Shown here: positions 1 to 64,000 of the stretch, piece after piece
How the letters are laid out: each line of letters opens with the position of its first letter
Position numbering within the stretch: position 1 is the stretch's first letter
Assembly (NCBI GenBank): GCA_963739135.1
Contig: CAVTZG010000026.1
Span: 192,105-256,104 of the forward strand
DNA length: 64,000 nt
Source: an uncultured Actinomycetes bacterium
Lineage (GTDB): Bacteria; Actinomycetota; Actinomycetes; Streptosporangiales; Streptosporangiaceae
Reading direction: 5' to 3'
Translations under genes and position numbers: made by a program
Notes under the pieces: model-generated
Databases searched by the model: none
What the model was told of the DNA's origin: nothing
The model's input: only the letters and a program-made list of their open reading frames with translations

Positions 1-326
1 CCCCGGGGCGCCCGCGGCCGTGCGGGGACCGCGGGAGCGTCCGGGGGCGCGGGAGCGACCGGGGGCGCGGCCACGGCTACGGCCGAGGCATCCGCCCGCC
101 CGCCGGAAGCGCCCGAAGGCGGCCCGCCGGAAGCGCCCGAAGGCGAGTCGGCCACGGCGGCAGGCGGCGCGCCTGACGCCCCGGCCATGCCGGTCACGAA
201 CGACAGGTAACCCGGCACCAGCGGCAGGCAGCAGGGCGACAGGAACGTCACCGCGCCGGCCGCCGCGGCGACCGGCAGGGCCACGATCAGCGGGCCGGAG
301 GTCACCAGCTGAGCTACGCCGCTCAT
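1..326 (-). CDS. ccdA: cytochrome c biogenesis protein CcdA/DsbD family, N-terminal part (gene runs off left edge)
   Basis: Absent from the ORF track because it has no stop in the window. Reverse complement from ATG at 326 (GGAGA just upstream) reads MSGVAQLVTSGPLIVALPVAAAAGAVTFLSPCCLPLVPGYLSFVTGMAG. The FLSPC-x-LPLVPGYLS motif is typical of CcdA. This call displaces the Arg/Pro-rich + strand ORF 20..328. Confidence 0.7.
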   Translation of the reverse strand, partial: MSGVAQLVTSGPLIVALPVAAAAGAVTFLSPCCLPLVPGYLSFVTGMAGASGAPPAAVADSPSGASGGPPSGASGGRADASAVAVAAPPVAPAPPDAPAVPARPRAPR

Positions 327-402
327 GACATCTCCGGTACCCAGCCAGCCATGTGATCACTATGCCATGCACGCGCGAGCCGGTCGACGCTGACCTACTA
401 CA

Positions 403-858
403 TCAGGTAGTGGTATCCCTGGCCGGCAGGACGAGCACCAGCACCACGTAGCAGGCCAGCGCCACCGCGAACAGCAGGGCCATGCCCAGCGAGGCGCCGG
501 CCGCGCCGCTGCCGGTGAACCCGAGCCCGGCGAAGCCTGCCCCGATGATCGCCACCAGCCCGACGGCCGACAGGGCGATGGCCAGGCGATGGCGGGTGCC
601 GACCGCCCTGACCAGCTGCATCACCGCGGCCAGGAACAGCAGGATGCCCAGGATCACGTGCAGCGCGAGATCCGGGCTGGAGAACAGCCCGATCGACTTG
701 TGCGCCGTCGGCGCTGTCCCGTACAGGCTGTAGACGGTGCCCAGGATGAACTCGAGGATCAGCATGGTCACCAGGCCGAAGCTCGACAACCGCAGCCGGG
801 CGAGCCTGCCTGACTCAGCCGGCGCCCCCGTGCGCGTAGCGGCATTGGTCTGCGACAT
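403..858 (-). CDS. small integral membrane protein (about 4 TM helices), function unknown
   Basis: ORF 403..978 trimmed to the internal Met (MSQTNAAT...). Hydrophobic helices such as FGLVTMLILEFILGTVYSLY and ALHVILGILLFLAAVMQLV. Confidence 0.5.
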   Translation of the reverse strand: MSQTNAATRTGAPAESGRLARLRLSSFGLVTMLILEFILGTVYSLYGTAPTAHKSIGLFSSPDLALHVILGILLFLAAVMQLVRAVGTRHRLAIALSAVGLVAIIGAGFAGLGFTGSGAAGASLGMALLFAVALACYVVLVLVLPARDTTT

Positions 859-919
859 CCCCACCTCCGAGACAGAAAGCACCGAGTCAGAAAGCACAGA
901 AAGCCTAGTCCGAGCGGCT

Positions 920-2389
920 ATGGTTGGCGAGGTGAGATCCGTGCTCACCCCATCCAGGTCGCCGGCCCGAGGCGGCAAAGCGCCAGGTAACCGGCTGCTT
1001 CTGGCTGGGCTGGCCGCGTTCGCCGTGGCTCTCGGGGGCTGGGTGATCTACGCCGTCATCCATCCCCAGAGCTTCACCATAGACCCGGTGGACCTGGCCG
1101 TGTACCGGTCCGGCGGCCTCATCGTCCGGCATGTCAGCCCGCTGTACAACCCGCACCTGGCCTCGCCGCTGTACGACTGGGTCGGGTACCGGGCCGGGCA
1201 CAGCAGCCTGTACCTTCCGTTCACTTACACGCCGTTCGCGGCCGTTGCGTTCGCGCTCATCTCGTATGTGCCGTGGTGGCTGTCCCAGCAGCTTTCTGTG
1301 GCCGTGGACATCATCGCGCTGCTGGCCGCGCTGTGGTTGACGCTCGGCGGCCTCGGCTACCGCCGGGACCAGGTCCGGGTCGGCGCCACGCTGCTGGGCA
1401 CCGCGGCGGTCTTGTGGACCGAGCCGGTCCTGCGCACCATGTACCTGGGCCAGGTCAACCTGGTCCTGATGGCGCTGATCCTGTGGGACCTGACCCAGCC
1501 GGACACGGACAAAACCCGCTGGTGGAAGGGCTTCGGCACCGGCGTCGCGGCCGGCATCAAGCTGACGCCGCTCATCTTCATCCCGTACCTGCTGATGGCC
1601 AGGAAGTTCCGCCAGGCGGGCATGGCCTGCGCGGGATTCGCCTTCACGATGCTGCTCGGCTTCGTCATCCTGCCCGCCGACTCCACCAAGTGGTGGTTCG
1701 ACGGGCTGTTCACACGCAGCGACCGGACCGGCTTCGTCGGCTGGGCAGGCAACCAGTCGCTCGAGGGCATCATCACCAGGCTGACCGGCAGCGTGCACGG
1801 CGCCCAACCCGCCTGGCTCGCGGCGGCAGTGGTGTTCGGCCTGGCCGGCGTGGTGGCCGCCGGGCTGCTCGACCGCAAGGGATACGGCATGCTGGCGCTG
1901 CTGACCGCCGCGCTGACCGCGCTGCTGGTCTCGCCGGTCAGCTGGGACCATCACTGGGTGTGGATCGCGCCCGGCGTGGTCGTGGCTGTTCACTATGCAG
2001 TCCAGTTCTGGCGCCGCGCCGCAAGGCGCGCCGCAGCCGCCTGCATGGCGCTGGCCCTGGCCGTCGTGGCCTGGTTCGGCGCCTGGCCGACCAGCTTGTT
2101 CGGCGTCAAGCCGAACCTCGGCGACGACTCGCTCGGCCTGATCTGGATCCCCAAGAACACCGACCCGATCTACTACGACAAGTACGGCGACAAGCCCTGG
2201 CTGGTCGAGTACCACTGGCATGGCCTGCAGTTCATCGCCGGCAATGCCTACATCCTGGCCGGGCTGGCCATGTTCGGGCTGCTGTTCGCGCTCGCGCTGC
2301 TGCTGCCCGCGGCCAGGAAGGAGCACGACGATGAGCCTGGGCGAGATCGAGCAGGTCGCCGAGGGTATCTACGCCTACCTGCAGCCTGA
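920..2389 (+). CDS. GT87/DUF2029-family polyprenol-phosphate-mannose-dependent alpha-(1,2)-mannosyltransferase-like membrane protein
   Basis: ORF 737..2389 trimmed to MVGEVRSV. Multi-TM protein with DPVDLAVYRSGG, LYLPFTYTPFAAV and GIKLTPLIFIPYLL, as in actinobacterial PimE-like GT87 enzymes. Confidence 0.7.
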   Translation: MVGEVRSVLTPSRSPARGGKAPGNRLLLAGLAAFAVALGGWVIYAVIHPQSFTIDPVDLAVYRSGGLIVRHVSPLYNPHLASPLYDWVGYRAGHSSLYLPFTYTPFAAVAFALISYVPWWLSQQLSVAVDIIALLAALWLTLGGLGYRRDQVRVGATLLGTAAVLWTEPVLRTMYLGQVNLVLMALILWDLTQPDTDKTRWWKGFGTGVAAGIKLTPLIFIPYLLMARKFRQAGMACAGFAFTMLLGFVILPADSTKWWFDGLFTRSDRTGFVGWAGNQSLEGIITRLTGSVHGAQPAWLAAAVVFGLAGVVAAGLLDRKGYGMLALLTAALTALLVSPVSWDHHWVWIAPGVVVAVHYAVQFWRRAARRAAAACMALALAVVAWFGAWPTSLFGVKPNLGDDSLGLIWIPKNTDPIYYDKYGDKPWLVEYHWHGLQFIAGNAYILAGLAMFGLLFALALLLPAARKEHDDEPGRDRAGRRGYLRLPAA

Positions 2390-3242
2390 CGGCAGCTGGT
2401 ACCTGAACAACACCGGCTTCCTGGTCGGCCCGGCCGGCGTCATCAGCGTCGATGCCACCTCCACTGAGCGCCGCACCCGGGCCTACCTGGACGCGATCAG
2501 GACCATCACCGGCCGGCCCGTCCGCACGCTGGTCAACACCCACCACCACGGCGATCACACGCACGGCAACTACCTGATGGCCGGGGCCACCATCGTCGGC
2601 CACGAGCGCTGCCGCGAAGCGATCCTGGCCACGCCCATGCCGCCGCCGCCCGGCATCTGGGCGGACGTCGACTGGGGGCACCTGGAACCCGCCCCGCCGT
2701 TCCTCACCTACACCGACAAGATCACGTTGTGGTCCGGTGACCTGCGCTGCGAGGTCCGCTACGTGGGCACGCCCGCGCACACCACCAATGACTCGATCGT
2801 CCACATCCCCGAACTGTCCGTGGTCTTCGCCGGCGACCTGCTCTTCAACGGCGGCACCCCGTTCGCGCTGATGGGTTCGGTCGGCGGCTGGATCGACGTG
2901 CTGGAGAACGTGCTGCGACCGCTCGGCGCCCGGACGCTCGTCCCCGGCCACGGCCCGGTCTGCGGCCCGGAGGTCATCGACGATGTGCTGGCCTACCTGC
3001 GCTTCGTGCTCCAGACGGCCCGGGAGGGCATGGCGGCGGGCCTGCCACCGCTGGAGGCCGCACGGACCGCTGACCTGGGGGAGTTCGAGGATCTTCTTGA
3101 TGCCGAACGGATCGTGGGTAACCTGCACCGGGCCTACCTCGAGCTGGGCGGGGCGGAGCGCGGCACCCCGGTGGACGTCGCCCGCGCCCTGGGCGACATG
3201 GTGGCCTACAACGAGGGCCGGCCCCTGACCTGCCACGCGTAA
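2331..3242 (+). CDS. MBL-fold metallo-hydrolase
   Basis: Start at MSLGEIEQVAEGIYAY within ORF 2220..3242. HHHGDH metal-binding motif and later PGHG. Confidence 0.8.
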   Translation: MSLGEIEQVAEGIYAYLQPDGSWYLNNTGFLVGPAGVISVDATSTERRTRAYLDAIRTITGRPVRTLVNTHHHGDHTHGNYLMAGATIVGHERCREAILATPMPPPPGIWADVDWGHLEPAPPFLTYTDKITLWSGDLRCEVRYVGTPAHTTNDSIVHIPELSVVFAGDLLFNGGTPFALMGSVGGWIDVLENVLRPLGARTLVPGHGPVCGPEVIDDVLAYLRFVLQTAREGMAAGLPPLEAARTADLGEFEDLLDAERIVGNLHRAYLELGGAERGTPVDVARALGDMVAYNEGRPLTCHA

Positions 3243-3273
3243 GGGCGGCTGGGAGGGGGCGGGTGGGGGGAAG

Positions 3274-3549
3274 ATGGCACTGCTGAACGAGGAGGTCGCC
3301 GGCCTGCTGCGGGAGTACGCCGAGCTGACCCAGATCACCGGTGGTGACGTGTTCCGGGCCAGGAACTATGAGAAGGCAGCCCGTTCGGTCCGCGGCTGGG
3401 CCGATGACGTCGGCCAGCTCGACGCCAAGGGCCTGCGGGCCATCCCCGGCGTCGGTGCCTCGATCGCGGCCAAGATCGCCGAGTACCTGGCCACCGGGCA
3501 CATCGCCGCGCTGGATGAGCTGCGGGCGCCTTCCTGGCCAAATAAGTAG
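3274..3549 (+). pseudogene. remnant of DNA polymerase X (PolX) N-terminal helix-hairpin-helix region
   Basis: The 91-aa ORF reads MALLNEEVAGLLREYAELTQITGGDVFRARNYEKAARSV...IPGVGASIAAKIAEYLATGHIAALDEL, like the first ~85 aa of bacterial PolX (normally >500 aa). It then ends, and no polymerase or PHP domain follows in any frame. Confidence 0.6.
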
Positions 3550-3771
3550 CGGCGGCTTGCCATGCCCGAGACCACCCTGACCGAGCCCGGTCCCCGGGAC
3601 CCTGCCGCCGCTCGTCCCCGGCGTTCAAGGGCCCGCGGTCGCTCTGCCTGATCCGCTACCGCGCGAAGCCGTCCGTTAATCACCGGTGAGAAACGGCGCC
3701 CCGGACGGTCTATATGCGTAGACAGCCGGATGGCTCCGGGAGGGCACCATGGCAGGGCGGGAGGTCGTGTG

Positions 3772-4470
3772 ATGGGCGAGCCGTCCCGCACGGGCGAGCC
3801 TCGCTGCGACGGCGCGCCCCCGGGCGCGACCGGGCTGCTGGCCGGCGCGATCGGCTACGCCCTGGCCGCCTGCGTACAGCTCACGCCGGGGGAACTGGCC
3901 CTGCCCACGCCGTGCGCGGAATGGGACCTGCGGATGCTCCTCGGCCACCTGGGCGAATCCATGGCCGACCTGGAGGCGGGCCTGTGCGGCGGCCGCCTGG
4001 ACCTGGACCCCTTGGACCCCTTGGACCCCTTTGACGTCCTGGATCCCTTGGATCCTCTAGAGCCCGTGGACTCGGCGGACTCCGCGGTGCCGTATGGTAC
4101 CGCCGACCCGCTGAGCTGCCGGGACGACCCGGTGGAGGTTGTCCGGGACCGCGCCGCGGACCTGCTGTTCGCCTGCTACGCCGCCCGCGGCCTGGACCGC
4201 TTCGTCCTGGTCGGCGGCCTGCCGCTGCCCGCCGGGATCGTGGCCTGCACCGGAGCCGTCGAGATCGCGGTGCACGGCTGGGACGTATGCGCGGCCCGCG
4301 GCCGTGGCGGCCCGATCCCGCCCCGGCTCGCCACCCGGATGCTCCGGCTGTGCCCGCTGCTTGCGGCCGGCCGTGAGGGCCTGTTCGCCGCGCCGGTCGC
4401 GACCCCGCCCCAGGCCAGCCCGGGCGATCAGCTCGTCGCCTATCTCGGGCGCGTCCCGCGCCGCCCGTAG
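3772..4470 (+). CDS. maleylpyruvate-isomerase-family (mycothiol-dependent, DinB-like/TIGR03086-type) protein
   Basis: N-terminal LTPGELALPTPCAEWDLRMLLGHL is characteristic of the family. An internal LDLDPLDPLDPFDVLDPLDPLEP repeat is present. Start chosen at MGEPSR. Confidence 0.6.
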   Translation: MGEPSRTGEPRCDGAPPGATGLLAGAIGYALAACVQLTPGELALPTPCAEWDLRMLLGHLGESMADLEAGLCGGRLDLDPLDPLDPFDVLDPLDPLEPVDSADSAVPYGTADPLSCRDDPVEVVRDRAADLLFACYAARGLDRFVLVGGLPLPAGIVACTGAVEIAVHGWDVCAARGRGGPIPPRLATRMLRLCPLLAAGREGLFAAPVATPPQASPGDQLVAYLGRVPRRP

Positions 4471-4624
4471 TCCAGCCCTCCAGTCCGCCGCCCGTGGCCA
4501 CCCCGCCGCCCGCAGGCACCCGCCGCCCGTGGCCACCCCGGACACCCCCCGGCGTACGGAACAACTCCCGCATGACCTACGGTTGTTACCGGCGAGTAGC
4601 ATTTTTCATCTTGGGAGGGTGACC

Positions 4625-5815
4625 GTGCCTCGTACCGCACGTGACGTCGTCTTCGTGGACGGTGTCCGCACTCCGTTCGGGAAGGCCGGGCCGAACGGCC
4701 TGTACGCCGAGACCAGGGCGGACGACATGGTGGTCAGCGTGATCCGCGAACTGCTGCGGCGCAACCCGTCCCTTCCGCCCGAGCGGATCGGCGAGGTCGC
4801 GATCGCCGCCACCACGCAGACCGGCGATCAGGGACTGACCATCGGGCGCAGCGCCGCGGTGCTGGCCGGGCTGCCCAAGTCGGTGCCCGGGTACGCCATT
4901 GACCGGATGTGCGCGGGGGCCATGACCGCGGTGACCACCGCCGCCGGATCTATCGCGCTGGGCGCGACCGACACGGCGGTCGCGGGCGGCGTGGAGCACA
5001 TGGGCCACCATCCGATGGGTTCCGGGGTCGACCCGAACCCGCGGTTCATCTCTGAGCACCTGGTCGACCCATCGGCGCTGGTCATGGGCTCGACAGCGGA
5101 GAACCTGCACGACCGGTACCCCGGCATCACCCGGGCCCGCGCCGACGCGTACGCGCTGGCCAGCCAGCGCAAGGTCGCCGCGGCCTACGCGGCGGGCAAG
5201 ATCCAGCCCGACCTGGTGCCCGTCGCGGTCTGCAGCGCCGAGCGAGGCTGGGGCCTGGCCACGGTCGACGAGCCGCCCCGCCCGGACACCACGATCGAGG
5301 CGCTGGCCGCGCTGAAGACCCCGTTCCGGCCGCACGGGCGGGTCACCGCCGGGAATTCCGCCGGGCTGAACGACGGCGCCACCGGTTGCGTCATCGCGGC
5401 CCGGGACGTGGCGGCCGAACTGGGCCTGCCGGCCGGGATGCGGCTGGTCGACTTCGGCTTCGTCGGGGTCGACCCGGAGGTGATGGGCATCGGCCCGGTC
5501 CCCGCCACCGAAGCCGTGCTGGCCCGCAATGACCTGACCATCGACGACATCGCGCTGATCGAGATCAACGAGGCGTTCGCGGTGCAGGTCCTGGCCTTCC
5601 TCGAGCACTTCAAGATCGCCGACGACGACCCGCGGGTAAACCGGTGGGGCGGCGCCATCGCGCTCGGCCACCCGCTGGCCAGCTCGGGCGTCCGGCTGAT
5701 GATCCAGCTCGCCCGGCAGTTCGCCGAGCAGCCGAGCGTCCGCTACGGCCTGACCACGATGTGCGTCGGGATGGGGATGGGCGGCACCGTCCTGTGGGAG
5801 AACCTCAATGCCTGA
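4625..5815 (+). CDS. fadA: acetyl-CoA C-acyltransferase (thiolase)
   Basis: DVVFVDGVRTPFGKAG, IDRMCAGAMTAV (active-site Cys), NEAFAVQVL and CVGMGMGGT. GGGAGG lies 6 nt before GTG 4625. The upstream part of ORF 4139..5815 is Arg/Pro-rich non-coding read-through. Confidence 0.9.
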   Translation: MPRTARDVVFVDGVRTPFGKAGPNGLYAETRADDMVVSVIRELLRRNPSLPPERIGEVAIAATTQTGDQGLTIGRSAAVLAGLPKSVPGYAIDRMCAGAMTAVTTAAGSIALGATDTAVAGGVEHMGHHPMGSGVDPNPRFISEHLVDPSALVMGSTAENLHDRYPGITRARADAYALASQRKVAAAYAAGKIQPDLVPVAVCSAERGWGLATVDEPPRPDTTIEALAALKTPFRPHGRVTAGNSAGLNDGATGCVIAARDVAAELGLPAGMRLVDFGFVGVDPEVMGIGPVPATEAVLARNDLTIDDIALIEINEAFAVQVLAFLEHFKIADDDPRVNRWGGAIALGHPLASSGVRLMIQLARQFAEQPSVRYGLTTMCVGMGMGGTVLWENLNA

Positions 5816-8120
5816 CATCTTCAGCCCGAACGGAACGGGGCTCGACAACTCGGTCATCACATCGCTGTTCCCCAACGAGGTCGTCACCAAGGCCCTGGTC
5901 AGGCACGTGGAGTTGCCCTACGGGGCGGGGACCATGGCCCTGATCACCCTGGACAACGGGCATGACCACACCCGGCCGAACACGTTCGGCCCGGCCGGCC
6001 TGATCGCGCTGCGCAGCGCGCTCGAAGAGATAGCCGGCCGGGCCACGCCGGAGGCCGGGGAGCAGAGAATCGCCGCGGTGGGCGTGACCGGCAAGCCGTT
6101 CATCTTCGCGACCGGCGCCGACCTGGCGGTCGCCGCGAAGATCCGCGCGCGGGACGAGGCCCTGGCCGTCGGCCGGCTGGGGCATGATGTGTTCCGCCGG
6201 CTCGGCGAGCTGGGCGTGCCGTCGTTCGCGTTCGTGAACGGCGCGGCGCTCGGCGGCGGCCTCGAGCTCGCACTGCACTGCACTTACCGGACGATCTCAT
6301 CCGGGGTGACCGCGGTCGCGTTCCCCGAGACCTTCCTCGGCCTGCTGCCCGGCTGGGGCGGCACCTACCTGCTGCCGCGCCTGATCGGCCCGGCCAAGGC
6401 GCTCAAGCTCATCATCGAGAACCCGCTCAGCCAGAACCGCTTGCTGGCCGGCCCTGAGGCGTTCTCGCTCGGGATCGCTGACGCCATGTTCGAGCCCGCC
6501 GACTTCCTGGCCGAGTCGCTGCGTTGGGCGGCCCGGGTGCTGGGCAGTATCACCTCGGGGGGAACGATCCCCCCCAGACCCCCCCTGCTGCTTTTCCCGG
6601 GGGGACCCATCCCCCCGGACCCCCCTTGGGAGGGAAGCCTTTCCCCCCAAACCCCCTCGGCCTCCCCGTACCCCCCCGGGGACTGGGACGCCGCAGCGGC
6701 CGGAGCGCGGTCCTTCGCCGACGGCAAGCTGCACGGGGCCGCTCCGGCCCCGTACCGGGCCATCAACCTGGTCACGGCGGCCCGCGACCGGACTCGCGAC
6801 CAGGGGTTCACCGCCGAGGATGAGGCGCTCGCGGACCTGCTGCTCAGCGACGAGCTGCACGCCGGGCTCTACGCCTTCGACCTGACCCAGAAGCGGGCCC
6901 GGCACGCGGCCGGCGCCCCCGACAGGTCGCTGGCCCGGCCGGTCACCAAGGTCGGCGTGGTCGGCGCGGGCCTGATGGCCGCGCAGATCGCACTGCTGTT
7001 CGCGCGGCGGCTCGAGGTGCCCGTGGTGCTGACCGACCTCGACCAGGCCCGGCTGGACGCCGGGGTCGGCCACGTGCACGCCGAGATCGCCAAGCTGGCC
7101 GAGCGGCACCGGATCAGCCCGGATACCGCCGCCAGGCTGACGGGCCTGGTGACCGGCTCGCTGACCAAGGACGCGTTCGCCGACGCGGACTTCGTGATCG
7201 AGGCGGTATTCGAGGAGATCCCGGTCAAGCAGCGGGTGTTCGCCGAGGTCGAGGCGGTGGTCCGGCCGGACTGCGTGCTCGCCACCAACACCTCGTCGCT
7301 TTCGGTGACCGAGATGGCGGCCGGGCTGGCCCACCCTTCCCGCCTGGTCGGCTTCCACTTCTTCAACCCGGTGGCCATGATGCCGCTGATCGAAATAATC
7401 CGGACCGATGCCACCGACGCGCTGTCGACTGACGAGGGGGCGCTTGCCACCGCGTTCGCGGTCGGCAAGGCGCTGAAGAAGAACTGCGTGCTGGTCAAGG
7501 ACTCGCCTGCGTTCGTGGTTAACCGCCTGCTGACCCGGTTCCTGGGTGAGGTCATCGCCTCCGTCGACGAGGGCACCCCGTTCGAGGTCGCCGAGCACGC
7601 ACCCGACCCGCTGGGCCTGCCCGTCTCCCCGTTCCTGCTGCTCCAGCTGGTCGGGCCCGCCGTCGCCCTGCACGTGGCGGAGACCCTGCACCGCGCCTTC
7701 CCCGACCGCTTCGGCGTGTCGCCCAAGCTGCGCGCCCTGGTCGAGGCGGGCAAGACCGGAGTCTACGGACCCGACTTCTCGGTCGACCCGGAGGCGGCGG
7801 CCATCCTGGCCCGGGGGGACGACCCGGCTGGCCCCCCGGGGGACTCCATCCCCCCGGACCCCCCTGGCAGACCCCCCCGCGGGGCCATGGCCGGCGGCGA
7901 CCGCCCGCTGACCGCGGACCAGGTGCGGGAACGGGCCCTGGAGGCGCTGGCCGAGGAGATCAGGCTGATGCTCGACGAGGGCGTGGTAGCCGGCCCCGAA
8001 GACATTGACCTGTGCCTGATCCTCGGCGCCGGCTGGCCGTTTCACCTGGGCGGGATCACACCGTACCTGGATCGCAGCGGGATCACGGAGAAGGTGACAG
8101 GCACCCGGTTCCGCATCTGA
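5808..8120 (+). CDS. fadB: fatty-acid oxidation multifunctional enzyme: enoyl-CoA hydratase / 3-hydroxyacyl-CoA dehydrogenase
   Basis: Crotonase part FVNGAALGGGLELALHC, NAD-binding VGVVGAGLMAAQIA and HFFNPV. Overlaps the fadA stop by 8 nt. Carries two Pro/Gly-rich in-frame insertions (see repeats). Confidence 0.9.
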   Translation: MPDIFSPNGTGLDNSVITSLFPNEVVTKALVRHVELPYGAGTMALITLDNGHDHTRPNTFGPAGLIALRSALEEIAGRATPEAGEQRIAAVGVTGKPFIFATGADLAVAAKIRARDEALAVGRLGHDVFRRLGELGVPSFAFVNGAALGGGLELALHCTYRTISSGVTAVAFPETFLGLLPGWGGTYLLPRLIGPAKALKLIIENPLSQNRLLAGPEAFSLGIADAMFEPADFLAESLRWAARVLGSITSGGTIPPRPPLLLFPGGPIPPDPPWEGSLSPQTPSASPYPPGDWDAAAAGARSFADGKLHGAAPAPYRAINLVTAARDRTRDQGFTAEDEALADLLLSDELHAGLYAFDLTQKRARHAAGAPDRSLARPVTKVGVVGAGLMAAQIALLFARRLEVPVVLTDLDQARLDAGVGHVHAEIAKLAERHRISPDTAARLTGLVTGSLTKDAFADADFVIEAVFEEIPVKQRVFAEVEAVVRPDCVLATNTSSLSVTEMAAGLAHPSRLVGFHFFNPVAMMPLIEIIRTDATDALSTDEGALATAFAVGKALKKNCVLVKDSPAFVVNRLLTRFLGEVIASVDEGTPFEVAEHAPDPLGLPVSPFLLLQLVGPAVALHVAETLHRAFPDRFGVSPKLRALVEAGKTGVYGPDFSVDPEAAAILARGDDPAGPPGDSIPPDPPGRPPRGAMAGGDRPLTADQVRERALEALAEEIRLMLDEGVVAGPEDIDLCLILGAGWPFHLGGITPYLDRSGITEKVTGTRFRI
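6553..6685 (+). repeat. G-run/C-run dispersed repeat, copy 1 (in frame inside fadB)
   Basis: ctcggggggaacgatcccccccagaccccccctgc...cccggggggacccatccccccggaccccccttgggagggaagcctttccccccaaaccccctcggcc. Matches the copies at 7806, 33134 (rc), 59440 (rc) and 63872. Confidence 0.8.
7806..7882 (+). repeat. G-run/C-run dispersed repeat, copy 2 (in frame inside fadB)
   Basis: ccggggggacgaccc...ccccccgggggactccatccccccggacccccctggcagaccccccc. Shares the ggggac-Y-ccatccccccggaccccc core with copy 1. Confidence 0.7.
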
Positions 8121-8183
8121 GGCCCGCCTGGGACATGGCCGGCTTCCAGGGGTTTCACCGCGTTTGCCGTTAAGGTGAGCGGC

Positions 8184-9803
8184 ATGACACCGGTGTTCGG
8201 GCTCTGCGATCAGTACGTGACGCGGTTGGCGGCGCTGGATCCGGTCTCGGCCGCGATGCTGGGCCTGGCCGGCGCCTTCGGCCCGGCCACCGACTACGGC
8301 CCGGACGGCGTGGCCGCCCGGGCCGAGCTCGTCACCGAGACGCTGGCCGCGCTCGAGCCGGTCACCGTCTCCTGCGAAGCCGACCGGATAGCCGCCGCGT
8401 TCCTGCGCGAGCGGCTCGAGGCGCAGCGGGCCTGGAACGAGAGCCGGGAGCCGTTCCGGCAGCTGCGCGCCCCGCTCGGCCTGATCAGCGCCATCCGGGA
8501 CAGCGTGGACCTGCTGCCGCGGGACGGCGACGACGCCTGGCGGAACATCGCCGCCCGGCTGGCCGCCATCCCGGGCATGTTCACCAGCTGGCGTGTGAGC
8601 CTGGAGACCGGGCTCAGCCTGGGCCTGCCCGCCGCGCGGCGGCAGGCGGTCGAAGCCGCCATCGCCGCCGAGCAGTGCGTGAGCTCGCACGACGCACTGG
8701 TCGCCTCATATGGCGACGGACCGCTGGCCGCCGAGCTGGCGGCCGCCGCCGCCCAGGCCTACCAGGGCTACGCCGATACCGCGCGCTACCTGCGCGAGGA
8801 TTACGCGCCCCGGGCCAGCGAGGTGGACGGCGTCGGCCGTGAACGGTACGCGGTGGGGGCCCGGCTCAGCCTGGGCGCGGACATCGACCTCGACGAAGCG
8901 TACGAGTGGGGCTGGGCCGAGCTGCGCCGGATCCAGGCCGAGATGAGAGCCGAGGCCGGCCAGATCAAGCCCGGCGCGAGCGTGCCGGAAGCGACCGCCA
9001 TCCTCAACGAATCCGGCTACGTGACCGGCGACGAGGCCTACCTGGCCTGGCTGCAGGATCGCCACGACTGGGCCATCGAGCAGCTGGACGGCGTGCACTT
9101 CGACATCCCTGCACCGCTGCGCACGATCGAGGTGGTGCTGGCCCGCGGCTCGACGTCGGGCGCGGCCTACTACACCGGGCCCAGCGAGGACCTGACCAGG
9201 CCCGGACGCACCTGGTGGCCGCTCGGCGGCCGCGACCCGAACGGCCGGTTCCAGACCTGGTCCGAGCTTTCCACCGTCTTCCACGAGGGCGTGCCCGGCC
9301 ACCACCTGCAGGTCGGCGCGGCCAAGACGGCCGGGGATTCGCTGTCCCGGTTCGCCAAGACCAACTTCGTCAGCGGCCACGGTGAGGGCTGGGCCCTGTA
9401 CGCCGAGCGGCTGGCCGACGAGCTCGGCTGGTTCACCGAGCCGGGTACCCGTCTGGGCATGCTCGGCGGATCGGCGCTGCGCGCCGCCCGGGTCGTCATC
9501 GACATCGGCGTCCACCTGGACCTGCCGCTGCCCGATGGCTCACGCTGGACCTTCGAGCGGGCCTGCGAAGTGCTCCGCACCCGTGGCCGCGGCGAGCCGC
9601 ACCAGATCCACGCCGAGGTGGTCCGCTACTTCGGCTGGCCGGGCCAGGCCATCTCCTACAAGCTCGGGGAGCGCGGCTGGCTGGCCGCCCGGGCCGAGGC
9701 GATGCGGCGGCCGGATTTCGACCTGAAGCGGTGGCACACCGCGGCACTGAGCCTGGGCCCGATCGGCCTGGCCGACCTGGCCGAAGAGCTCGGCCGGCGG
9801 TGA
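8184..9803 (+). CDS. DUF885-family protein (metallopeptidase-like)
   Basis: FHEGVPGHHLQ motif, GEGWALYAE, and a length and layout typical of DUF885. Confidence 0.8.
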   Translation: MTPVFGLCDQYVTRLAALDPVSAAMLGLAGAFGPATDYGPDGVAARAELVTETLAALEPVTVSCEADRIAAAFLRERLEAQRAWNESREPFRQLRAPLGLISAIRDSVDLLPRDGDDAWRNIAARLAAIPGMFTSWRVSLETGLSLGLPAARRQAVEAAIAAEQCVSSHDALVASYGDGPLAAELAAAAAQAYQGYADTARYLREDYAPRASEVDGVGRERYAVGARLSLGADIDLDEAYEWGWAELRRIQAEMRAEAGQIKPGASVPEATAILNESGYVTGDEAYLAWLQDRHDWAIEQLDGVHFDIPAPLRTIEVVLARGSTSGAAYYTGPSEDLTRPGRTWWPLGGRDPNGRFQTWSELSTVFHEGVPGHHLQVGAAKTAGDSLSRFAKTNFVSGHGEGWALYAERLADELGWFTEPGTRLGMLGGSALRAARVVIDIGVHLDLPLPDGSRWTFERACEVLRTRGRGEPHQIHAEVVRYFGWPGQAISYKLGERGWLAARAEAMRRPDFDLKRWHTAALSLGPIGLADLAEELGRR

Positions 9804-10080
9804 CCGGGGGTGGAACCACCCACACCAGGCTGTCGGCTCGCCCCGGGCTAGAGCAGGGCCGGCGTCCCTTTTCCTGGTAATGGGGCCTTAATTGACGCTT
9901 GCCCTGGCTGCGGGGCCAGTCTGAGCGGCTGCCCTGCCCGCGGAGCCGTCTCGCGGAGCCATCTCGCAACCGGGACTATCCGCAGGTACGTTCGGGGCCG
10001 GCGCGGCACTGCCGGGACGGGCCGGCGTCCGGCGCCGGTCCGCGTCCCTGGTGTCACACCAGTTCCATGTCTCCCAATAT

Positions 10081-11994
10081 CGCGGTGGATTCCGGTTCTG
10101 CGGTTGATTTCGGGTGCTGGGTAAGCGTTCCAAAATAAAGTAAGTTTCCGGTGTGTCGTGGGCTCTATTGTGCTATTTGCGGAGGCGTCCGCGCGGCGGG
10201 GGGCCGGGGATGGTGATCCCGGCGGTGGCGGCGTGGCGTCGCAGGTCTTGTGGGGTGCGGACGCGGACGGGGCCGGGTGCGAGGGCGGGATGGCTGGTGC
10301 CGAGCAGGCTGGTGATGGCCTGGCAGGCTTCGGCGATGGTGGTGTGGTGCGCGCCGAGCAGGGCGGCGATGTGGGTGCTGGGCATGCCGAGCCGGTGGTG
10401 GCAGATGGCGGCCAGCAGCTGGGTTTCCAGGGTGTACTTGAAGGGGGCGGCCGGGCCGGTGCGGGCGCGGCGGGAGTGGCCGCGGTCCAGGTGGAGCCGC
10501 TGCTCGCGGGCGGCGGCCCAGGGCAGTTCGAGGCTGGCGGCCAGCGCGGCGAGGTCTGCACGGAGCAGGCCGGTCAGCTGCGGGCTGGCCAGGGCGGCCA
10601 CGACGGGAGCCAGAGCGGCCAGAGCGGCGGTGGCCGCCGGGAGCATGGCGGGCTCTGGCCGGGGTTCCGGGGCGGGCCGCAGGACGGGCAGGAGGGTGCA
10701 GTTCCACTCGCCGTGGAAGCGGTGGCGGGTTAAGGCCCTGGCCTCCAGGTCGTGCATCTGCTCGTCGCTGACCTGGGTTCCGGTGGGGTAGCGGTTCTGG
10801 TCCAGGACGGCGGTGACGGTCAGCCCGGTGGCGGTCCTGGTCGCGGCGATGGTGTTGATGATGACGTCGTGGCTGGTCAGCGGGCGGCCGCGCCAGTTCA
10901 GGGTGATCTGGGAGAACAGCCGGTGCTCAATCTTGTTCCACTTGGAGGTGCCGGGCGGGAAATGGCAGACGGTGATCTCCAGCCCGCTGTCCTGCGCGAA
11001 CTGGGCCAGCCCGGCCTTCCAGGCCCGGTTGCGCCAGCCGTTGGCCCCGCCGGCGTCGCAGCACACCAGCAGCCGGCCCGCACCCGGGTAGACGTCCCGG
11101 CCGGCCAGGTCCCACCAGCGGCGGATGGACTCCACCGCCAGCGCAGCGGTGTTGTGGTCGGTGCCCACGTTGACGAACCCGGTGCTGGCGGCCACGTCGT
11201 AGACCCCGTACGGGATCGCGTGCCCGCCGTCCTGGTCCGCGAAGCTGTGGTCACGGACCTTCACCGGGTCCCCCGCCGGCCGCCATTCCCGCCCGGCCTG
11301 CGCATACTCCCCGGCTTCCTCTTTCTTCTTCGCGTCCACGCTGATCACCGGCTGCCCGGCGGCCAGGCGCTCCTTAGCCTGCGCGGCGATATACCGGAAC
11401 TGGGCGTCCCGGTCCGGGTGCCGCCGGCCCTCGGTCACCTTCGCGTTGGCCTGGGTGGAGAACCCCTGCTCGTGCAGCAGCCGCCAGGCCGTCTGCGGGC
11501 TGCACCGGTGCCCCTGACGCGTCAGCTCGGCCGGCAAGTTCTTCGCGCTCTTCGTCGTCCACAGCAGCGGCGACTCCGGGTCCCCCCGGGCCGAGTCCGC
11601 CACCAGGGCCAGCAGCGCGGGCACCAGCCCGGGATCGGTCCCGGCGAGCTTCTTGCGGCCCGCACCCGGCCGCCGGACCCGGCCTTCCGGCACGACCTGG
11701 CCAGAGCCCAGCTCTGCCGCGCCGTTCGCGACCGTCTGCCAGGACGCCCCGGTCATCTTGGCCACCGCCGTGACCCCGCCGTCCCCGGCCGCCCGCGCCA
11801 CCGCCCCCAGCGTCAGCCGCCGCGCCTTCTCATCCAGCTCCGGCAGCAGCAGCCCCAGCTCCGGCCCGATAAGCTTCAAAAACTCCGCGTTCGCGCCCAT
11901 ACGCCATCCTGGCACGCGACACGCCGGAAACTCAGGTTATTCCGGAATGTCTGCGGAATCCCGCCAATCAACCGCAAAGCATGAATCAACCGCG
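10081..11994 (-). mobile_element. ISAzo13-like insertion sequence (~1.9 kb) with ~80-bp imperfect terminal inverted repeats
   Basis: Left end 10081..10160 is cgcggtggattccggttctgcggttgatt...aagtttccggtgtgtcgtg. The reverse complement of 11913..11994 is cgcggttgattcatgctttgcggttgatt...gagtttccggcgtgtcgcgtg. A single transposase ORF fills the interior. Confidence 0.8.
10173..11915 (-). CDS. ISAzo13-family DDE transposase with C-terminal extension
   Basis: WTTKSAKNLPAELTRQGHRCSPQTAWRLLHEQGFSTQANAKV, ISVDAKKKE and HFPPGTSKWNKIEHRLFS are typical of the ISAzo13/DDE_Tnp_ISAZ013 family. The last ~150 aa (PFKYTLETQLLAAICHHRLGMPSTHIAALLG) resemble the HTH N-terminus of DDE_Tnp_4-type transposases. Confidence 0.85.
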   Translation of the reverse strand: MPGWRMGANAEFLKLIGPELGLLLPELDEKARRLTLGAVARAAGDGGVTAVAKMTGASWQTVANGAAELGSGQVVPEGRVRRPGAGRKKLAGTDPGLVPALLALVADSARGDPESPLLWTTKSAKNLPAELTRQGHRCSPQTAWRLLHEQGFSTQANAKVTEGRRHPDRDAQFRYIAAQAKERLAAGQPVISVDAKKKEEAGEYAQAGREWRPAGDPVKVRDHSFADQDGGHAIPYGVYDVAASTGFVNVGTDHNTAALAVESIRRWWDLAGRDVYPGAGRLLVCCDAGGANGWRNRAWKAGLAQFAQDSGLEITVCHFPPGTSKWNKIEHRLFSQITLNWRGRPLTSHDVIINTIAATRTATGLTVTAVLDQNRYPTGTQVSDEQMHDLEARALTRHRFHGEWNCTLLPVLRPAPEPRPEPAMLPAATAALAALAPVVAALASPQLTGLLRADLAALAASLELPWAAAREQRLHLDRGHSRRARTGPAAPFKYTLETQLLAAICHHRLGMPSTHIAALLGAHHTTIAEACQAITSLLGTSHPALAPGPVRVRTPQDLRRHAATAGITIPGPPPRGRLRK

Positions 11995-13079
11995 CAAATG
12001 TGACCGCTGAGGCCAGTGATCCGGCTCGCGCCGCGCAGCTCATGATCGCGAGCACTTGTACCCGGCGATCGGGCCGAGATCATCAGGATGGGGGGCTGGG
12101 CCGAGGGCGTAGTGGCTGGGCCGGGAGTAACGACTGAGGTCCCAGGACCTAGCCGGCCGGCAATCACTCCCAAGGAGCCGCACCCAGGACCCCTCGGTCC
12201 GGTTGTAACCGGCGCAGGTGTCCATCGTCCCGGCTGGCCAGCCCGGGCCCGGGTGGCGCCGCCCGCATAATCGACTGGCCAAGGCCAGGTGAGCAGGTCT
12301 GCGGGTGCTGATCGGGGCTGCTCGGCAGGCGGGAGCCTGACATGGACGGTGATGCAGTCCTGGGAATGCCCGACCGGCGTCACCGGCCAGTGGGCCGAGA
12401 TCATGGCCAGCACCTTCCGGTTGCCCGCTAGCACGTCCATGGCCAGCGTGGTCACGCCGCGGCCCTGGACGGCGGTGATCAGCGCGCGCATCAGGGCCGC
12501 GCCCACGCCCCGGCCCTGCCAGGCGTCGGCGACCACTATGCCGACGTCCGGCGCCGGCGTGGCCCCGCAACCGTGGGCCGTTTCTGGGCCGCACGGATCC
12601 GAGGGAGGGGCGGCGTCCGCCGCCATGGCGTGCCCGATGATGACGCCGTCCCGGACCGCCACCACGGCATCGACATCGCCGGGCTCGCCGCACAACAGCC
12701 GGAGCAGGGCGGAGTTCGGCGTGACCGGCGCGAAGAATCTGAGGTAACGGGTCCGCGCCGATAGCCTGGCAAAGAAGTCGCCAAGCGTGGGGAAGTCAGC
12801 CGCTTCAGCCCGCCGGACCGTGAATGCGGCGCTGGCATGCTCATCCGCGAAGCCGATGCTGGCTTGCTCGCTCGTGACGCCGGCGCTGGCTTGCTCGCTC
12901 GTGAAGCCCGCGCTGGCTTGCTCGCTCGTGAGGCCGGCGCTGGCTTGCTCGCTCGTGAAGCCCGCGCTGGCTTGCTCGCTCGTGAGGCCGGCGCTGGCTT
13001 GCTCGCTCGTGAAGCCCGCGCTGACCAGTTCCGTCACGGAGCGGGTACCACTGGCCGGCTCCATCTGGGTTCGATCCAT
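11937..13079 (-). CDS. GNAT-family N-acetyltransferase with N-terminal 9-aa tandem repeats; 3' end runs into the IS
   Basis: GNAT core VGIVVADAWQGRGVGAALMRALI. N-terminal (SAGFTSEQA)n. Start taken at MDRTQ (13079; alternatives 13127 and 13064). The part of ORF 11937..13547 above 13134 is antisense to hxlR. The low-complexity C-terminal tail ends 57 nt inside the IS right inverted repeat. Confidence 0.65.
   Translation of the reverse strand: MDRTQMEPASGTRSVTELVSAGFTSEQASAGLTSEQASAGFTSEQASAGLTSEQASAGFTSEQASAGVTSEQASIGFADEHASAAFTVRRAEAADFPTLGDFFARLSARTRYLRFFAPVTPNSALLRLLCGEPGDVDAVVAVRDGVIIGHAMAADAAPPSDPCGPETAHGCGATPAPDVGIVVADAWQGRGVGAALMRALITAVQGRGVTTLAMDVLAGNRKVLAMISAHWPVTPVGHSQDCITVHVRLPPAEQPRSAPADLLTWPWPVDYAGGATRARAGQPGRWTPAPVTTGPRGPGCGSLGVIAGRLGPGTSVVTPGPATTPSAQPPILMISARSPGTSARDHELRGASRITGLSGHICAVDSCFAVDWRDSADIPE
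12831..13023 (-). repeat. 27-bp tandem repeat, ~7 units, coding (SAG[FLV]TSEQA)n
   Basis: gctggcttgctcgctcgtgaRgccSgc is repeated head to tail. The units alternate between two variants. Confidence 0.9.
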
Positions 13080-13133
13080 GAACTCAGCATCCGCCGGATT
13101 GCTGAGTCTGTCAATCAGACTTAGCATGCGTTC

Positions 13134-13610
13134 ATGGAACGGCCCTGGATTCTGGACTTTGACTCGGCCAACTGCGCGATCGGCGCGGCAGTGGGGATCA
13201 TCGGCGAGCGGCAGACCTTCCTGGTGCTGCGCGAAGCCTTCAACGGCGTGCGCCGGTTCGATGACATGCAGCGCCGCACCGGAATGCCCCGGCAGGTGCT
13301 CAGCCAGCGCCTGGCCCGCCTGGTGGAGGAGGGTCTGCTCCGCAGGGTGCCCTACCAGGACAGCGGTCAGCGCAGCCGGGATGAGTACCGGCTCACCGGC
13401 AAGGGTCTCGACCTGTATCCGGTGCTGGTGGCGCTCATGGACTGGGGCGACAAGCATGCGGTAGGTCCGGCCGGCTCGCAGGTCGAGCTGCGGCACCGTG
13501 ACTGCGGAGAGCCGGTGCGGCTGCAGCTGTCCTGCCAGGCCGGCCACGTCCTGGAATCGGCGCGTGAGGTCACGCCGGTGCCGGGGCCCGGAGCCCGCAA
13601 GATCGCCTAG
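13134..13610 (+). CDS. HxlR-family winged-helix transcriptional regulator
   Basis: CAIGAAVGIIGERQTFLVLREAFNGVRRFDDMQRRTGMPRQVLSQRLARLVEEGLL. Divergent from the GNAT gene. Confidence 0.8.
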   Translation: MERPWILDFDSANCAIGAAVGIIGERQTFLVLREAFNGVRRFDDMQRRTGMPRQVLSQRLARLVEEGLLRRVPYQDSGQRSRDEYRLTGKGLDLYPVLVALMDWGDKHAVGPAGSQVELRHRDCGEPVRLQLSCQAGHVLESAREVTPVPGPGARKIA

Positions 13611-13618
13611 AGACGGAG

Positions 13619-14296
13619 TCAGTAGCGGATGGCGATCTCGCGGCCCTGCGGGTCGCGCTGCGGCCGGGCCGGGATGATGACCGCCCGGCCGGCGGTGATG
13701 CGGGTCGCGCTCCAGGCCACCGCGGCCGCGTCAAGCACGTCGCCCAGCAGGCCCGCCGCGATGGCCAGCGGGATCTCGATGCCCGCTTCGGCCAGCAGCC
13801 TGCGGCGCAGGTCGCGCCCGGCCGGGGTGTGCTTGCTGGCCGGCAGCGGCGCCCCGGCCAGCGCGCCGAACGCCAGCTCTGGATGCACCTCATACAGCGG
13901 ATGCCCGCACGTCTGCCAGTAGAGATTGGCCTCGAGCAGCTTGGCCCGCAATCCCCAGGCCTGCGCGCTGAAGCCCTGACCGGTGAGCTCACGGCAGCGC
14001 TGGTTCGCCAGAGCGTAGCTCGCCTCGGCCCAGACCGCCCGCGGCGGGATCGCGAAGACCGAACTGCGGCGCGGCCCGAGCAGGCTGCGGGCGGCCCGGT
14101 CGGCTTCGCGCCAGCCCGACTCGAGCAGCCCGAGCGGCATGTCGATTCCGACGGTCCCGGCACCATCGCCGCCTGGGCCGGGCCCGAGCAGCGCCGCCAG
14201 CTCCGCGTCCACCCGGACCGTCGCGGCCATGCTGCTCGTCTCCAGCGACACTGCCACCCAGCCGCGCCGGCAGGCATCCACTCCCGTCGCGCGCAT
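13619..14296 (-). CDS. DUF429-domain protein (RNase H-like fold)
   Basis: MRATGVDACRRGWVAVSLE...GIDMPLGL pattern as in DUF429. Start trimmed to MRATG. Confidence 0.55.
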   Translation of the reverse strand: MRATGVDACRRGWVAVSLETSSMAATVRVDAELAALLGPGPGGDGAGTVGIDMPLGLLESGWREADRAARSLLGPRRSSVFAIPPRAVWAEASYALANQRCRELTGQGFSAQAWGLRAKLLEANLYWQTCGHPLYEVHPELAFGALAGAPLPASKHTPAGRDLRRRLLAEAGIEIPLAIAAGLLGDVLDAAAVAWSATRITAGRAVIIPARPQRDPQGREIAIRY

Positions 14297-14396
14297 ACCG
14301 CTACGGTGGCACACCATTCCCGTGGGGTCCTGTTTTCTGCGGCCTTGTCCGGCGAGGCTACCCTTCCGCTGCCCGGCGAGCCGCTAGGGTTTTCTG

Positions 14397-15362
14397 GTGG
14401 CCGAGGGCACAGCCAGCGTCACTGATGAACGGGTAGGACATGCCGGCACCGACCCGGTCCTGGTGCGCTGCACGGCACCGGACGCGCTGTCCAACCTCGT
14501 CGCCGTCCTGGAGCTGGCCGCCGACGGCCAGCTGAGGTGCAGCGCGGTTACCCGCCGGCCGTCCGCCACGACCACCAAGCTCGTCGAGGATTCTCTGGTC
14601 GCGGGGGATTTCTACGATGCTGGCGAGCCCATCGCGGCCTTTGCCTGGCCGCTGCTGATCCAGATCGGGGGACTGGCGCAGTTCACGGGCGCCGAGCTCG
14701 AACTGACCGCGCGCGGCCGCGCGGTGCTCGCCGGACCGTCCTACCAGGCGCTCGGGGCGCTGTGGGCCCGCTGGCTGAAGAGCGTCTCATTCGACGAGCT
14801 GACCCGGATCGAAGCGATCAAGGGCCAGCGCAAGGCCGCGACGCTGACCCCGCCCGCCAAGCGGCGCCCCACGGTAGCCGCGGGGCTCGCCGCGCTGGAG
14901 CCGGGAGCCTGGACCGGAGTCGATGAGCTGCTCGCGATCCTGGCGGCCCAGCATCCGCCGCTCGTGGTGGCCAGGAGCCTGATGGCGCTCTGGCGGCTGT
15001 ACCTGATCGACTCCTACCACGGCACCCTCGGCCACGCCGGCCGCCAGGCCTGGGACATCGTGGAGGGCAGGTACGCGCTCTGCGTGCTGTTCGAGTACGC
15101 GGCCACCATGGGCCTCATCGACGTGGCGTACGCCGACCCGCGCGGCGCACGCGACGATTACCGCGGCGTATGGGGCGCCGACCGTTACGCCTGCCTGTCT
15201 CGCTATGACGGCTTGGTCGCGGTGCGGGTCAACGAGCTGGGCGCCGCGATCCTGCACGACCCGGCCGCGCTGCCCGGTCTCGGCCTGCCCGTGCCACGCC
15301 ATTCCGTGATCCCGACGCAAATGCCCCCAACCAAAGGCAGGGCCGGACTGTCATATAGATAG
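14397..15362 (+). CDS. hypothetical protein
   Basis: 321-aa ORF with balanced, protein-like composition (WARWLKSVSFDELTRIEAIKGQRK). No family was confidently recognised. Confidence 0.4.
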   Translation: MAEGTASVTDERVGHAGTDPVLVRCTAPDALSNLVAVLELAADGQLRCSAVTRRPSATTTKLVEDSLVAGDFYDAGEPIAAFAWPLLIQIGGLAQFTGAELELTARGRAVLAGPSYQALGALWARWLKSVSFDELTRIEAIKGQRKAATLTPPAKRRPTVAAGLAALEPGAWTGVDELLAILAAQHPPLVVARSLMALWRLYLIDSYHGTLGHAGRQAWDIVEGRYALCVLFEYAATMGLIDVAYADPRGARDDYRGVWGADRYACLSRYDGLVAVRVNELGAAILHDPAALPGLGLPVPRHSVIPTQMPPTKGRAGLSYR

Positions 15363-15395
15363 CGGTCTATAACGGACAGAAAATGTGGAGGCATC

Positions 15396-16358
15396 ATGAA
15401 ACGGTCAGGACTGACCGTAGCGGCCTGCCTGGCGCTCGTACTGGCGAGCGGTAGTGCCGCCGCGGCCACGGTAACTGCGGACACCGCCCACGCCGCCGTC
15501 ACCGCCCAGGCGCGGCCGGACGGCGACGGGCCGCCGGGGTTCTGGTGGGGCACCGACAGCTTGCCAGTCTCGGTGCCGGGCAGCGCGCCATACGTCATGC
15601 CGCACCTCGGGGGCGCCTACGGCGGTTACATCGGGATGATCGGGAACTGGGACTGGTGGCAGCGCTGCGGTGGCCAGGAACACTTCCTGGCTTATTCGGC
15701 CACCAACGCCGCGCAGGCGCGTACCAACTTCACCAAGTACGGCGCGGGCGTCGGGTTCGGCGTTTACTGGTTCATGGGCGGACCAGGCGTCGACCCGCAC
15801 TACAACGGCACCGCCGCGGAAGCTAGCTCGTGGGGGGCGCAGCAGGCAGCCAGGACGCTGGTCGACATCGCCAACGTCGGAGGCATCAACTACCGGGTCG
15901 TCTGGGCCGACATCGAGCTGCCAGGCATCTCGCCTGCGCCTGACAACGGCTGGAACAACGTCTACACCTCATCGTGCAGCGGCAGGGTGAAGCAGAGCTA
16001 CATCCCGGCGAGCGTGGACCGGGCCGAGTTCAACGGCTACGCGGCATACATCACGGCGCACTCGTCGTACAAGGTCGGCGTCTACTCCTCGGCTTCGGTC
16101 TGGTCGTCCATCTTCGGGACCGGCAGCGCCGCCGCCATCCCGAACACCTACGAGTGGACCTACGAACGGGAAACCGCGAGCCTCGGCAGCGCCCCGTACG
16201 GCTGGTGCCTCAACCACGGGTCGGGCAGCTGCGCGCAGTTCTTCGGCGGCCAGACCAATTCCAGCCGTTACGCCCTGATGTGGCAGTGGTCAGGCGGCGG
16301 CGGGGTCAGGAACGGAATCGGCGACTTCGACCAGATCAACGGCGTCCGGATGCGCTAG
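15396..16358 (+). CDS. secreted protein, possibly DUF1906/GH25-like glycoside-hydrolase fold
   Basis: Signal peptide MKRSGLTVAACLALVLASGSAAAATVTADTAHA. Trp/Tyr/Gly-rich mature domain (VVWADIELPG, MWQWSGGGG). The fold assignment is tentative. Confidence 0.5.
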   Translation: MKRSGLTVAACLALVLASGSAAAATVTADTAHAAVTAQARPDGDGPPGFWWGTDSLPVSVPGSAPYVMPHLGGAYGGYIGMIGNWDWWQRCGGQEHFLAYSATNAAQARTNFTKYGAGVGFGVYWFMGGPGVDPHYNGTAAEASSWGAQQAARTLVDIANVGGINYRVVWADIELPGISPAPDNGWNNVYTSSCSGRVKQSYIPASVDRAEFNGYAAYITAHSSYKVGVYSSASVWSSIFGTGSAAAIPNTYEWTYERETASLGSAPYGWCLNHGSGSCAQFFGGQTNSSRYALMWQWSGGGGVRNGIGDFDQINGVRMR

Positions 16359-18004
16359 CCGGCGATCAGCGGCTCGAGCAGGATGTCGGGGTGCTCCCGC
16401 TGCACCTGGCCAAGCCGCCACTTGTCGCTGAACAGCGCGAGCACGGCCCCGTCGTGACGGCGGGTCAGCACCTCGACGGCCCGCTGCCCGGCCAGGACGC
16501 GGGCGCCATCGGCATCGGTGCGCCTGGCCAGGGTGTAATCGAGGTGATCGAGTTCGGCGCGGGCGCCGAACTCGAACTCCAGCCGGTGCAGGACCACGTC
16601 GAACTGCAGCGGGCCGACCGCGGCCAGGACCGGGGCTTGATCACCACGCAGGTCAGAGGAGAGAACCTGCACCACGCCCTCGGTGTCCAGCTGCTCGATG
16701 CCGCGCCGGAACTGCTTCTGCCTGCCTGCGTCCTTGCCGCGCACCACCGCGAAGTGCTCAGGCGCGAAGCTGGGAATGGGCGGGAACTCGACCGGGACCT
16801 CGCCCGCGTACAGGGTGTCACCCGGACGCAGCGCGGTCGCATTGACCAGGCCGATCACGTCGCCGGGATAGGCCACCTCGACGGTCTCCCGGTCCTGGCC
16901 GAACATGGCCTGGGCGTACTTGGTGGCAAACGGGCGGCCGGTGGCCGCGTGGGTCAGGACCATGCCGCGCTCGAACCGGCCCGAGCAGACCCGCACGAAC
17001 GCCACCCGGTCCCGGTGCGCCGGGTCCATGTTGGCCTGCACCTTGAACACCAGCCCGGAGAACGGGGCGTCGACCGGCCGCGGCTCGCCCTTGATGTCGT
17101 CGCGCCTGGCCGGGGCCGGCGCGAGCTCGGTGACCGCGTCCAGCAGGTAGCGGACACCGAAGTTCGGCAGCGCGGCGCCGAACAGCACCGGGCTAGACAC
17201 CCCGGCCAGGAACGACGACATGTCGACACCAGGGCCGTAGATCTCGTCGAGCAGCGCCAGTTCTTCCCGCGCCGCCGCGTAGGCCTCGCCGTCGCGGGCG
17301 GCCGCGGCCTCAGCGTCCAGCCGCGTCTCCAGGGCGCGCCCGGCCCCGCCCGGGGTCCTGGTGAAGACCGTGTACTGGCCGGTGGACCGCTCGATCAGGC
17401 CGCGGAAGTCGCCCGCCACGCCGACCGGCCAGTTCACCGGGGCCGGGCGCAGCCCGATGCGCTGCTCGATCTCATCAAGCAGCTCTAGTGGCTCGCGCCC
17501 GGGCCGGTCCCACTTGTTCACGAACGTGATCACCGGCACCGCCCGGCTCCGGCAGACGTCGAACAGCTTCAGCGTCTGCGGTTCCAGGCCCTTGGCCGAA
17601 TCCAGCAGCATGACCGCGCCGTCCACTGCGGACAGCACCCGGTAGGTGTCCTCCGAGAAATCCGCGTGACCGGGCGTGTCCAGCAGGTTCAGCACCACGT
17701 CGCGGTAGTCGAAGCGGAGCGCCGCCGAGGTCACCGAGATGCCGCGGGTGCGTTCCAGCGCCATCCAGTCCGAGGTCACGCCCCGCCGGCCCGCCTTGCC
17801 GTGCACCGCGCCCGCCTGGGCGATCGCCGACGCGTGCAGGGCCAGGGCCTCGGTCAGGGTCGACTTGCCCGCGTCCGGGTGGCTGATCACCGCGAACGCC
17901 CGGCGCTTGGCCGCCTCGGCCAGCACCGGGGAGCCTGCTGTCTTCGAACCGGGCACCGCCGCATCGGCGGCATGCGGAAGCGCCCCCGTATCCGCCATAG
18001 TCAC
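16355..18004 (-). CDS. prfC: peptide chain release factor 3
   Basis: ISHPDAGKSTLTE (G1), LLDTPGHADF (G3), NKWD (G4), and RF3-specific stretches throughout. Confidence 0.92.
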   Translation of the reverse strand: MTMADTGALPHAADAAVPGSKTAGSPVLAEAAKRRAFAVISHPDAGKSTLTEALALHASAIAQAGAVHGKAGRRGVTSDWMALERTRGISVTSAALRFDYRDVVLNLLDTPGHADFSEDTYRVLSAVDGAVMLLDSAKGLEPQTLKLFDVCRSRAVPVITFVNKWDRPGREPLELLDEIEQRIGLRPAPVNWPVGVAGDFRGLIERSTGQYTVFTRTPGGAGRALETRLDAEAAAARDGEAYAAAREELALLDEIYGPGVDMSSFLAGVSSPVLFGAALPNFGVRYLLDAVTELAPAPARRDDIKGEPRPVDAPFSGLVFKVQANMDPAHRDRVAFVRVCSGRFERGMVLTHAATGRPFATKYAQAMFGQDRETVEVAYPGDVIGLVNATALRPGDTLYAGEVPVEFPPIPSFAPEHFAVVRGKDAGRQKQFRRGIEQLDTEGVVQVLSSDLRGDQAPVLAAVGPLQFDVVLHRLEFEFGARAELDHLDYTLARRTDADGARVLAGQRAVEVLTRRHDGAVLALFSDKWRLGQVQREHPDILLEPLIAG

Positions 18005-18025
18005 TTACGTGAGGATACTGGGTCC

Positions 18026-18601
18026 GTGGACCGCATCCTGACCATCCCCAACGGGATCAGCGCCGCCCGCCTGGCCGGGGTGCCGGTCTTCCTGTGGCTG
18101 GTGCTCGGGCCGCGGACCGAGGTCGCCGATTACTGGGCGGTCGGCCTGCTGATCGCCGCGGGCCTGTCCGACTGGCTGGACGGCAAGATCGCCCGCGCGC
18201 TGAACCAGTCCAGCCGGCTCGGCCAGATACTCGACCCGGCCGCCGACCGGCTGTACATCGCGGCGACCATCATCGCACTCGCGGTCCGGGGGATCATCCC
18301 GTGGTGGCTGGTCGCCGTCCTGGCGCTGCGCGAGCTGACGGTCGGCGGGGCGCTGGCCGTGCTGCGGCGCCGGGCGGGCTTCGGCACCCTGCAGGTGAGC
18401 CTGGTCGGCAAGGCGGCCACCCTGTGCCTGCTGTATGCCTTCCCGCTGCTGTTCCTCGGCGATCACCCCGGCTGGGGCGGGACGCTGGCCCGGGTCATCG
18501 GCTGGGCCTTCGCGATCTGGGGGACGGCCTTGTACTGGTGGGCCGCGTCGCTGTACCTCGTCCAGGTGAGAAGCTTGGTCAGTGATACGGCCAGTCCCTG
18601 A
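18026..18601 (+). CDS. CDP-alcohol phosphatidyltransferase (PgsA / eukaryote-type cardiolipin synthase-like)
   Basis: GTG start at VDRILTIPNG. DWLDGKIARALNQSSRLGQILDPAADRL matches the D-x2-DG-x2-AR...G-x3-D-x3-D motif. Confidence 0.85.
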   Translation: MDRILTIPNGISAARLAGVPVFLWLVLGPRTEVADYWAVGLLIAAGLSDWLDGKIARALNQSSRLGQILDPAADRLYIAATIIALAVRGIIPWWLVAVLALRELTVGGALAVLRRRAGFGTLQVSLVGKAATLCLLYAFPLLFLGDHPGWGGTLARVIGWAFAIWGTALYWWAASLYLVQVRSLVSDTASP

Positions 18602-18664
18602 AGGACCTGTGCTCCCTGAAGGACCTGTGCGAGCCCGTGAATCCGCCGGCGATGGGGTAAACCT

Positions 18665-21196
18665 ATGGGCGGAAACCGGGAAGGAGCGGCGAAGGCATTG
18701 AAGGCCGTCGTGATGGCGGGAGGAGAAGGCACCCGGCTGCGGCCGATGACCGCCAACCAGCCCAAGCCCATGCTTCCGGTAGCCAACCGGCCGATCATGG
18801 AGCACGTGCTGCGGCTGCTCAAACGGCACGGGTTCAACGAGACCGTCGTCACCGTCCAGTTCCTGGCCGCGCTGGTCAGGAACTACTTCAGCGACGGCGA
18901 GGAATTCGGGATGAACCTGCGGTACGCCACTGAGGAGATGCCGCTGGGCACCGCGGGCAGCGTCAAGAACGCCGAGGACGAGCTGCTCGACGAGCCCTTC
19001 CTGGTCATCTCGGGTGACGCGCTGACCGACATGGACCTGACCGCGCTGGTCGAATTCCACAAGGAGAAGGGCGCGCTGGTCACCGTCGGCCTGGCCCAGG
19101 TGCCCAACCCGCTCGAGTTCGGCATCGTGATCACACAGGAGGACGGCCGGATCCAGCGCTTCCTGGAGAAGCCGACCTGGGGCCAGGTGTTCTCGGACAC
19201 GGTCAACACCGGGCTGTACGTCATGGAGCCGGAGGTGCTCGCCGAGGTGCCGCCCCGCGAGCTTGTCGACTGGTCGGGCGACGTCTTCCCGAGGCTGCTC
19301 AAGCGCGGGGCGCCGCTGTTCGGCTATGTCTCGGATCGCTACTGGGAGGACGTAGGGACCCACGAGAGCTACCTGAAGGCGCAGGTGGACGTGCTGGCCC
19401 GCCGCGTGCAGAGCGACATCGCCGGGTTCGAGGTCTCGCCCGGGGTCTGGGTTGCCGAGGGGGCGGAGGTCGACGCTGACGCGGTGCTCACCGGGCCGCT
19501 GTGCATCGGGGACTACGCCAAGATCGAGGCGGGCGCGCACCTGCGCGAGTACACCGTGATCGGCAGCAACGTGGTGGTCAAGGAGGGCGCGTTCCTGCAC
19601 CGTGCCGTGGTGCACAACAACGTGTATATCGGCCAGGGCGTGACCCTGCGCGGCTGCGTGATCGGGAAGAACACCGACGTCATGCGGCTGGCCAGGATCG
19701 AGGAGGGCGCGATCGTCGGGGACGAGTGCGTCATCGAGCCCGAGGCCTACCTGTCCGCCGGGGTGAAGGTCTACCCGTTCAAGACCATCGAGGCCGGCGC
19801 GGTGGTGAACAACAGCGTGATCTGGGAGTCGCGCGGCCAGCGCACCCTGTTCGGCCCGCGGGGCGTGTCCGGGCTGATCAACGTGGAGGTCACCCCCGAG
19901 CTGGCGGTCCGGCTGGCCAGTGCCTACGCCACCATGCTGCGCAAGGGCTCGACGGTCACCACCTCGCGGGACGCGTCCCGGGCCGCGCGGACGCTGAAGC
20001 GGGCCGTGCAGAGCGCGCTCAACGCCAGCGCGATCAACGTGGTGGACCTGGAGGCCCAGCCCCTGCCCGTGGCCAGGTTCGAGACGGCCAGGGAGCACTA
20101 CAGCGGCGGCGTCGCCATCCGCACCACGCCCGGCGACTCGCAGTCCGTCGACATCATCTTCCTCAACGAGCGCGGGGCCGAGCTGTCGCAGGCGGACCAG
20201 CGCAAGCTGGAACGCGTCTTTTCCCGCCAGGAGTTCCGGCGGGCCTTCCCCGGCGAGATCGCCGAGCTCAGCTACCCGCCCAGGGTGGTCGAGTCGTACG
20301 CCCACGAGCTGCTGCGGTGCGTGGACATGAGCGGGGTCCGCGAAGCCAACCTGAAGGTGGTCGCAGACTGCGCGGGCGGCACGACGTCGCTGGTGCTGCC
20401 GAGCCTGCTCGGCACGATCGGGGTCGGCGTGCTCACCCTCAACAACCGGCTGGACGAGATATCGCCGGCCGAGACCGTCGCGCAGCAGCGGGCAGGCCTG
20501 CAGCGGCTGGCCGAGGTGGTGTCGTCGTCCCGGGCGGCGTTCGGCGTCAGGTTCAACCCGGTCGGGGAGCGGATCCAGCTCGTGGACGAGAAGGGCGAGC
20601 TGGTCAGCGAGGACCGGGCGCTGCTGGCCGTGCTTGACCTGGTGGCGGCCGATCGCAAGTCCGGCCGGGTCGCCCTGCCGGTGACCACCACCAGGGTGGC
20701 CGAGCAGGTCTGCCGATTCCACGGAGTCCAGGTCACCTGGACGCCGACGTCGATGGACGCTCTCACCCTGGCGGCGGCGGGCGACGACGTGATCTTCGCG
20801 GCCGACGGGCGCGGCGGGTTCGTGGTGCCGGAATGCACCAGGACCGTCGACGGCATCGCGGCCTTCGTGCGGCTGCTCGGCCTGGTCGCGCGGACCAGGC
20901 TGACACTCAGCCAGATTGACGCCAGGATCCCCGCCGCGCACATGCTCAAGCGGTCCATCCCGACGCCCTGGGCGGCGAAGGGCAGCGTGATGCGCACGGT
21001 CATGGAGGCTGCGGGCAGCCGTGAGATCGACACCACGGACGGAGTGCGCGTCACCGAGCATGACCGGGGCTGGGTACTCGTGCTGCCCGACCCGGCCGAT
21101 GCCGTCACCCACCTGTGGGCGGAGGGCAACGACGCCGATGCCGCGCAACTGCTGCTCGACGAGTGGGCCACGGTAGTAGAGCAGGCGGGCCGCTAG
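18665..21196 (+). CDS. bifunctional sugar-phosphate nucleotidyltransferase (mannose-1-P guanylyltransferase-like) / phosphomannomutase-family protein
   Basis: N-terminal KAVVMAGGEGTRLRPMT, a central left-handed beta-helix hexapeptide region, and a C-terminal PGM/PMM-like domain. Confidence 0.85.
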   Translation: MGGNREGAAKALKAVVMAGGEGTRLRPMTANQPKPMLPVANRPIMEHVLRLLKRHGFNETVVTVQFLAALVRNYFSDGEEFGMNLRYATEEMPLGTAGSVKNAEDELLDEPFLVISGDALTDMDLTALVEFHKEKGALVTVGLAQVPNPLEFGIVITQEDGRIQRFLEKPTWGQVFSDTVNTGLYVMEPEVLAEVPPRELVDWSGDVFPRLLKRGAPLFGYVSDRYWEDVGTHESYLKAQVDVLARRVQSDIAGFEVSPGVWVAEGAEVDADAVLTGPLCIGDYAKIEAGAHLREYTVIGSNVVVKEGAFLHRAVVHNNVYIGQGVTLRGCVIGKNTDVMRLARIEEGAIVGDECVIEPEAYLSAGVKVYPFKTIEAGAVVNNSVIWESRGQRTLFGPRGVSGLINVEVTPELAVRLASAYATMLRKGSTVTTSRDASRAARTLKRAVQSALNASAINVVDLEAQPLPVARFETAREHYSGGVAIRTTPGDSQSVDIIFLNERGAELSQADQRKLERVFSRQEFRRAFPGEIAELSYPPRVVESYAHELLRCVDMSGVREANLKVVADCAGGTTSLVLPSLLGTIGVGVLTLNNRLDEISPAETVAQQRAGLQRLAEVVSSSRAAFGVRFNPVGERIQLVDEKGELVSEDRALLAVLDLVAADRKSGRVALPVTTTRVAEQVCRFHGVQVTWTPTSMDALTLAAAGDDVIFAADGRGGFVVPECTRTVDGIAAFVRLLGLVARTRLTLSQIDARIPAAHMLKRSIPTPWAAKGSVMRTVMEAAGSREIDTTDGVRVTEHDRGWVLVLPDPADAVTHLWAEGNDADAAQLLLDEWATVVEQAGR

Positions 21197-21546
21197 ACGC
21201 CCCCTCTCCTGGTCCGGATGCTGGTGCTGCGTCCGGGTAAGCTGTGTCTTTTACGCGATGATGCGAAAGGCTCGAACCGCACTAAATTCGGCAAATATGA
21301 GACAATCGCGCCCACTACGGTGTGAGTAGTTTCGCCCGGCGGTCGTCGCCCGCACCGGGCGGCGGGTGCATGGCTGTGCATGGCGGAGGTGAGACGGCGG
21401 TGTGGCGGAAGCGTCGCGAGGAAAAGATCGGGCGTGGCCGGCGCGGGCTGTTCGCGTGGCTCATGGACCGCCGAGCCCCGGCCCGGGTACCTTGGGCTGG
21501 ATCGCCGGAGGCCGGCGAGCTCACCGAGGGGAGGCCGACCGGAGCC

Positions 21547-22131
21547 ATGCCACGTGCCTATTGCGCCCGCTGCGGCCGGCCTAATCCCGAGGACGCCCGG
21601 TTCTGCTCGAATTGCGGCACCCAGCTGACCGGGACCGGGACGATGGGCGCGGTTCCGGGTACCGGCGGCGCTCGTCCCGGCGAGACCACCTCGACGCTAT
21701 TGCCGCTCCGGCCGGATGACCCTGATTTCGGCGATGACCTCTTCCCTGACTCTGCCTCGTTCGGTGCCCTGCCTGAGGGCAGCGCGCTGCTGCTCGTCAT
21801 GCGCGGGCCCAACGCGGGCAGCAGGTTCCGGCTGGACGGCGGGCTGACCACCGCGGGCCGGCACCCGGACAGCGATATCTTCCTCGACGACGTGACGGTC
21901 TCCAGGCGGCACGCCGAGTTCCAGCGCGAGGGCGGCTTCTTCACCGTCCGGGACGTGGGCAGCCTCAACGGCACCTACGTCAACCGGGAGCGCATCGAGG
22001 AGGCGCGGCTGGCCGGCGGCGACGAAGTCCAGATCGGCAAGTTCAGGTTGCTGTTCCTGACCGGCCAGAACCTCGATCCGAGGACATCTTCCGCCGACCC
22101 TCGCGGCAGGGGCGCACAGGACTACGCATGA
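21547..22131 (+). CDS. FHA-domain protein with N-terminal zinc ribbon (GarA/OdhI-position gene)
   Basis: YCARCGRPNPEDARFCSNCG, then the FHA core TTAGRHPDSDIFLDDVTVSRRHAEF...SLNGTYVN. Start at MPRAY. Confidence 0.8.
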   Translation: MPRAYCARCGRPNPEDARFCSNCGTQLTGTGTMGAVPGTGGARPGETTSTLLPLRPDDPDFGDDLFPDSASFGALPEGSALLLVMRGPNAGSRFRLDGGLTTAGRHPDSDIFLDDVTVSRRHAEFQREGGFFTVRDVGSLNGTYVNRERIEEARLAGGDEVQIGKFRLLFLTGQNLDPRTSSADPRGRGAQDYA

Positions 22132-22997
22132 GCGAGCAGCCCGCGCGCGGTCAGTTCGGTATCGGCGAGGTGCTGGCGCAGTTGCGCCCGGAATTTCCGG
22201 ACATCAGCACATCCAAGATCCGCTTCCTGGAAGCCGAGGGGCTGATCGAGCCGGCCAGGTCGCGATCGGGCTATCGCCGGTTCTGCGCGGCCGACATAGA
22301 CCGGCTGCGTCACATCCTCACCATGCAGCGCGACTCGTACCTGCCGCTGCGGGTGATCAGGGAACGGCTGGCCGAGGGCACTCCGGCGGTCCTTGGGGGT
22401 GCCGGAGCCTTCGGCGCCCGCGGGAGTGAGAGCCCGCCCGCGAACGGCCACGGCGGCGCCGGGCGGGCGTCGGCCGACATGTCCCGGCGCCAGCTGCTCG
22501 AGGCGGCCGGAATCGACGACGCGGAGCTGGCCGAACTTGAAGAGTATGGCCTGATCCGCCGGGTAGGCCGGCAGTACGGCCCGGAGGCGCTGGCGGTGGC
22601 GAGGACGGTGGCGGCGCTGCGCCAGTACGGAGTGCAGGCCAGGAACCTGCGGGCGGTCAAGGCCGCAGCCGACCGGGAGGCGAACCTGGTCGAGCAGTTG
22701 GTGGCGCCGCAGCTGCGCCAGCGCGATCCTGGAGCCAGGGATGCCGCCACCAGGACCGCGTGGCAGATCGCGGACCTCACCTTGCGGCTGCATGCCACGC
22801 TGGTCGGATCCGCGCTGGCCGAGGCCGGGATGGCAGCTGTCCCCGGGTTCGCGGCCAGGTACCAGGCGGAGCCTGGCATATCGGAACAGGCGGCTGATTC
22901 TGGCTCCTCGGCGGGGGGCCTGCGGTCGGCTTCGGGACGATTACGGGTGTACCTTGGCAAAGGGAGAGGTGGCCAAACAGGCTCGCCAGGCACGTGA
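22128..22997 (+). CDS. MerR-family transcriptional regulator
   Basis: FGIGEVLAQLRPEFPDISTSKIRFLEAEGLIEPARSRSGYRRF. Overlaps the FHA gene stop (ATGA). Confidence 0.8.
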   Translation: MSEQPARGQFGIGEVLAQLRPEFPDISTSKIRFLEAEGLIEPARSRSGYRRFCAADIDRLRHILTMQRDSYLPLRVIRERLAEGTPAVLGGAGAFGARGSESPPANGHGGAGRASADMSRRQLLEAAGIDDAELAELEEYGLIRRVGRQYGPEALAVARTVAALRQYGVQARNLRAVKAAADREANLVEQLVAPQLRQRDPGARDAATRTAWQIADLTLRLHATLVGSALAEAGMAAVPGFAARYQAEPGISEQAADSGSSAGGLRSASGRLRVYLGKGRGGQTGSPGT

Positions 22998-23019
22998 GGA
23001 CGGAGCTGCAGTGCGGCAG

Positions 23020-23481
23020 ATGGAGGTCATCGGCGTCCGGGTCGAGATGCCGTCGAACAGCCCCATCGTCTTGCTGAAAGAGGCGCAGGGGGATAGGTAC
23101 CTGCCGATCTGGATCGGGGCGGTGGAGGCCACGGCGATCGCCTTCGCCCAGCAGGGGATGGTGTCCGTCCGGCCGCTGACGCACGATCTGTTCAAGGACG
23201 TGCTCGAGGTGCTGAATGTCCAGCTGCGCACGGTGAACATCACCGCGCTGCGGGACGGAATCTTCTACGCCGACCTCGTCTTCTCCAACGGAGCCGAGGT
23301 GAGCGCGCGGCCGTCGGACTCGATCGCACTGGCCCTGCGCACCGGCGCGCAGATCTTCGCCAGCGAGGAGATCCTTGACGAGGCGGGCGTACCCATCCCG
23401 GACGAGCAAGAGGACGAGGTGGAGAAGTTCCGCGAGTTCCTCGATAACATCTCCCCTGAGGATTTCGGCCGGGCCACGTGA
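23020..23481 (+). CDS. bifunctional nuclease family protein (DUF151)
   Basis: MEVIGVRVEMPSNSPIVLLKE...YLPIWIGAVEATAIA...RPLTHDL...FYADL. Confidence 0.85.
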   Translation: MEVIGVRVEMPSNSPIVLLKEAQGDRYLPIWIGAVEATAIAFAQQGMVSVRPLTHDLFKDVLEVLNVQLRTVNITALRDGIFYADLVFSNGAEVSARPSDSIALALRTGAQIFASEEILDEAGVPIPDEQEDEVEKFREFLDNISPEDFGRAT

Positions 23482-23626
23482 ACCCGCACATCCGGGCCAG
23501 CTCAGCCACCTCCCGTGTCCGGGTATGGTTCGCTGCAGCCGGGAATGTCGCGACGCGCCGTGCATGGTCGTTGACGCCGCTGCCCGGGCCGGCTTACGGT
23601 GCCAGTGCCGTGGGTAGTCAGCTCCC

Positions 23627-24286
23627 GTGGAGGTAGGCGTGGCGGTTACCAGGCATGACAGCGGCGGCGGGACGTCCGCCGCTGGCGGCCCACCAGGCTC
23701 GCTGGGCGCTCAGGGCGCCCTCTTCGAGGCTGACGAAGCTCTCGGGCTGTCTGATGAGCCCGGCCCGGGCTCGGCGGAGATCGGCTACCGCGGGCCGACC
23801 GCTTGCTCCGCGGCCGGCATTACCTACCGCCAGCTGGACTACTGGGCGCGGACCGCCCTGGTCGAGCCCAGCGTGCGGGCCGCGCACGGTTCCGGCTCCC
23901 AGCGTCTGTACAGCTTCCGGGATATCCTGGTCCTCAAGGTCGTCAAGCGGCTCCTCGACACCGGGATCTCGCTGCAGCAGATCCGGGCCGCCGTCCAGCA
24001 CCTGCGCGATCACGGCACCGAGGACCTGGCCCAGGTCACCTTGATGAGCGATGGGGTCAGCGTCTACGAATGCACCTCCGCCGATGAGGTGGTAGACCTG
24101 CTCCAGGGCGGCCAGGGAGTGTTCGGCATCGCGCTCGGCCGTGTCTGGCGCGAGGTTGAAGGAGATTTGGCCGTGCTGCCCGCCGTGCGTGCCGAGGACG
24201 GCTTCGTCGCCATGGTCCCCGGATCTGGGGACGGTGCCACGGTCCAGGACGACCTGGCCAGGCGCCGGCTGCGCCGCACCAGCTGA
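23627..24286 (+). CDS. MerR-family transcriptional regulator
   Basis: AAGITYRQLDYWARTALVEPS...GSQRLYSFRDILVLKVVKRLLDTGISLQQIR. The exact start is uncertain. Confidence 0.8.
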   Translation: MEVGVAVTRHDSGGGTSAAGGPPGSLGAQGALFEADEALGLSDEPGPGSAEIGYRGPTACSAAGITYRQLDYWARTALVEPSVRAAHGSGSQRLYSFRDILVLKVVKRLLDTGISLQQIRAAVQHLRDHGTEDLAQVTLMSDGVSVYECTSADEVVDLLQGGQGVFGIALGRVWREVEGDLAVLPAVRAEDGFVAMVPGSGDGATVQDDLARRRLRRTS

Positions 24287-24627
24287 AACGGTTACGAGCC
24301 GCAGGCAAGCGGCGGCCAGCTCCGGTTAACATGGCCGAAAGCGTTAATTCATTACCACGGCCCGCTAATACTCATTTTCGCGTTACGCCCCGGCATCGGG
24401 CCTTTCTGACGAGCAGTCCGGCCCAGGGTGACAATAGTGAGCGGGTCTGTTTAAATGCTCCCATCACCGATTCGGGCGCCGGTCCTGGGCTCGTCCGGCG
24501 GGCCGTGACTGCCGCATGCGCCGCCATCCAACCGGGGCTTGCGTCTGGGGAGGGGGATCAGGTGACCGATTGCTGGGATGCCCACGGCGAGGCGCAGGCG
24601 GCACCGTGCACTGTGGGTCGTTAGCCG

Positions 24628-26550
24628 GTGGACAATATCCATGATTCCCCCGGTTACTGGCTCGGCCTGACGGCCTCGCAGATGGGGGCCGCGCACAAGC
24701 TGTCCGGCCTGCCCAACCAGGATGCTGTGGCGGTACGCCAGGTCGGGCCGGACCTGCTCGTCGCGGCGGTCGCCGACGGCCACGGGCACCACCGTCATTT
24801 CCGCAGCGCCCGGGGTTCGCAGTTCGCGGTGACAGTCGCCTGCCAGGCCGCCGATGAGCTGGCCGTACGGCTGGAAGGTCTCGAGACGGCCGACCAGATC
24901 AGGTCGGAGGTCTTCGGTCAGCTCGTGCCCGCCATCACCGGGCGCTGGCGCGAGGCCGTGCACGACGATCACGCCGCCGAGCCGTTCACCCCTCAGGAAG
25001 AGGCGGCGCGGGCCGCCGACGACGATGTCCTGGTCGCCTACGGATCCACCCTGCTGCTGGCCATCGCCGGACGGGAATGGCTCGTGCTGACCCAGATCGG
25101 CGACGGCGACATCGTGGGCATCCGGCCCGACGGGCGCCCGCTGCTCCCGGTGCCCGGCGACCCGTCGCTGGACGGTCACCAGACCACGAGCCTGTGCACG
25201 ATCCGCGCGGAGGATGAATTCCGGGCCGGCGTGGTGCACATCGCGACCACGGCTCTGCTGGGAGTCCTGCTCGCGACCGACGGGTACGGCAACGCGCAGG
25301 CGGATGACCCGTGGGCCAACTCGGTCAGTGCCGACCTGGCCGAGCTGATCAGCGACCGGCCGCCGGAATGGCTGGCCGCACAGTTGCCGCTGTGGGCGAG
25401 CCGCTGCGCATCGACGGACGGCAGCGCCGACGATACGACCATCGCGTTGCTCATCGCACCCTCGGCGGCGGCCGAACGCCCGGAGGCCCCCACGGTGCCG
25501 GCCGGCCGTGAGCTGAGCCACGAGCCGCCGGCAGCGGCGGCCCGCAGGCTGGCCGACCCGATGGCGAAGCTGTCAGGCGAGGCGCCGACCAGGCGAGAGC
25601 AGCACCTGGAAAAAGCGGCTGTATCTGTGCATGCCGCAGCTCCGGTCATCCCGGCGGGCACCGAATCACCGACCCTGCGCGTCCGGCCCGGATCTCCGCC
25701 CGCCCCGGCCGGAACTCCGGCCGGGGCTGCGGCCGAGACCCCGACCATGACCGTCCGCACCAAGTCTCCAGCCGCACCGGCCCAGCCGCCACGGGCCGCT
25801 GCCCACGGCGCGCCGCCAGTGGCCGCTGCCCACGGCGCGCCGCCACGGGACGCTGCCCCGTCGGCGCCGTCTAGCGGTCATCATGCGACCGCACCGGCCC
25901 GCCGGTCCCGCCGGTCCCGGCGGCCGCTGGTGATCGCTGCGGTGCTCGTGGTGATCGCCGCCGCGGCCGCCATCGCCGTGACCCAGCTGGGTTCTTCGTC
26001 GGCCACGCCGCGGGCCGCTCCGTCCGTCACGGCGCATGCGTCACCGGCGGCCGGCGGGCACCCGTCTGCGACCGCCTCGGCCGGGACGTCGCCGTCCGCC
26101 GGCACGTCTCCGTCCGCCACCGGGCAGGTTTCGTGCAGTGCGCAGTCGTCAGGGACCGGAGTGCCGGTAAGCGGGCCCAGCGCCGAGATATGCGATCCGG
26201 TCACCGGAGTCGAGGTTCCAATCTCCATGACCGGCCTGCCCGGCGACGGAAAGCGCCGCGCGCTGCAGGTCGGCGATTCGATATTCGTGCTGGACGGCGA
26301 CAGGCTATGGTGGCGCGCGGTCGGCGGGCAGGACCCCAGCTGGCACGACCTGGGGTCGGCTCCCACTGGCCCGCAGCAGGACCTGTGCGCCACGCAGCCC
26401 GGTACGGTCATAGCCGCCGCGTCCGACGATGCAGCCGGGGGAGCGAGCACGCCGTGGACCCAGGTCACCGTCCCGGCGCAGTCTCCCGTGCACGTCGGAA
26501 AGGAAACGCGGGTGGCCAGCGATCCGTGCGGGACCGGACCAAATAAATGA
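24628..26550 (+). CDS. transmembrane PP2C-family (PP2C_2-type) protein phosphatase with extracytoplasmic Cys-containing C-terminal domain
   Basis: NQDAVAV...AVADGHGHH...GSTLLLA...IGDGDIV...ATDGYGN, then a Pro/Ala-rich linker, one TM helix (PLVIAAVLVVIAAAAAIAV) and a ~190-aa C-terminal domain. Confidence 0.7.
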   Translation: MDNIHDSPGYWLGLTASQMGAAHKLSGLPNQDAVAVRQVGPDLLVAAVADGHGHHRHFRSARGSQFAVTVACQAADELAVRLEGLETADQIRSEVFGQLVPAITGRWREAVHDDHAAEPFTPQEEAARAADDDVLVAYGSTLLLAIAGREWLVLTQIGDGDIVGIRPDGRPLLPVPGDPSLDGHQTTSLCTIRAEDEFRAGVVHIATTALLGVLLATDGYGNAQADDPWANSVSADLAELISDRPPEWLAAQLPLWASRCASTDGSADDTTIALLIAPSAAAERPEAPTVPAGRELSHEPPAAAARRLADPMAKLSGEAPTRREQHLEKAAVSVHAAAPVIPAGTESPTLRVRPGSPPAPAGTPAGAAAETPTMTVRTKSPAAPAQPPRAAAHGAPPVAAAHGAPPRDAAPSAPSSGHHATAPARRSRRSRRPLVIAAVLVVIAAAAAIAVTQLGSSSATPRAAPSVTAHASPAAGGHPSATASAGTSPSAGTSPSATGQVSCSAQSSGTGVPVSGPSAEICDPVTGVEVPISMTGLPGDGKRRALQVGDSIFVLDGDRLWWRAVGGQDPSWHDLGSAPTGPQQDLCATQPGTVIAAASDDAAGGASTPWTQVTVPAQSPVHVGKETRVASDPCGTGPNK

Positions 26551-26754
26551 CCGGTGCCGGCGAATGCGGTCCCACCAGCCCATTCAGGCATTCCCGATTT
26601 TGCCGCCTGAGTCCGCCCTATTTTACCGTCGCTATACCTTTCCGTACCGGGCTCATGGCACTACGATCTGGATTGTCACCGTGCCCTGCTGCTGGTGGCA
26701 GGCGAGTGCAGTGGTGACCATTCCGGGCTTGGGGAGAGCGTTGGGGGGCGAGTG

Positions 26755-28338
26755 ATGATGGCAGCAGATAGTGCTGCGGATCAGGCGGCCGCGACGATTG
26801 GCGGCCGGAAGCAGGCCCGGCCCGCGGCTGGCGGCACCGGTGACCTGACCGAGGAACTGATCGCCACCGACTCATGGACAGACGCCATGGTCGCGGCGGC
26901 CGGGATTCCCATCGTCGACGTGCCGCTGGTAACGCTGGGCGGCGGCATGGGCAGCTTCGTCACCGTGGATTACCTGCGGATCGCCGGGGTGGCCACCGAC
27001 CGGATCCGGGTGCTATCGGACATCGACTATCCGTGGCAGACCTACGAGTACCTGACCCGGGTTTCGCAGATTCCGCGCCCCGAACGGATCCGCTCCGACT
27101 CGGCCTCCAGGCCGGACAATATCTGGGGATTCCCCTCCTACGCGCTGGCCGAAGCGATCCACGACCGCACCCTGAAGCCGCTGCGCCAAGTGCTCGTCGA
27201 GCCGATCTGGGCTGATTACTACACTCCGCGAGCGGGCCAGGTCTTCACCGGCCTGGAACGTGAGGCCAAGCGCATCAGATTTTCGGACATGCTGGTCAAG
27301 GGGCAGGTCCGGATGGTGCGCCGCCGCAAGGGCGGCGGCTACTTCACGATCCTGACCCCGCCGGACGCCAAGCCGGCCCGTCGCGTGGCCTACCGGTCGC
27401 AGTTCGTGCACGTCGCGGTCGGGTATCCGGGCCTGAAGTTCCTGCCTGAGCTGCAGGCTTTCCGGACCGAGAACCAGGACTTCTACCACGTGGTCAGCGC
27501 GTACGAAGATCACGAGCATATCTACGACCGGCTCCGCGCGAAGCAGGGGGTAGTGCTGGTCCGAGGCGGCGGCATTGTCGCCTCGCGGGTCCTGCAGCGC
27601 CTGATGGACGACCGGGCCAAGTACAACTTGTCGACCGAGATCGTGCACTTGTTCCGCACCTACGTATCGGGTTCCCACGGCCCCGGCCCGTGGATGCGGC
27701 GCAAGGGCGGCAACGGGTGGGCCTACCAGGGGTTCAACTACCCGAAGTCGGTCTGGGGCGGACAGCTCAAGGCCAAGATGCGCCGCCTGGAGGGAGACCA
27801 GCGGGCCACCGAGTACAAGCTGATGGGCGGGACCAACACGCCGTACCGGCGGCGCTGGCAGCAGCAGATGAACGAGGGCCGGGCCGGCGGTTGGTACCGC
27901 GTGCTGGCCGGCACCGTCGAGCAGATGAAGGTCCGCGAGGACGGGATGGTCATCAGCCAGGTCAAGACCTCGCAGGGCGTAGTCGAGGTCGCGGCCGACT
28001 TCGTCATCGACTGCACCGGCCTGGAAGCCGACGTCTCCGAGCACCGAGTGCTGGCCGACCTGCTCGAGCATTCCGGCGCCGGGCGCAACCCGGTCGGCCG
28101 CCTGGATGTCGAGCGCACCTTCGAACTGCGCGGCACGAGCAGCGGGACGGGAGTCATCTACGCCTCGGGAGCCGCCACCCTGGGCGGCTACTTCCCCGGC
28201 GTGGACACGTTCCTGGGCCTGCAGATAGCCGCGCAGGAAATCACCGACGACCTGGCCCGGCGGGGATTCTGCCCGAAAATCGGCCCGGGCCGTTCCGTTT
28301 CTCAATGGCTGCGCTGGGCCAGGAACCAGCAGCCGTAA
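26755..28338 (+). CDS. uncharacterised FAD/NAD(P)-binding (two-Rossmann) oxidoreductase-like protein
   Basis: First dinucleotide motif VTLGGGMGSF and second LVRGGGIVASRV. VAVGYPG and DFVIDCTGLEAD sit where N-hydroxylating/FMO-type flavoproteins have their conserved segments. GGGGGCGAG RBS-like run before ATG 26755. Confidence 0.5.
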   Translation: MMAADSAADQAAATIGGRKQARPAAGGTGDLTEELIATDSWTDAMVAAAGIPIVDVPLVTLGGGMGSFVTVDYLRIAGVATDRIRVLSDIDYPWQTYEYLTRVSQIPRPERIRSDSASRPDNIWGFPSYALAEAIHDRTLKPLRQVLVEPIWADYYTPRAGQVFTGLEREAKRIRFSDMLVKGQVRMVRRRKGGGYFTILTPPDAKPARRVAYRSQFVHVAVGYPGLKFLPELQAFRTENQDFYHVVSAYEDHEHIYDRLRAKQGVVLVRGGGIVASRVLQRLMDDRAKYNLSTEIVHLFRTYVSGSHGPGPWMRRKGGNGWAYQGFNYPKSVWGGQLKAKMRRLEGDQRATEYKLMGGTNTPYRRRWQQQMNEGRAGGWYRVLAGTVEQMKVREDGMVISQVKTSQGVVEVAADFVIDCTGLEADVSEHRVLADLLEHSGAGRNPVGRLDVERTFELRGTSSGTGVIYASGAATLGGYFPGVDTFLGLQIAAQEITDDLARRGFCPKIGPGRSVSQWLRWARNQQP

Positions 28339-28384
28339 TTCGCTTACCCAAGATGCCCACGCTCCGATAGGGACAGGTGCTGGC

Positions 28385-28822
28385 ATGGTTCCCACCTTGA
28401 GCGGCCGGATACAGACCAGGATCTTCCTGATGGCTGTCGTCGGCGGCCTCATCACGCTCGTGATCGTCCCGGTCTTGCCGGGCAGCGCGCCGCTCGGCGA
28501 TAAGTACCGGGACGGCTTCCTGGTCCTCCTGAGCGTCGCCGTGCTGGGCGTGCTCTGGGAGGTTCTCTACCATTTCCTGATGCAATGGCGCTGGGAGAAG
28601 GACTGGCCGACGCTGTTCGGGCTGGCTACCGGGATACCGGAGGGTCTGCTGGTCTGGCTGCTGCTCAGCGTCGGCGCCGTGCCGGGGATCGTGGGGCACG
28701 TCGGCGGGGCCGCGTTCGGAATCCAGTTCATCCTGGTCTGGCTGGGGGTCTGGCTCGTGGCCAACGGGCCGATGCGGGTGCCCTTCATCCGGTGGCGGTT
28801 CGTGGGCGGGAGGGTCTGGTGA
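28385..28822 (+). CDS. small 4-TM membrane protein, function unknown
   Basis: 145 aa with hydrophobic helices (IFLMAVVGGLITLVIVPVL, FLVLLSVAVLGVLWEVLY and others). The stop overlaps the next gene's start (GTGA). Confidence 0.55.
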   Translation: MVPTLSGRIQTRIFLMAVVGGLITLVIVPVLPGSAPLGDKYRDGFLVLLSVAVLGVLWEVLYHFLMQWRWEKDWPTLFGLATGIPEGLLVWLLLSVGAVPGIVGHVGGAAFGIQFILVWLGVWLVANGPMRVPFIRWRFVGGRVW

Positions 28823-30258
28823 CTGAGCAAGGAATCGGTGTCCTGCCCGGCCTGTGGCCGATCCACGGGGACGGGGTGCTGGCCAGGCAGGGAGGCCTGG
28901 TCCTGCTGATCCATCCCGCGGGAGGCGCCTTCACCGACCGGCTGCTTGACCTGCTGACTGACGCGGCCCGGGCCTGCGAGACCGGCCTGCGCTTCGCCGG
29001 CCTGATCGCCGCGGAGTTCGACGCCGACGCCGCCGCGGAGTTCGACGCCGCCGCCGCGACCGGCCAGCCCGGCCCGGCCGCGGTGGCCTTCGGCCCCGTC
29101 GGCGACGGCACGGCCATCGCCATCTACGGCACCGCCTGGGCCGAGATCACGACGGCCCACGGCACGCAGCAGCTGACCGCGGGCCAGCCCTATGGCCGGC
29201 TGCAGTGCGTCCTGCCGTCCCGGGTAATGAAGGTCCGGGCCGGCGTGCAGGCCGCGGACGGCGACGCCAGCACCGATCCCTACCTGCGCCTGGCTGACGG
29301 GATGGTCCGGGCCGTGGCCCTGGTTTACGCTCCCGAAGAAACCCCGCGAAGGACCGCTGACCGGGGCAGGCGCGCGCTGCTGCCCGAGCGCACCGTCATG
29401 GACGCGGCCTGGGGCGGGCAGGCCGCTGCCCCCAGCCACCAGCTTGACCAGGCTAAGGAGGCGGCGCCGGTTCCCGCCGAGCCGTCCGTGCACCAGCAGG
29501 GGGCAGGCCAGGCCGAACAGCCGGCCTACCAGCCAGACGCCGGCCATGCCGCTTACCAGCCCGCCGCCGGCCAGGACGGTCAGCCCGCCTACCAGCCAGA
29601 GGCGGGCCGCGCCGAGCACGTGGTCGGGGACCCCTTCGAAGCCGACAGCCTGGCCGGCCGGTCGTTCATCTCCATACCGCTTATCGGCGACCAGGCCGCC
29701 AGCGAGATACCCCAGCGGGACCCGCTGCCGCTGGGCGCCGAACCTCCGGACGACCGCGAGCTCGGAACCGCGGACCAGCACCCCCAGGTCGTCGTGGGCG
29801 TCTACTGCAAGAACGGGCACTTCGACGACCCCGAGGCGCGCTACTGCGCCGTGTGCGGCATCGGCATGGCCCAGCTGACCAAGGTGCCCCAGGACGGGCC
29901 GCGGCCGCCGCTCGGCGTGCTGGTCCTGCAGGACGGTTCGGTATGCCAGCTCGACGCCGACTACGTGCTGGGCCGGGAGCCGACCCTGGAAAGCTCGGTG
30001 GCCGACGGCAGCGCCCGGCCGCTCCGGCTCGGCACCGCCTCGGGCCTGGTGTCCCGGATCCACGCCCGCGTCGAGCTCGACGGCTGGCAGGTGTTCATCT
30101 CCGACCTGAATTCCGCGAACGGCACCCAGGTCCTCCTGCCGGGAGACACCAGCGGCAGGACACTGGAGCCCGGCATCCGCACTCCTCTCGTGGCCGGGGC
30201 CCAGATCCGACTGGGCGGCGACTACGGACTCAGATATGACTCGCACCGTCACCGGTAA
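28819..30258 (+). CDS. FHA-domain protein with internal zinc ribbon and Gln/Pro/Ala repeat linker
   Basis: GTG 28819 in the frame of ORF 28585..30258. VYCKNGHFDDPEARYCAVCG, then the FHA core YVLGREP...VSRIHARVEL...DLNSANGTQV. PAYQP repeats lie upstream. Confidence 0.75.
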   Translation: MTEQGIGVLPGLWPIHGDGVLARQGGLVLLIHPAGGAFTDRLLDLLTDAARACETGLRFAGLIAAEFDADAAAEFDAAAATGQPGPAAVAFGPVGDGTAIAIYGTAWAEITTAHGTQQLTAGQPYGRLQCVLPSRVMKVRAGVQAADGDASTDPYLRLADGMVRAVALVYAPEETPRRTADRGRRALLPERTVMDAAWGGQAAAPSHQLDQAKEAAPVPAEPSVHQQGAGQAEQPAYQPDAGHAAYQPAAGQDGQPAYQPEAGRAEHVVGDPFEADSLAGRSFISIPLIGDQAASEIPQRDPLPLGAEPPDDRELGTADQHPQVVVGVYCKNGHFDDPEARYCAVCGIGMAQLTKVPQDGPRPPLGVLVLQDGSVCQLDADYVLGREPTLESSVADGSARPLRLGTASGLVSRIHARVELDGWQVFISDLNSANGTQVLLPGDTSGRTLEPGIRTPLVAGAQIRLGGDYGLRYDSHRHR

Positions 30259-30285
30259 GTGACGCGGCGGAGCTGGGGGCTAACC

Positions 30286-32295
30286 ATGAGCCTTAACGAT
30301 GTCCAGCTGCTCCTGGCGGACGTGGCCATCATCATCATCCTGGCCAGGCTGCTCGGCAGCATAGCGCGCCGCCTCGGGCAGCCGCCGGTGCTGGGCGAGA
30401 TCCTGGTCGGGATCCTGCTGGGGCCGACGTTCTTCCACGCCCGCATCACCAACGCGCTGTTCCCGCCGTCACTGATCCCCCCGCTGACCGCGCTGGCCGA
30501 CATCGGGCTCGTGCTGTTCATGTTCGTCGTCGGGTACGAGGTGGACCTGCGCCTGATCCGGGGCCGGGAGCGGGTCGCGGTGGCCGTCTCCACCGGGTCG
30601 GTCATCCTCCCGCTGGCCCTGGGCTCGCTGCTCGGGGTGTGGCTGGCCCACCGCAACCACGTGCCGCACGTGTCCACGTTCGCGCTGTTCATCGGCACCG
30701 CCATGGCGGCCACCGCGTTCCCCGTACTGGCCCGCATCCTGACCGACCGGGGCCTGCACCGCACCCGCATCGGCGGGATCGCGCTGGCCAGTGCCGCGAT
30801 AGCCGACGTGCTGGCCTGGATCTTGCTGGCGGTGGTGGTCGCGCTGGCCGGGAGTACCCAGCAATGGAAGGTGCTGCTCGCCATCCCCTATGCCGCCGCG
30901 ATGTTCGTAGTCGTCAGGCCGCTGCTGCGCAGGCTGGGCCAGAGCTACCTGAAGGCGGGCCGGCTCACCCCGAACGTCCTGGCCACCGTGCTGGCCGCGC
31001 TGCTGCTGTCCTGCTACGCCACCAACTGGATGGGCCTGCATTTCATCTTCGGCGCGTTCCTGTTCGGCATCATCATGCCCCGCGAGCCGGTCATGGCCAT
31101 GCGGGAGGAGATCCTCGAGCGCCTGGAACAGCTCAGCGTCGTGGTGCTGCTCCCGCTGTACTTCGTGGTGTCGGGCCTGAGCATCAACCTGTCCACCATC
31201 GGGCGGTCCGGTCTCGAGGAGCTCGGCGCCATCCTGGTCGTCGCCATCGGCGGGAAGCTGGTCGGCGCCTACCTGGGTGCCCAGCTCACCGGGGTCCGCG
31301 GCCGCAACGCCGGCGTGCTCGCCACGCTGATGAACACCCGGGGCCTGACCGAGCTGGTCATCCTGAGCGTCGGGCTCCAGCTGCACATCCTGACCAAGCC
31401 GCTGTACACCCTTATGGTGGTCATGGCGCTAGTCACGACCGCGATGAGCGGCCCGCTGCTGAGGTGGATCTACCCCGACAAGATCATGCAGCGCGACCGG
31501 GCCGCCGCGGACCGGGCGGCGATTGCGGGCGGATCGGCGCACCGGGTCGTGGTGCTCGTCGACCAGCCGGAGACGGCCGGGCCCCTGGTCGACGTGGGCG
31601 CCGACCTGGCTGCCACGCGGCCGGGCAGCGAGCTGGTGCTGGCCCACCTGGTCTCGATCCGGCCCGCCGGCCGCCTGGAGGTGGGCACCGGCCTGGGCGG
31701 TGAGCTGATGCAGATGACCGTGGTCATGCGCCAGCTGAACGACCTGGCCGAGCGGGCCGCGGCCCGCGGCGCCCGGGCCGTAGTGCTCTCGCGCATGAGC
31801 GACGACGTACCAGGTGAGCTGCCGTCCTTCATCGCGGCCGCCGAACCCGACACGCTCGTCCTGCGCGCCGGCGACGGGATACGCGAGGCCGCCGGGGCCA
31901 ACGACGCGATCCGCATGGTCACCGCCGGCGCCGCCCTGCCCGAGGCGCCGAGCGCCGTGGCCGTCTATTGCGGGCACGGCGGCGGCGCCACCGCCGCGCT
32001 GGATGTCGCCGCCCAGGTGGCCGCGGCCAGGCAGCTGGAGCTCATCCTGGCCGGGGACGAGGGCAGGCGGGTCCGCAACGCGGCCGCGGAACTGGCCCAG
32101 CAGGGCATCCCCGCCAGCAGCGGCCCGCCTCCGGAGGGCGCTTTGGTCATCGCGAGCGAGGACGGCGCCGCCACCGGTGCCGCCACTGGCGCCGCCGTGC
32201 ACCTGACCGTCCGGGCAGGCAGTGGCGAGGACATCGAGGAGCGTCACAGAATCGGTACCCCGGTCTCCGCTCTGGAGCCAGGAAGGCGGCAATGA
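30286..32295 (+). CDS. CPA2-family cation:proton antiporter with C-terminal cytoplasmic (Usp-like) region
   Basis: LGQPPVLGEILVGILLGP, about 12 TM helices, NTRGLTELVIL, and a ~260-aa soluble tail. Confidence 0.85.
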   Translation: MSLNDVQLLLADVAIIIILARLLGSIARRLGQPPVLGEILVGILLGPTFFHARITNALFPPSLIPPLTALADIGLVLFMFVVGYEVDLRLIRGRERVAVAVSTGSVILPLALGSLLGVWLAHRNHVPHVSTFALFIGTAMAATAFPVLARILTDRGLHRTRIGGIALASAAIADVLAWILLAVVVALAGSTQQWKVLLAIPYAAAMFVVVRPLLRRLGQSYLKAGRLTPNVLATVLAALLLSCYATNWMGLHFIFGAFLFGIIMPREPVMAMREEILERLEQLSVVVLLPLYFVVSGLSINLSTIGRSGLEELGAILVVAIGGKLVGAYLGAQLTGVRGRNAGVLATLMNTRGLTELVILSVGLQLHILTKPLYTLMVVMALVTTAMSGPLLRWIYPDKIMQRDRAAADRAAIAGGSAHRVVVLVDQPETAGPLVDVGADLAATRPGSELVLAHLVSIRPAGRLEVGTGLGGELMQMTVVMRQLNDLAERAAARGARAVVLSRMSDDVPGELPSFIAAAEPDTLVLRAGDGIREAAGANDAIRMVTAGAALPEAPSAVAVYCGHGGGATAALDVAAQVAAARQLELILAGDEGRRVRNAAAELAQQGIPASSGPPPEGALVIASEDGAATGAATGAAVHLTVRAGSGEDIEERHRIGTPVSALEPGRRQ

Positions 32296-33122
32296 TCATG
32301 ACTGGTGAACATGACGGCATCGCCGACTATCAGTTCATCCGGAAGCTCGGCGCCGGGGGCCACGGGGTGTTCTACCTCGCCCGCCGGCCGGAACGGCTGC
32401 CCATCACCGCCAACTACGTCGCGGTCAAGGTGCTCTCCGGCGGCAGCAGCCAGGATCTGTTCAGGTGGGCGCACCGCGAGCTCGCTGCGTTCGCCGCGGT
32501 CAGCTCGCCCTACCTGGTCAGCCTGTACGACGCGGGCCAGCAGGGCGAGGAGGTGTACTACTCGATGGAGTACCTGCCCGGCGGCTCGCTGGCCGAGCCG
32601 GCCGAGCCGCTCAGCCGGGCCGCCGCCTTGAAGGCCATGGCCGACGTCTCCCGCGCCGCGCACGCCCTGCACGAGGCCGGCATCGCCCACCGTGACATCA
32701 AGCCGGGCAACGTCCTGCTGCAGCCCGGCGGGGCCAAGCTGGCCGACCTCGGCCTCAGCCACGTGCTCTCACCCGGGATCACCGTCACCGGCATGGGCCC
32801 CGCGGGCGATATCGGCTACCTCGACCCGTGCCTGATGCGCGGCGATCGCCCGTCCCGGGCCAGCGACGTGTTCTCGCTGGGCGCTACCTTGCACTTCGCC
32901 CTGGTAGGCGAGGGCCTGTGGGGGCAGCTCCCGCAGGATGATCCGGTCATGGCCATGCGCACGGTCGTGTCCCATCCGCCCGCCATCTCTGCCCAGGTGG
33001 ACCCGGCGGCCCGGGATATCATCGCCTGGGCCATCGCCGCCGACCCGGCCGAACGGCCCGGCACCGCCCTGGAGCTCGCCGAGCGAATCGAGGAGCTCGC
33101 TATGGCCTCCGCCCCCGATTAG
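32292..33122 (+). CDS. stand-alone Ser/Thr protein kinase catalytic domain (276 aa)
   Basis: GAGGHGVFY, VAVKVL, HRDIKPGNVLL and ADLG. The ATG overlaps the antiporter stop (ATGA). Confidence 0.85.
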   Translation: MIMTGEHDGIADYQFIRKLGAGGHGVFYLARRPERLPITANYVAVKVLSGGSSQDLFRWAHRELAAFAAVSSPYLVSLYDAGQQGEEVYYSMEYLPGGSLAEPAEPLSRAAALKAMADVSRAAHALHEAGIAHRDIKPGNVLLQPGGAKLADLGLSHVLSPGITVTGMGPAGDIGYLDPCLMRGDRPSRASDVFSLGATLHFALVGEGLWGQLPQDDPVMAMRTVVSHPPAISAQVDPAARDIIAWAIAADPAERPGTALELAERIEELAMASAPD

Positions 33123-33133
33123 CGCATATAAAG

Positions 33134-33172
33134 TTGGGGGGTCCGGGGGGGACGACCCCCCGGGAAAAGAAT
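33134..33172 (-). repeat. G-run/C-run dispersed repeat, partial copy (intergenic)
   Basis: ggggggtccgggggggacgaccccccgggaaaaga. Its reverse complement matches cttttcccggggggac...ccccccggacccccc of copy 1. Confidence 0.65.
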
Positions 33173-33213
33173 GCCTGGCCGGTAGCGGCAGCCGGCCAGG
33201 GACGGAGACGTGG

Positions 33214-34521
33214 ATGACATCGGCGACGAGGAGCGAGCCTGACGGGCCGCGCTTTGGGCCTTACATCCTGACGGCCGTCATCGGCCGCGGCGGGATGGGC
33301 GTCGTCTACCGCGCCTACAACACCGTCAAGGCGCGCACCGTCGCCCTCAAGGTGCTGACCCCCGAACTGGCCGCGGATCCGGTGTACCGGGAACGCTTCC
33401 GCCGCGAGTCCCGGCGCGCGGCCCGGCTCAGCGAGCCGCACATCATCCCCATCCACGACTACGGGCAGATTGACGGCCGCCTGTTCATCGACATGCGCCT
33501 GGTGCAGGGCACCGACCTGTCCACCATGCTGGAGCGCGACGGGCCGCTGCCGCCGAACGGGGCGGCCTGGGTCATTGCCCAGGTCGCCTCGGCACTGGAC
33601 GCCGCGCATGCCGACGGGCTGGTGCACCGGGACGTCAAGCCGTCCAACGTGCTGATCACCGGGCATATCCAGAGCATGCCGTTCGCCTATCTGATCGACT
33701 TCGGCATCGCCCGCGCGGTCGGCAGCGTCACCGTCTCCACCGCCACCAGCGCCGTCGGCACCCTGGCCTACATGGCGCCGGAACGGATCAACGGGGCGCC
33801 CGGCGACCACCGGTCGGACGTGTACTCGCTGGCCTGCGTGCTGTACGAGTGCCTGACCGGGCACGAGCCGTTCACCGGGGAGATGGTGGCCGTCATGTGG
33901 GCCCAGATCAACTCCCCGCCGCCCGCGCCCACCGCGGTCAGGCCCGGCCTGCCCGCCACGGTCGACCAGGTCATCGCGCGCGGCATGGCCAAGGACCCGG
34001 CCAGCCGGTATAGCACCGCGGGCGAGCTGGCCGCCGCCATGCTGGCCGCGGTCGATCCCAGCGTACGGCAGGCCCGGGAGCCGGAACCCGGCCCGCCGAC
34101 CGCGGTCACCTACGTCCCGGCCAAGGGGGACCGGCCCGCACCGCACCAGACGGGCGCCGACGTCCCGCTGTGGGAAGGTGACCCGGCCGGCCGGACCCAG
34201 GCCGCGCTGCGCGCCATCGTGGCCAACCCCCAGCTGGGGGTGGCCGCCCTGTCCAGCTCGCAGGCCATGTCCGCCGCGCTGAAGGACCTGCTTCCCGGTC
34301 GGCCCCGGGAGACGAAGGTGCTGGTGGCCGCGGCCGAGGTGGGGCTGACCGCGGCCCTGAAGTATCACACGGCGCGCGGCATGGACGTGACTACCGCCCG
34401 CCGGCGGGCGGCGCGGTCCTTCGCCAAGCACACCGGGTTCGCGCCGGAAGCATGCAGCTGGGCGGTCGACCACCTGACCGCGGCGCTCGGCCTGGACGCC
34501 GGCTCCGAGGTAGCCCGGTAG
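33214..34521 (+). CDS. Ser/Thr protein kinase with ~150-aa C-terminal domain of unknown function
   Basis: [31 protein letters not shown] and GTLAYMAPE. No TM helix was seen. Confidence 0.9.
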
Positions 34522-34584
34522 AACCGGGGCGTCGGGTCCCACAATCTGGTCCCGCTCGGGTAAGATCTCAATTGCTGATGACAC

Positions 34585-34745
34585 CGGCCGGGAGAGATCC
34601 CGCATTGCTGCGGGCGCCGAAGGGGCAACATCCCCGGAACCTCTCAGGCACACGAACCAGCCGGAACAGGCATCTCTGGAGCGGGCCCAGCAGGCCAAAG
34701 GGGCCGCGACAGACGGGGAGCCAGCGACCGCGCTCGTCCGGGAGG
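34585..34745 (+). ncRNA. glycine riboswitch (one canonical aptamer plus a degenerate second element) in the gcvP leader
   Basis: ccGGGAGAGatcccgcattgctgcgggCGCCGAAGGGGCAAcatccccggaaccTCTCAGGCAcacgaac matches the glycine aptamer core. It is followed by CTCTGGAGCgggcccagcaggCCAAAGGGGCcgcgac, which lacks the CTCAGG element. It lies directly upstream of gcvP. Confidence 0.75.
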
Positions 34746-34751
34746 CTCTCT

Positions 34752-37592
34752 ATGACAGACTTCGCTGCTCGTCACATCGGGCCGTCCGAAGCCGCGCAGC
34801 GGCAGATGCTCGGCAGCCTCGGCTACGCATCACTCGACGAGCTCATCCGCGCCGCCCTGCCAGAAGCAATGGGGCCCGCAGGGACCGAGGCGGCGCAGCT
34901 GAGCCTGCCCGCCCCGCTGTCCGAGCCGCAGGCACTCGCCGAGCTGCGCCGGATGGCCGGCCGGAACCAGGTGCTGACCTCGATGATCGGCCTGGGCTAT
35001 TACGACACGGTCACCCCGGCCGTCATCCGCCGCAACGTGCTGGAGAACCCGGCCTGGTACACGGCGTACACCCCGTACCAGCCGGAGATCTCGCAGGGCC
35101 GGCTCGAGGCGCTGCTGAACTTCCAGACCATGGTCGCCGACCTGACCGCGCTGCCGTGGGCCGGCGCCTCACTCCTCGACGAGGCTACCGCCGCGGCCGA
35201 GGCCATGACGCTGGCCCGGCGCGCCGCCAGGAAGGGACACGTCTTCCTGGCCGACGCCGACTGCCTGCCGCAGACGCTCGCCGTGCTGCGCACCAGGGCC
35301 GAGCCGCTCGGCATCCACCTCGTCGTCGAACCGGTGACGGCCGAGGCCATCGCCGCTCAGCCCGACCTGTTCGGCGTGCTGCTGCAGTTCCCCGGCGCGT
35401 CGGGCGCGGTCACCGACCCGGCCCCGCTGATCGAGGCGGCGCACGCGCGGGGTGCGCTGGCCGCGGTGGCCGCCGACCTGCTGGCCCTGACCCTGCTGCG
35501 GCCGCCGGGCGAAATGGGCGCCGACATCGCGGTGGGCTCGACCCAGCGGTTCGGCGTGCCGCTGTGGTTCGGCGGCCCGCACGCGGGCTACATGGCGGTC
35601 AGCGACCCGCTCAAGCGCCAGCTGCCCGGCCGGCTCGTCGGGGTCTCGGTAGACGCCGACGGGCGGCCCGCCTACCGCCTGGCCCTGCAGGCCCGTGAGC
35701 AGCACATCCGCCGGGAAAAGGCGACGAGCAACATCTGCACCGCGCAGGTGCTGCTCGCGGTGACCGCCGCCATGTACGCGGCCTACCACGGGCCCGACGG
35801 GCTGGCTGCCATCGCACGGGCCACTCACCGTAGCGCCGCTGTCCTGGCCGCCACCCTGCACGATTTTGGGCACCGAACGGGCCGTGGTGACTTCTTCGAC
35901 ACGATCCGGATCGTGTTCGGTGGCGGACGGGACGAGGCGGCCAGGGCGCTGGACCGGGCCCGGGAGGCGGGGTACAACCTGTACCTGGCGCCGGACGGCG
36001 CGCTGCAGGTCAGCTGCGACGAGACCACCGCCGACGACCAGCTGCGGGAGGTCGTGGCCGCCATCTGCCAGGTGGAACGCCCGGCCGACGTGCAGCTGTC
36101 GGATGCTTCGCCCGACGTGCTGCCCGCTGCGCTGCGGCGCACGTCGGCATTCCTCACCCATCCGGTGTTCAGCGCCCACCGGAGCGAGACCGCGATGCTG
36201 CGCTACCTGCGGCGGCTGGCCGATTTCGACATCGCCCTCGACCGGTCGATGATCCCGCTCGGCTCGTGCACGATGAAGCTGAACGCGGCGGCCGAGATGG
36301 AGCCGATCAGCTGGCCGGGGTTCGCCGGCCTGCACCCGTTCGCCCCGCCGCCGCAGGCGGGCGGCTACGAGGAGCTGATCGAATCGCTCGAGGTCCGGCT
36401 GGCCCGGCTCACCGGGTACGACGCGGTATCCGTGCAGCCGAACGCCGGCTCGCAGGGCGAACTGGCGGGCCTGCTGGCCATCCGGGCCTACCACGCGTCC
36501 CGCGGCGAGGACGACCGCGACGTCTGCCTGATCCCGGAGTCGGCGCACGGCACCAACGCGGCCAGCGCGGTGCTGGCCGGGCTGCGCGTGGCGGTGGTCA
36601 AGTGCGGCTCTGACGGCGCCATCGACCTGGGCGACCTGGAGGCCAAGCTGGAGGCCCACCGGGGGCGGGTGGCCGCCATCATGCTGACCTATCCGTCCAC
36701 GGCCGGCGTCTACGAGCAGAACGTGAGCGCCGCCTGCGAGTCGGTGCACGCGGCGGGCGGCCAGGTGTACATCGACGGCGCGAACCTGAACGCGCTGGTC
36801 GGGGTGGCTACCCTGCCGTCGTTCGGCGCGGACGTGTCGCACCTGAACCTGCACAAGACGTTCTGCATCCCGCACGGCGGCGGCGGTCCCGGCGTGGGGC
36901 CGGTGGCCGTCCGCGCGCACCTGGCCGACTTCCTGCCCGGGCGCGGGGTGACCGGCCCGGTGGCGGCCGCACCCTACGGGTCCGCGGGCATCCTGCCCAT
37001 CTCGTGGGCCTACATCGCGATGATGGGCGCGGACGGGCTGCGCCGGGCCACGAGCGTCGCCGTGCTCTCGGCCAACTACGTGGCCAGGCGGCTGGCGCCG
37101 CACTACCCGGTGCTGTACACCGGGCGGAACGGGCTGGTCGCGCACGAGTGCGTCATCGACCTGCGCCCGCTCACCCAGGAGACCGGGATCACCGTGGACG
37201 ACGTGGCCAAGCGGCTGGTCGACTACGGGTTCCACGCGCCCACCATGTCGTTCCCCGTGGCCGGCACGCTGATGATCGAGCCGACCGAGAGCGAGAGCCT
37301 GGATGAGCTCGACCGGTTCTGCGACGCGATGATCTCGATCAGGTCGGAGATCGCCCGGGTGACCTCCGGCGAGTACGACGCCCACGACAACCCGCTGAAG
37401 AACGCCCCGCACACCGCCGAGATGCTCATCTTGGGGGAGTGGAAGCACCCTTACGACCAGCAGGCGGCGGCCTACCCGCCCGGCGTGGACCGCCGCGCCA
37501 AGTACTGGCCGCCCGTGCGCCGCATCGATCAGGCCTACGGCGACAGGAACCTCGTCTGCTCCTGCCCGCCCCCCGAAGCGTTCGAGAGCTGA
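34752..37592 (+). CDS. gcvP: glycine dehydrogenase (aminomethyl-transferring), P-protein
   Basis: [41 protein letters not shown] and [16 protein letters not shown] (PLP lysine region). 946 aa. Confidence 0.95.
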
Positions 37593-37600
37593 GACACAGT

Positions 37601-37694
37601 CGCGCCCGCCCCCCTGCGCGTGCCGCCTGCGCCCCGTGCGGAGCGCTGGGGAGGAGGTGCGGCACGCGCAGGCGCGGGAGGCGGGGCGGGCGCG
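37601..37694. terminator. long imperfect GC-rich hairpin between convergent gcvP and cupin genes
   Basis: Left arm is cgcgcccgcccccctgcgcgtgccgc. Right arm is gcggcacgcgcaggcgcgggaggcggggcgggcgcg. No U-tract, so terminator function is inferred only. Confidence 0.4.
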
Positions 37695-37760
37695 GTGCGG
37701 AAGCAGCAGCCGGGCTGGTGGGAAGCGGCAACAGACAGCCGCGGCGGCCGCGCGGACTGG

Positions 37761-38246
37761 TTACTGGCTGGCGACGGGGAAGGCGTTCAGCTCGGACAGG
37801 TGCGGGGGCAGGTCGAGGGTGACCACGCTCTCCTGCTCCTGGGGATCGGTGCGAGCCACGACGGCCACGGTCATGACGTCGCTGCGGTTCACGGGCAGGT
37901 GCGGCGTACCCGGCGGGACGTACATGAAGTCGCCGGCCTTGACCACGGTGCAGTGCCGCAGGCCCTCTCCGTGCCACACCTCGGTCTCACCGCTGACGGT
38001 GTAGATCGCCGATTCGTGCCCGTCGTGGACGTGGGGCACGCCGCGGGTGCCGGGCGGGATCGTCACCAGGTGCAGGCACAGGGCCCGTGCCCCCGCAGAA
38101 CGGCTGCTCACGCCGGTGGCGAGGTTCATGCCCTGCTTGCCGTCGTAGCTCCCGCCGGCGCGGATGATGACGACCTCGCCGGGAGCGTCGATGGCCATCG
38201 CCGGAGTGTGGAGCGCTCGCTCCCACACATCGCTTACTCTAAGCAT
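37761..38246 (-). CDS. cupin-domain protein
   Basis: IPPGTRGVPHVHDGHESAIYTVSGE...FMYVPPGTPHLPVN. Confidence 0.7.
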   Translation of the reverse strand: MLRVSDVWERALHTPAMAIDAPGEVVIIRAGGSYDGKQGMNLATGVSSRSAGARALCLHLVTIPPGTRGVPHVHDGHESAIYTVSGETEVWHGEGLRHCTVVKAGDFMYVPPGTPHLPVNRSDVMTVAVVARTDPQEQESVVTLDLPPHLSELNAFPVASQ

Positions 38247-38273
38247 TTGTTCATATCCTATCCGTGATGACTC

Positions 38274-38594
38274 CTATGACTGAGTATGGCTGCGTGTAGT
38301 CATATAAATACTCTCCGTAAAGACATTGTGTCCTAACTCCCTGGTTAGGCCTGCCTCACCTGAAGGTAAGTTTTGAGCCTCGCGCATGCGGCCTGCGTGC
38401 TTCTTGTGTACGGCCTGCCGGGACACGCCGAGGATCTCGGCGATCTCCTGCCAGGACCACCCTTTGTCCCGTGCGTTGTCGACCTGGAGCGCCTCGAGCT
38501 GCTCGAGCAGCCGGCGGAGAGCGGCCACGGCCCGGAGCCCGGTGCGCGGGTCCGAGCTGTCGGCGGCCGCCGCCAGGGCGGGTGCGTCGTCCAT
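38274..38594 (-). CDS. small helix-turn-helix protein (sigma-70 region-4-like HTH)
   Basis: ARDKGWSWQEIAEILGVSRQAVHKKH. Confidence 0.55.
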   Translation of the reverse strand: MDDAPALAAAADSSDPRTGLRAVAALRRLLEQLEALQVDNARDKGWSWQEIAEILGVSRQAVHKKHAGRMREAQNLPSGEAGLTRELGHNVFTESIYMTTRSHTQS

Positions 38595-38874
38595 GGTGTC
38601 AATCTACGTTGACGCCGACGGCATGTCAACTTCAGTTGACACCAGGGCGGGCCCGCGCCCCCCGGGGACGCTCCGCGCCGATTACGAAGCGCTTACCGGA
38701 GCCGAATGAACCGTGCGCGATCGCGTGACGTACCCGTAACTAAAGGGGAGAGGCCCGGCGTCCGCCGGTCCGGACAGTCCGTCAGGAACGGGAACGGGAT
38801 CCATTGCGCTCGCAGGAGCATACGATCCAGCTGGGCCTGGCAATTCAGCTGCGCGCTTTGCGAGGGGAGGTGCG

Positions 38875-40356
38875 GTGACCAGCCTGAGCAGGCGATCGGT
38901 CCCGGCCCGCCATTCCGGGGCGGACCCGTACCCCGGCCCGGCGCCCGCGGGCGCGGCTGGCGGCGGCTCGGGCCCCGGCGCCCGGCCTCGCCCGGGCTCG
39001 CCGCACCGTGTGCCGGCCGCTGGAGGGCGGCCCGTTCCGGATAGAAAAACATCCGGACGGGTCGGTCCGCGCGGTGTCCTGGCCGTCATAGGCCTGGGCG
39101 CGGTCGCCGTCATCGCCCTGTGGTGGCACAGCACTCCCGACGCCAGCGGCCTGGGCGGCTGGCTGACCGGAGCAGGCGAGATGCTCGGGCTGCTGGCCGG
39201 CTACGGCGTGGTAATCCTGGTCGCGCTGATGGCCAGGCTGCCGCCGCTGGAGCGGGGCATCGGCACCGACAGGCTGGCCAGGTGGCACGCCATGGGCGGC
39301 CGGTACATCGTCAGCCTGGTTGTCGCGCACGGCCTGCTGATCCTGTGGGGCTACGCCGTCGAGGCCCACAGCACCGTGTTCAGCGAGACTGCCACCCTGC
39401 TCACCCAGTACCCGGACGTGCTGATGGCCACCGTGGCGGGCTTCCTGCTGCTCGGCGTCGGCCTGGTCTCGATGCGCGCCGCCCGCCAGCGGATGCGCTA
39501 TGAGACGTGGTACTACCTGCACCTTTACACCTACCTGGCCATCGCCCTGGCGTTCAGCCACCAGTTCGCGGTCGGCGAGTCGTTCATCGACAACCTGGCC
39601 GCCCGGTTCTGGTGGTCGGCTATGTACCTGACCGTCGCGGTCCTGGTGCTGTGGTACCGGGTCGCGGTGCCGCTGCGCGCGTTCGCCCGGCACGGGTTCA
39701 AGGTCATCGGGGTGAAGGGCGAGGGGCCCGGCGTGATCTCGGTCTACATCGGCGGGTCGCACCTGGACGAGATGGCCGCCGAACCCGGGCAGTTCTTCCG
39801 CTGGCGGTTCCTGACCCGCTCAATGTGGTGGTCGTCGCACCCGTACTCGCTGTCCGCCGCGCCGGGGACCGACGTCCTGCGCATCACGGTGAAGGACCTG
39901 GGTGACCACAGCCAGGCGCTGTCGCGGCTGCGGCCCGGCACCCGGGTCATCGCCGAGGGGCCCTACGGCGCGTTCACGGCCGGGCAGACCGGCCGGGGCG
40001 TGCTGCTGCTGGCCGGCGGCGTCGGCATCACGCCGCTGCGGGCCATGTTCGCCACCCTGCCCGGTGCCGTCACCCTGATCTACCGGGCCAGCAGCGTGCA
40101 GGACATCGTGTTCCGCGACGAGCTGGACGCGATCGCCGCGGCTCGCGGGGCGACCGTGTATTACCTGGTCGGGACGCGGGCCGAGATCGGCGGCGATCCG
40201 CTGTCGCCCCGCATGCTGCGCTCGCTGGTGCCCGAGCTTGACCAGCAGGAGGTCTACGTGTGCGGTCCGTCCGGCATGACCTCGACCGCGGTCGAGGCCC
40301 TGCGCGCTGCCGGGGTGCCGCGGCGGCAGATCCACTTCGAGTCGTTCGAGTTCTGA
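38875..40356 (+). CDS. ferric-reductase-like transmembrane protein fused to FAD/NAD(P)-binding ferredoxin-reductase domain (NOX-like)
   Basis: 6-TM N-terminus with His residues (RWHAMGGRYI, YLHLYTYLA). HPYSLS FAD motif and LLLAGGVGITPLRAMF NAD motif. Confidence 0.8.
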   Translation: MTSLSRRSVPARHSGADPYPGPAPAGAAGGGSGPGARPRPGSPHRVPAAGGRPVPDRKTSGRVGPRGVLAVIGLGAVAVIALWWHSTPDASGLGGWLTGAGEMLGLLAGYGVVILVALMARLPPLERGIGTDRLARWHAMGGRYIVSLVVAHGLLILWGYAVEAHSTVFSETATLLTQYPDVLMATVAGFLLLGVGLVSMRAARQRMRYETWYYLHLYTYLAIALAFSHQFAVGESFIDNLAARFWWSAMYLTVAVLVLWYRVAVPLRAFARHGFKVIGVKGEGPGVISVYIGGSHLDEMAAEPGQFFRWRFLTRSMWWSSHPYSLSAAPGTDVLRITVKDLGDHSQALSRLRPGTRVIAEGPYGAFTAGQTGRGVLLLAGGVGITPLRAMFATLPGAVTLIYRASSVQDIVFRDELDAIAAARGATVYYLVGTRAEIGGDPLSPRMLRSLVPELDQQEVYVCGPSGMTSTAVEALRAAGVPRRQIHFESFEF

Positions 40357-40374
40357 GGGGAGCCGATCCGCGAC

Positions 40375-40842
40375 ATGCGCCGGGTGATCTTCGCCGTCAC
40401 CGGCACCATTGCCGGCCTGGTGGCGCTGCTGTCGTTCAAGTCACACGCCCCGACCCTGGCGGCGGCCACCGGAACGACCGGCGGCTCGTCGTCCTCGTCC
40501 TCGTCGTCCGCATCGTCGGTGCCGGGGGAGTTCCCGACCGGGAGCGTGGCCGGCAATCTCGCCGCGGGCGAGACCACGCTGACCGGACACGTGGCCAATA
40601 CGGTGTACGGCCCGGTCCAGATCCAGCTGGTCGTTCAGGACAAGAAGATCGTCAAGGTCGCGATCCTGGAACAGCCGACCAGCACCATCCACGACATCCA
40701 GATCGGCGAGTTCGCGTTCCCGCGCCTGATCAGCGAGACGCTGACGGCGCAGAACGCGAAGGTGGACGCCGTGTCCGGCGCCAGCTACACCAGCGCGGGC
40801 TACATCGCCTCGCTGCAAAGCGCGCTGGACCACGGCCTCTGA
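40375..40842 (+). CDS. FMN-binding domain protein (exported)
   Basis: N-terminal hydrophobic anchor VIFAVTGTIAGLVALL and C-terminal DAVSGASYTSAGY flavinylation-type motif. Confidence 0.7.
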   Translation: MRRVIFAVTGTIAGLVALLSFKSHAPTLAAATGTTGGSSSSSSSSASSVPGEFPTGSVAGNLAAGETTLTGHVANTVYGPVQIQLVVQDKKIVKVAILEQPTSTIHDIQIGEFAFPRLISETLTAQNAKVDAVSGASYTSAGYIASLQSALDHGL

Positions 40843-40848
40843 CCTGCG

Positions 40849-41622
40849 ATGACCGATGCCCGGCCCGGGCGGCTCCGGCACGCCGAGCACGTCATGGGCA
40901 CCGTCGTGTCCTTCGACGTGCCGGCCTGGGCCGCCCGCGAGCCTGCCGGCGAGCCGGTGCTGGGCCGGGCGGTGGCCTGGCTGCACTGGGTGGACGCCAC
41001 GTTCTCGCCGTACCGGGACGACAGCGAGGTCAGCCGCTTCGGCCGCGGGTCGCTCGCGCTGGCCGACTGCGCACCGGAACTGGCCGAGGTACTGGCCGCC
41101 TGCGCCGAGGTCAGCGCCCGCAGCGGCGGGTACTTCACCGCCCGGCCGGGCGGCCGGTTCGACCCGTCCGGCTACGTGAAGGGCTGGGCCATCGAGCGCG
41201 CGGCGGCCATGCTGACCGCCGCGGGTTCGGCTGAGCACAGCGTCAACGGCGGCGGTGACGTCCAGTGCGTCGGCGACCACGGTCCCGGCCAGCCCTGGCG
41301 GGTGGGGATCGCCCACCCGCTTCGGCCGGGCGCGCTGGCGCTGGTGGTGGCCGGCCGGGACTTCGCGGTCGCCACCTCGGGCGTCGCCGAGCGCGGCGCG
41401 CACATTCTCGATCCGCACACCGGCCAGCCCGCCGCCGGCCTGGCCAGCATCACCATGGTCGGCGCGGGGCTGGCCGTCACCGACGCCTACGCCACCGCGG
41501 CCTTCGCCATGGGCCCGGCCGCGCGCGACTGGGTCGAGAGCCTGGACGGCTACGACGCGTTCGCCATCACCCCCGACGGCGCCAGCTGGCAGACCGCCGG
41601 CTTCCGCGCCCACCTCGCCTGA
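40849..41622 (+). CDS. apbE: FAD:protein FMN transferase (ApbE family)
   Basis: HVMGTVVSFDV, DPSGYVKGWAIERAA, VNGGGDV and ATSGVAERGAHILDPHTG. Confidence 0.85.
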   Translation: MTDARPGRLRHAEHVMGTVVSFDVPAWAAREPAGEPVLGRAVAWLHWVDATFSPYRDDSEVSRFGRGSLALADCAPELAEVLAACAEVSARSGGYFTARPGGRFDPSGYVKGWAIERAAAMLTAAGSAEHSVNGGGDVQCVGDHGPGQPWRVGIAHPLRPGALALVVAGRDFAVATSGVAERGAHILDPHTGQPAAGLASITMVGAGLAVTDAYATAAFAMGPAARDWVESLDGYDAFAITPDGASWQTAGFRAHLA

Positions 41623-41705
41623 CGCCGTCGGCCGCAGGGTGGTGAAACCCCGGTTTCATTCCGGTCCGGCAGCACCGGGGACACGCGCAGCGGGGGATTG
41701 GAGAG

Positions 41706-42239
41706 CTACAAGAGCGGGGGCTGGCCGGCGTCGTAGACGAGCAGGCCGTCGTCGCGCAGCCGCAGGCCGGGGGACAGGCGGTGGTCCTCCAGCCGCCCGT
41801 CGTGCAGCAGGTGCCGGACCGGGACGCCGCGCACCGCGGACACGTAGTCGGCCAGCAGCCGCCGGTGGCAGCGCCACCACAGGCTTTCCGCGCACATCAC
41901 CGCCGTGGCTTCGATACCGGCCTGGGCGAGTACCTCATCCACCGCGGCGGAGAAACCAGCGGTGCGCATGTGCTCGGCGTAGCCGCGGAACATGTCCTCC
42001 CGCCAGGTCACGTCCGGCGAATCCGGACCCGGCCTGCGGAAGCCGCCGAGGCGCTTGTCCCAGCGGTAGGAGATGCCTGCCTCGGGCAGCCAGCGTTCCA
42101 GTTCGGCCCGGGCCACGTGCGGATGGCGGCGGCTGCCCGGCGCGGTCCTGACGTCGACGAGCGCCGACACGCCGGCCTGCCGCAGCAGCTCGGTCATCTG
42201 GCCGGCTGAGGCGGTGCCGTGCCCGAACGTCAGCAGCAT
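41706..42239 (-). CDS. DUF488-domain protein
   Basis: LLTFGHGT...LVDVRTAPGSRRHPHV...ISYRW...LGG...VMCAESLWWRCHRRLLAD. Confidence 0.8.
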   Translation of the reverse strand: MLLTFGHGTASAGQMTELLRQAGVSALVDVRTAPGSRRHPHVARAELERWLPEAGISYRWDKRLGGFRRPGPDSPDVTWREDMFRGYAEHMRTAGFSAAVDEVLAQAGIEATAVMCAESLWWRCHRRLLADYVSAVRGVPVRHLLHDGRLEDHRLSPGLRLRDDGLLVYDAGQPPLL

Positions 42240-42429
42240 CAGCTGCGGCCGGCCGCGAGGAGGTGAGCAGCCAGATCGCGGGCGGCCCGGTCGTCAAGCG
42301 GCGCGGCCGTCGCCGCCGCCAGGTCCTTGCCTGCGCTCGAGCTCATGGCGCCACTCTAGGCACGGTGCTGGAGTGCGCAGGTGGGGCGAACCTGACCGCG
42401 GGCGCCGTCGCCGGGTGATCCGGCTCCGG

Positions 42430-43014
42430 TCAGGAGGAACCCGAGGGCGGCTCGTCGCCGGATTCCTCTCCGGAATCGCGCCCGTGGACCAGCTTGGTGA
42501 CCTCGCGCGTGATGCCGATGGACGGGCCCCCGATCACCTCCCAAGACCGCCCGATGCCGATGAAGAAGCAGGTGACCACCAGGATCGCGATCGTGTCGAC
42601 ATCCCCGGCGTTACCCGGGTCGGCGATCACGCCGAGCCCCTCGACCAGCTGGATGACGAACACCACCGCCAGCCCGACCAGGAACACGGCGTCACGAACG
42701 GTGCCCGATCGTATTACCCGCAGCCGGAACAGTGACAGCAGCGCCGCCACCATGAATGTGAGCCCGAGCACAGAGACGGTCACCGAGGTCCACCCGATTT
42801 TCTCGCCTGGGATCAGCGAGAACAGCGAGACCGCGAGCGCATTGGTGAACGCGGTGAGGGCCGCCGCGGCCCGGATGCGGTGCACCTGATGTCCTGTCGA
42901 TTCCCGGGAAAGCCGCTCCGCGGAAACGGAGATAGCGACGAACAGCAGCCCGATCAGCGCCCCGGCGACACCGGCGCTGGCCGCGAAGAACTCACGGATG
43001 TCCGCAGGAACCAT
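42430..43014 (-). CDS. integral membrane protein, function unknown
   Basis: ORF trimmed to MVPADIREFF. 5-6 hydrophobic helices. Confidence 0.45.
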   Translation of the reverse strand: MVPADIREFFAASAGVAGALIGLLFVAISVSAERLSRESTGHQVHRIRAAAALTAFTNALAVSLFSLIPGEKIGWTSVTVSVLGLTFMVAALLSLFRLRVIRSGTVRDAVFLVGLAVVFVIQLVEGLGVIADPGNAGDVDTIAILVVTCFFIGIGRSWEVIGGPSIGITREVTKLVHGRDSGEESGDEPPSGSS

Positions 43015-43186
43015 CTGGCGATTCTCCCAGGCGCCACCGCTATGTCCATGCCCCCAAGTCCAGCACGCCGGAACATCGCCCGTGACTAGAAGATCAGGAA
43101 CTCCGGTCAATAGTCAGGATTGCCTCAGAACCTGCTCAGCCCACTTCCAGGTCGGCTCCCTAGGTTCCGATGCAGGACACTACGGA

Positions 43187-44608
43187 ATGCGCTTATCAGG
43201 AGCAGGAAAGGCTTGGACCGTGTTGGACAGGGTGCGGATCGGCTACCGCGGCGTGGAGTACGAGATCGGGCGCGGAAGCGACTACTACGGGATCTGGAAA
43301 GCGGGAGCGTCCCGGACGCAGCCGCTCGAGTGGTGGCCGGAAACCAGCGAAGGCTGGTCCGCCGCCTGGACCCGGTTCACGGGCCTGGAGGAGCCGGACG
43401 CGATCGCGCCGGTGGGCCGGAGCGCGGCCGGGCGGATCGGGAGCGACGGCGACGGCCAGTTCCTTGGCCCGGTGACCGGAGCCGGGCGCGTGGTCAGCGC
43501 CGGGCTGCTGGCCCTGGGCGTGATCCTGGGCGTGGTGGGGCTGTTCCCCGGCTACCTTAACGGGTCCAGCCTGGCCCAGCTGCCGCCCAACCTCATCCCG
43601 CATGTGATCTACCTGGCCGGCTGGACCGCGGGTGCCGTGCTGATCCTGCTCGGCGGGACCCGGTTGCGGATGGGCGCGCTGCTGGCCACCGGGATGAGCG
43701 TGGTCACGTTCGGCTTGTTCTTCGCCGATGCCGGGACGGTGATCGCCGGAGGCGCCAGTGTGGGCGGGATGGGCCTGGTGCTCGGGCTGCTGGGCTGGCT
43801 CGCCTGCGCGGCCGGGTCCGTGCTGGCCCTGCGGCTCCGGCCCGCAGGCGCAAGCGGGCGCTGGATCACTCTGGGCCGGCCCCGGGGTGCGGCGTTCGGC
43901 CCGGCTGTGCTGCTGATCCTGGCCGGGCTCGGCACGGCCGTCACGTTCGCCCCCTCCTGGGACAGCTTCACCCTGCGCTCCGCGGCGGGGCAGACGCAGT
44001 CCCTGACCGCGGGCAACGCCTTCGCGAACCCGGGCTGGGTGATCGCCGGGGATGTCGCGCTCATGGTGGCGCTGGCCGCGGTGGTCATCGCGGCCGCCCT
44101 GTGGCGTCCGGCCCGGTACGGAGCCGCGCTGCTGGCGGGCGCCATCATCCCGATGGCCGCGCAGGCGGTTTCAGCGCTCGTGCAGGTGAGCGAGCCAGCT
44201 AGCCCGGCCCAGTTCGGGATCTCCTCCGCGGAGGTCTCGCAGCTCGGGCTGACGATCAGCTCAGGTCTCACCCCGGTGTTCTGGATCTACTGCGCGTTCG
44301 TGGTGACCCTGATGATCTCCTGCGCGTGGATGCTGTTCACCCCGCACGAGGCAGCCGGCGTGGCCGCCAGCGGCTTCGCCGGGACGGCTCCTGGCGCCGG
44401 GGCAGCGGCCCATCCGGGTGCCGGAGCCGGCGCCGCGGAATGGCATGTGGCCCGGGCCGACGAATTCGACGTGACGGGCGTGCGCCCGGGATCCGATGAC
44501 ACCAGCCTGGATGGCGACGACGAACTCGGCACCGACGACGAATTCGACAGCTATGAGGAATTCGACAGCGACAACCCGTCTGAGAGCTCGGTGCAAGGCC
44601 ACGGTTGA
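43187..44608 (+). CDS. membrane protein with soluble N-terminal domain and acidic C-terminal tail, function unknown
   Basis: IGYRGVEYEIGRGSDYYGIWK N-terminal domain, about 8 TM helices, and a DDELGTDDEFDSYEEFDSD tail. Start uncertain (ATG 43187 or GTG 43220). Confidence 0.5.
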   Translation: MRLSGAGKAWTVLDRVRIGYRGVEYEIGRGSDYYGIWKAGASRTQPLEWWPETSEGWSAAWTRFTGLEEPDAIAPVGRSAAGRIGSDGDGQFLGPVTGAGRVVSAGLLALGVILGVVGLFPGYLNGSSLAQLPPNLIPHVIYLAGWTAGAVLILLGGTRLRMGALLATGMSVVTFGLFFADAGTVIAGGASVGGMGLVLGLLGWLACAAGSVLALRLRPAGASGRWITLGRPRGAAFGPAVLLILAGLGTAVTFAPSWDSFTLRSAAGQTQSLTAGNAFANPGWVIAGDVALMVALAAVVIAAALWRPARYGAALLAGAIIPMAAQAVSALVQVSEPASPAQFGISSAEVSQLGLTISSGLTPVFWIYCAFVVTLMISCAWMLFTPHEAAGVAASGFAGTAPGAGAAAHPGAGAGAAEWHVARADEFDVTGVRPGSDDTSLDGDDELGTDDEFDSYEEFDSDNPSESSVQGHG

Positions 44609-44623
44609 TACGCTGCGCTTGTC

Positions 44624-45487
44624 ATGCCGGCCAGTAGATCGTCGGCAGTCGCGGCGGCCGAGCAGGCGCCGACGCTTTCTCGTCGGCACGCGGCCGGTGC
44701 TCCGAGCGCACGCGGCCTGCTGCTCACCTTGCTCGGCGAGTTCGCGCTGACCGGAGGCGGGACGGCCTGGACGTCGGCGGTACTGGCCACCTTCACCCGG
44801 CTCGGCATCGAGGAGAAGGCGACCCGCCAGGCCCTGATGCGCACCGCCGCGGCCGGCTGGCTGGTCGCCGAGAAGGTCGGCCGGCGCACCAGGTGGCGGC
44901 TGACCAGCAGCGCGACCCGGATGCTGACCGACGGCGCGGAACGCATCTACTCATTCACCGGCCCGGAAGAAAACTGGGATGGCCGCTGGCTGCTGGTGTA
45001 CGCGCGCATCCCGGAAACCGACCGCCGCGCCCGGCACGTGGTCCGGACCCGGCTGAGCTGGGCCGGGTTCGGCACGCTGGGCGCGGGCGTGTGGATAAGC
45101 CCGCACCCGGAGCGGGAAGGCGAGGCGATCCGGGTGCTGCGCGAGGCCGGGGTGGCCGAGGAGGCGCACGTCTTCGTGGCGCTGCGATCCGGCCTGGCCG
45201 ACGTGCGGGTCATGGTGGCCGCGGCCTGGGACCTGTCCGCCATCGAGGAGCAGTACAAGCAGTTCATCGAGGAGTTCCGGGCCACCGCCACGGCCGATCC
45301 GCTGGCCCGGCAGGTCGAGCTGGTGCATGCCTGGCGGCGGTTTCCCGCCATCGATCCCGGGCTGCCGCGTGAGCTGCTGCCGGCCCCGTGGAGCGGCCTG
45401 AAGGCGGCCCGCCTGTTCGCTGACCGGCGGCTGCGCTGGTCCGGCGACGCCCTGCGCGAGTGGAAACGCCTGAACGACGCGGGCTGA
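44624..45487 (+). CDS. PaaX-family transcriptional regulator
   Basis: ARGLLLTLLGEF...GIEEKATRQALMRTAAAGWL...RRTRWRLT and a PaaX C-terminal region. Confidence 0.8.
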   Translation: MPASRSSAVAAAEQAPTLSRRHAAGAPSARGLLLTLLGEFALTGGGTAWTSAVLATFTRLGIEEKATRQALMRTAAAGWLVAEKVGRRTRWRLTSSATRMLTDGAERIYSFTGPEENWDGRWLLVYARIPETDRRARHVVRTRLSWAGFGTLGAGVWISPHPEREGEAIRVLREAGVAEEAHVFVALRSGLADVRVMVAAAWDLSAIEEQYKQFIEEFRATATADPLARQVELVHAWRRFPAIDPGLPRELLPAPWSGLKAARLFADRRLRWSGDALREWKRLNDAG

Positions 45488-46091
45488 CTGTCTCGCCCCG
45501 GCCTCCCGTTCAGCCTGCTCGAGGCCCAGCTCGTCGCGGAGCGCGGCTTCCACGTGCTGCTGCAGAGCTGTCGCGGCACCTTCGGCTCGGGCGGGGCGTT
45601 CGAGCCGATGCGCCACGAGGTTTCCGACGGGCAGGACACCGTGGCCTGGCTGCGCAACCAGAGCTGGTTCGACGGACGGCTGGCCACGTCCGGGCCCAGC
45701 TATCTCGGGTTCGTGCAGTGGGCCCTGGCCATGGACCCGCCACCCGAGCTGGTGGCCGCGGTCGTGTACGTGGGCCCGCACGACTTCAGCCGCACCGCCT
45801 ACCGCAACGGCGTCTTCGACCTGTACAACTTCATGTCCTGGAGCGACCTGATCGTGCACCAGGAGCGGGTCAATCCGCTGCAGGGCATGGTCCCTGATCG
45901 CCGCGGCGCACCGGTTCGGCCGCGGGCACCGCCTCAGGCTCCAGGTGGCAGGCGGTGCGCACCCCCGCTTCGCCCGCAACCCCGGCAACGGCCAGGTCGA
46001 CGCGCCGCCCGGTGATTTCGCGCCGACCAGGTACAGCATCGGGCTAGGCGCCGAGAACCCCTCAGCGCTCCTGCTTCCTGCCGCGCCGTGA
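45488..46091 (+). pseudogene. CocE/NonD-family (S15 X-Pro dipeptidyl-peptidase-like) hydrolase remnant
   Basis: An internal fragment (RGFHVLLQSCRGTFGSGGAFEPM...DTVAWLRNQSWFDGRLATSGPSYLGFVQW) has no N-terminus. A C-terminal fragment in a different frame reads HRFGRGHRLRLQVAGGAHPRFARNPG. The middle of the gene is missing. Confidence 0.7.
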
Positions 46092-46716
46092 CCGGCCCGT
46101 CCGGCAATTCCTCAAGACCTTTATGCCGAACGGGCCGTGGTTCCTGTTCTCGGCCCACCCGGCGCGATCCCGGCCAGCCGTCCGCCTGACCGGCATGCCA
46201 GGGCCCCGATGCTCGCGCGCGGGGAGCTGCGGCTGATCGGAGCCAGCACGCCAGGAGTGGAGAGGCCGCCAGGTACGAGCGGACCGGCGACCTGGCCCGT
46301 GCCGCCGCCATCGGGTACGGGCAGGTCGGTGAGCTGGACCGCAGCCTGGAGGGCGCGGTCAAGGCGCTGGCCGAGCTCCAGGCCGCCGGCGGGCTGGTGA
46401 AGTCCGAGGTGGACGGGACGGCCGGGACGGCCGGGACGGCCGGGACGGCCGGGCCAGGCTGCCGCCGGCCAGGCTACGCCCCGAGGATCATGAACCGGTC
46501 TGCGCGTCGGCTCCGGCTCACGGCCCGTGGCACCTCTGCGGCGCCGGCCTGCCGTACTAACCCGAAGTTCCCCCCAAGCCGATTGGTCAACGCGTTGTAC
46601 CAGGTGGTAGAGCCCTTGATCACGAAAATTACATGTCTACGTAGTCATGAGCTGAGGTCGTTTTACCTGGTCAAGGCCTATGTTGCCTCGCGACCGGGGG
46701 GAACTACGGACTAACG

Positions 46717-47880
46717 TTAGGGCTGGGTGAAGCCGACCGGGGACTCGTCTCCGGGCGCCGAGGTGGCGGTCCCGTATGAGGAGATCCGGATCGGAAAGCC
46801 CGTGGCATACGCCTCGATCATCTGTCCGTGGCCGATCACCAGGCCGACATGCCCCGGCGAGGTCGGGGTGCCGTCCGCTCCGGCGAAGAACACCAGGTCT
46901 CCCGGCCGCACCTGGGAGGCGGGGACGTGCTGTTCGGTCGCCCACTGTTCCTCCGATGTCCGGGCGATGTCGATCCCGGCGCCCCGGTAGGCCATCATGA
47001 CCAGGCCGGAACAGTCGAAGGCATCCGGCCCGGTGCCGCCCCACAGGTACGGCTTGCCGAGCTGCTGCTCCGCGTAGGCGATGGCGGTGGCCGCTGCGTG
47101 GGTCGGCGCCTGGACCGCAGAAACGTCCCCGGTGATGGTTGAACAGTCGGCCACCGAGCTGGCGGACGGCATGGTCGCTGCCACCATTGAGTAGTTGCCC
47201 CCCGCGTACTGGCCCGCGTAGAACAGTACGCTCTGCACATAGGACTGCAAGTGGTTGTAGGCGAAGATCGCCCCCGAGGGGTTGGTCTGCACCCCGGCGG
47301 CGACCAGATACTTGGCGGCGCCCGCGATCGCGTCGGCCGGATCGTAGATATCCGCGTTCGGGCCGCCGTCCTCGTCGGTGGCGACGCCGTTGACCACTTC
47401 ACTAGCCGGGTGGACCGGCGCGCCGCCCCACACGTTGGTGGCCGCGCCGCCGATGCCGATCTGCATCGGGCCGGCCGCGCCGAAGCCGTTCTGCCCGCTG
47501 TGCACGCCGGGCAGGGTGGACTGGCCGTTGTCGCTCTCGACCGTCCCGATCCCGGCCAGGATCGTCCACGGCACGCCGTACTGCTGGCCGACCCTCCGGT
47601 ACCAGTCAAGGTAGTTGGCCGGGATCGACTTGGCCGTTGGACCTGCAGCCGGCTGCCCGGCTGCGCCGGTCTGCTGGCCTGAGCACCCCAAGCGGGCCGA
47701 GAAGAATGCGTCCGCGCCGATCAGGAGTGGCACGGCCAGCAGGCCGAGTCCGACCACGCCGATGAGGCCGACGACGCCGACGACAAGGATCCTCGGCGCC
47801 CGTTGCTCCCTGGTAGTGACCACCTGCTGGTACTGCCTGACCGTGGCCTGCCGCGACCGGTCGAGGAGGCTGTCCGTCAT
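46717..47880 (-). CDS. bifunctional lytic transglycosylase / NlpC-P60 (C40) peptidase, VirB1-like cell-wall hydrolase
   Basis: N-terminal TM helix. SLT-like WTILAGIGTVESDNG...GPMQI. C40 domain GKPYLWGGTGPDAFDCSGLV...GDLVFF...HVGLV. Confidence 0.85.
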   Translation of the reverse strand: MTDSLLDRSRQATVRQYQQVVTTREQRAPRILVVGVVGLIGVVGLGLLAVPLLIGADAFFSARLGCSGQQTGAAGQPAAGPTAKSIPANYLDWYRRVGQQYGVPWTILAGIGTVESDNGQSTLPGVHSGQNGFGAAGPMQIGIGGAATNVWGGAPVHPASEVVNGVATDEDGGPNADIYDPADAIAGAAKYLVAAGVQTNPSGAIFAYNHLQSYVQSVLFYAGQYAGGNYSMVAATMPSASSVADCSTITGDVSAVQAPTHAAATAIAYAEQQLGKPYLWGGTGPDAFDCSGLVMMAYRGAGIDIARTSEEQWATEQHVPASQVRPGDLVFFAGADGTPTSPGHVGLVIGHGQMIEAYATGFPIRISSYGTATSAPGDESPVGFTQP

Positions 47881-48509
47881 GAGTTACCCGCAGACGCCAG
47901 CTCGATGTCGCTGACCTGCCAGCTGCTGCCCGACCCGGTCAGGGTGACCGCGTACTGAGCGCTGCCGTTGCTGGCGCCGTGGGAGCTGACCAGGTGCTGC
48001 GTGGTGTTGACCACGAACGTCAGACTGGACGGGCCGAAGGCCCGCAGCGAATTGATCGCCGCGGTCCCAGTGGAGACCTGCTGCTGGCTGGTCCGCGTGC
48101 TGACCACTCCCGGCGTGGAGTAGCTGGCCTGCAGGGTCGTGCCCAGCTCCCCGGTGATCAGCCCGGTCATCTTTGCCACGTAGGCGGCCGCGCTCTCGGT
48201 GTAGCTGTAGGTGTTGTAGTCGACGCCGAACCGCACCGCCACCGAGGCGGCGGTGGCTAGGTCCTGCTGGGTGAAGGGCAGCCAGGCGTAGATGTTCACG
48301 CCGCCCGTCGCGGCCGCCGATGCCGTCTCGGTCGGGCCTGGAGCGGGGGTGGTCGCGGCCGCCGGGCCGGCCGGCGTGGGCGAGATGCCCGCCTGGGCAT
48401 GCCCGCCGGAGTGGGTCAGGGCGGGGACTACGAGGTAGTAGCCGAGCGCGGCGAGCGCGATGACGATGACGGCGAAAACTGCGCTGCGCTGGCGGGGGCT
48501 GAGCTCCAC
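47877..48509 (-). CDS. membrane-anchored protein, possible VirB8-like component
   Basis: Single N-terminal TM helix (SAVFAVIVIALAALGYYLVV), a Pro/Ala/Thr linker and a ~140-aa globular domain. Translationally coupled to the downstream hydrolase gene (ATGA). The VirB8 analogy rests only on architecture and position. Confidence 0.5.
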   Translation of the reverse strand: MELSPRQRSAVFAVIVIALAALGYYLVVPALTHSGGHAQAGISPTPAGPAAATTPAPGPTETASAAATGGVNIYAWLPFTQQDLATAASVAVRFGVDYNTYSYTESAAAYVAKMTGLITGELGTTLQASYSTPGVVSTRTSQQQVSTGTAAINSLRAFGPSSLTFVVNTTQHLVSSHGASNGSAQYAVTLTGSGSSWQVSDIELASAGNS

Positions 48510-48521
48510 GGTGCCTGCCGG

Positions 48522-51092
48522 TTACTTGCGCCGTACCGAGCGCAGCCAGAACGGCGTGGCCCGCGGTTCTTCGGTGCCGTTGCCGGTTCTGTCGCCGGTT
48601 CCGTTGCCGGGGCTGCGCGGCGGATCAGCGGGCGGCTCAGCCGGCCTGCGCGCTGCCACCGGCCGCTGCCGCGGGCCCGCGGCCATGTTGGCGCCCGCCC
48701 AGCTGGCCAGCGGCCAGGCGGGGGCGGCCTGACGCGGGCCCGACCCGCCGGTCCCGCCGGATCCGCCCGACCCGCCGGTCCCGCCGGATCCGCCCGACCC
48801 GCCCGACCCGCCGGATCCGCCCGACCCGCCCGACCCGCCGGATCCGCCGGTCCCGTTGGCGGGCGGCGCGGACCGGATGGATCCGGAGCCCGCGGAGCCC
48901 CCGGACGTCGCGCGGGACCGTGATGGCGCTGGCCCGGAGGCCGTCGAGCGCCCGGCTCGCCGGTACCGGGTGGCGGCGGCGCCGGCCGGGCCGTCGGCGC
49001 CGTTCCTCAGCGGCAGGTCCAGCGGTGGGGGGGTGCGCCCGGTGCCGCTATCGGTCTCGGGCAGGTTCCTGGTCCGGGCCACGTCGGCCGCGGCGCCGCG
49101 GCTGGAGCCCGGGCTCGTCTTGGCATTGCCGTCCGCCGGGGAAGACGCGTCGGGCCGGAACCGCGAGGTGCTGGCGGCGACCTGCCCGGTGCCGGTCGCG
49201 GTGCCGGTCGCGGTGCCGGCGGGCGCGGCGGCGGTGCCGGCGGCCGTGCCGGTGTCCGCGGTGCCGGTGCCGGTGCCGGCCGGGGCGGCTGAGCCGGGGT
49301 TGCGGCGGGCCCAGCGGGCGGCCCGGTAGGTCGCGATCCCGGGGATGGCCACGGTGGCGGCGTCCCGGGTGGAGCGGCGGAAGGTGGAACCGGCCTCGCG
49401 CAGGCTGTACTCGGCCCGCTCGTGCGAGCCGATGGAGCCGTAGCCGACGGCGGAGAACAGGTGGGTGAACGGCTTGCGGTAGATGAATACGGCCACCGTG
49501 ACCAGGGCGATCATCAGGATCTTCAGCGCCCACGGCAAGACCGTGTCGGCCGTGCCCATGATGAGGGAGTAGCAGTAGAGCAGCACGCTGAGGGTGATGG
49601 CGATGGCCACCTGCTTCATCAGCACGCCGGCCAGCATCTCGAACCAGCGGATGGCGATGATCCGGCCGAACCCGGGATGGGTCCCGATGATCAGGAACAA
49701 CGGCCCGGCCACCAGCAGCAGCAAGAAACCGAGCTTGAGCACGATCAAGGTCAGCGCGATGAGCAAGATGAGCAGCCCGGCCACGACCGCGGCGAACATC
49801 GCGGCGAAGGCGATCTCCAGCCGGGTGGTCCACTGGTTGCCCTGGAACAGGGGGTAGATGGCCGGGTCGCCGGTCTGGAGGGCGCTGGCGATGCCGGTGT
49901 AGGTGGCCTGCTTGGCCTGGATCAGCGCCGTGGTCGGGCTCTCGTTGGCCGCGATGGCCTGGGACCACAGCAGCTGCCGCCCGTAGGTGTTCACCACGGT
50001 CGGCGCGCCGCTGCCGGTGGCCGCGAACCCGGTGGTGCCGAGCTCACCCCACACCCACGGCTTGCACACCAGCACCGACCACAGCTCGTTGGCGTTCTGG
50101 TCGACCAGCCCGTTACCGGAGGTGAAAGCATAGCTCGCGGTGACGCTCTGCGGGTCGCCGGCGGCCACCGGCAGGCAGTTGCTGCCGGCCGGGGCGGGCA
50201 GCTTGGAGAACGCGGTGTTCAGCACCCCGGTGACGCCGTTGGAGACGGTGGTGCCGATGCCGGTGAAGTCGGCCAGGCCGATCAGCGCGATGGCCGCGAC
50301 CGCGGCCACCACCATCCACAGCGTGCCCTCGATGGTGCGGGTGGCGCGCTTGCGGATCAGGCCCTGCCAGGCCAGCCACATCGCGCCCAAGATGACCACC
50401 GGGGCCAGGTACGGGAAGTAGATCGCGTTGCCCAGCGCGCTGATCAGCTTGTCCACCGCGTTCTGCAGCCAGGTCAGAATGCTGCTGCCCGCCGCGGACT
50501 GGTAGACGGTGATCGTCACCCGGTCCAGGGACTTAGCCCCGTCAAAGACCATCCCGGCCACGTTGTTGCCGACCAGCGAGGTCATATCGGAGCACTGCAG
50601 CCCGTGAGCGGCCCAGAACTGCCCGGCGATGCCGTAATTGTCATACAGCGTCTTGCCGCCAGAGGACCCGGCCGGCGGCTCGATCATGGCGTCGATGCCG
50701 CCGGTGGCCTGCTCCGGCTGGGGCAGCGACGGCTCGCAGATATTGTTCAGGTCACCGACGATGCCCGCCGACCCCGACGAGCACAGCCCCACCAGCCCGC
50801 CGATATCACCGATCCCCGGCACCTGGCACACCCCGCCCGGCGCCGCAGGCGTGACTTCCGCGGTGAGCTGCACCGGGATCCGGGCCGCGGCGGCGGCCGC
50901 GGACCCTGTGGTCCGGGACACCGGGGGCCCGCTGGCCGCGTGCGCGGCGGCCAGCGCCGGGCTGGCCACCGCGAGCAGCGCCCCGGCAGTGAGCAGTACC
51001 CCGCCCGCCCAGCGCGCCAGGCGGCGGCCGCGAGTCCGGGACGCGGCGCGGTCAGGCGCGCAGCGCCGGGAGGGCGCGAACGGGACAAGCAT
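48522..51092 (-). CDS. large polytopic membrane protein, VirB6/TrbL-like, with long low-complexity C-terminal tail
   Basis: Signal or anchor, a ~200-aa exported region, at least 6 TM helices (LLILLIALTLIVLKLGFLLLLVAGPLFLI...), then GT- and GGS-repeat tails. Confidence 0.6.
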   Translation of the reverse strand: MLVPFAPSRRCAPDRAASRTRGRRLARWAGGVLLTAGALLAVASPALAAAHAASGPPVSRTTGSAAAAAARIPVQLTAEVTPAAPGGVCQVPGIGDIGGLVGLCSSGSAGIVGDLNNICEPSLPQPEQATGGIDAMIEPPAGSSGGKTLYDNYGIAGQFWAAHGLQCSDMTSLVGNNVAGMVFDGAKSLDRVTITVYQSAAGSSILTWLQNAVDKLISALGNAIYFPYLAPVVILGAMWLAWQGLIRKRATRTIEGTLWMVVAAVAAIALIGLADFTGIGTTVSNGVTGVLNTAFSKLPAPAGSNCLPVAAGDPQSVTASYAFTSGNGLVDQNANELWSVLVCKPWVWGELGTTGFAATGSGAPTVVNTYGRQLLWSQAIAANESPTTALIQAKQATYTGIASALQTGDPAIYPLFQGNQWTTRLEIAFAAMFAAVVAGLLILLIALTLIVLKLGFLLLLVAGPLFLIIGTHPGFGRIIAIRWFEMLAGVLMKQVAIAITLSVLLYCYSLIMGTADTVLPWALKILMIALVTVAVFIYRKPFTHLFSAVGYGSIGSHERAEYSLREAGSTFRRSTRDAATVAIPGIATYRAARWARRNPGSAAPAGTGTGTADTGTAAGTAAAPAGTATGTATGTGQVAASTSRFRPDASSPADGNAKTSPGSSRGAAADVARTRNLPETDSGTGRTPPPLDLPLRNGADGPAGAAATRYRRAGRSTASGPAPSRSRATSGGSAGSGSIRSAPPANGTGGSGGSGGSGGSGGSGGSGGSGGTGGSGGSGGTGGSGPRQAAPAWPLASWAGANMAAGPRQRPVAARRPAEPPADPPRSPGNGTGDRTGNGTEEPRATPFWLRSVRRK
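48730..48855 (-). repeat. 9-bp tandem repeat coding (GGS/GGT)n
   Basis: ccgccggatccgcccgacccgccggtc units, reading GGSGGSGGSGGSGGSGGSGGTGGSGGSGGTGGSG. Confidence 0.85.
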
Positions 51093-51116
51093 CGGGCAAA
51101 CTCCTGGCTGGTGCGG

Positions 51117-53609
51117 TTACGACGAGGCCTCGGCCGACACGAGAGTGCTATCGCGCCGGGGGCCGGGCTGCTGGCCCCGGGCCCGGGTGGGGTTGGTGTC
51201 GATCCAGTCCCTGAGTTCCTCGGAGACCAGGTCGATCCCGATGCGGCCGGCCCGGTCGTCCAGGTCGCGGAAGATGCACTCGCCGTTGCCGAGTGCGCGG
51301 AGCACGGCCTGGTGCTCATCGGAGGGCGCGACGCCGAGCAGCGACATGACGTTCGCCACCTCGGCGCGCTCGGTGGAGCGGAACGCGAAGACGCTGGACA
51401 GGCAGTTGGTGACCTGCTCGGCCAGCAGGTCACCGGCGTTCTGCGAGACCAGGATCAGCGCGGTGTTCCGGGACCGGCCCATCCGGGATACCTCGGGCAC
51501 CAGCTTGGCGCCCTCGGGGGTGGAGGTGATGGCCCAGGCCTCGTCCAGGAAGATGGCCTTGGGCTTGGTCCGGTCGATGCCGTTCAGCAGCTTGCGGGCG
51601 AACTGGGACACCAGGTACAGCAGCGCCACCGACAGCCGCTGCTCATAGGAGTAGTCGTCGCGGCTGGTGGTGGTGTCGGGCAGGGTGAGCCCGCCCAAGG
51701 TGAAGACCGTGGTCCAGCCCTCGGCGTCGATCTGCTGGCCCACCGACGGGGCGAAGCACAGCCGGGCCAGCCGCATCTCCGAGATCGACCGCATCACGGC
51801 GCCGGTGTTCTTCCAGGCCGGATCGCCGGCCGCCTCCAGGTAGCCGATGACCTTGCCCAGGCTGGGCCGCCCGGTCCCGGCGATCGCGCCGACCGCCTGG
51901 ATCATGGCGCTCTCCCGCTCCTCGCTCATCCGCGGCAGCAGCAGCCGCAGCGTCTCGGTGGCCATGGTCCGCTTCTCGGCCAGGTCGGCACCGAAGGAGA
52001 ACGGGTCGAGCAGGCCGGGCGCCGCGGCGCCCAGCGGCAGCACCCGCGCCTTGCGGCCCTGCGCCTTCAGGTACTCCACCAGCGACTCGGCGTCGCCCTT
52101 CGGGTCGATCACCGCCACCGTCGCACCCCGCAGGGCCAGCTGGTAGATCAGCAGCATGGCCAGCGTGGTCTTCCCGCCGCCCGGCTCCCCGGTGATCGCG
52201 ACCGCGGTCGGCCGGTTCCGCGCCGCGGCCAGCAGCGGATCGAAGTGCACCACCGACCGGGCCCGGCCCAGCGTCTCCCCGATATACGGGCCGATCCACC
52301 CCGCCCCGGAGCCGGCCCGGTCACCGAGCTCCACCGTCGCGGTCGGCATCCCGCCGGCAATGGTATACAGCGGCTGGCGCTGCACATAGGAGGACAGCCG
52401 GATCCGCTCGCCGGGCAGCGACTCACACAGCAGCGAGAACTGATCACCGGTGGAATTGACCACATCGATGCCGATATCACGGTAATGCTCCACCACCGCC
52501 TCCACCCGCCGCACACACAGATCCCGGGACGGCGCGGCCACCATCAGCCGGTGCCAGCCATACACAAACGGCAGCCGCTCCTTGGTAATGCCATGCTCCA
52601 GCATCCGCGCCGCCGCGATCTGCTCCGCCAGCGCAATCGGCGCCTCCGCCCCCGCCTCCCGGATATGCGCATCCATGTCCCGGGCATGCGCCAGACGGCG
52701 GCTGACATCCTTGCTCGCCTTCGCCGGCGGAATCAGCTTCATCCGGGAACTGACCTCCACCGGGAACGGCAGCGAATCAGCAAAATGCAGCCACGGCTCC
52801 CCGTCCGGGAACGCCATCACATCCGGGAACCGGGCAAACGACACAAACGCCGCATAGGACTGCCCGCCCATATGCTCCAGCCCCAGCATCGTCCGCCCGT
52901 TATGGACCTGACCCTCGAACAGCGCATCAATCTCCCCCAGACCCCACCGGCGGCGCCGGGCCGCCGACGGCACCGGCACCCCCGCCGTCGCCATCAGCGA
53001 GTGCCGGACCAGCCAGGCGATCTCACCAGAGGTCGCATGCCGGGCCGCCAGCGCGCTGGCGTTCAGCGCCCGGCCGAGCCGTTCGGCCGATTCGGTCCAC
53101 TTGACGATCTCCGACGGGCCGACCACCTCCTCGCCCGGCCCCGGCCCGCTCTCGCCGCGCACGCGCGTGCCGCGGAACTGCGACAGCACCCCACCCGTCA
53201 GCTGCGCTCGCACGCCGCGCTGGCCCAGCCGGACGCCGAGGTAGATCTCCTTGCCCCAGAAGTCCTTGGCCCAGACGTGCTCATAGGCCTGCTCCAGGTA
53301 ATCCCGCCAGCCCGGGCCGCCGTCCGAGGTCGCATCCAGCCCGGTGGCCCACGCCTGCGCCGGGTAGGACCGGTGGGCGATGCGCAGGTGGACCTCGGCG
53401 TCGGCCATCCTGATCGCGGCCAGCGCGACGGTGATGTTCGTCGCCAGCGCCTCCCGCTCCTCCGGGGTGGTGAACTCATAGGACACCGAAGGAATCCGGT
53501 AATACGCCCAGGCATGGGTGTCGGTAAGCAGGATCCGGTCATCGAAATACCGGATGGCAAACCGAGTGCGTCCCCGCGAACCCCTAGATCCCTTAGTCCG
53601 AGTGCTCAC
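51117..53609 (-). CDS. VirB4-like type IV secretion ATPase
   Basis: 830 aa with Walker A ITGEPGGGKTTLA and Walker B AIFLDEAWAI. Size and position next to the VirB6-like and TcpE-like genes fit VirB4. Confidence 0.8.
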   Translation of the reverse strand: MSTRTKGSRGSRGRTRFAIRYFDDRILLTDTHAWAYYRIPSVSYEFTTPEEREALATNITVALAAIRMADAEVHLRIAHRSYPAQAWATGLDATSDGGPGWRDYLEQAYEHVWAKDFWGKEIYLGVRLGQRGVRAQLTGGVLSQFRGTRVRGESGPGPGEEVVGPSEIVKWTESAERLGRALNASALAARHATSGEIAWLVRHSLMATAGVPVPSAARRRRWGLGEIDALFEGQVHNGRTMLGLEHMGGQSYAAFVSFARFPDVMAFPDGEPWLHFADSLPFPVEVSSRMKLIPPAKASKDVSRRLAHARDMDAHIREAGAEAPIALAEQIAAARMLEHGITKERLPFVYGWHRLMVAAPSRDLCVRRVEAVVEHYRDIGIDVVNSTGDQFSLLCESLPGERIRLSSYVQRQPLYTIAGGMPTATVELGDRAGSGAGWIGPYIGETLGRARSVVHFDPLLAAARNRPTAVAITGEPGGGKTTLAMLLIYQLALRGATVAVIDPKGDAESLVEYLKAQGRKARVLPLGAAAPGLLDPFSFGADLAEKRTMATETLRLLLPRMSEERESAMIQAVGAIAGTGRPSLGKVIGYLEAAGDPAWKNTGAVMRSISEMRLARLCFAPSVGQQIDAEGWTTVFTLGGLTLPDTTTSRDDYSYEQRLSVALLYLVSQFARKLLNGIDRTKPKAIFLDEAWAITSTPEGAKLVPEVSRMGRSRNTALILVSQNAGDLLAEQVTNCLSSVFAFRSTERAEVANVMSLLGVAPSDEHQAVLRALGNGECIFRDLDDRAGRIGIDLVSEELRDWIDTNPTRARGQQPGPRRDSTLVSAEASS

Positions 53610-55659
53610 CAGGATTCCTTCCGTTTGCCGTGTTTGCCGAGTCCGCGGCCAGGGCCGTCACAAGCACACCTGCCAGCGCCGTGTAGGCGATCCTGGTCTG
53701 GGGATTCAGCGCCCTCTGCGGATGTGAGACCGGCGGCGGCCCGGGACGCGCAAACAGAAGATCATCCCACGGGACCCGGACGATGGCCCGGCACCGGCCC
53801 CTGGCCACGGACTCGGCCCGCAGCACGTCCTCCATCGTGCGCCGGCTCACGCCATTGACCACCGTCACCGCCCGGCCAACCAGCTCACCATAGCCGTGCG
53901 CACCGAGCCACTGCTGGGTGCTGGCCAGCGAGGTAGCCGCGTCCGGGCTGGCCGGGACGACCAGCACCAGCTGATCGGCCGTCGGCACCACCCGGTTCAG
54001 GCTGCCGGGCGCCGGGTCGATCACGGTCAGCAGGTACCGTGCGGCGAGCAGGTCGGCCAGCCGCTGATAGTCATCGGGATCCAGTCCGCTCCCGCCGGTG
54101 CCCGGCAGGTCAGCGACCACCTCGAGCCTCGCGCCCGAGCCGCTCGCCCGCTCGTCGGGCTGCCGGCCGGCCAGGAGCGCCCGGACCGAGACGGCCGGAG
54201 CACGGCGGGCGGCCAGCGAGGTGGCGCCGGGATTGAGGTCTACGGCCGCGACCGCCGCTCCGCGCAGCGAGGCCAGGACGTGGCCGGTCATCTGGACCGT
54301 GAGCGTCTGCCCCGCACCCCTGGTACAACCCAGGACGGCGATCCGGCGCGGACCCGCTAGCGGCAGCCGGGCCCGGTCGCGGTGCAGCGCCTCCTGATCC
54401 TGCTCACCCGGCCTCTGGCCGACGGGCACTACCTTCACCTGGTGCCGCCAGCTCGCTTCGCCACGACCGGCCGGTCCGGCCAGCGCCTGCTCGTCGATCT
54501 CGGTGCGGCAGGTGCCGCACACCACGCTGCTGGGCTCGGGGTGGCCTGGGTCACCGATGCCGACGTCGACCGGGGTCGGGGTGCTGCAGGTGATACACGG
54601 GATCTTGACGCCGAACCGGGCCGCGCCGATCGCGTAGGCGATGGCGGCGACCTGGTCAGCCTGGCCGGTCACGCCCAGCTCGCGCAACGCAGCCGCGGCT
54701 GGGGCGAGCTTGCGCCACCAGCCGCGGATGCCCCGCAGCTGGCTGAGCGTGACAATGATTGCTTCGGGGAACGAAGCATGCTCAGGGGAGAGCGTGAGCT
54801 CGGGAAACGAGGCAGCCACCGGCTCCGGCCGGAACATGGGAGCGGAGGATGCCGTGGGCGGACCGCCCGGATCGCTAAGGGGTTCGGAGTCGTGGGAAAC
54901 CTCGGGCGTCCCGGGATCCGGAGTCCCCGCCGCATGAGACGGCGCGATCATCCACGCCGGCCGGAGATTGGGCACAGGAGCGCGATCGCAGGCCGACTCC
55001 GGCGCCCCAGTCCCCGGTGCGGATCCGCGGGGCCAAGGAGACCACGTGAGCTTGGCTCGCGGTGCTGCCTTCACCGGTATCGCTTCGGGCCGAGCCGATG
55101 CCCGCGCGGATACCCGCACATGCGCGGAGGGCGGTACGACCGGATCGGGGGCCGGTGCCGCGACAGCGGGCGAGGCCGCTCTCCCGGCCACGAACGGAGG
55201 CCGGGCCTCGGCCACATTCGTGCTGGCGGCTTGCAGCGCGGGTGCGCCCGGCCGGGCTCGGGCCGGCGCCTTCTTGGGGCGGACCTTCGGCGGATGTGCA
55301 TGCCACACGCGCGCGGACACCAAGATCTCGTCCTTCTCCGCGAAGGGCGCCATCCGGCACCAAGCCCGCGGTTCGCTCATGTACCGGACCTGAGAGGTGA
55401 CCAGCTCGGGCAATCGCTTACCCTCGATGACCGGTCTGGTCGTCAGCCAAGTGAGGACTCCGGGCGGCAGTACGTAAAGCCACACGAGGGTGTGGTTGAA
55501 CGGCAGGCCGACAGCAATAAGGAGGACCACATAGGGAACCGTTATCCCGACGAACACGCCAATCCAGGTGATCGGCAGAGGAGCTGGCAGCCGAAAATCG
55601 TATAGCTTGTACAGCCGCTTTTCGATTCGCCAGATGTTCGTGTAAGTGGGAAGATCCAC
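53593..55659 (-). CDS. fusion protein: TcpE/VirB3-like membrane N-terminus + Pro-rich linker + Cys4 zinc-ribbon + ParA/MinD-like domain
   Basis: N-terminus NIWRIEKRLYKLYDFRLPAPLPITWIGVFVGITVPYVVLLIAV (TcpE-like). Zinc ribbon CITCSTP...CGTCRTE. C-terminus RRIAVLGCTRGAGQTLTV...VVDLNPG...LTVIDPAP...LVLVVPAS (deviant P-loop ParA/MinD-type layout). One uninterrupted frame. Confidence 0.6.
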   Translation of the reverse strand: MDLPTYTNIWRIEKRLYKLYDFRLPAPLPITWIGVFVGITVPYVVLLIAVGLPFNHTLVWLYVLPPGVLTWLTTRPVIEGKRLPELVTSQVRYMSEPRAWCRMAPFAEKDEILVSARVWHAHPPKVRPKKAPARARPGAPALQAASTNVAEARPPFVAGRAASPAVAAPAPDPVVPPSAHVRVSARASARPEAIPVKAAPRAKLTWSPWPRGSAPGTGAPESACDRAPVPNLRPAWMIAPSHAAGTPDPGTPEVSHDSEPLSDPGGPPTASSAPMFRPEPVAASFPELTLSPEHASFPEAIIVTLSQLRGIRGWWRKLAPAAAALRELGVTGQADQVAAIAYAIGAARFGVKIPCITCSTPTPVDVGIGDPGHPEPSSVVCGTCRTEIDEQALAGPAGRGEASWRHQVKVVPVGQRPGEQDQEALHRDRARLPLAGPRRIAVLGCTRGAGQTLTVQMTGHVLASLRGAAVAAVDLNPGATSLAARRAPAVSVRALLAGRQPDERASGSGARLEVVADLPGTGGSGLDPDDYQRLADLLAARYLLTVIDPAPGSLNRVVPTADQLVLVVPASPDAATSLASTQQWLGAHGYGELVGRAVTVVNGVSRRTMEDVLRAESVARGRCRAIVRVPWDDLLFARPGPPPVSHPQRALNPQTRIAYTALAGVLVTALAADSANTANGRNPGEHSD

Positions 55660-55694
55660 TCCCGTCCCGCCTCTTCTTCCTGAGTCAGTCGGGA

Positions 55695-55952
55695 TCAGTG
55701 GACTCCGAGCGCGTTCGCTATGCCGGTGGCAAGTGTCTGGACGATGCTGGGCGTGTAGAAAACTACCGCAATGGCCACGGCAAGCACCATGAACTGCACG
55801 AACCGGGTGATCTCACGAGTGAAGAGGAAGAAGATCGCGACGATCCCCACGATACCGAGGAACAACGGCCCGAAGAGCCCCTGCAGGTAGGTGACAAGAC
55901 CCTGCGTGCTCAAGGCCACTGGAGCGGTCGCAGCGGTAATCTGAGTGAACAT
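55695..55952 (-). CDS. small 2-3 TM membrane protein (pilin-sized, VirB2/TrbC-position gene)
   Basis: 85 aa, MFTQITAATAPVALSTQGLVTYLQGLFGPLFLGIVGIVAIFFLF.... First gene of the T4SS-like operon. Confidence 0.5.
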   Translation of the reverse strand: MFTQITAATAPVALSTQGLVTYLQGLFGPLFLGIVGIVAIFFLFTREITRFVQFMVLAVAIAVVFYTPSIVQTLATGIANALGVH

Positions 55953-56061
55953 ACGATGGCCCTTCCGGGATCACACGAGCGGGTAGATAGCGAGGCGGGC
56001 GCCACTGAGCGAATGCTGGCGCGTTTTCTGTCATCACCTCCGATTTCCTGCGGCCGATCCA

Positions 56062-56090
56062 AATTGTTCACGAATCTCCCGAACAATTTC
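56062..56090. promoter_or_regulatory. perfect 9-bp inverted repeat (AAATTGTTC-N11-GAACAATTT) in the leader of the T4SS-like operon
   Basis: Read directly. Lies in a visibly less GC-rich ~520-bp intergenic region, ~110 bp upstream of the first operon gene. Confidence 0.3.
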
Positions 56091-56470
56091 ACCGCAATGT
56101 GACGGATCGCGCCGCCGGGCACGTGCGGGTCCCGCGGAGCCGAGCGATACCGGTCTAGAGCTCTGACACCGGACCACGGCACGGTGAGCAGCAGCGAAGC
56201 CGCACCGTGCATGGAAGAGCACTTTCCGTCACCAGCGCCGAGCGCACGAACCATCCCACCTCCGCACATGTCCGCAGTCGGCCGAACCGAGCGCGGCTAT
56301 TCCTTTGCGCGACCCGTCGTACGCCGTGTCATCGCGACCGTGAACCGGCTACAGCGCATCACCCTAACAGTTACGCGGACAAAACGACCAAGGTTTGCTA
56401 AACGTCGCAGACACAAATGACTCGACCCGGTTTGAAACGTGTGTTCGGCTCGGGCTCAGGGCCGATCACG

Positions 56471-57712
56471 TCACGGGCTCGGCGAGGCGAACTCGACCCG
56501 GAGGATGGCCTGGCCCTGAACGGGCCCGGAGATCGCTCTCTCCGGGCGGATCCGGGCATCGGCCCCGTTCAGGACGGCCCAGACCGCGCGCGCGTATGCG
56601 GCTGTATCCATGTGGGCGGCCGGGATGCTCTCGGCCAGATCGGCAAAGCCGAGCGGAACGCGCGGACTGGCGCCTGGGCCCAGGTTCCCGAATCGCACGA
56701 TGAAAATCGGCTCATGTCCGGCCACCGATGCGAGCGCCAGCAGCAGCCGCAAGTCGACCTGGCCGGCCAGCAACTGGCTCCTCGCGGCGGCCGACAACGC
56801 AACCTGGGAATCATGCAGCAGCACGGCGCCGTAGGTCTTACCGTTGGCCAGGTCCGCGCTGAGCGCGGCCTGGTACGCGGCCGCGCCATGCGGCGCGACC
56901 ACCCGGACGGTAATCGCGCCGGTCCCGGAGCCGAAGGACGCCAGGACGGCTGGCGCCCAGGCGATGGCGAGGCTGCTGCCGAACAGCGCACGTACCGTAG
57001 CCGTCTCGACGACCAAGACCGAAGGCACCGGATCTGGCGACGTTGGCCCGAGCACGACCAGCTTGCTCACGGGGAAGCCATACGCCTGGAGCGCGGCGCA
57101 CATCACCGCGTCACATGACACGGTGACATCCGGGCTGACCTGCTCGGCGACCCAGGCGGCAGCCTGCGCGCGGACGGTCGCCGGCGAGGCGGAGTAGTGG
57201 TCTACCGCGACGGCGCCCAGCGACCCGATGACGATAACGGCCAGGCCCAGCGCGATCAGGCGAGCCCCAACCCGGCGTCGTGGCTTTTCCGGCCCGACCC
57301 CGACCGCGGGCTGGGGCTTGACCGCGAAGCCGAGCCATTTGGTGACATGAGCCTTGAGGACGGGCCCGGTGATGCGCTCGCGTGTGGCGGCCGATTCGAC
57401 CGCGGCGGCGCCATTACGCTTCCGCTTGATGCCGTTCGCCGGGAAGCTGGACTCTCCCAGGCCCGCTACCTCGCTGACTACGGATTCCGGCGGCCGCTCG
57501 CGCCCGGGCGGATCGGTCGTTCGGTCCTGGGATGCGCGCTCCTGCTCGTCGGCGTCCGCCTCCGCGAGCTCGGCTAGCACCGCCGCCTGGATGCGCTGCC
57601 GCAATTCCTCCGGCAGCGCCAGCGCAATAGGCGAAACCGGCCCGGCCCGGCCCGCGCCTGGAACGCGCTGGGGCAGTTCCGTGCCCCGGTCTTTGTCTGC
57701 CATACAGGTCAA
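56471..57712 (-). CDS. membrane-anchored hypothetical protein
   Basis: 413 aa with a charged N-terminal region, one TM helix (LIALGLAVIVIGSLGAVAV) and a ~230-aa C-terminal domain. No family was recognised. Confidence 0.5.
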   Translation of the reverse strand: MTCMADKDRGTELPQRVPGAGRAGPVSPIALALPEELRQRIQAAVLAELAEADADEQERASQDRTTDPPGRERPPESVVSEVAGLGESSFPANGIKRKRNGAAAVESAATRERITGPVLKAHVTKWLGFAVKPQPAVGVGPEKPRRRVGARLIALGLAVIVIGSLGAVAVDHYSASPATVRAQAAAWVAEQVSPDVTVSCDAVMCAALQAYGFPVSKLVVLGPTSPDPVPSVLVVETATVRALFGSSLAIAWAPAVLASFGSGTGAITVRVVAPHGAAAYQAALSADLANGKTYGAVLLHDSQVALSAAARSQLLAGQVDLRLLLALASVAGHEPIFIVRFGNLGPGASPRVPLGFADLAESIPAAHMDTAAYARAVWAVLNGADARIRPERAISGPVQGQAILRVEFASPSP

Positions 57713-58168
57713 ACCCCCTGACCAATGCGCGGGCCGCCGCGACCGGGGGTGAGGCAGCCGTGCCTTGAGTCGGCGCCGTGACCGGCGCCAAGGGCTCTGC
57801 CACGTACTCGATCGCTGGCCCGTGGTCCATCGACGGCACCTGCCCGATATCGGGGCCTGCCAAGGTGCCTCGCCAGCCCAGGTTTCGGGCGCCGCGTGGC
57901 TGACCTAGTGTGCTGGAGGCATTCACTTAACGCATCACTGCCGTCGGCATCTGGACACCGTAGTCAGACGGTAACCTCCCGGTTCCTCCCCAGGGGCGTG
58001 TTTCGGGAATTTTGCGGAGAAAGTCCCCTGCCGAGTATCACCTCGCCCCATGACCTACGCCAACAACAGCTCGCCAAACGCAAGGACCCACGCGGGAGCG
58101 AGCCCGTCTTCCGCCCCGACTGTCACCCGTTAGCGTTGCCGGGTCGTCGTAGACCCACTTACCGGGCC

Positions 58169-59359
58169 TTAGGGAGCCAGCCGGACCGGCAGGGACTCCA
58201 GGCCGTGAATCAGCGTGCTGGGCCGCCAGCGCAGCGATCCGGCGGGCACCGCCAGCGTGATCGAGCCGAACCGGTCAAGCAGCGCGCCGAACGCGATCTC
58301 GGCCTCCAGCCGGGCCAGCGGCGCGCCCAGGCAGTAGTGGATGCCGTGCCCGAACGCCAGGTGCCCCGCGCTGTCCCGGTCCAGGTCCAGCCGGTCCGGG
58401 TCGGCGTAGCGGGCCGGATCACGGTTCGCCCCGCTCAGCGCCACGATCACCGCCTCGCCCGCCGCGATCTGCGCGCCGCCGATCTCGATCGGCTCGGCGG
58501 CGCACCGGTAGGTCGCGTGGTTGACCGGGTTCACGTAGCGGAGGAACTCCTCCACCGCGCCGCCGATCAGCCCCGGGTCCGCCCGTAGCCTGGCCATCTG
58601 ACCGGGGTTGAGCAGCAGCGCGAGCGTGCCGCTGGCGATCAGGTTGACCGTGGTCTCATGCCCGGCCACCAGCAGCAGGAACACCATGGCGACCAGCTCG
58701 TTCTCCCGCAGCCGGTCGCCCTGGTCCCGGGCCAGGACCAGCGCCGACAGCAGGTCATCGGCGGGCTGGCGGCGCTTGGCCGCCAGCATGGCCCGGAAGT
58801 AGCGGATCATCGCCGTGGTGTCCGCCACGAACACCTCAGGCCTGGCCGTGTTCGACACGATGGTGGCCGACCAGGCCCGGAAGTCGTCCCGGTCCGCCAC
58901 CGGTATGCCCAGCAGCTCGCAGATCACTGTGATCGGCAGCGGGAACGCGAACGAGGCCAGCAGGTCCACCTCGCGCCGGGTCGACATGTCGTCAAGCAGC
59001 TCCGCGGTGATGGCCGTGATCCGCGGCCGCAACCGCTGCACGCGGCGCACGGTGAAGGCCTTGTTCACCAGCCTGCGCAGCCGCTCGTGATCCGGCGGGT
59101 CGCTGTTGAGCATGTGCATGTCCAGCGCGGCGAGCATGGAGTCCGGCTCGGGATGCCAGCCCGGCATGGTCTTGCGCAGCCGCGGGTCGGCCAGCGCGGC
59201 CCGCGCCTCGGCGTACCCGGTGACCAGCCAGGCGGGTATGCCGCCCGGCATGACCACGGCCGAGACCGGCCGCTGCGCCCGCAGCCGGGCGTGCACGGAG
59301 TAGGGATCGGAGAAATACTCGGCGCCGAGTTCCTCGGCGACCGTGTTCGCCTGCGTCAC
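58169..59359 (-). CDS. cytochrome P450
   Basis: Heme-binding loop FGHGIHYCLGAPLA, EEFLRY (ExxR) and AGHETT I-helix. Confidence 0.92.
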   Translation of the reverse strand: MTQANTVAEELGAEYFSDPYSVHARLRAQRPVSAVVMPGGIPAWLVTGYAEARAALADPRLRKTMPGWHPEPDSMLAALDMHMLNSDPPDHERLRRLVNKAFTVRRVQRLRPRITAITAELLDDMSTRREVDLLASFAFPLPITVICELLGIPVADRDDFRAWSATIVSNTARPEVFVADTTAMIRYFRAMLAAKRRQPADDLLSALVLARDQGDRLRENELVAMVFLLLVAGHETTVNLIASGTLALLLNPGQMARLRADPGLIGGAVEEFLRYVNPVNHATYRCAAEPIEIGGAQIAAGEAVIVALSGANRDPARYADPDRLDLDRDSAGHLAFGHGIHYCLGAPLARLEAEIAFGALLDRFGSITLAVPAGSLRWRPSTLIHGLESLPVRLAP

Positions 59360-59372
59360 GCCTTGCCCCTCG

Positions 59373-61830
59373 TCAGATTCGGCCGTCAGAACCGGCGACC
59401 CCCGCCCCCGTCATCTTAAGTAATAACTTGATCGGAGTAAAGGAATTGTCCCCCTCGTCGAGGGGCCCGGGGGGTACAGGGGGTACGGGGGGGCGGGCAG
59501 CCCCCTCGTGCGCAGGGGGGCTCTGGGGGGGATCGCTCCCCCCGAGGAAATAGAGCCGGGACGGCCACCAGTTCCACCGGCCGATCAGCACCACGGCCGA
59601 CGGCACCAGCAGCGTCCTGACCAGGAAGGTGTCCATCAGCACGCCGAGCGCGAGGCCGACGCCGACATCCACGATCGTCCGGACGTTCTGCGCCCCCGCG
59701 CTTCCGGACCCCACGATGGCCAGCACGCCGAACGTCCCGGCCAGCACCAGGCCCGCCGAGGTGACCGTGGTGCCGGTGACGCGCAGCGCCCGGCTGACCG
59801 CCTCGGGCAGCGGTAGCCGGTGCGCCTCTTCCCTGATCCTGGTCATGACCAGGATGTTGTAGTCCTCGCCCAGCGCCAGCAGGAACATGAACAGCAGGAA
59901 CGGCAGGATGAAGGTCAGTCCCGGCTGGCCGGCGGCCTTGACGAACACCAGCACGGTCAGGCCCAGGGCCGAGAAGTACGACAGCACCACGGAGACGATC
60001 AGGTACAGCGGCGCGATCAGGCTGCGCATCACCAGCGCGAGCAGGACCGCGATCACGGCGATGGCGATCGGGATGACCGTGCGCAGGTCGCTGTCGGACA
60101 GCTGGGCGACGTCGTAGGTGAACGGCGCCTGGCCGGTCACGCCGAAGGCCGACGCCCCGGCCGCCCGCGCCGCCCGGGCCGCGTCGGCCCGGATCGCGGG
60201 CACCGCCTCCTCGGCGAGGGTGCCGGCCGGGTTGCCCGCGGCCAGCGCGGTCGCGAACGAGAACCGTGTCCCCGTCGGCGCTCACGTACGACCCGCTGGC
60301 CCGGTAGGACTGGTAGGCGGCCAGCGTGACCCGCGGGACCTGCCCGCCCGGTGCGGCGGTCAGCGCGCGCGGCGGCCCGTAGGCGGCGTGCAGCGCGGTG
60401 TACTGCGCCGCGGTCAACGCGGTCCCGTTGGCGTTGAAGGGCCCGGACACCGCGGCGAACTGCGGGTCGGCGGCCAGCTGCCGCTCGGCCGCGGCCACCG
60501 CGGCCGCGGCCGCCCAGACCGGCTGGCGCAGCCGGAACACGATGATGGTGGGGTTGGCCGCCGACTGCGGGAAGTGCTCGGCCAGCAGCGCGTTGCCCAG
60601 CGCAGAGTCGCTGCCGGGCGGCGCGGTGGCCGCCCCGCCGAACCCGGCGGCCAGGTAGCCGGCTGAGGCCACCGCCAGCGCGGCGAACACGACCAGGCCC
60701 GCCACCAGCGTGGCGGCCGGCCGGTGCACGATCCGGGCACAGGCCGGTCCCCACCAGCCGGCCCGGCCGCCCCCCGGCTTGACCGAGGACGGCCAGAACG
60801 CGACCGGCCCGAAGATGGCCAGCAGCGCGGGCAGCAGGGTCAGCCCGGCGATTAGCATCAGCCCGATCGCGATGGCCAGCGGGGCGGCCAGGCCGGAATA
60901 CAGGCTGAAGGAGGCGGTGGCCAGCGACAGCAGCGCGGCGATGAGGATGCCGGCCGAGAACGTGATCGTCTCGCCGACCCGCGCGACCCCCAGCACGATC
61001 GCCTCATGGCAGCTCAGCCCGGCGCGCATCTCCTCCCGCACCCGGAACATCAGGAACAGCGCGTAGTCGGTACCCGCGCCGAGCACCAGGACGATCAGCA
61101 GCAGCGAGGCGATCTGCGACACCGACAGGCCGCCGACGGCGGCCTCGGCGGTCAGCCGCTCGGCCACCAGCACGACCACGATGGCGGGCAGCACCGCGAT
61201 CAGCGGCGCCAGCGCCGACCGGAACACCGCGACCAGCAGCGCGATCACGAACAGGATCGAGAACCACTGGACCTGCCCGCCGGTCTTGCCCGAGGTCGCG
61301 TTGTTGTCCACCCGGGTCGCCACCGGCCCGGCGGTATGGGCCGCCAGCCCGGCCGGCAACACGGTGGCCTGGATGACGTCGCGCAGCCCGGCCACCAGGC
61401 TGGCCTGCTGCGAGGTGGCCAGCCCGCCGGACCGGGCCAGCGCGGCCAGCACGGTGAGCTGCTCGGCCCGGCCGTCGGCAGACTCCCCGGCGTCCCGCGC
61501 CGCGGTCACCCGCGCCACCCGGCCGAGCGCGGCGGCCAGCCGGGCGATGGCCGCCAGGTCGGTGCCGGTCAGCGGCCCGCCGGGCCGGGCGACGACCACG
61601 CCGACCGCGGTCAGCGAGGCGCTCTGCAGCGGCGAGGCCAGCTGGGCGGCCTGCTCGCTAGGCGCGCTGGCCGGCAGGAACGAGGTGTTGTCGCTCTGCG
61701 TCACGCTGGACAGCGACGGGAGCAGCACCATGGCCGCGATCGTGCCCGCCACCCAGGCCAGCAGGATGGCCCAGCGGAAGCGGACGGCCAGCCGGCCGGC
61801 CGCCGCAAAGGAGGTACCCACAGAAGCCAT
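59373..61830 (-). pseudogene. MMPL-family RND transporter, interrupted by a 1-nt frameshift (or sequencing error)
   Basis: N-terminal two-thirds is in the frame of ORF 59416..63996 (MASVGTSFAAAGRLAVRFRWAILLAW...GAGTDYALFL...). C-terminal third is in ORF 59373..60203 (LGEDYNILVMTRIREE...). The frames switch within 60264..60281. Confidence 0.8.
59440..59548 (-). repeat. G-run/C-run dispersed repeat, reverse-orientation copy (3' end of MMPL gene)
   Basis: The reverse complement ctcgggggggagcgatcccccccagagcccccctgc...ccccccgtaccccctgtaccccccggg matches the start and end of copy 1. Confidence 0.75.
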
Positions 61831-61926
61831 CGTCGCCGGCCAGAGGGCGAAGCGGTTAGGACTGACAGCCATCGTGGCCGGCGCGGGATGGAATATGTAG
61901 GACGACCAGGAGCGTAAAGTTGCTTC

Positions 61927-63981
61927 GTGGCAGATCCGCACGGCTACCGGCCGGCGCCGGGCGAGATTCCGGAGTCCCCGGGGGTCTACCGGTTCCGTGA
62001 CCAGCGGGGCCGGGTGATCTACGTCGGCAAGGCGAAATCCCTCCGCCAGCGCCTGAACTCCTACTTCGCCGACTTCGCCAGCCTGCACCCGCGCACCCAG
62101 ATGATGCTGCAGACGGCGGCGGGCGTGGAGTGGACCGTGGTCAGCACCGAGGTGGAGGCGCTCCAGCTCGAGTACTCCTGGATCAAGGAGTTCGACCCCC
62201 GGTTCAACGTCAAGTACCGGGATGATAAGAGCTATCCCTACCTGGCCGTCACCATGGGCGAGGAATACCCGCGGGTCATGGTGATGCGCGGCGCCAAGCG
62301 GAAGGGCACCAAGTACTTCGGCCCCTACAGCCACGCCTGGGCCATCCGCGACACGGTGGACACCCTGCTGCGGGTGTTCCCGGTACGCACCTGCTCGGCG
62401 GGCGTGTTCAAGCGGTCGGGCCAGATCGGCCGGCCTTGCCTGCTCGGCTACATCGGCAAGTGCTCCGCGCCCTGCGTCAAGCGGATCAGCGCGGCGGGGC
62501 ACCGCGCCCTGGCCGAGGACTTCTGCGACTTCATGGCCGGGCAGACCAGCCGGTTCGCCAGCCGGCTGGAGGCCGATATGAAGGAAGCGGCGCGGCTGGA
62601 GGAATTCGAGCGGGCGGCGAGGCTCCGCGACGACCTGCGGGCCCTGGAGCGGGCCATCGAGAAGCAGGCCGTGGTGCTCGGCGACGGCACGGACTGCGAC
62701 GTCATCGCGCTGGCCGAAGACCAGCTCGAGGCAGCGGTGCAGGTCTTCTACGTGCGCGGCGGCCGGGTCCGCGGGCAGCGCGGCTGGGTGCTGGACAAGG
62801 TCGAGGACGTGACCCCCGCCGGGCTGGTGGAGCACTTCCTGGGCCAGGTCTACGGCGACACGCCGGACGACGCCGAGGCGGTCAACGCCGGCATCCCCCG
62901 TGAGGTCCTGGTGCCCGAGCTGCCGCCCGACCCGGCCAGCATGGCGCAGTGGCTGGCCGAACGCCGCGGCGGCCCGGTCAGCCTGCGGGTGCCGCAGCGC
63001 GGCGACAAGAAGGCGCTGCTCGAGACTGTGGCCCGCAATGCGGGCGCGGCGCTCGCCCTGCACAAGACCCGCCGGGCCAGCGACCTGACCACCCGGAGCA
63101 AGGCGCTGAGCGAGATCCAGGAGGGGCTCGGCCTGGACGACGCGCCGCTGCGGATCGAGTGCTACGACGTGTCGAACCTGCAGGGCACGCACGTGGTGGC
63201 GTCGATGGTCGTGTTCGAGGACGGACTGGCCCGCAAGAGCGAGTACCGCCGGTTCGCGATCAAGGGCACCGATGGCACCGACGATATCTCGGCCATCCAC
63301 GAGGTCATCAGCCGCCGGTTCCGCCGCTACCTGGCCGAGCGGGAGAAAACCGGGGAACTGGACACCCTCGGCGACCCAGAAGGCGCCGAAGATCAAGATC
63401 AAGAACCTGACTCCGAACGGGCCGTGGTGACAGCCCAGAGGAAATTCGCCTACCCGCCCAACCTGGTGGTCGTGGACGGCGGACCCGGCCAGGCCGCCGC
63501 GGCGGCCCGGGCCCTGGCTGAGCTGGGCATCGACGACGTGGCCGTCTGCGGCCTGGCCAAGCGCCTGGAGGAGGTATGGCTGCCGGGCGAGGAGTACCCG
63601 GTCATCCTGCCCCGCAGCAGCGAGGGACTGTACCTGCTGCAGCGGGTCAGGGACGAGGCCCACCGGTTCGCGATCACCTATCACCGGCAGAAGCGCAGCA
63701 AGGCCGCCACCGCCAGCGTGCTCGACGATGTGCCGGGACTCGGCCCGGCCCGGCGCGCGGCCCTGCTCAAGCACTTCGGCTCGGTGCGTAAGCTCTGCGC
63801 AGCGAGCGCAGAAGAGATCGCCGCCGTACCGGGCATCGGCCCCCGGCTGGCCGTCACGATCGCCACAGTATTGGCCGGGGGGACGACCCCCCAAGACCCC
63901 CCCGCTCCTGGGGGGAAACCTTTCCCCCCAGACCCCCTCGGCCCCAGACCCCCCTTGGGAGAACGTCATGAGGACGGCTGA
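61927..63981 (+). CDS. uvrC: excinuclease ABC subunit C
   Basis: [31 protein letters not shown], the UvrB-interacting region and C-terminal (HhH)2 [18 protein letters not shown]...VPGIGPRLA. The last ~30 codons come from a repeat copy. Confidence 0.95.
63872..63962 (+). repeat. G-run/C-run dispersed repeat, copy at uvrC 3' end
   Basis: ccggggggacgaccccccaagacccccccgctcctggggggaaacctttccccccagaccccctcggccccagaccccccttgggag. Collinear with parts of copy 1. Confidence 0.8.
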
Positions 63982-64000
63982 CGACCCGGCGGACATCGTC

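Follow-up and report, generated by a model that had tools for sequence, protein, structure and literature searches.

A probably vertically inherited type IV secretion-like operon on the chromosome of a Trebonia-like actinomycete

A six-gene, minus-strand operon resembling a type IV secretion system (T4SS) is set among housekeeping genes in a Trebonia-like soil actinomycete, raising the question of whether such a module belongs to a mobile element, is the remnant of one, or serves its host. The operon occupies positions 46717-55952 of the 64-kb stretch of DNA analysed here (the window). We consider it likely that it encodes a vertically inherited, chromosomally fixed T4SS core of the MPF-FA type (monoderm, Tcp/Con/Tn916-like), exapted as a cell-envelope machine under selection, and is neither an integrative and conjugative element (ICE) nor a dead remnant.

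Gene content of the operon

Genes were annotated with Pfam and NCBIfam profiles, and motifs and hydrophobic segments were located in the translations. The T4SS-like minus-strand genes named in the original prediction were all present. All six ORFs are unbroken, their catalytic motifs are intact, and their spacing of -17 to +35 nt is consistent with an operon. The most upstream gene (55695-55952, minus strand) encodes an 85-aa two-TM hairpin (residues 26-44 and 48-66 are hydrophobic), a small membrane subunit of TcpD/VirB2 size whose sole profile match, to TrbC/VirB2, is sub-threshold (0.0058). Its median identity across 65 related loci is 88%, and a small gene likewise precedes TcpE in the distant relatives L085-L087.

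The second gene (53593-55659, minus strand) encodes a 688-aa fusion protein. Its TcpE/VirB3-like N-terminal membrane domain (TcpE match at residues 5-103, 4.6e-21) is joined by a variable, Pro/Ala-rich linker that carries a lineage-specific CxxC...CxxC stretch to a degenerate MinD/ParA-like C-terminal domain (53596-54474, minus strand; residues about 396-688), an identity overlooked in the original description of a TcpE fusion. Searched against the PDB, the profile of this domain matched the BY-kinase VpsO (0.0014) and MinD (0.45), and CbiA matched 11 of 19 orthologues. The P-loop is invariant in the form GCTxGAGQT, in which both Walker A lysines are replaced (by C/T and Q), so that ATPase activity is doubtful and, judged from the motif, unlikely. 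Identity to relatives beyond the window's own lineage is 51-76%, and 38 of 71 loci, Nonomuraea among them, encode the TcpE and ParA-like parts in one unbroken ORF. The ParA-like domain appears to be linked to the machine, being fused in chromosomal copies and encoded by its own adjacent gene on Nocardiopsis plasmids.

The third gene (51117-53609, minus strand) encodes a full-length, 830-aa ATPase of the VirB4/TcpF family. Its profile matches (AAA_10, 6.7e-61; NCBIfam TcpF, 2.9e-68; VirB4_CagE, 6.3e-11) bear out the VirB4-like assignment; Walker A (GEPGGGKT, residues 474-481) and Walker B (IFLDEAW, residues 688-694) are both intact, and its PDB match is 4ag5, a VirB4-like protein. It is followed by a VirB6/TrbL-like polytopic membrane protein (48522-51092, minus strand; TrbL/VirB6, 5.9e-07; CD3337/EF1877 mobilome membrane protein, 6.8e-14) with at least six hydrophobic segments. 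The core of this protein is about 70% identical in relatives, and its C-terminal tail, about 290 aa that are disordered and rich in Gly, Ser, Thr and Pro, holds a (GGS)n stretch encoded by 9-nt tandem repeats (48729-48872).

The fifth product, p210 (47877-48509, minus strand), is bitopic and 210 aa long: an N-terminal TM helix leads through a Pro/Ala/Thr linker to an ectodomain of about 130 aa. It has more than 3500 homologues, and in distant relatives a small bitopic gene likewise stands between the VirB6 and hydrolase genes. A low-confidence AF2 model (pLDDT 45.8) shows, besides the TM helix, three helices and four strands (alpha3-beta4), and its weak Foldseek matches (E-values of at least 7.5e-3) are all NTF2-like folds, including VirB8, TraM and IcmL. 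On this model the ectodomain is probably NTF2-like. Of the earlier label of a VirB8-like anchored protein, the bitopic topology and weak fold matches speak in favour, whereas the model confidence is low and no Pfam family matched p210; as a candidate scaffold, the VirB8 label is plausible. The last gene (46717-47880, minus strand), whose start codon overlaps the preceding stop by 4 nt, encodes a membrane-anchored hydrolase combining a lytic transglycosylase (SLT_2, 2.8e-07) with an NlpC/P60 endopeptidase (NLPC_P60, 3.4e-25). This VirB1/TcpG/CwlT analogue has its catalytic residues E115-S, C290 and H344, and its top PDB matches include cell-wall hydrolases of Tn916-like conjugative transposons.

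Upstream of the operon lies a 518-nt non-coding leader (55953-56470, minus strand), the presumed promoter region, with stops in all three minus-strand frames and a local GC dip to 0.656. It is 83-95% identical at the nucleotide level to the same-lineage relatives L082, L083 and L090; it matched no Rfam family, and a search for a sigma-70 consensus found none in it. The original prediction had counted six to seven genes, but the seventh (56471-57712, minus strand), encoding a 413-aa single-TM neighbour protein of unassigned function without a Pfam or NCBIfam match, is separated from the operon by this leader and was rejected as a module member. It shows no profile similarity to TcpC by hhalign (probability 0.1), was not found in 80 related ychF-type loci, and adjoins the module only in the window, L082, L083 and L090, in the last of which the two are in opposite orientation; L091 has the gene but no module. 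Its low-confidence AF2 model is not NTF2-like, and the product is probably not a T4SS component. The conserved unit is thus 46717-55952, without this gene.

Conservation and genomic setting

The original prediction of an orphan module, lacking a nearby relaxase, coupling protein, integrase and tRNA, held across the whole window: none of the three protein types occurs among the Pfam-scanned genes of the entire 64 kb, no tRNA was detected there, and no att-like flanking repeats were found beyond chance GC-rich matches. The window is made up of housekeeping genes throughout, and its sole mobile-element gene is an ISAzo13 transposase (10173-11900). Close relatives of the VirB4 protein were identified in at least 551 GTDB species genomes, and 80 loci were compared with their ±10 kb flanks. 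Comparing relatives for presence and flanks, a check proposed with the original prediction, showed the module to be conserved, and those flanks yielded neither a relaxase, coupling protein or integrase nor a tRNA or att-like repeat. VirB4 identity ranges over 79-93% in the 80 GTDB species genomes; it is 76.5% for Nonomuraea and 67-71% for the copies on Nocardiopsis plasmids.

Nonomuraea and the majority of Trebonia-like genomes carry the module between ychF and sdhBA. For example, the order on the Nonomuraea gerenzanensis chromosome, and in most Treboniaceae, is IspH-RmuC-YchF-TcpC-small-TcpE::ParA-VirB4-VirB6-p210-hydrolase...SdhB-SdhA. Of the 58 loci having enough flank, 42 encode YchF no more than 10 kb upstream, and the conserved flanking families of the 80 relatives are housekeeping ones: IspH, RmuC, YchF, BacA, SdhA/B, UvrD, UDP-glucose dehydrogenase and similar. 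Pairwise identities of VirB4 and YchF are correlated (Pearson 0.84; Mantel, 0 of 2000 permutations), although the two genes are physically linked and correlated divergence would outlast transfer of the whole region too. Between Nonomuraea and the rest, VirB4 is 78% and YchF 71% identical. Relative to L082 and L083, dN/dS is lowest in the small protein (0-0.07) and VirB4 (0.10-0.14), followed by VirB6 (0.20-0.30), the fusion (0.31-0.34), the hydrolase (0.32-0.56) and p210 (0.40-0.55). Throughout the order Streptosporangiales the module is conserved and selection maintains it.

A TcpC/VirB8-type gene lies just upstream in 54 of 58 relatives and is missing from the window's lineage, which the original prediction overlooked. 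The ychF site, the window's site and that of L090 all differ, indicating that the module moved at least once and is not wholly immobile. More distant relatives, at 36-44% identity, have the order TcpC-small-TcpE-VirB4-TrbL-small-hydrolase; one of these, L087, also has a coupling protein of the TraG type, a tie between the module and conjugative ancestors. A tblastn search with this coupling protein found no match in the 80 loci or the window.

Known systems and possible transfer in trans

The module recalls the MPF-FA conjugative T4SSs of Firmicutes (pCW3 Tcp, ICEBs1 Con, Tn916, ICESt3) in its order TcpC-(small TcpD-like)-TcpE-VirB4(TcpF)-VirB6-like-...-bifunctional hydrolase, in having the TcpE family (PF12648) directly upstream of virB4, in the best NCBIfam match of its ATPase (TcpF) and in its Tn916-type hydrolase. 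Unlike these systems, it is not on a mobile element, lacks a TcpA/ConQ coupling protein, relaxase and integrase (and TcpC in the window's lineage), has a pseudo-ParA domain fused to TcpE, and has probably passed down vertically within an actinobacterial order. Relaxase-free loci built around VirB4 also include the MOB-less chromosomal T4SSs (Guglielmini et al. 2011, PMC3158045) and the T4SS of Patescibacteria, homologous to monoderm conjugation machinery (PMC12102498), both read as exapted from conjugation to serve other functions. However, the MOB-less proteobacterial systems secrete effectors in diderms and that of Patescibacteria is tied to an epibiotic lifestyle, whereas the host here is a free-living mycelial soil actinomycete with no substrate or partner organism evident.

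The same gene set occurs in plasmid-borne clusters of Nocardiopsis (NZ_CP099838.1, NZ_CP080600.1 and NZ_CP074136.1), which by gene content appear T4SS-like. On NZ_CP099838.1, TcpC, TcpE, VirB4, VirB6-like, SLT hydrolase, small two-TM and MinD/ParA proteins were detected at 27-70% identity and p210 was not; p210 was weakly detected (26%) only on a related N. deserti contig. These clusters comprise two divergent operons rather than one, their ParA-like protein (513 aa) is encoded by its own gene and has a recognisable CbiA/AAA_31 domain, and no NlpC/P60 domain was detected in their hydrolase.

With the nearest non-chromosomal relatives on plasmids, the lineage may still serve DNA transfer, and the 64-kb window leaves room for a coupling protein or relaxase elsewhere in the genome. 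The module could then be a conjugation or DNA-export channel acting in trans on chromosomal segments, integrated mobilisable elements or plasmids, with a relaxase and a coupling protein (VirD4/TcpA-type or FtsK/TraB-type) encoded elsewhere, or with the ParA-like domain and other partners replacing the coupling protein. Closely similar gene sets (VirB4 67-71% identical) reside on Nocardiopsis plasmids of 91-145 kb, more distant relatives lie in elements that also encode DnaB, RecA and a TraG-type coupling protein, and homologous genes of the Streptomyces plasmid SLP2 are needed for transfer (PMC2782261); ParA/ParB proteins are known to facilitate the secretion of ssDNA by the gonococcal T4SS (PMC8716806). 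Nevertheless, we regard this alternative as rather unlikely: coupling protein and relaxase are absent from the window and from ±10 kb of 80 chromosomal relatives, PLSDB/MOB-suite types both the whole 11.85-Mb Nonomuraea record and the Nocardiopsis plasmid as non-mobilizable (no known relaxase), the ParA-like P-loop lacks both lysines, the chromosomal cmd cluster of Streptomyces is no substitute for plasmid transfer genes (PMC2782261), and deep fixation beside ychF is unusual for a transfer apparatus.

A probable machine serving the host

Decay, one of the options originally offered, would make the locus a functionless, defective ICE on its way out, its integrase, relaxase and coupling protein lost. 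ICE-detection pipelines do so label VirB4-only loci, one of them common to all strains of a Streptomyces population (PMC9513070); TcpC is missing in the window's lineage, and neighbouring ClpB-like and S15 peptidase genes have decayed in the window. Decay is nonetheless very improbable, because the six ORFs and their catalytic motifs are intact, dN/dS is below 1 throughout (at most 0.14 for VirB4 and the small protein), the operon is kept in at least 551 species genomes and, from Nonomuraea to Treboniaceae, at one chromosomal site, and VirB4 conservation exceeds that of YchF. Even less credible is an ordinary ICE or integrated plasmid with its relaxase, coupling protein, integrase and att sites just beyond the window, which extends 6.3 kb past the operon on one side, given that housekeeping genes bound the operon (gcvP, ApbE and PaaX on one side; P450, MMPL and uvrC on the other), L082 and L083 share these flanks, the module directly abuts ychF and sdhBA in other genera, and GC content is even across the region.

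A functional envelope machine, non-conjugative or trans-acting, fits better, in line with the other option originally raised. From the gene composition observed for this exapted T4SS core, we infer an assembly in which the TcpE/VirB3-like domain and the VirB6-like protein would form the membrane docking site of a VirB4 hexamer, and the small two-TM protein would sit beside them. p210 would act as an extracytoplasmic scaffold, the anchored SLT+NlpC/P60 enzyme would locally open peptidoglycan, and the catalytically degenerate MinD/ParA domain on TcpE may be a cytoplasmic positioning or adaptor module in the coupling protein's place. In the window's lineage the operon has probably left the ancestral ychF-sdhBA site for a new housekeeping neighbourhood and lost the upstream TcpC while remaining under purifying selection. 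As to substrate and role, since no chromosomal relative has a linked coupling protein or relaxase, we infer that the machine most likely serves a host function and not self-transfer.

Actinobacterial T4SS-type clusters had been described as functionally uncharacterised, which is contradicted by the SLP2 transfer genes and by Streptomyces cmdABCDEF/tgdA (PMC2782261, PMC6585502). Deletion of cmdABCDEF or tgdA, which are needed for sporulation, disturbs aerial hyphae, septation and chromosome segregation and not plasmid transfer (PMC2782261; PMC6585502). The S. coelicolor cluster (SCO4126-4131, with tgdA as SCO4132) is likewise chromosomal and co-transcribed, and encodes membrane proteins, a VirB4-like ATPase associated with the membrane and, after these, a secreted transglycosylase. 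It is conserved across species without a relaxase or coupling protein, and is unneeded for plasmid transfer. In a comparison by description rather than sequence, it differs in its short CmdB ATPase (Walker A lysine near residue 90, as the paper describes it, against the 830-aa VirB4/TcpF here), whereas the present module has TcpE fused to a degenerate ParA domain, an SLT+NlpC/P60 hydrolase and a ychF-sdhBA genomic site. Functionally, cmdABCDEF-tgdA is the nearest precedent, acting in the remodelling of the envelope and in organising the chromosome or compartments as hyphae develop and sporulate; by analogy, the module may have a developmental role.

Anatomy of a six-gene T4SS-like operon

Six tightly packed minus-strand genes (46717-55952; spacing -17 to +35 nt) make up the operon, which lies in DNA of ~71% G+C without a break in composition. 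In transcription order, they encode an 85-aa protein with two hydrophobic helices and a sub-threshold TrbC/VirB2 match (0.0058); a 688-aa fusion protein (53593-55659) with a TcpE family domain in its first 103 residues (4.6e-21); an 830-aa AAA_10 ATPase (6.7e-61); a polytopic protein of 856 aa with matches to TrbL/VirB6 (5.9e-07) and to the CD3337/EF1877 mobilome membrane family (6.8e-14); p210, a 210-aa bitopic protein (47877-48509) without a family match; and an anchored hydrolase of 387 aa that combines a lytic transglycosylase (SLT) region with an NlpC/P60 domain (3.4e-25). The hydrolase retains its catalytic residues in both parts (Glu-Ser in the transglycosylase, Cys and His in NlpC/P60), and its nearest solved structures in a PDB comparison include cell-wall hydrolases from Tn916-like conjugative transposons. 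VirB4 and the MPF-FA accessory set (TcpE/VirB3-like, VirB6-like and cell-wall hydrolase components) are thus all encoded at one locus. These family matches and intact catalytic motifs confirm the original prediction of an orphan T4SS-like operon with the parts that it named, and its description was correct except for a seventh gene.

The ATPase matches PF12846 over residues 463-800, with Walker A (GEPGGGKT, 474-481) and Walker B (IFLDEAW, 688-694) both intact, and matches a VirB4-like protein of known structure (PDB 4ag5, 6.3e-06). Its top NCBIfam match was TcpF, the pCW3 conjugation ATPase (2.9e-68; residues 239-809, 230 bits against an equivalog cut-off of 1100), followed by VirB4_CagE (residues 227-733, 41 bits against a cut-off of 643) and TraC-F. 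The protein therefore hits the VirB4 and TcpF profiles, where a failure to do so would have spoken against the prediction, and judged by these scores is a family-level relative of TcpF and VirB4_CagE, not an equivalog. Outside the window, VirB4 homologues at 40-45% identity (P0246, P0250, P0251, P0252, P0254 and P0256) carry a 280-440 aa insertion exactly within Walker A (GGGK/ALALDTP...IPTHN/T), with an intein-like signature of Ala at position 1, C-terminal His-Asn and +1 Thr; no Pfam intein domain was detected in these insertions. In the VirB6-like protein, a disordered C-terminal tail of ~290 aa, rich in Arg, Pro, Gly, Ser and Thr and poorly conserved among relatives, includes a 9-nt tandem repeat (48729-48872) encoding (Gly-Gly-Ser/Thr)n.

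The TcpE part of the predicted TcpE/VirB3-like fusion was upheld, and the anatomy is corrected by a C-terminal domain of ~290 aa. Against the PDB, a profile built from 19 orthologues of this domain matched VpsO, a BY-kinase, at 0.0014 and MinD at 0.45, and 11 of the 19 matched Pfam CbiA (best E 0.002). The P-loop sequence, GCTxGAGQT, does not vary and has other residues in place of both lysines, and the deviant Walker A motif xKGGxGK[ST], with its signature and catalytic lysines, is absent from the domain. It is probably best described as a ParA-like pseudo-ATPase with a degenerate MinD/ParA-type fold, to which its similarity is weak. TcpE and the ParA-like part form a single ORF in 38 of 71 loci; the others may reflect frameshifts in MAG assemblies. 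The two are fused in the chromosomal copies, and on Nocardiopsis plasmids the MinD/ParA protein is encoded by a separate adjacent gene and has a recognizable CbiA/AAA_31 domain. Fusion in one lineage of genes that stand apart in another is a classical sign that the two parts are functionally linked, and this arrangement argues for such a link between the ParA-like part and TcpE. Because its linker varies, the length of the fusion runs from 529 to 1343 aa in relatives, and a zinc-ribbon-like CxxC...CxxC stretch (CITC...CGTC) in the linker (54500-54800; residues ~291-400) is confined to the lineage of the window, L082, L083 and L090.

The predicted VirB8-like anchored protein, p210, is indeed bitopic; its VirB8 identity is plausible. 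The AF2 model, of low confidence (pLDDT 45.8), has a TM helix, three further helices and four strands, and its Foldseek matches are weak and uniformly to NTF2-like folds, among them VirB8, TraM and IcmL-like proteins. Comparison with the TcpC profile gave a probability of 3%, and no sequence-level homology to TcpC was found. The TcpC/VirB8-like component (PF12642) is absent from the window and from L082, L083 and L090. A TcpC-family gene (8.2e-15) lies upstream in 54 of 58 relatives with enough flanking sequence and in Nonomuraea, and is missing from the other four, Trebonia kvetii among them. From the modeled fold, p210 may supply an NTF2-like domain in place of TcpC.

Between the operon and the 413-aa ORF at 56471-57712, originally counted as its seventh gene, lies a 518-nt stretch closed in all frames. 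This ORF has no family match in Pfam or NCBIfam and does not occur in the flanks of 80 related loci. It adjoins the module in the window's own lineage only, and in L090 its orientation relative to the module is inverted; we therefore treat it as a neighbor and not a member. It was also considered and rejected as a replacement for TcpC (hhalign probability 0.1; AF2 pLDDT 45.4, not NTF2-like). The 518-nt leader matched no Rfam family, including ydaO/c-di-AMP and other riboswitches, and no sigma-70 consensus promoter was found in it.

Genes and repeats surrounding the module

When nearly all called genes of the 64-kb window were scanned against Pfam, no relaxase, coupling protein or integrase was identified, and no tRNA gene was found in the window, so that the reported lack of these features near the module holds across the whole window. 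The known relaxase families were also absent from the conserved flanking families of relatives. For coupling proteins of the VirD4/TcpA/TraG type, tblastn with the TraG-type protein of the distant relative L087 gave no match in the window or in 80 related loci, and none of the 58 loci whose upstream sequence extends to 9 kb or more encodes a TraG-type protein. A Nonomuraea record was typed as non-mobilizable by MOB-suite. Direct repeats, which had been proposed as a check, and inverted repeats were searched for across 43-62 kb; this yielded nothing but short chance matches of high GC content and low-complexity repeats within coding sequence, none of them att-like. The marks of an ICE, namely an integrase, flanking att repeats or a tRNA, and strain-variable presence, are therefore lacking, and the module occupies a fixed site across genera.

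Other genes of the window include those for a thiolase, DUF885, RF3, mannose-1-phosphate guanylyltransferase, FHA, MerR and bifunctional-nuclease proteins, two Ser/Thr kinases, GcvP, ferric reductase/FMN_bind/ApbE, DUF488, PaaX, P450, MMPL and UvrC. A single gene of a mobile element was identified in the window, for an ISAzo13-family DDE transposase (10173-11900, minus; PF07592, 1.4e-131) 35 kb from the module; a fragment of this family is found near the module in the related locus L001. Between 21700 and 37592, the order FHA (GarA-like), MerR, bifunctional nuclease, MerR ... gcvP presumably resembles the conserved mycobacterial Rv1827-Rv1832 neighborhood, which would support a core-chromosome setting. 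A glycine riboswitch aptamer (34579-34669, plus; 61.5 bits, E 2.6e-10) is located just 5' of gcvP (34806-37592).

Beside the hydrolase gene, several independent deletions have removed ~2.6 kb. The region 45500-46707 retains five short blocks, at 90-98% nt identity, as patchy remnants of genes for a 711-743-aa ClpB-like AAA+ ATPase and a 515-aa S15 peptidase that are intact in L082 and L083. The MMPL gene (59373-61900, minus) has a frameshift near 60200 that places its N-terminal half and its C-terminal 276 aa in different frames, and is either a pseudogene or the product of a long-read assembly indel error. Reading the truncated Peptidase_S15 and MMPL genes as insertion scars or module boundaries was rejected, because local decay and deletions (S15, ClpB-like) and the frameshift (MMPL) explain them better.

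Chromosomal site, selection and relatives

A scan of one genome per GTDB species recovered at least 551 loci with a close VirB4 relative. The best 80 of these (79-93% identity), from Streptosporangiaceae or Trebonia-labelled and unclassified actinomycete MAGs and the isolate genome of Trebonia kvetii, all carry the same six genes in the same order. Housekeeping genes flank the module at these loci. Upstream lie genes for IspH, a small membrane protein, RmuC and YchF (recognized from sequence), followed by the TcpC-family gene; YchF was present in 42 of the 58 loci that have 9 kb or more upstream. Downstream, the clades differ, with BacA and SdhB/SdhA genes, with GDSL lipase, ANTAR, UvrD and thioesterase genes, or with UDP-glucose dehydrogenase and glycosyltransferase genes. 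The 11.85-Mb chromosome of Nonomuraea gerenzanensis (a record in a plasmid collection; VirB4 identity 76.5%) shows the order IspH-RmuC-YchF-TcpC-small protein-TcpE::ParA-like-VirB4-VirB6-p210-hydrolase...SdhB-SdhA. This full ychF-sdhBA arrangement indicates that the module was at this site before Streptosporangiaceae and Treboniaceae, both Streptosporangiales, split. Across 40 loci, pairwise identities of VirB4 and YchF were correlated (Pearson 0.84, reached in 0 of 2000 permutations), and VirB4 was the more conserved of the two.

The window's own flanking genes were found at none of the 80 best loci. They recur at 92-98% nt identity in the metagenomic relatives L082 and L083, in the window's order (P450...413-aa gene...module...PaaX...DUF488...ApbE), and a specific leader and linker mark this lineage plus L090. 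Since these flanks differ from those of ychF-type loci, the operon was relocated at least once. Relative to L082 and L083, dN/dS values, approximate because divergence is small, were 0-0.07 for the small two-TM protein, 0.10-0.14 for VirB4, 0.20-0.30 for VirB6, 0.31-0.34 for the TcpE::ParA-like fusion, 0.40-0.55 for p210 and 0.32-0.56 for the hydrolase; the relocated operon thus stays under purifying selection in the window's lineage. Duplications occur among the relatives: the distal half of the operon is tandemly duplicated at L007:12500-22300 (VirB6-p210-hydrolase twice), and MAG CAWINS01 carries the entire locus twice, as separate copies (L068 and L080).

At 36-44% VirB4 identity (L085-L087), the order TcpC-small-TcpE-VirB4-TrbL-small-hydrolase recurs, which is the MPF-FA layout of pCW3, ICEBs1, Tn916 and ICESt3 (PMC12857230). 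In L087, a TraG-D_C coupling protein gene precedes the module, with DnaB and RecA genes nearby. These distant relatives tie the module to conjugation machinery. The same parts are found at 67-71% VirB4 identity on 91-145 kb Nocardiopsis plasmids; on one such plasmid, a scan of ten proteins next to the cluster for a relaxase or coupling protein gave only Prim-Pol and HTH matches.

A probable domesticated envelope machine and its rivals

By analogy, the best precedent for the module would be the cmdABCDEF cluster of Streptomyces coelicolor with the adjacent transglycosylase gene tgdA (SCO4126-4132). This chromosomal cluster is transcribed as a unit and encodes a VirB4-like ATPase bound to the membrane; its loss disturbs aerial hyphae, septation and chromosome segregation, increases actinorhodin production and leaves plasmid transfer unaffected (PMC2782261, PMC6585502). 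Compared through the published description of cmd and not through its sequences, both are chromosomal co-directional operons of membrane proteins with a VirB4-like ATPase and a downstream transglycosylase, and both are conserved across species without transfer genes (for cmd, PMC2782261, PMC6585502), and CmdB is, by that description, shorter than the module's VirB4, which is probably full-length. A cluster look-up for Streptomyces CmdB among representative VirB4 matches returned only MAG or unnamed proteins and Nocardiopsis. In a Streptomyces population, a "defective ICE" was present near the chromosome center in all strains (PMC9513070).

The main rival, which we consider rather unlikely, holds that the machine still moves DNA, whether through partners encoded at other sites or by a non-classical mechanism that the Nocardiopsis plasmids share. 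A dead remnant, the decayed ICE of the original prediction, is contradicted by conservation, intact motifs and purifying selection, and an ordinary ICE is excluded by the housekeeping flanks. For these reasons, what remains is a functional T4SS core without a substrate-processing part of its own. We favor an envelope machine, probably exapted for a host function as the cmd analogy suggests. The pseudo-ParA domain would be a positioning or adaptor module of this machine; ParA proteins assist other T4SSs, the gonococcal system being one example (PMC8716806).

The module belongs with MOB-less, chromosomally domesticated monoderm T4SSs and Streptomyces cmd-type clusters, and as both are already known it does not define a new category. 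It is distinguished by vertical, order-wide conservation at the ychF-sdhBA site, a VirB4 that is probably full-length and the TcpE::pseudo-ParA fusion. In mycelial actinomycetes, conjugation of the TraB/FtsK type is textbook knowledge, and T4SS-type loci are usually dismissed as defective ICEs. A bolder reading, which we regard as improbable, is that the module and its Nocardiopsis plasmid cousins form a T4SS lineage that needs neither a classical relaxase nor a coupling protein of the VirD4 type. A MinD/ParA-like module physically coupled to VirB3/TcpE would then act as substrate receptor or positioning device, and DNA or protein would be exported or exchanged by the chromosomal copies, from one hyphal compartment to another or with neighboring mycelia. 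If true, actinobacteria would have a third mechanism of transfer in addition to TraB/FtsK-type and relaxase/T4CP-type conjugation.

On the favored reading of an exapted envelope machine, an otherwise complete monoderm T4SS core, short of nothing but the parts for DNA processing and coupling, has persisted at a single chromosomal site under strong selection throughout an entire order, which includes the abundant uncultured soil Treboniaceae, and its fusion to a ParA-like pseudo-ATPase offers a concrete hypothesis for how it may be positioned or fed. Since the operon is present in the cultured, complete-genome Nonomuraea gerenzanensis (NZ_LT559118.1) and Trebonia kvetii (15TR583), its function is testable there, and with it the question standing since the 2009 Streptomyces cmd work of what role a relaxase-less VirB4 machine plays in a sporulating actinomycete.
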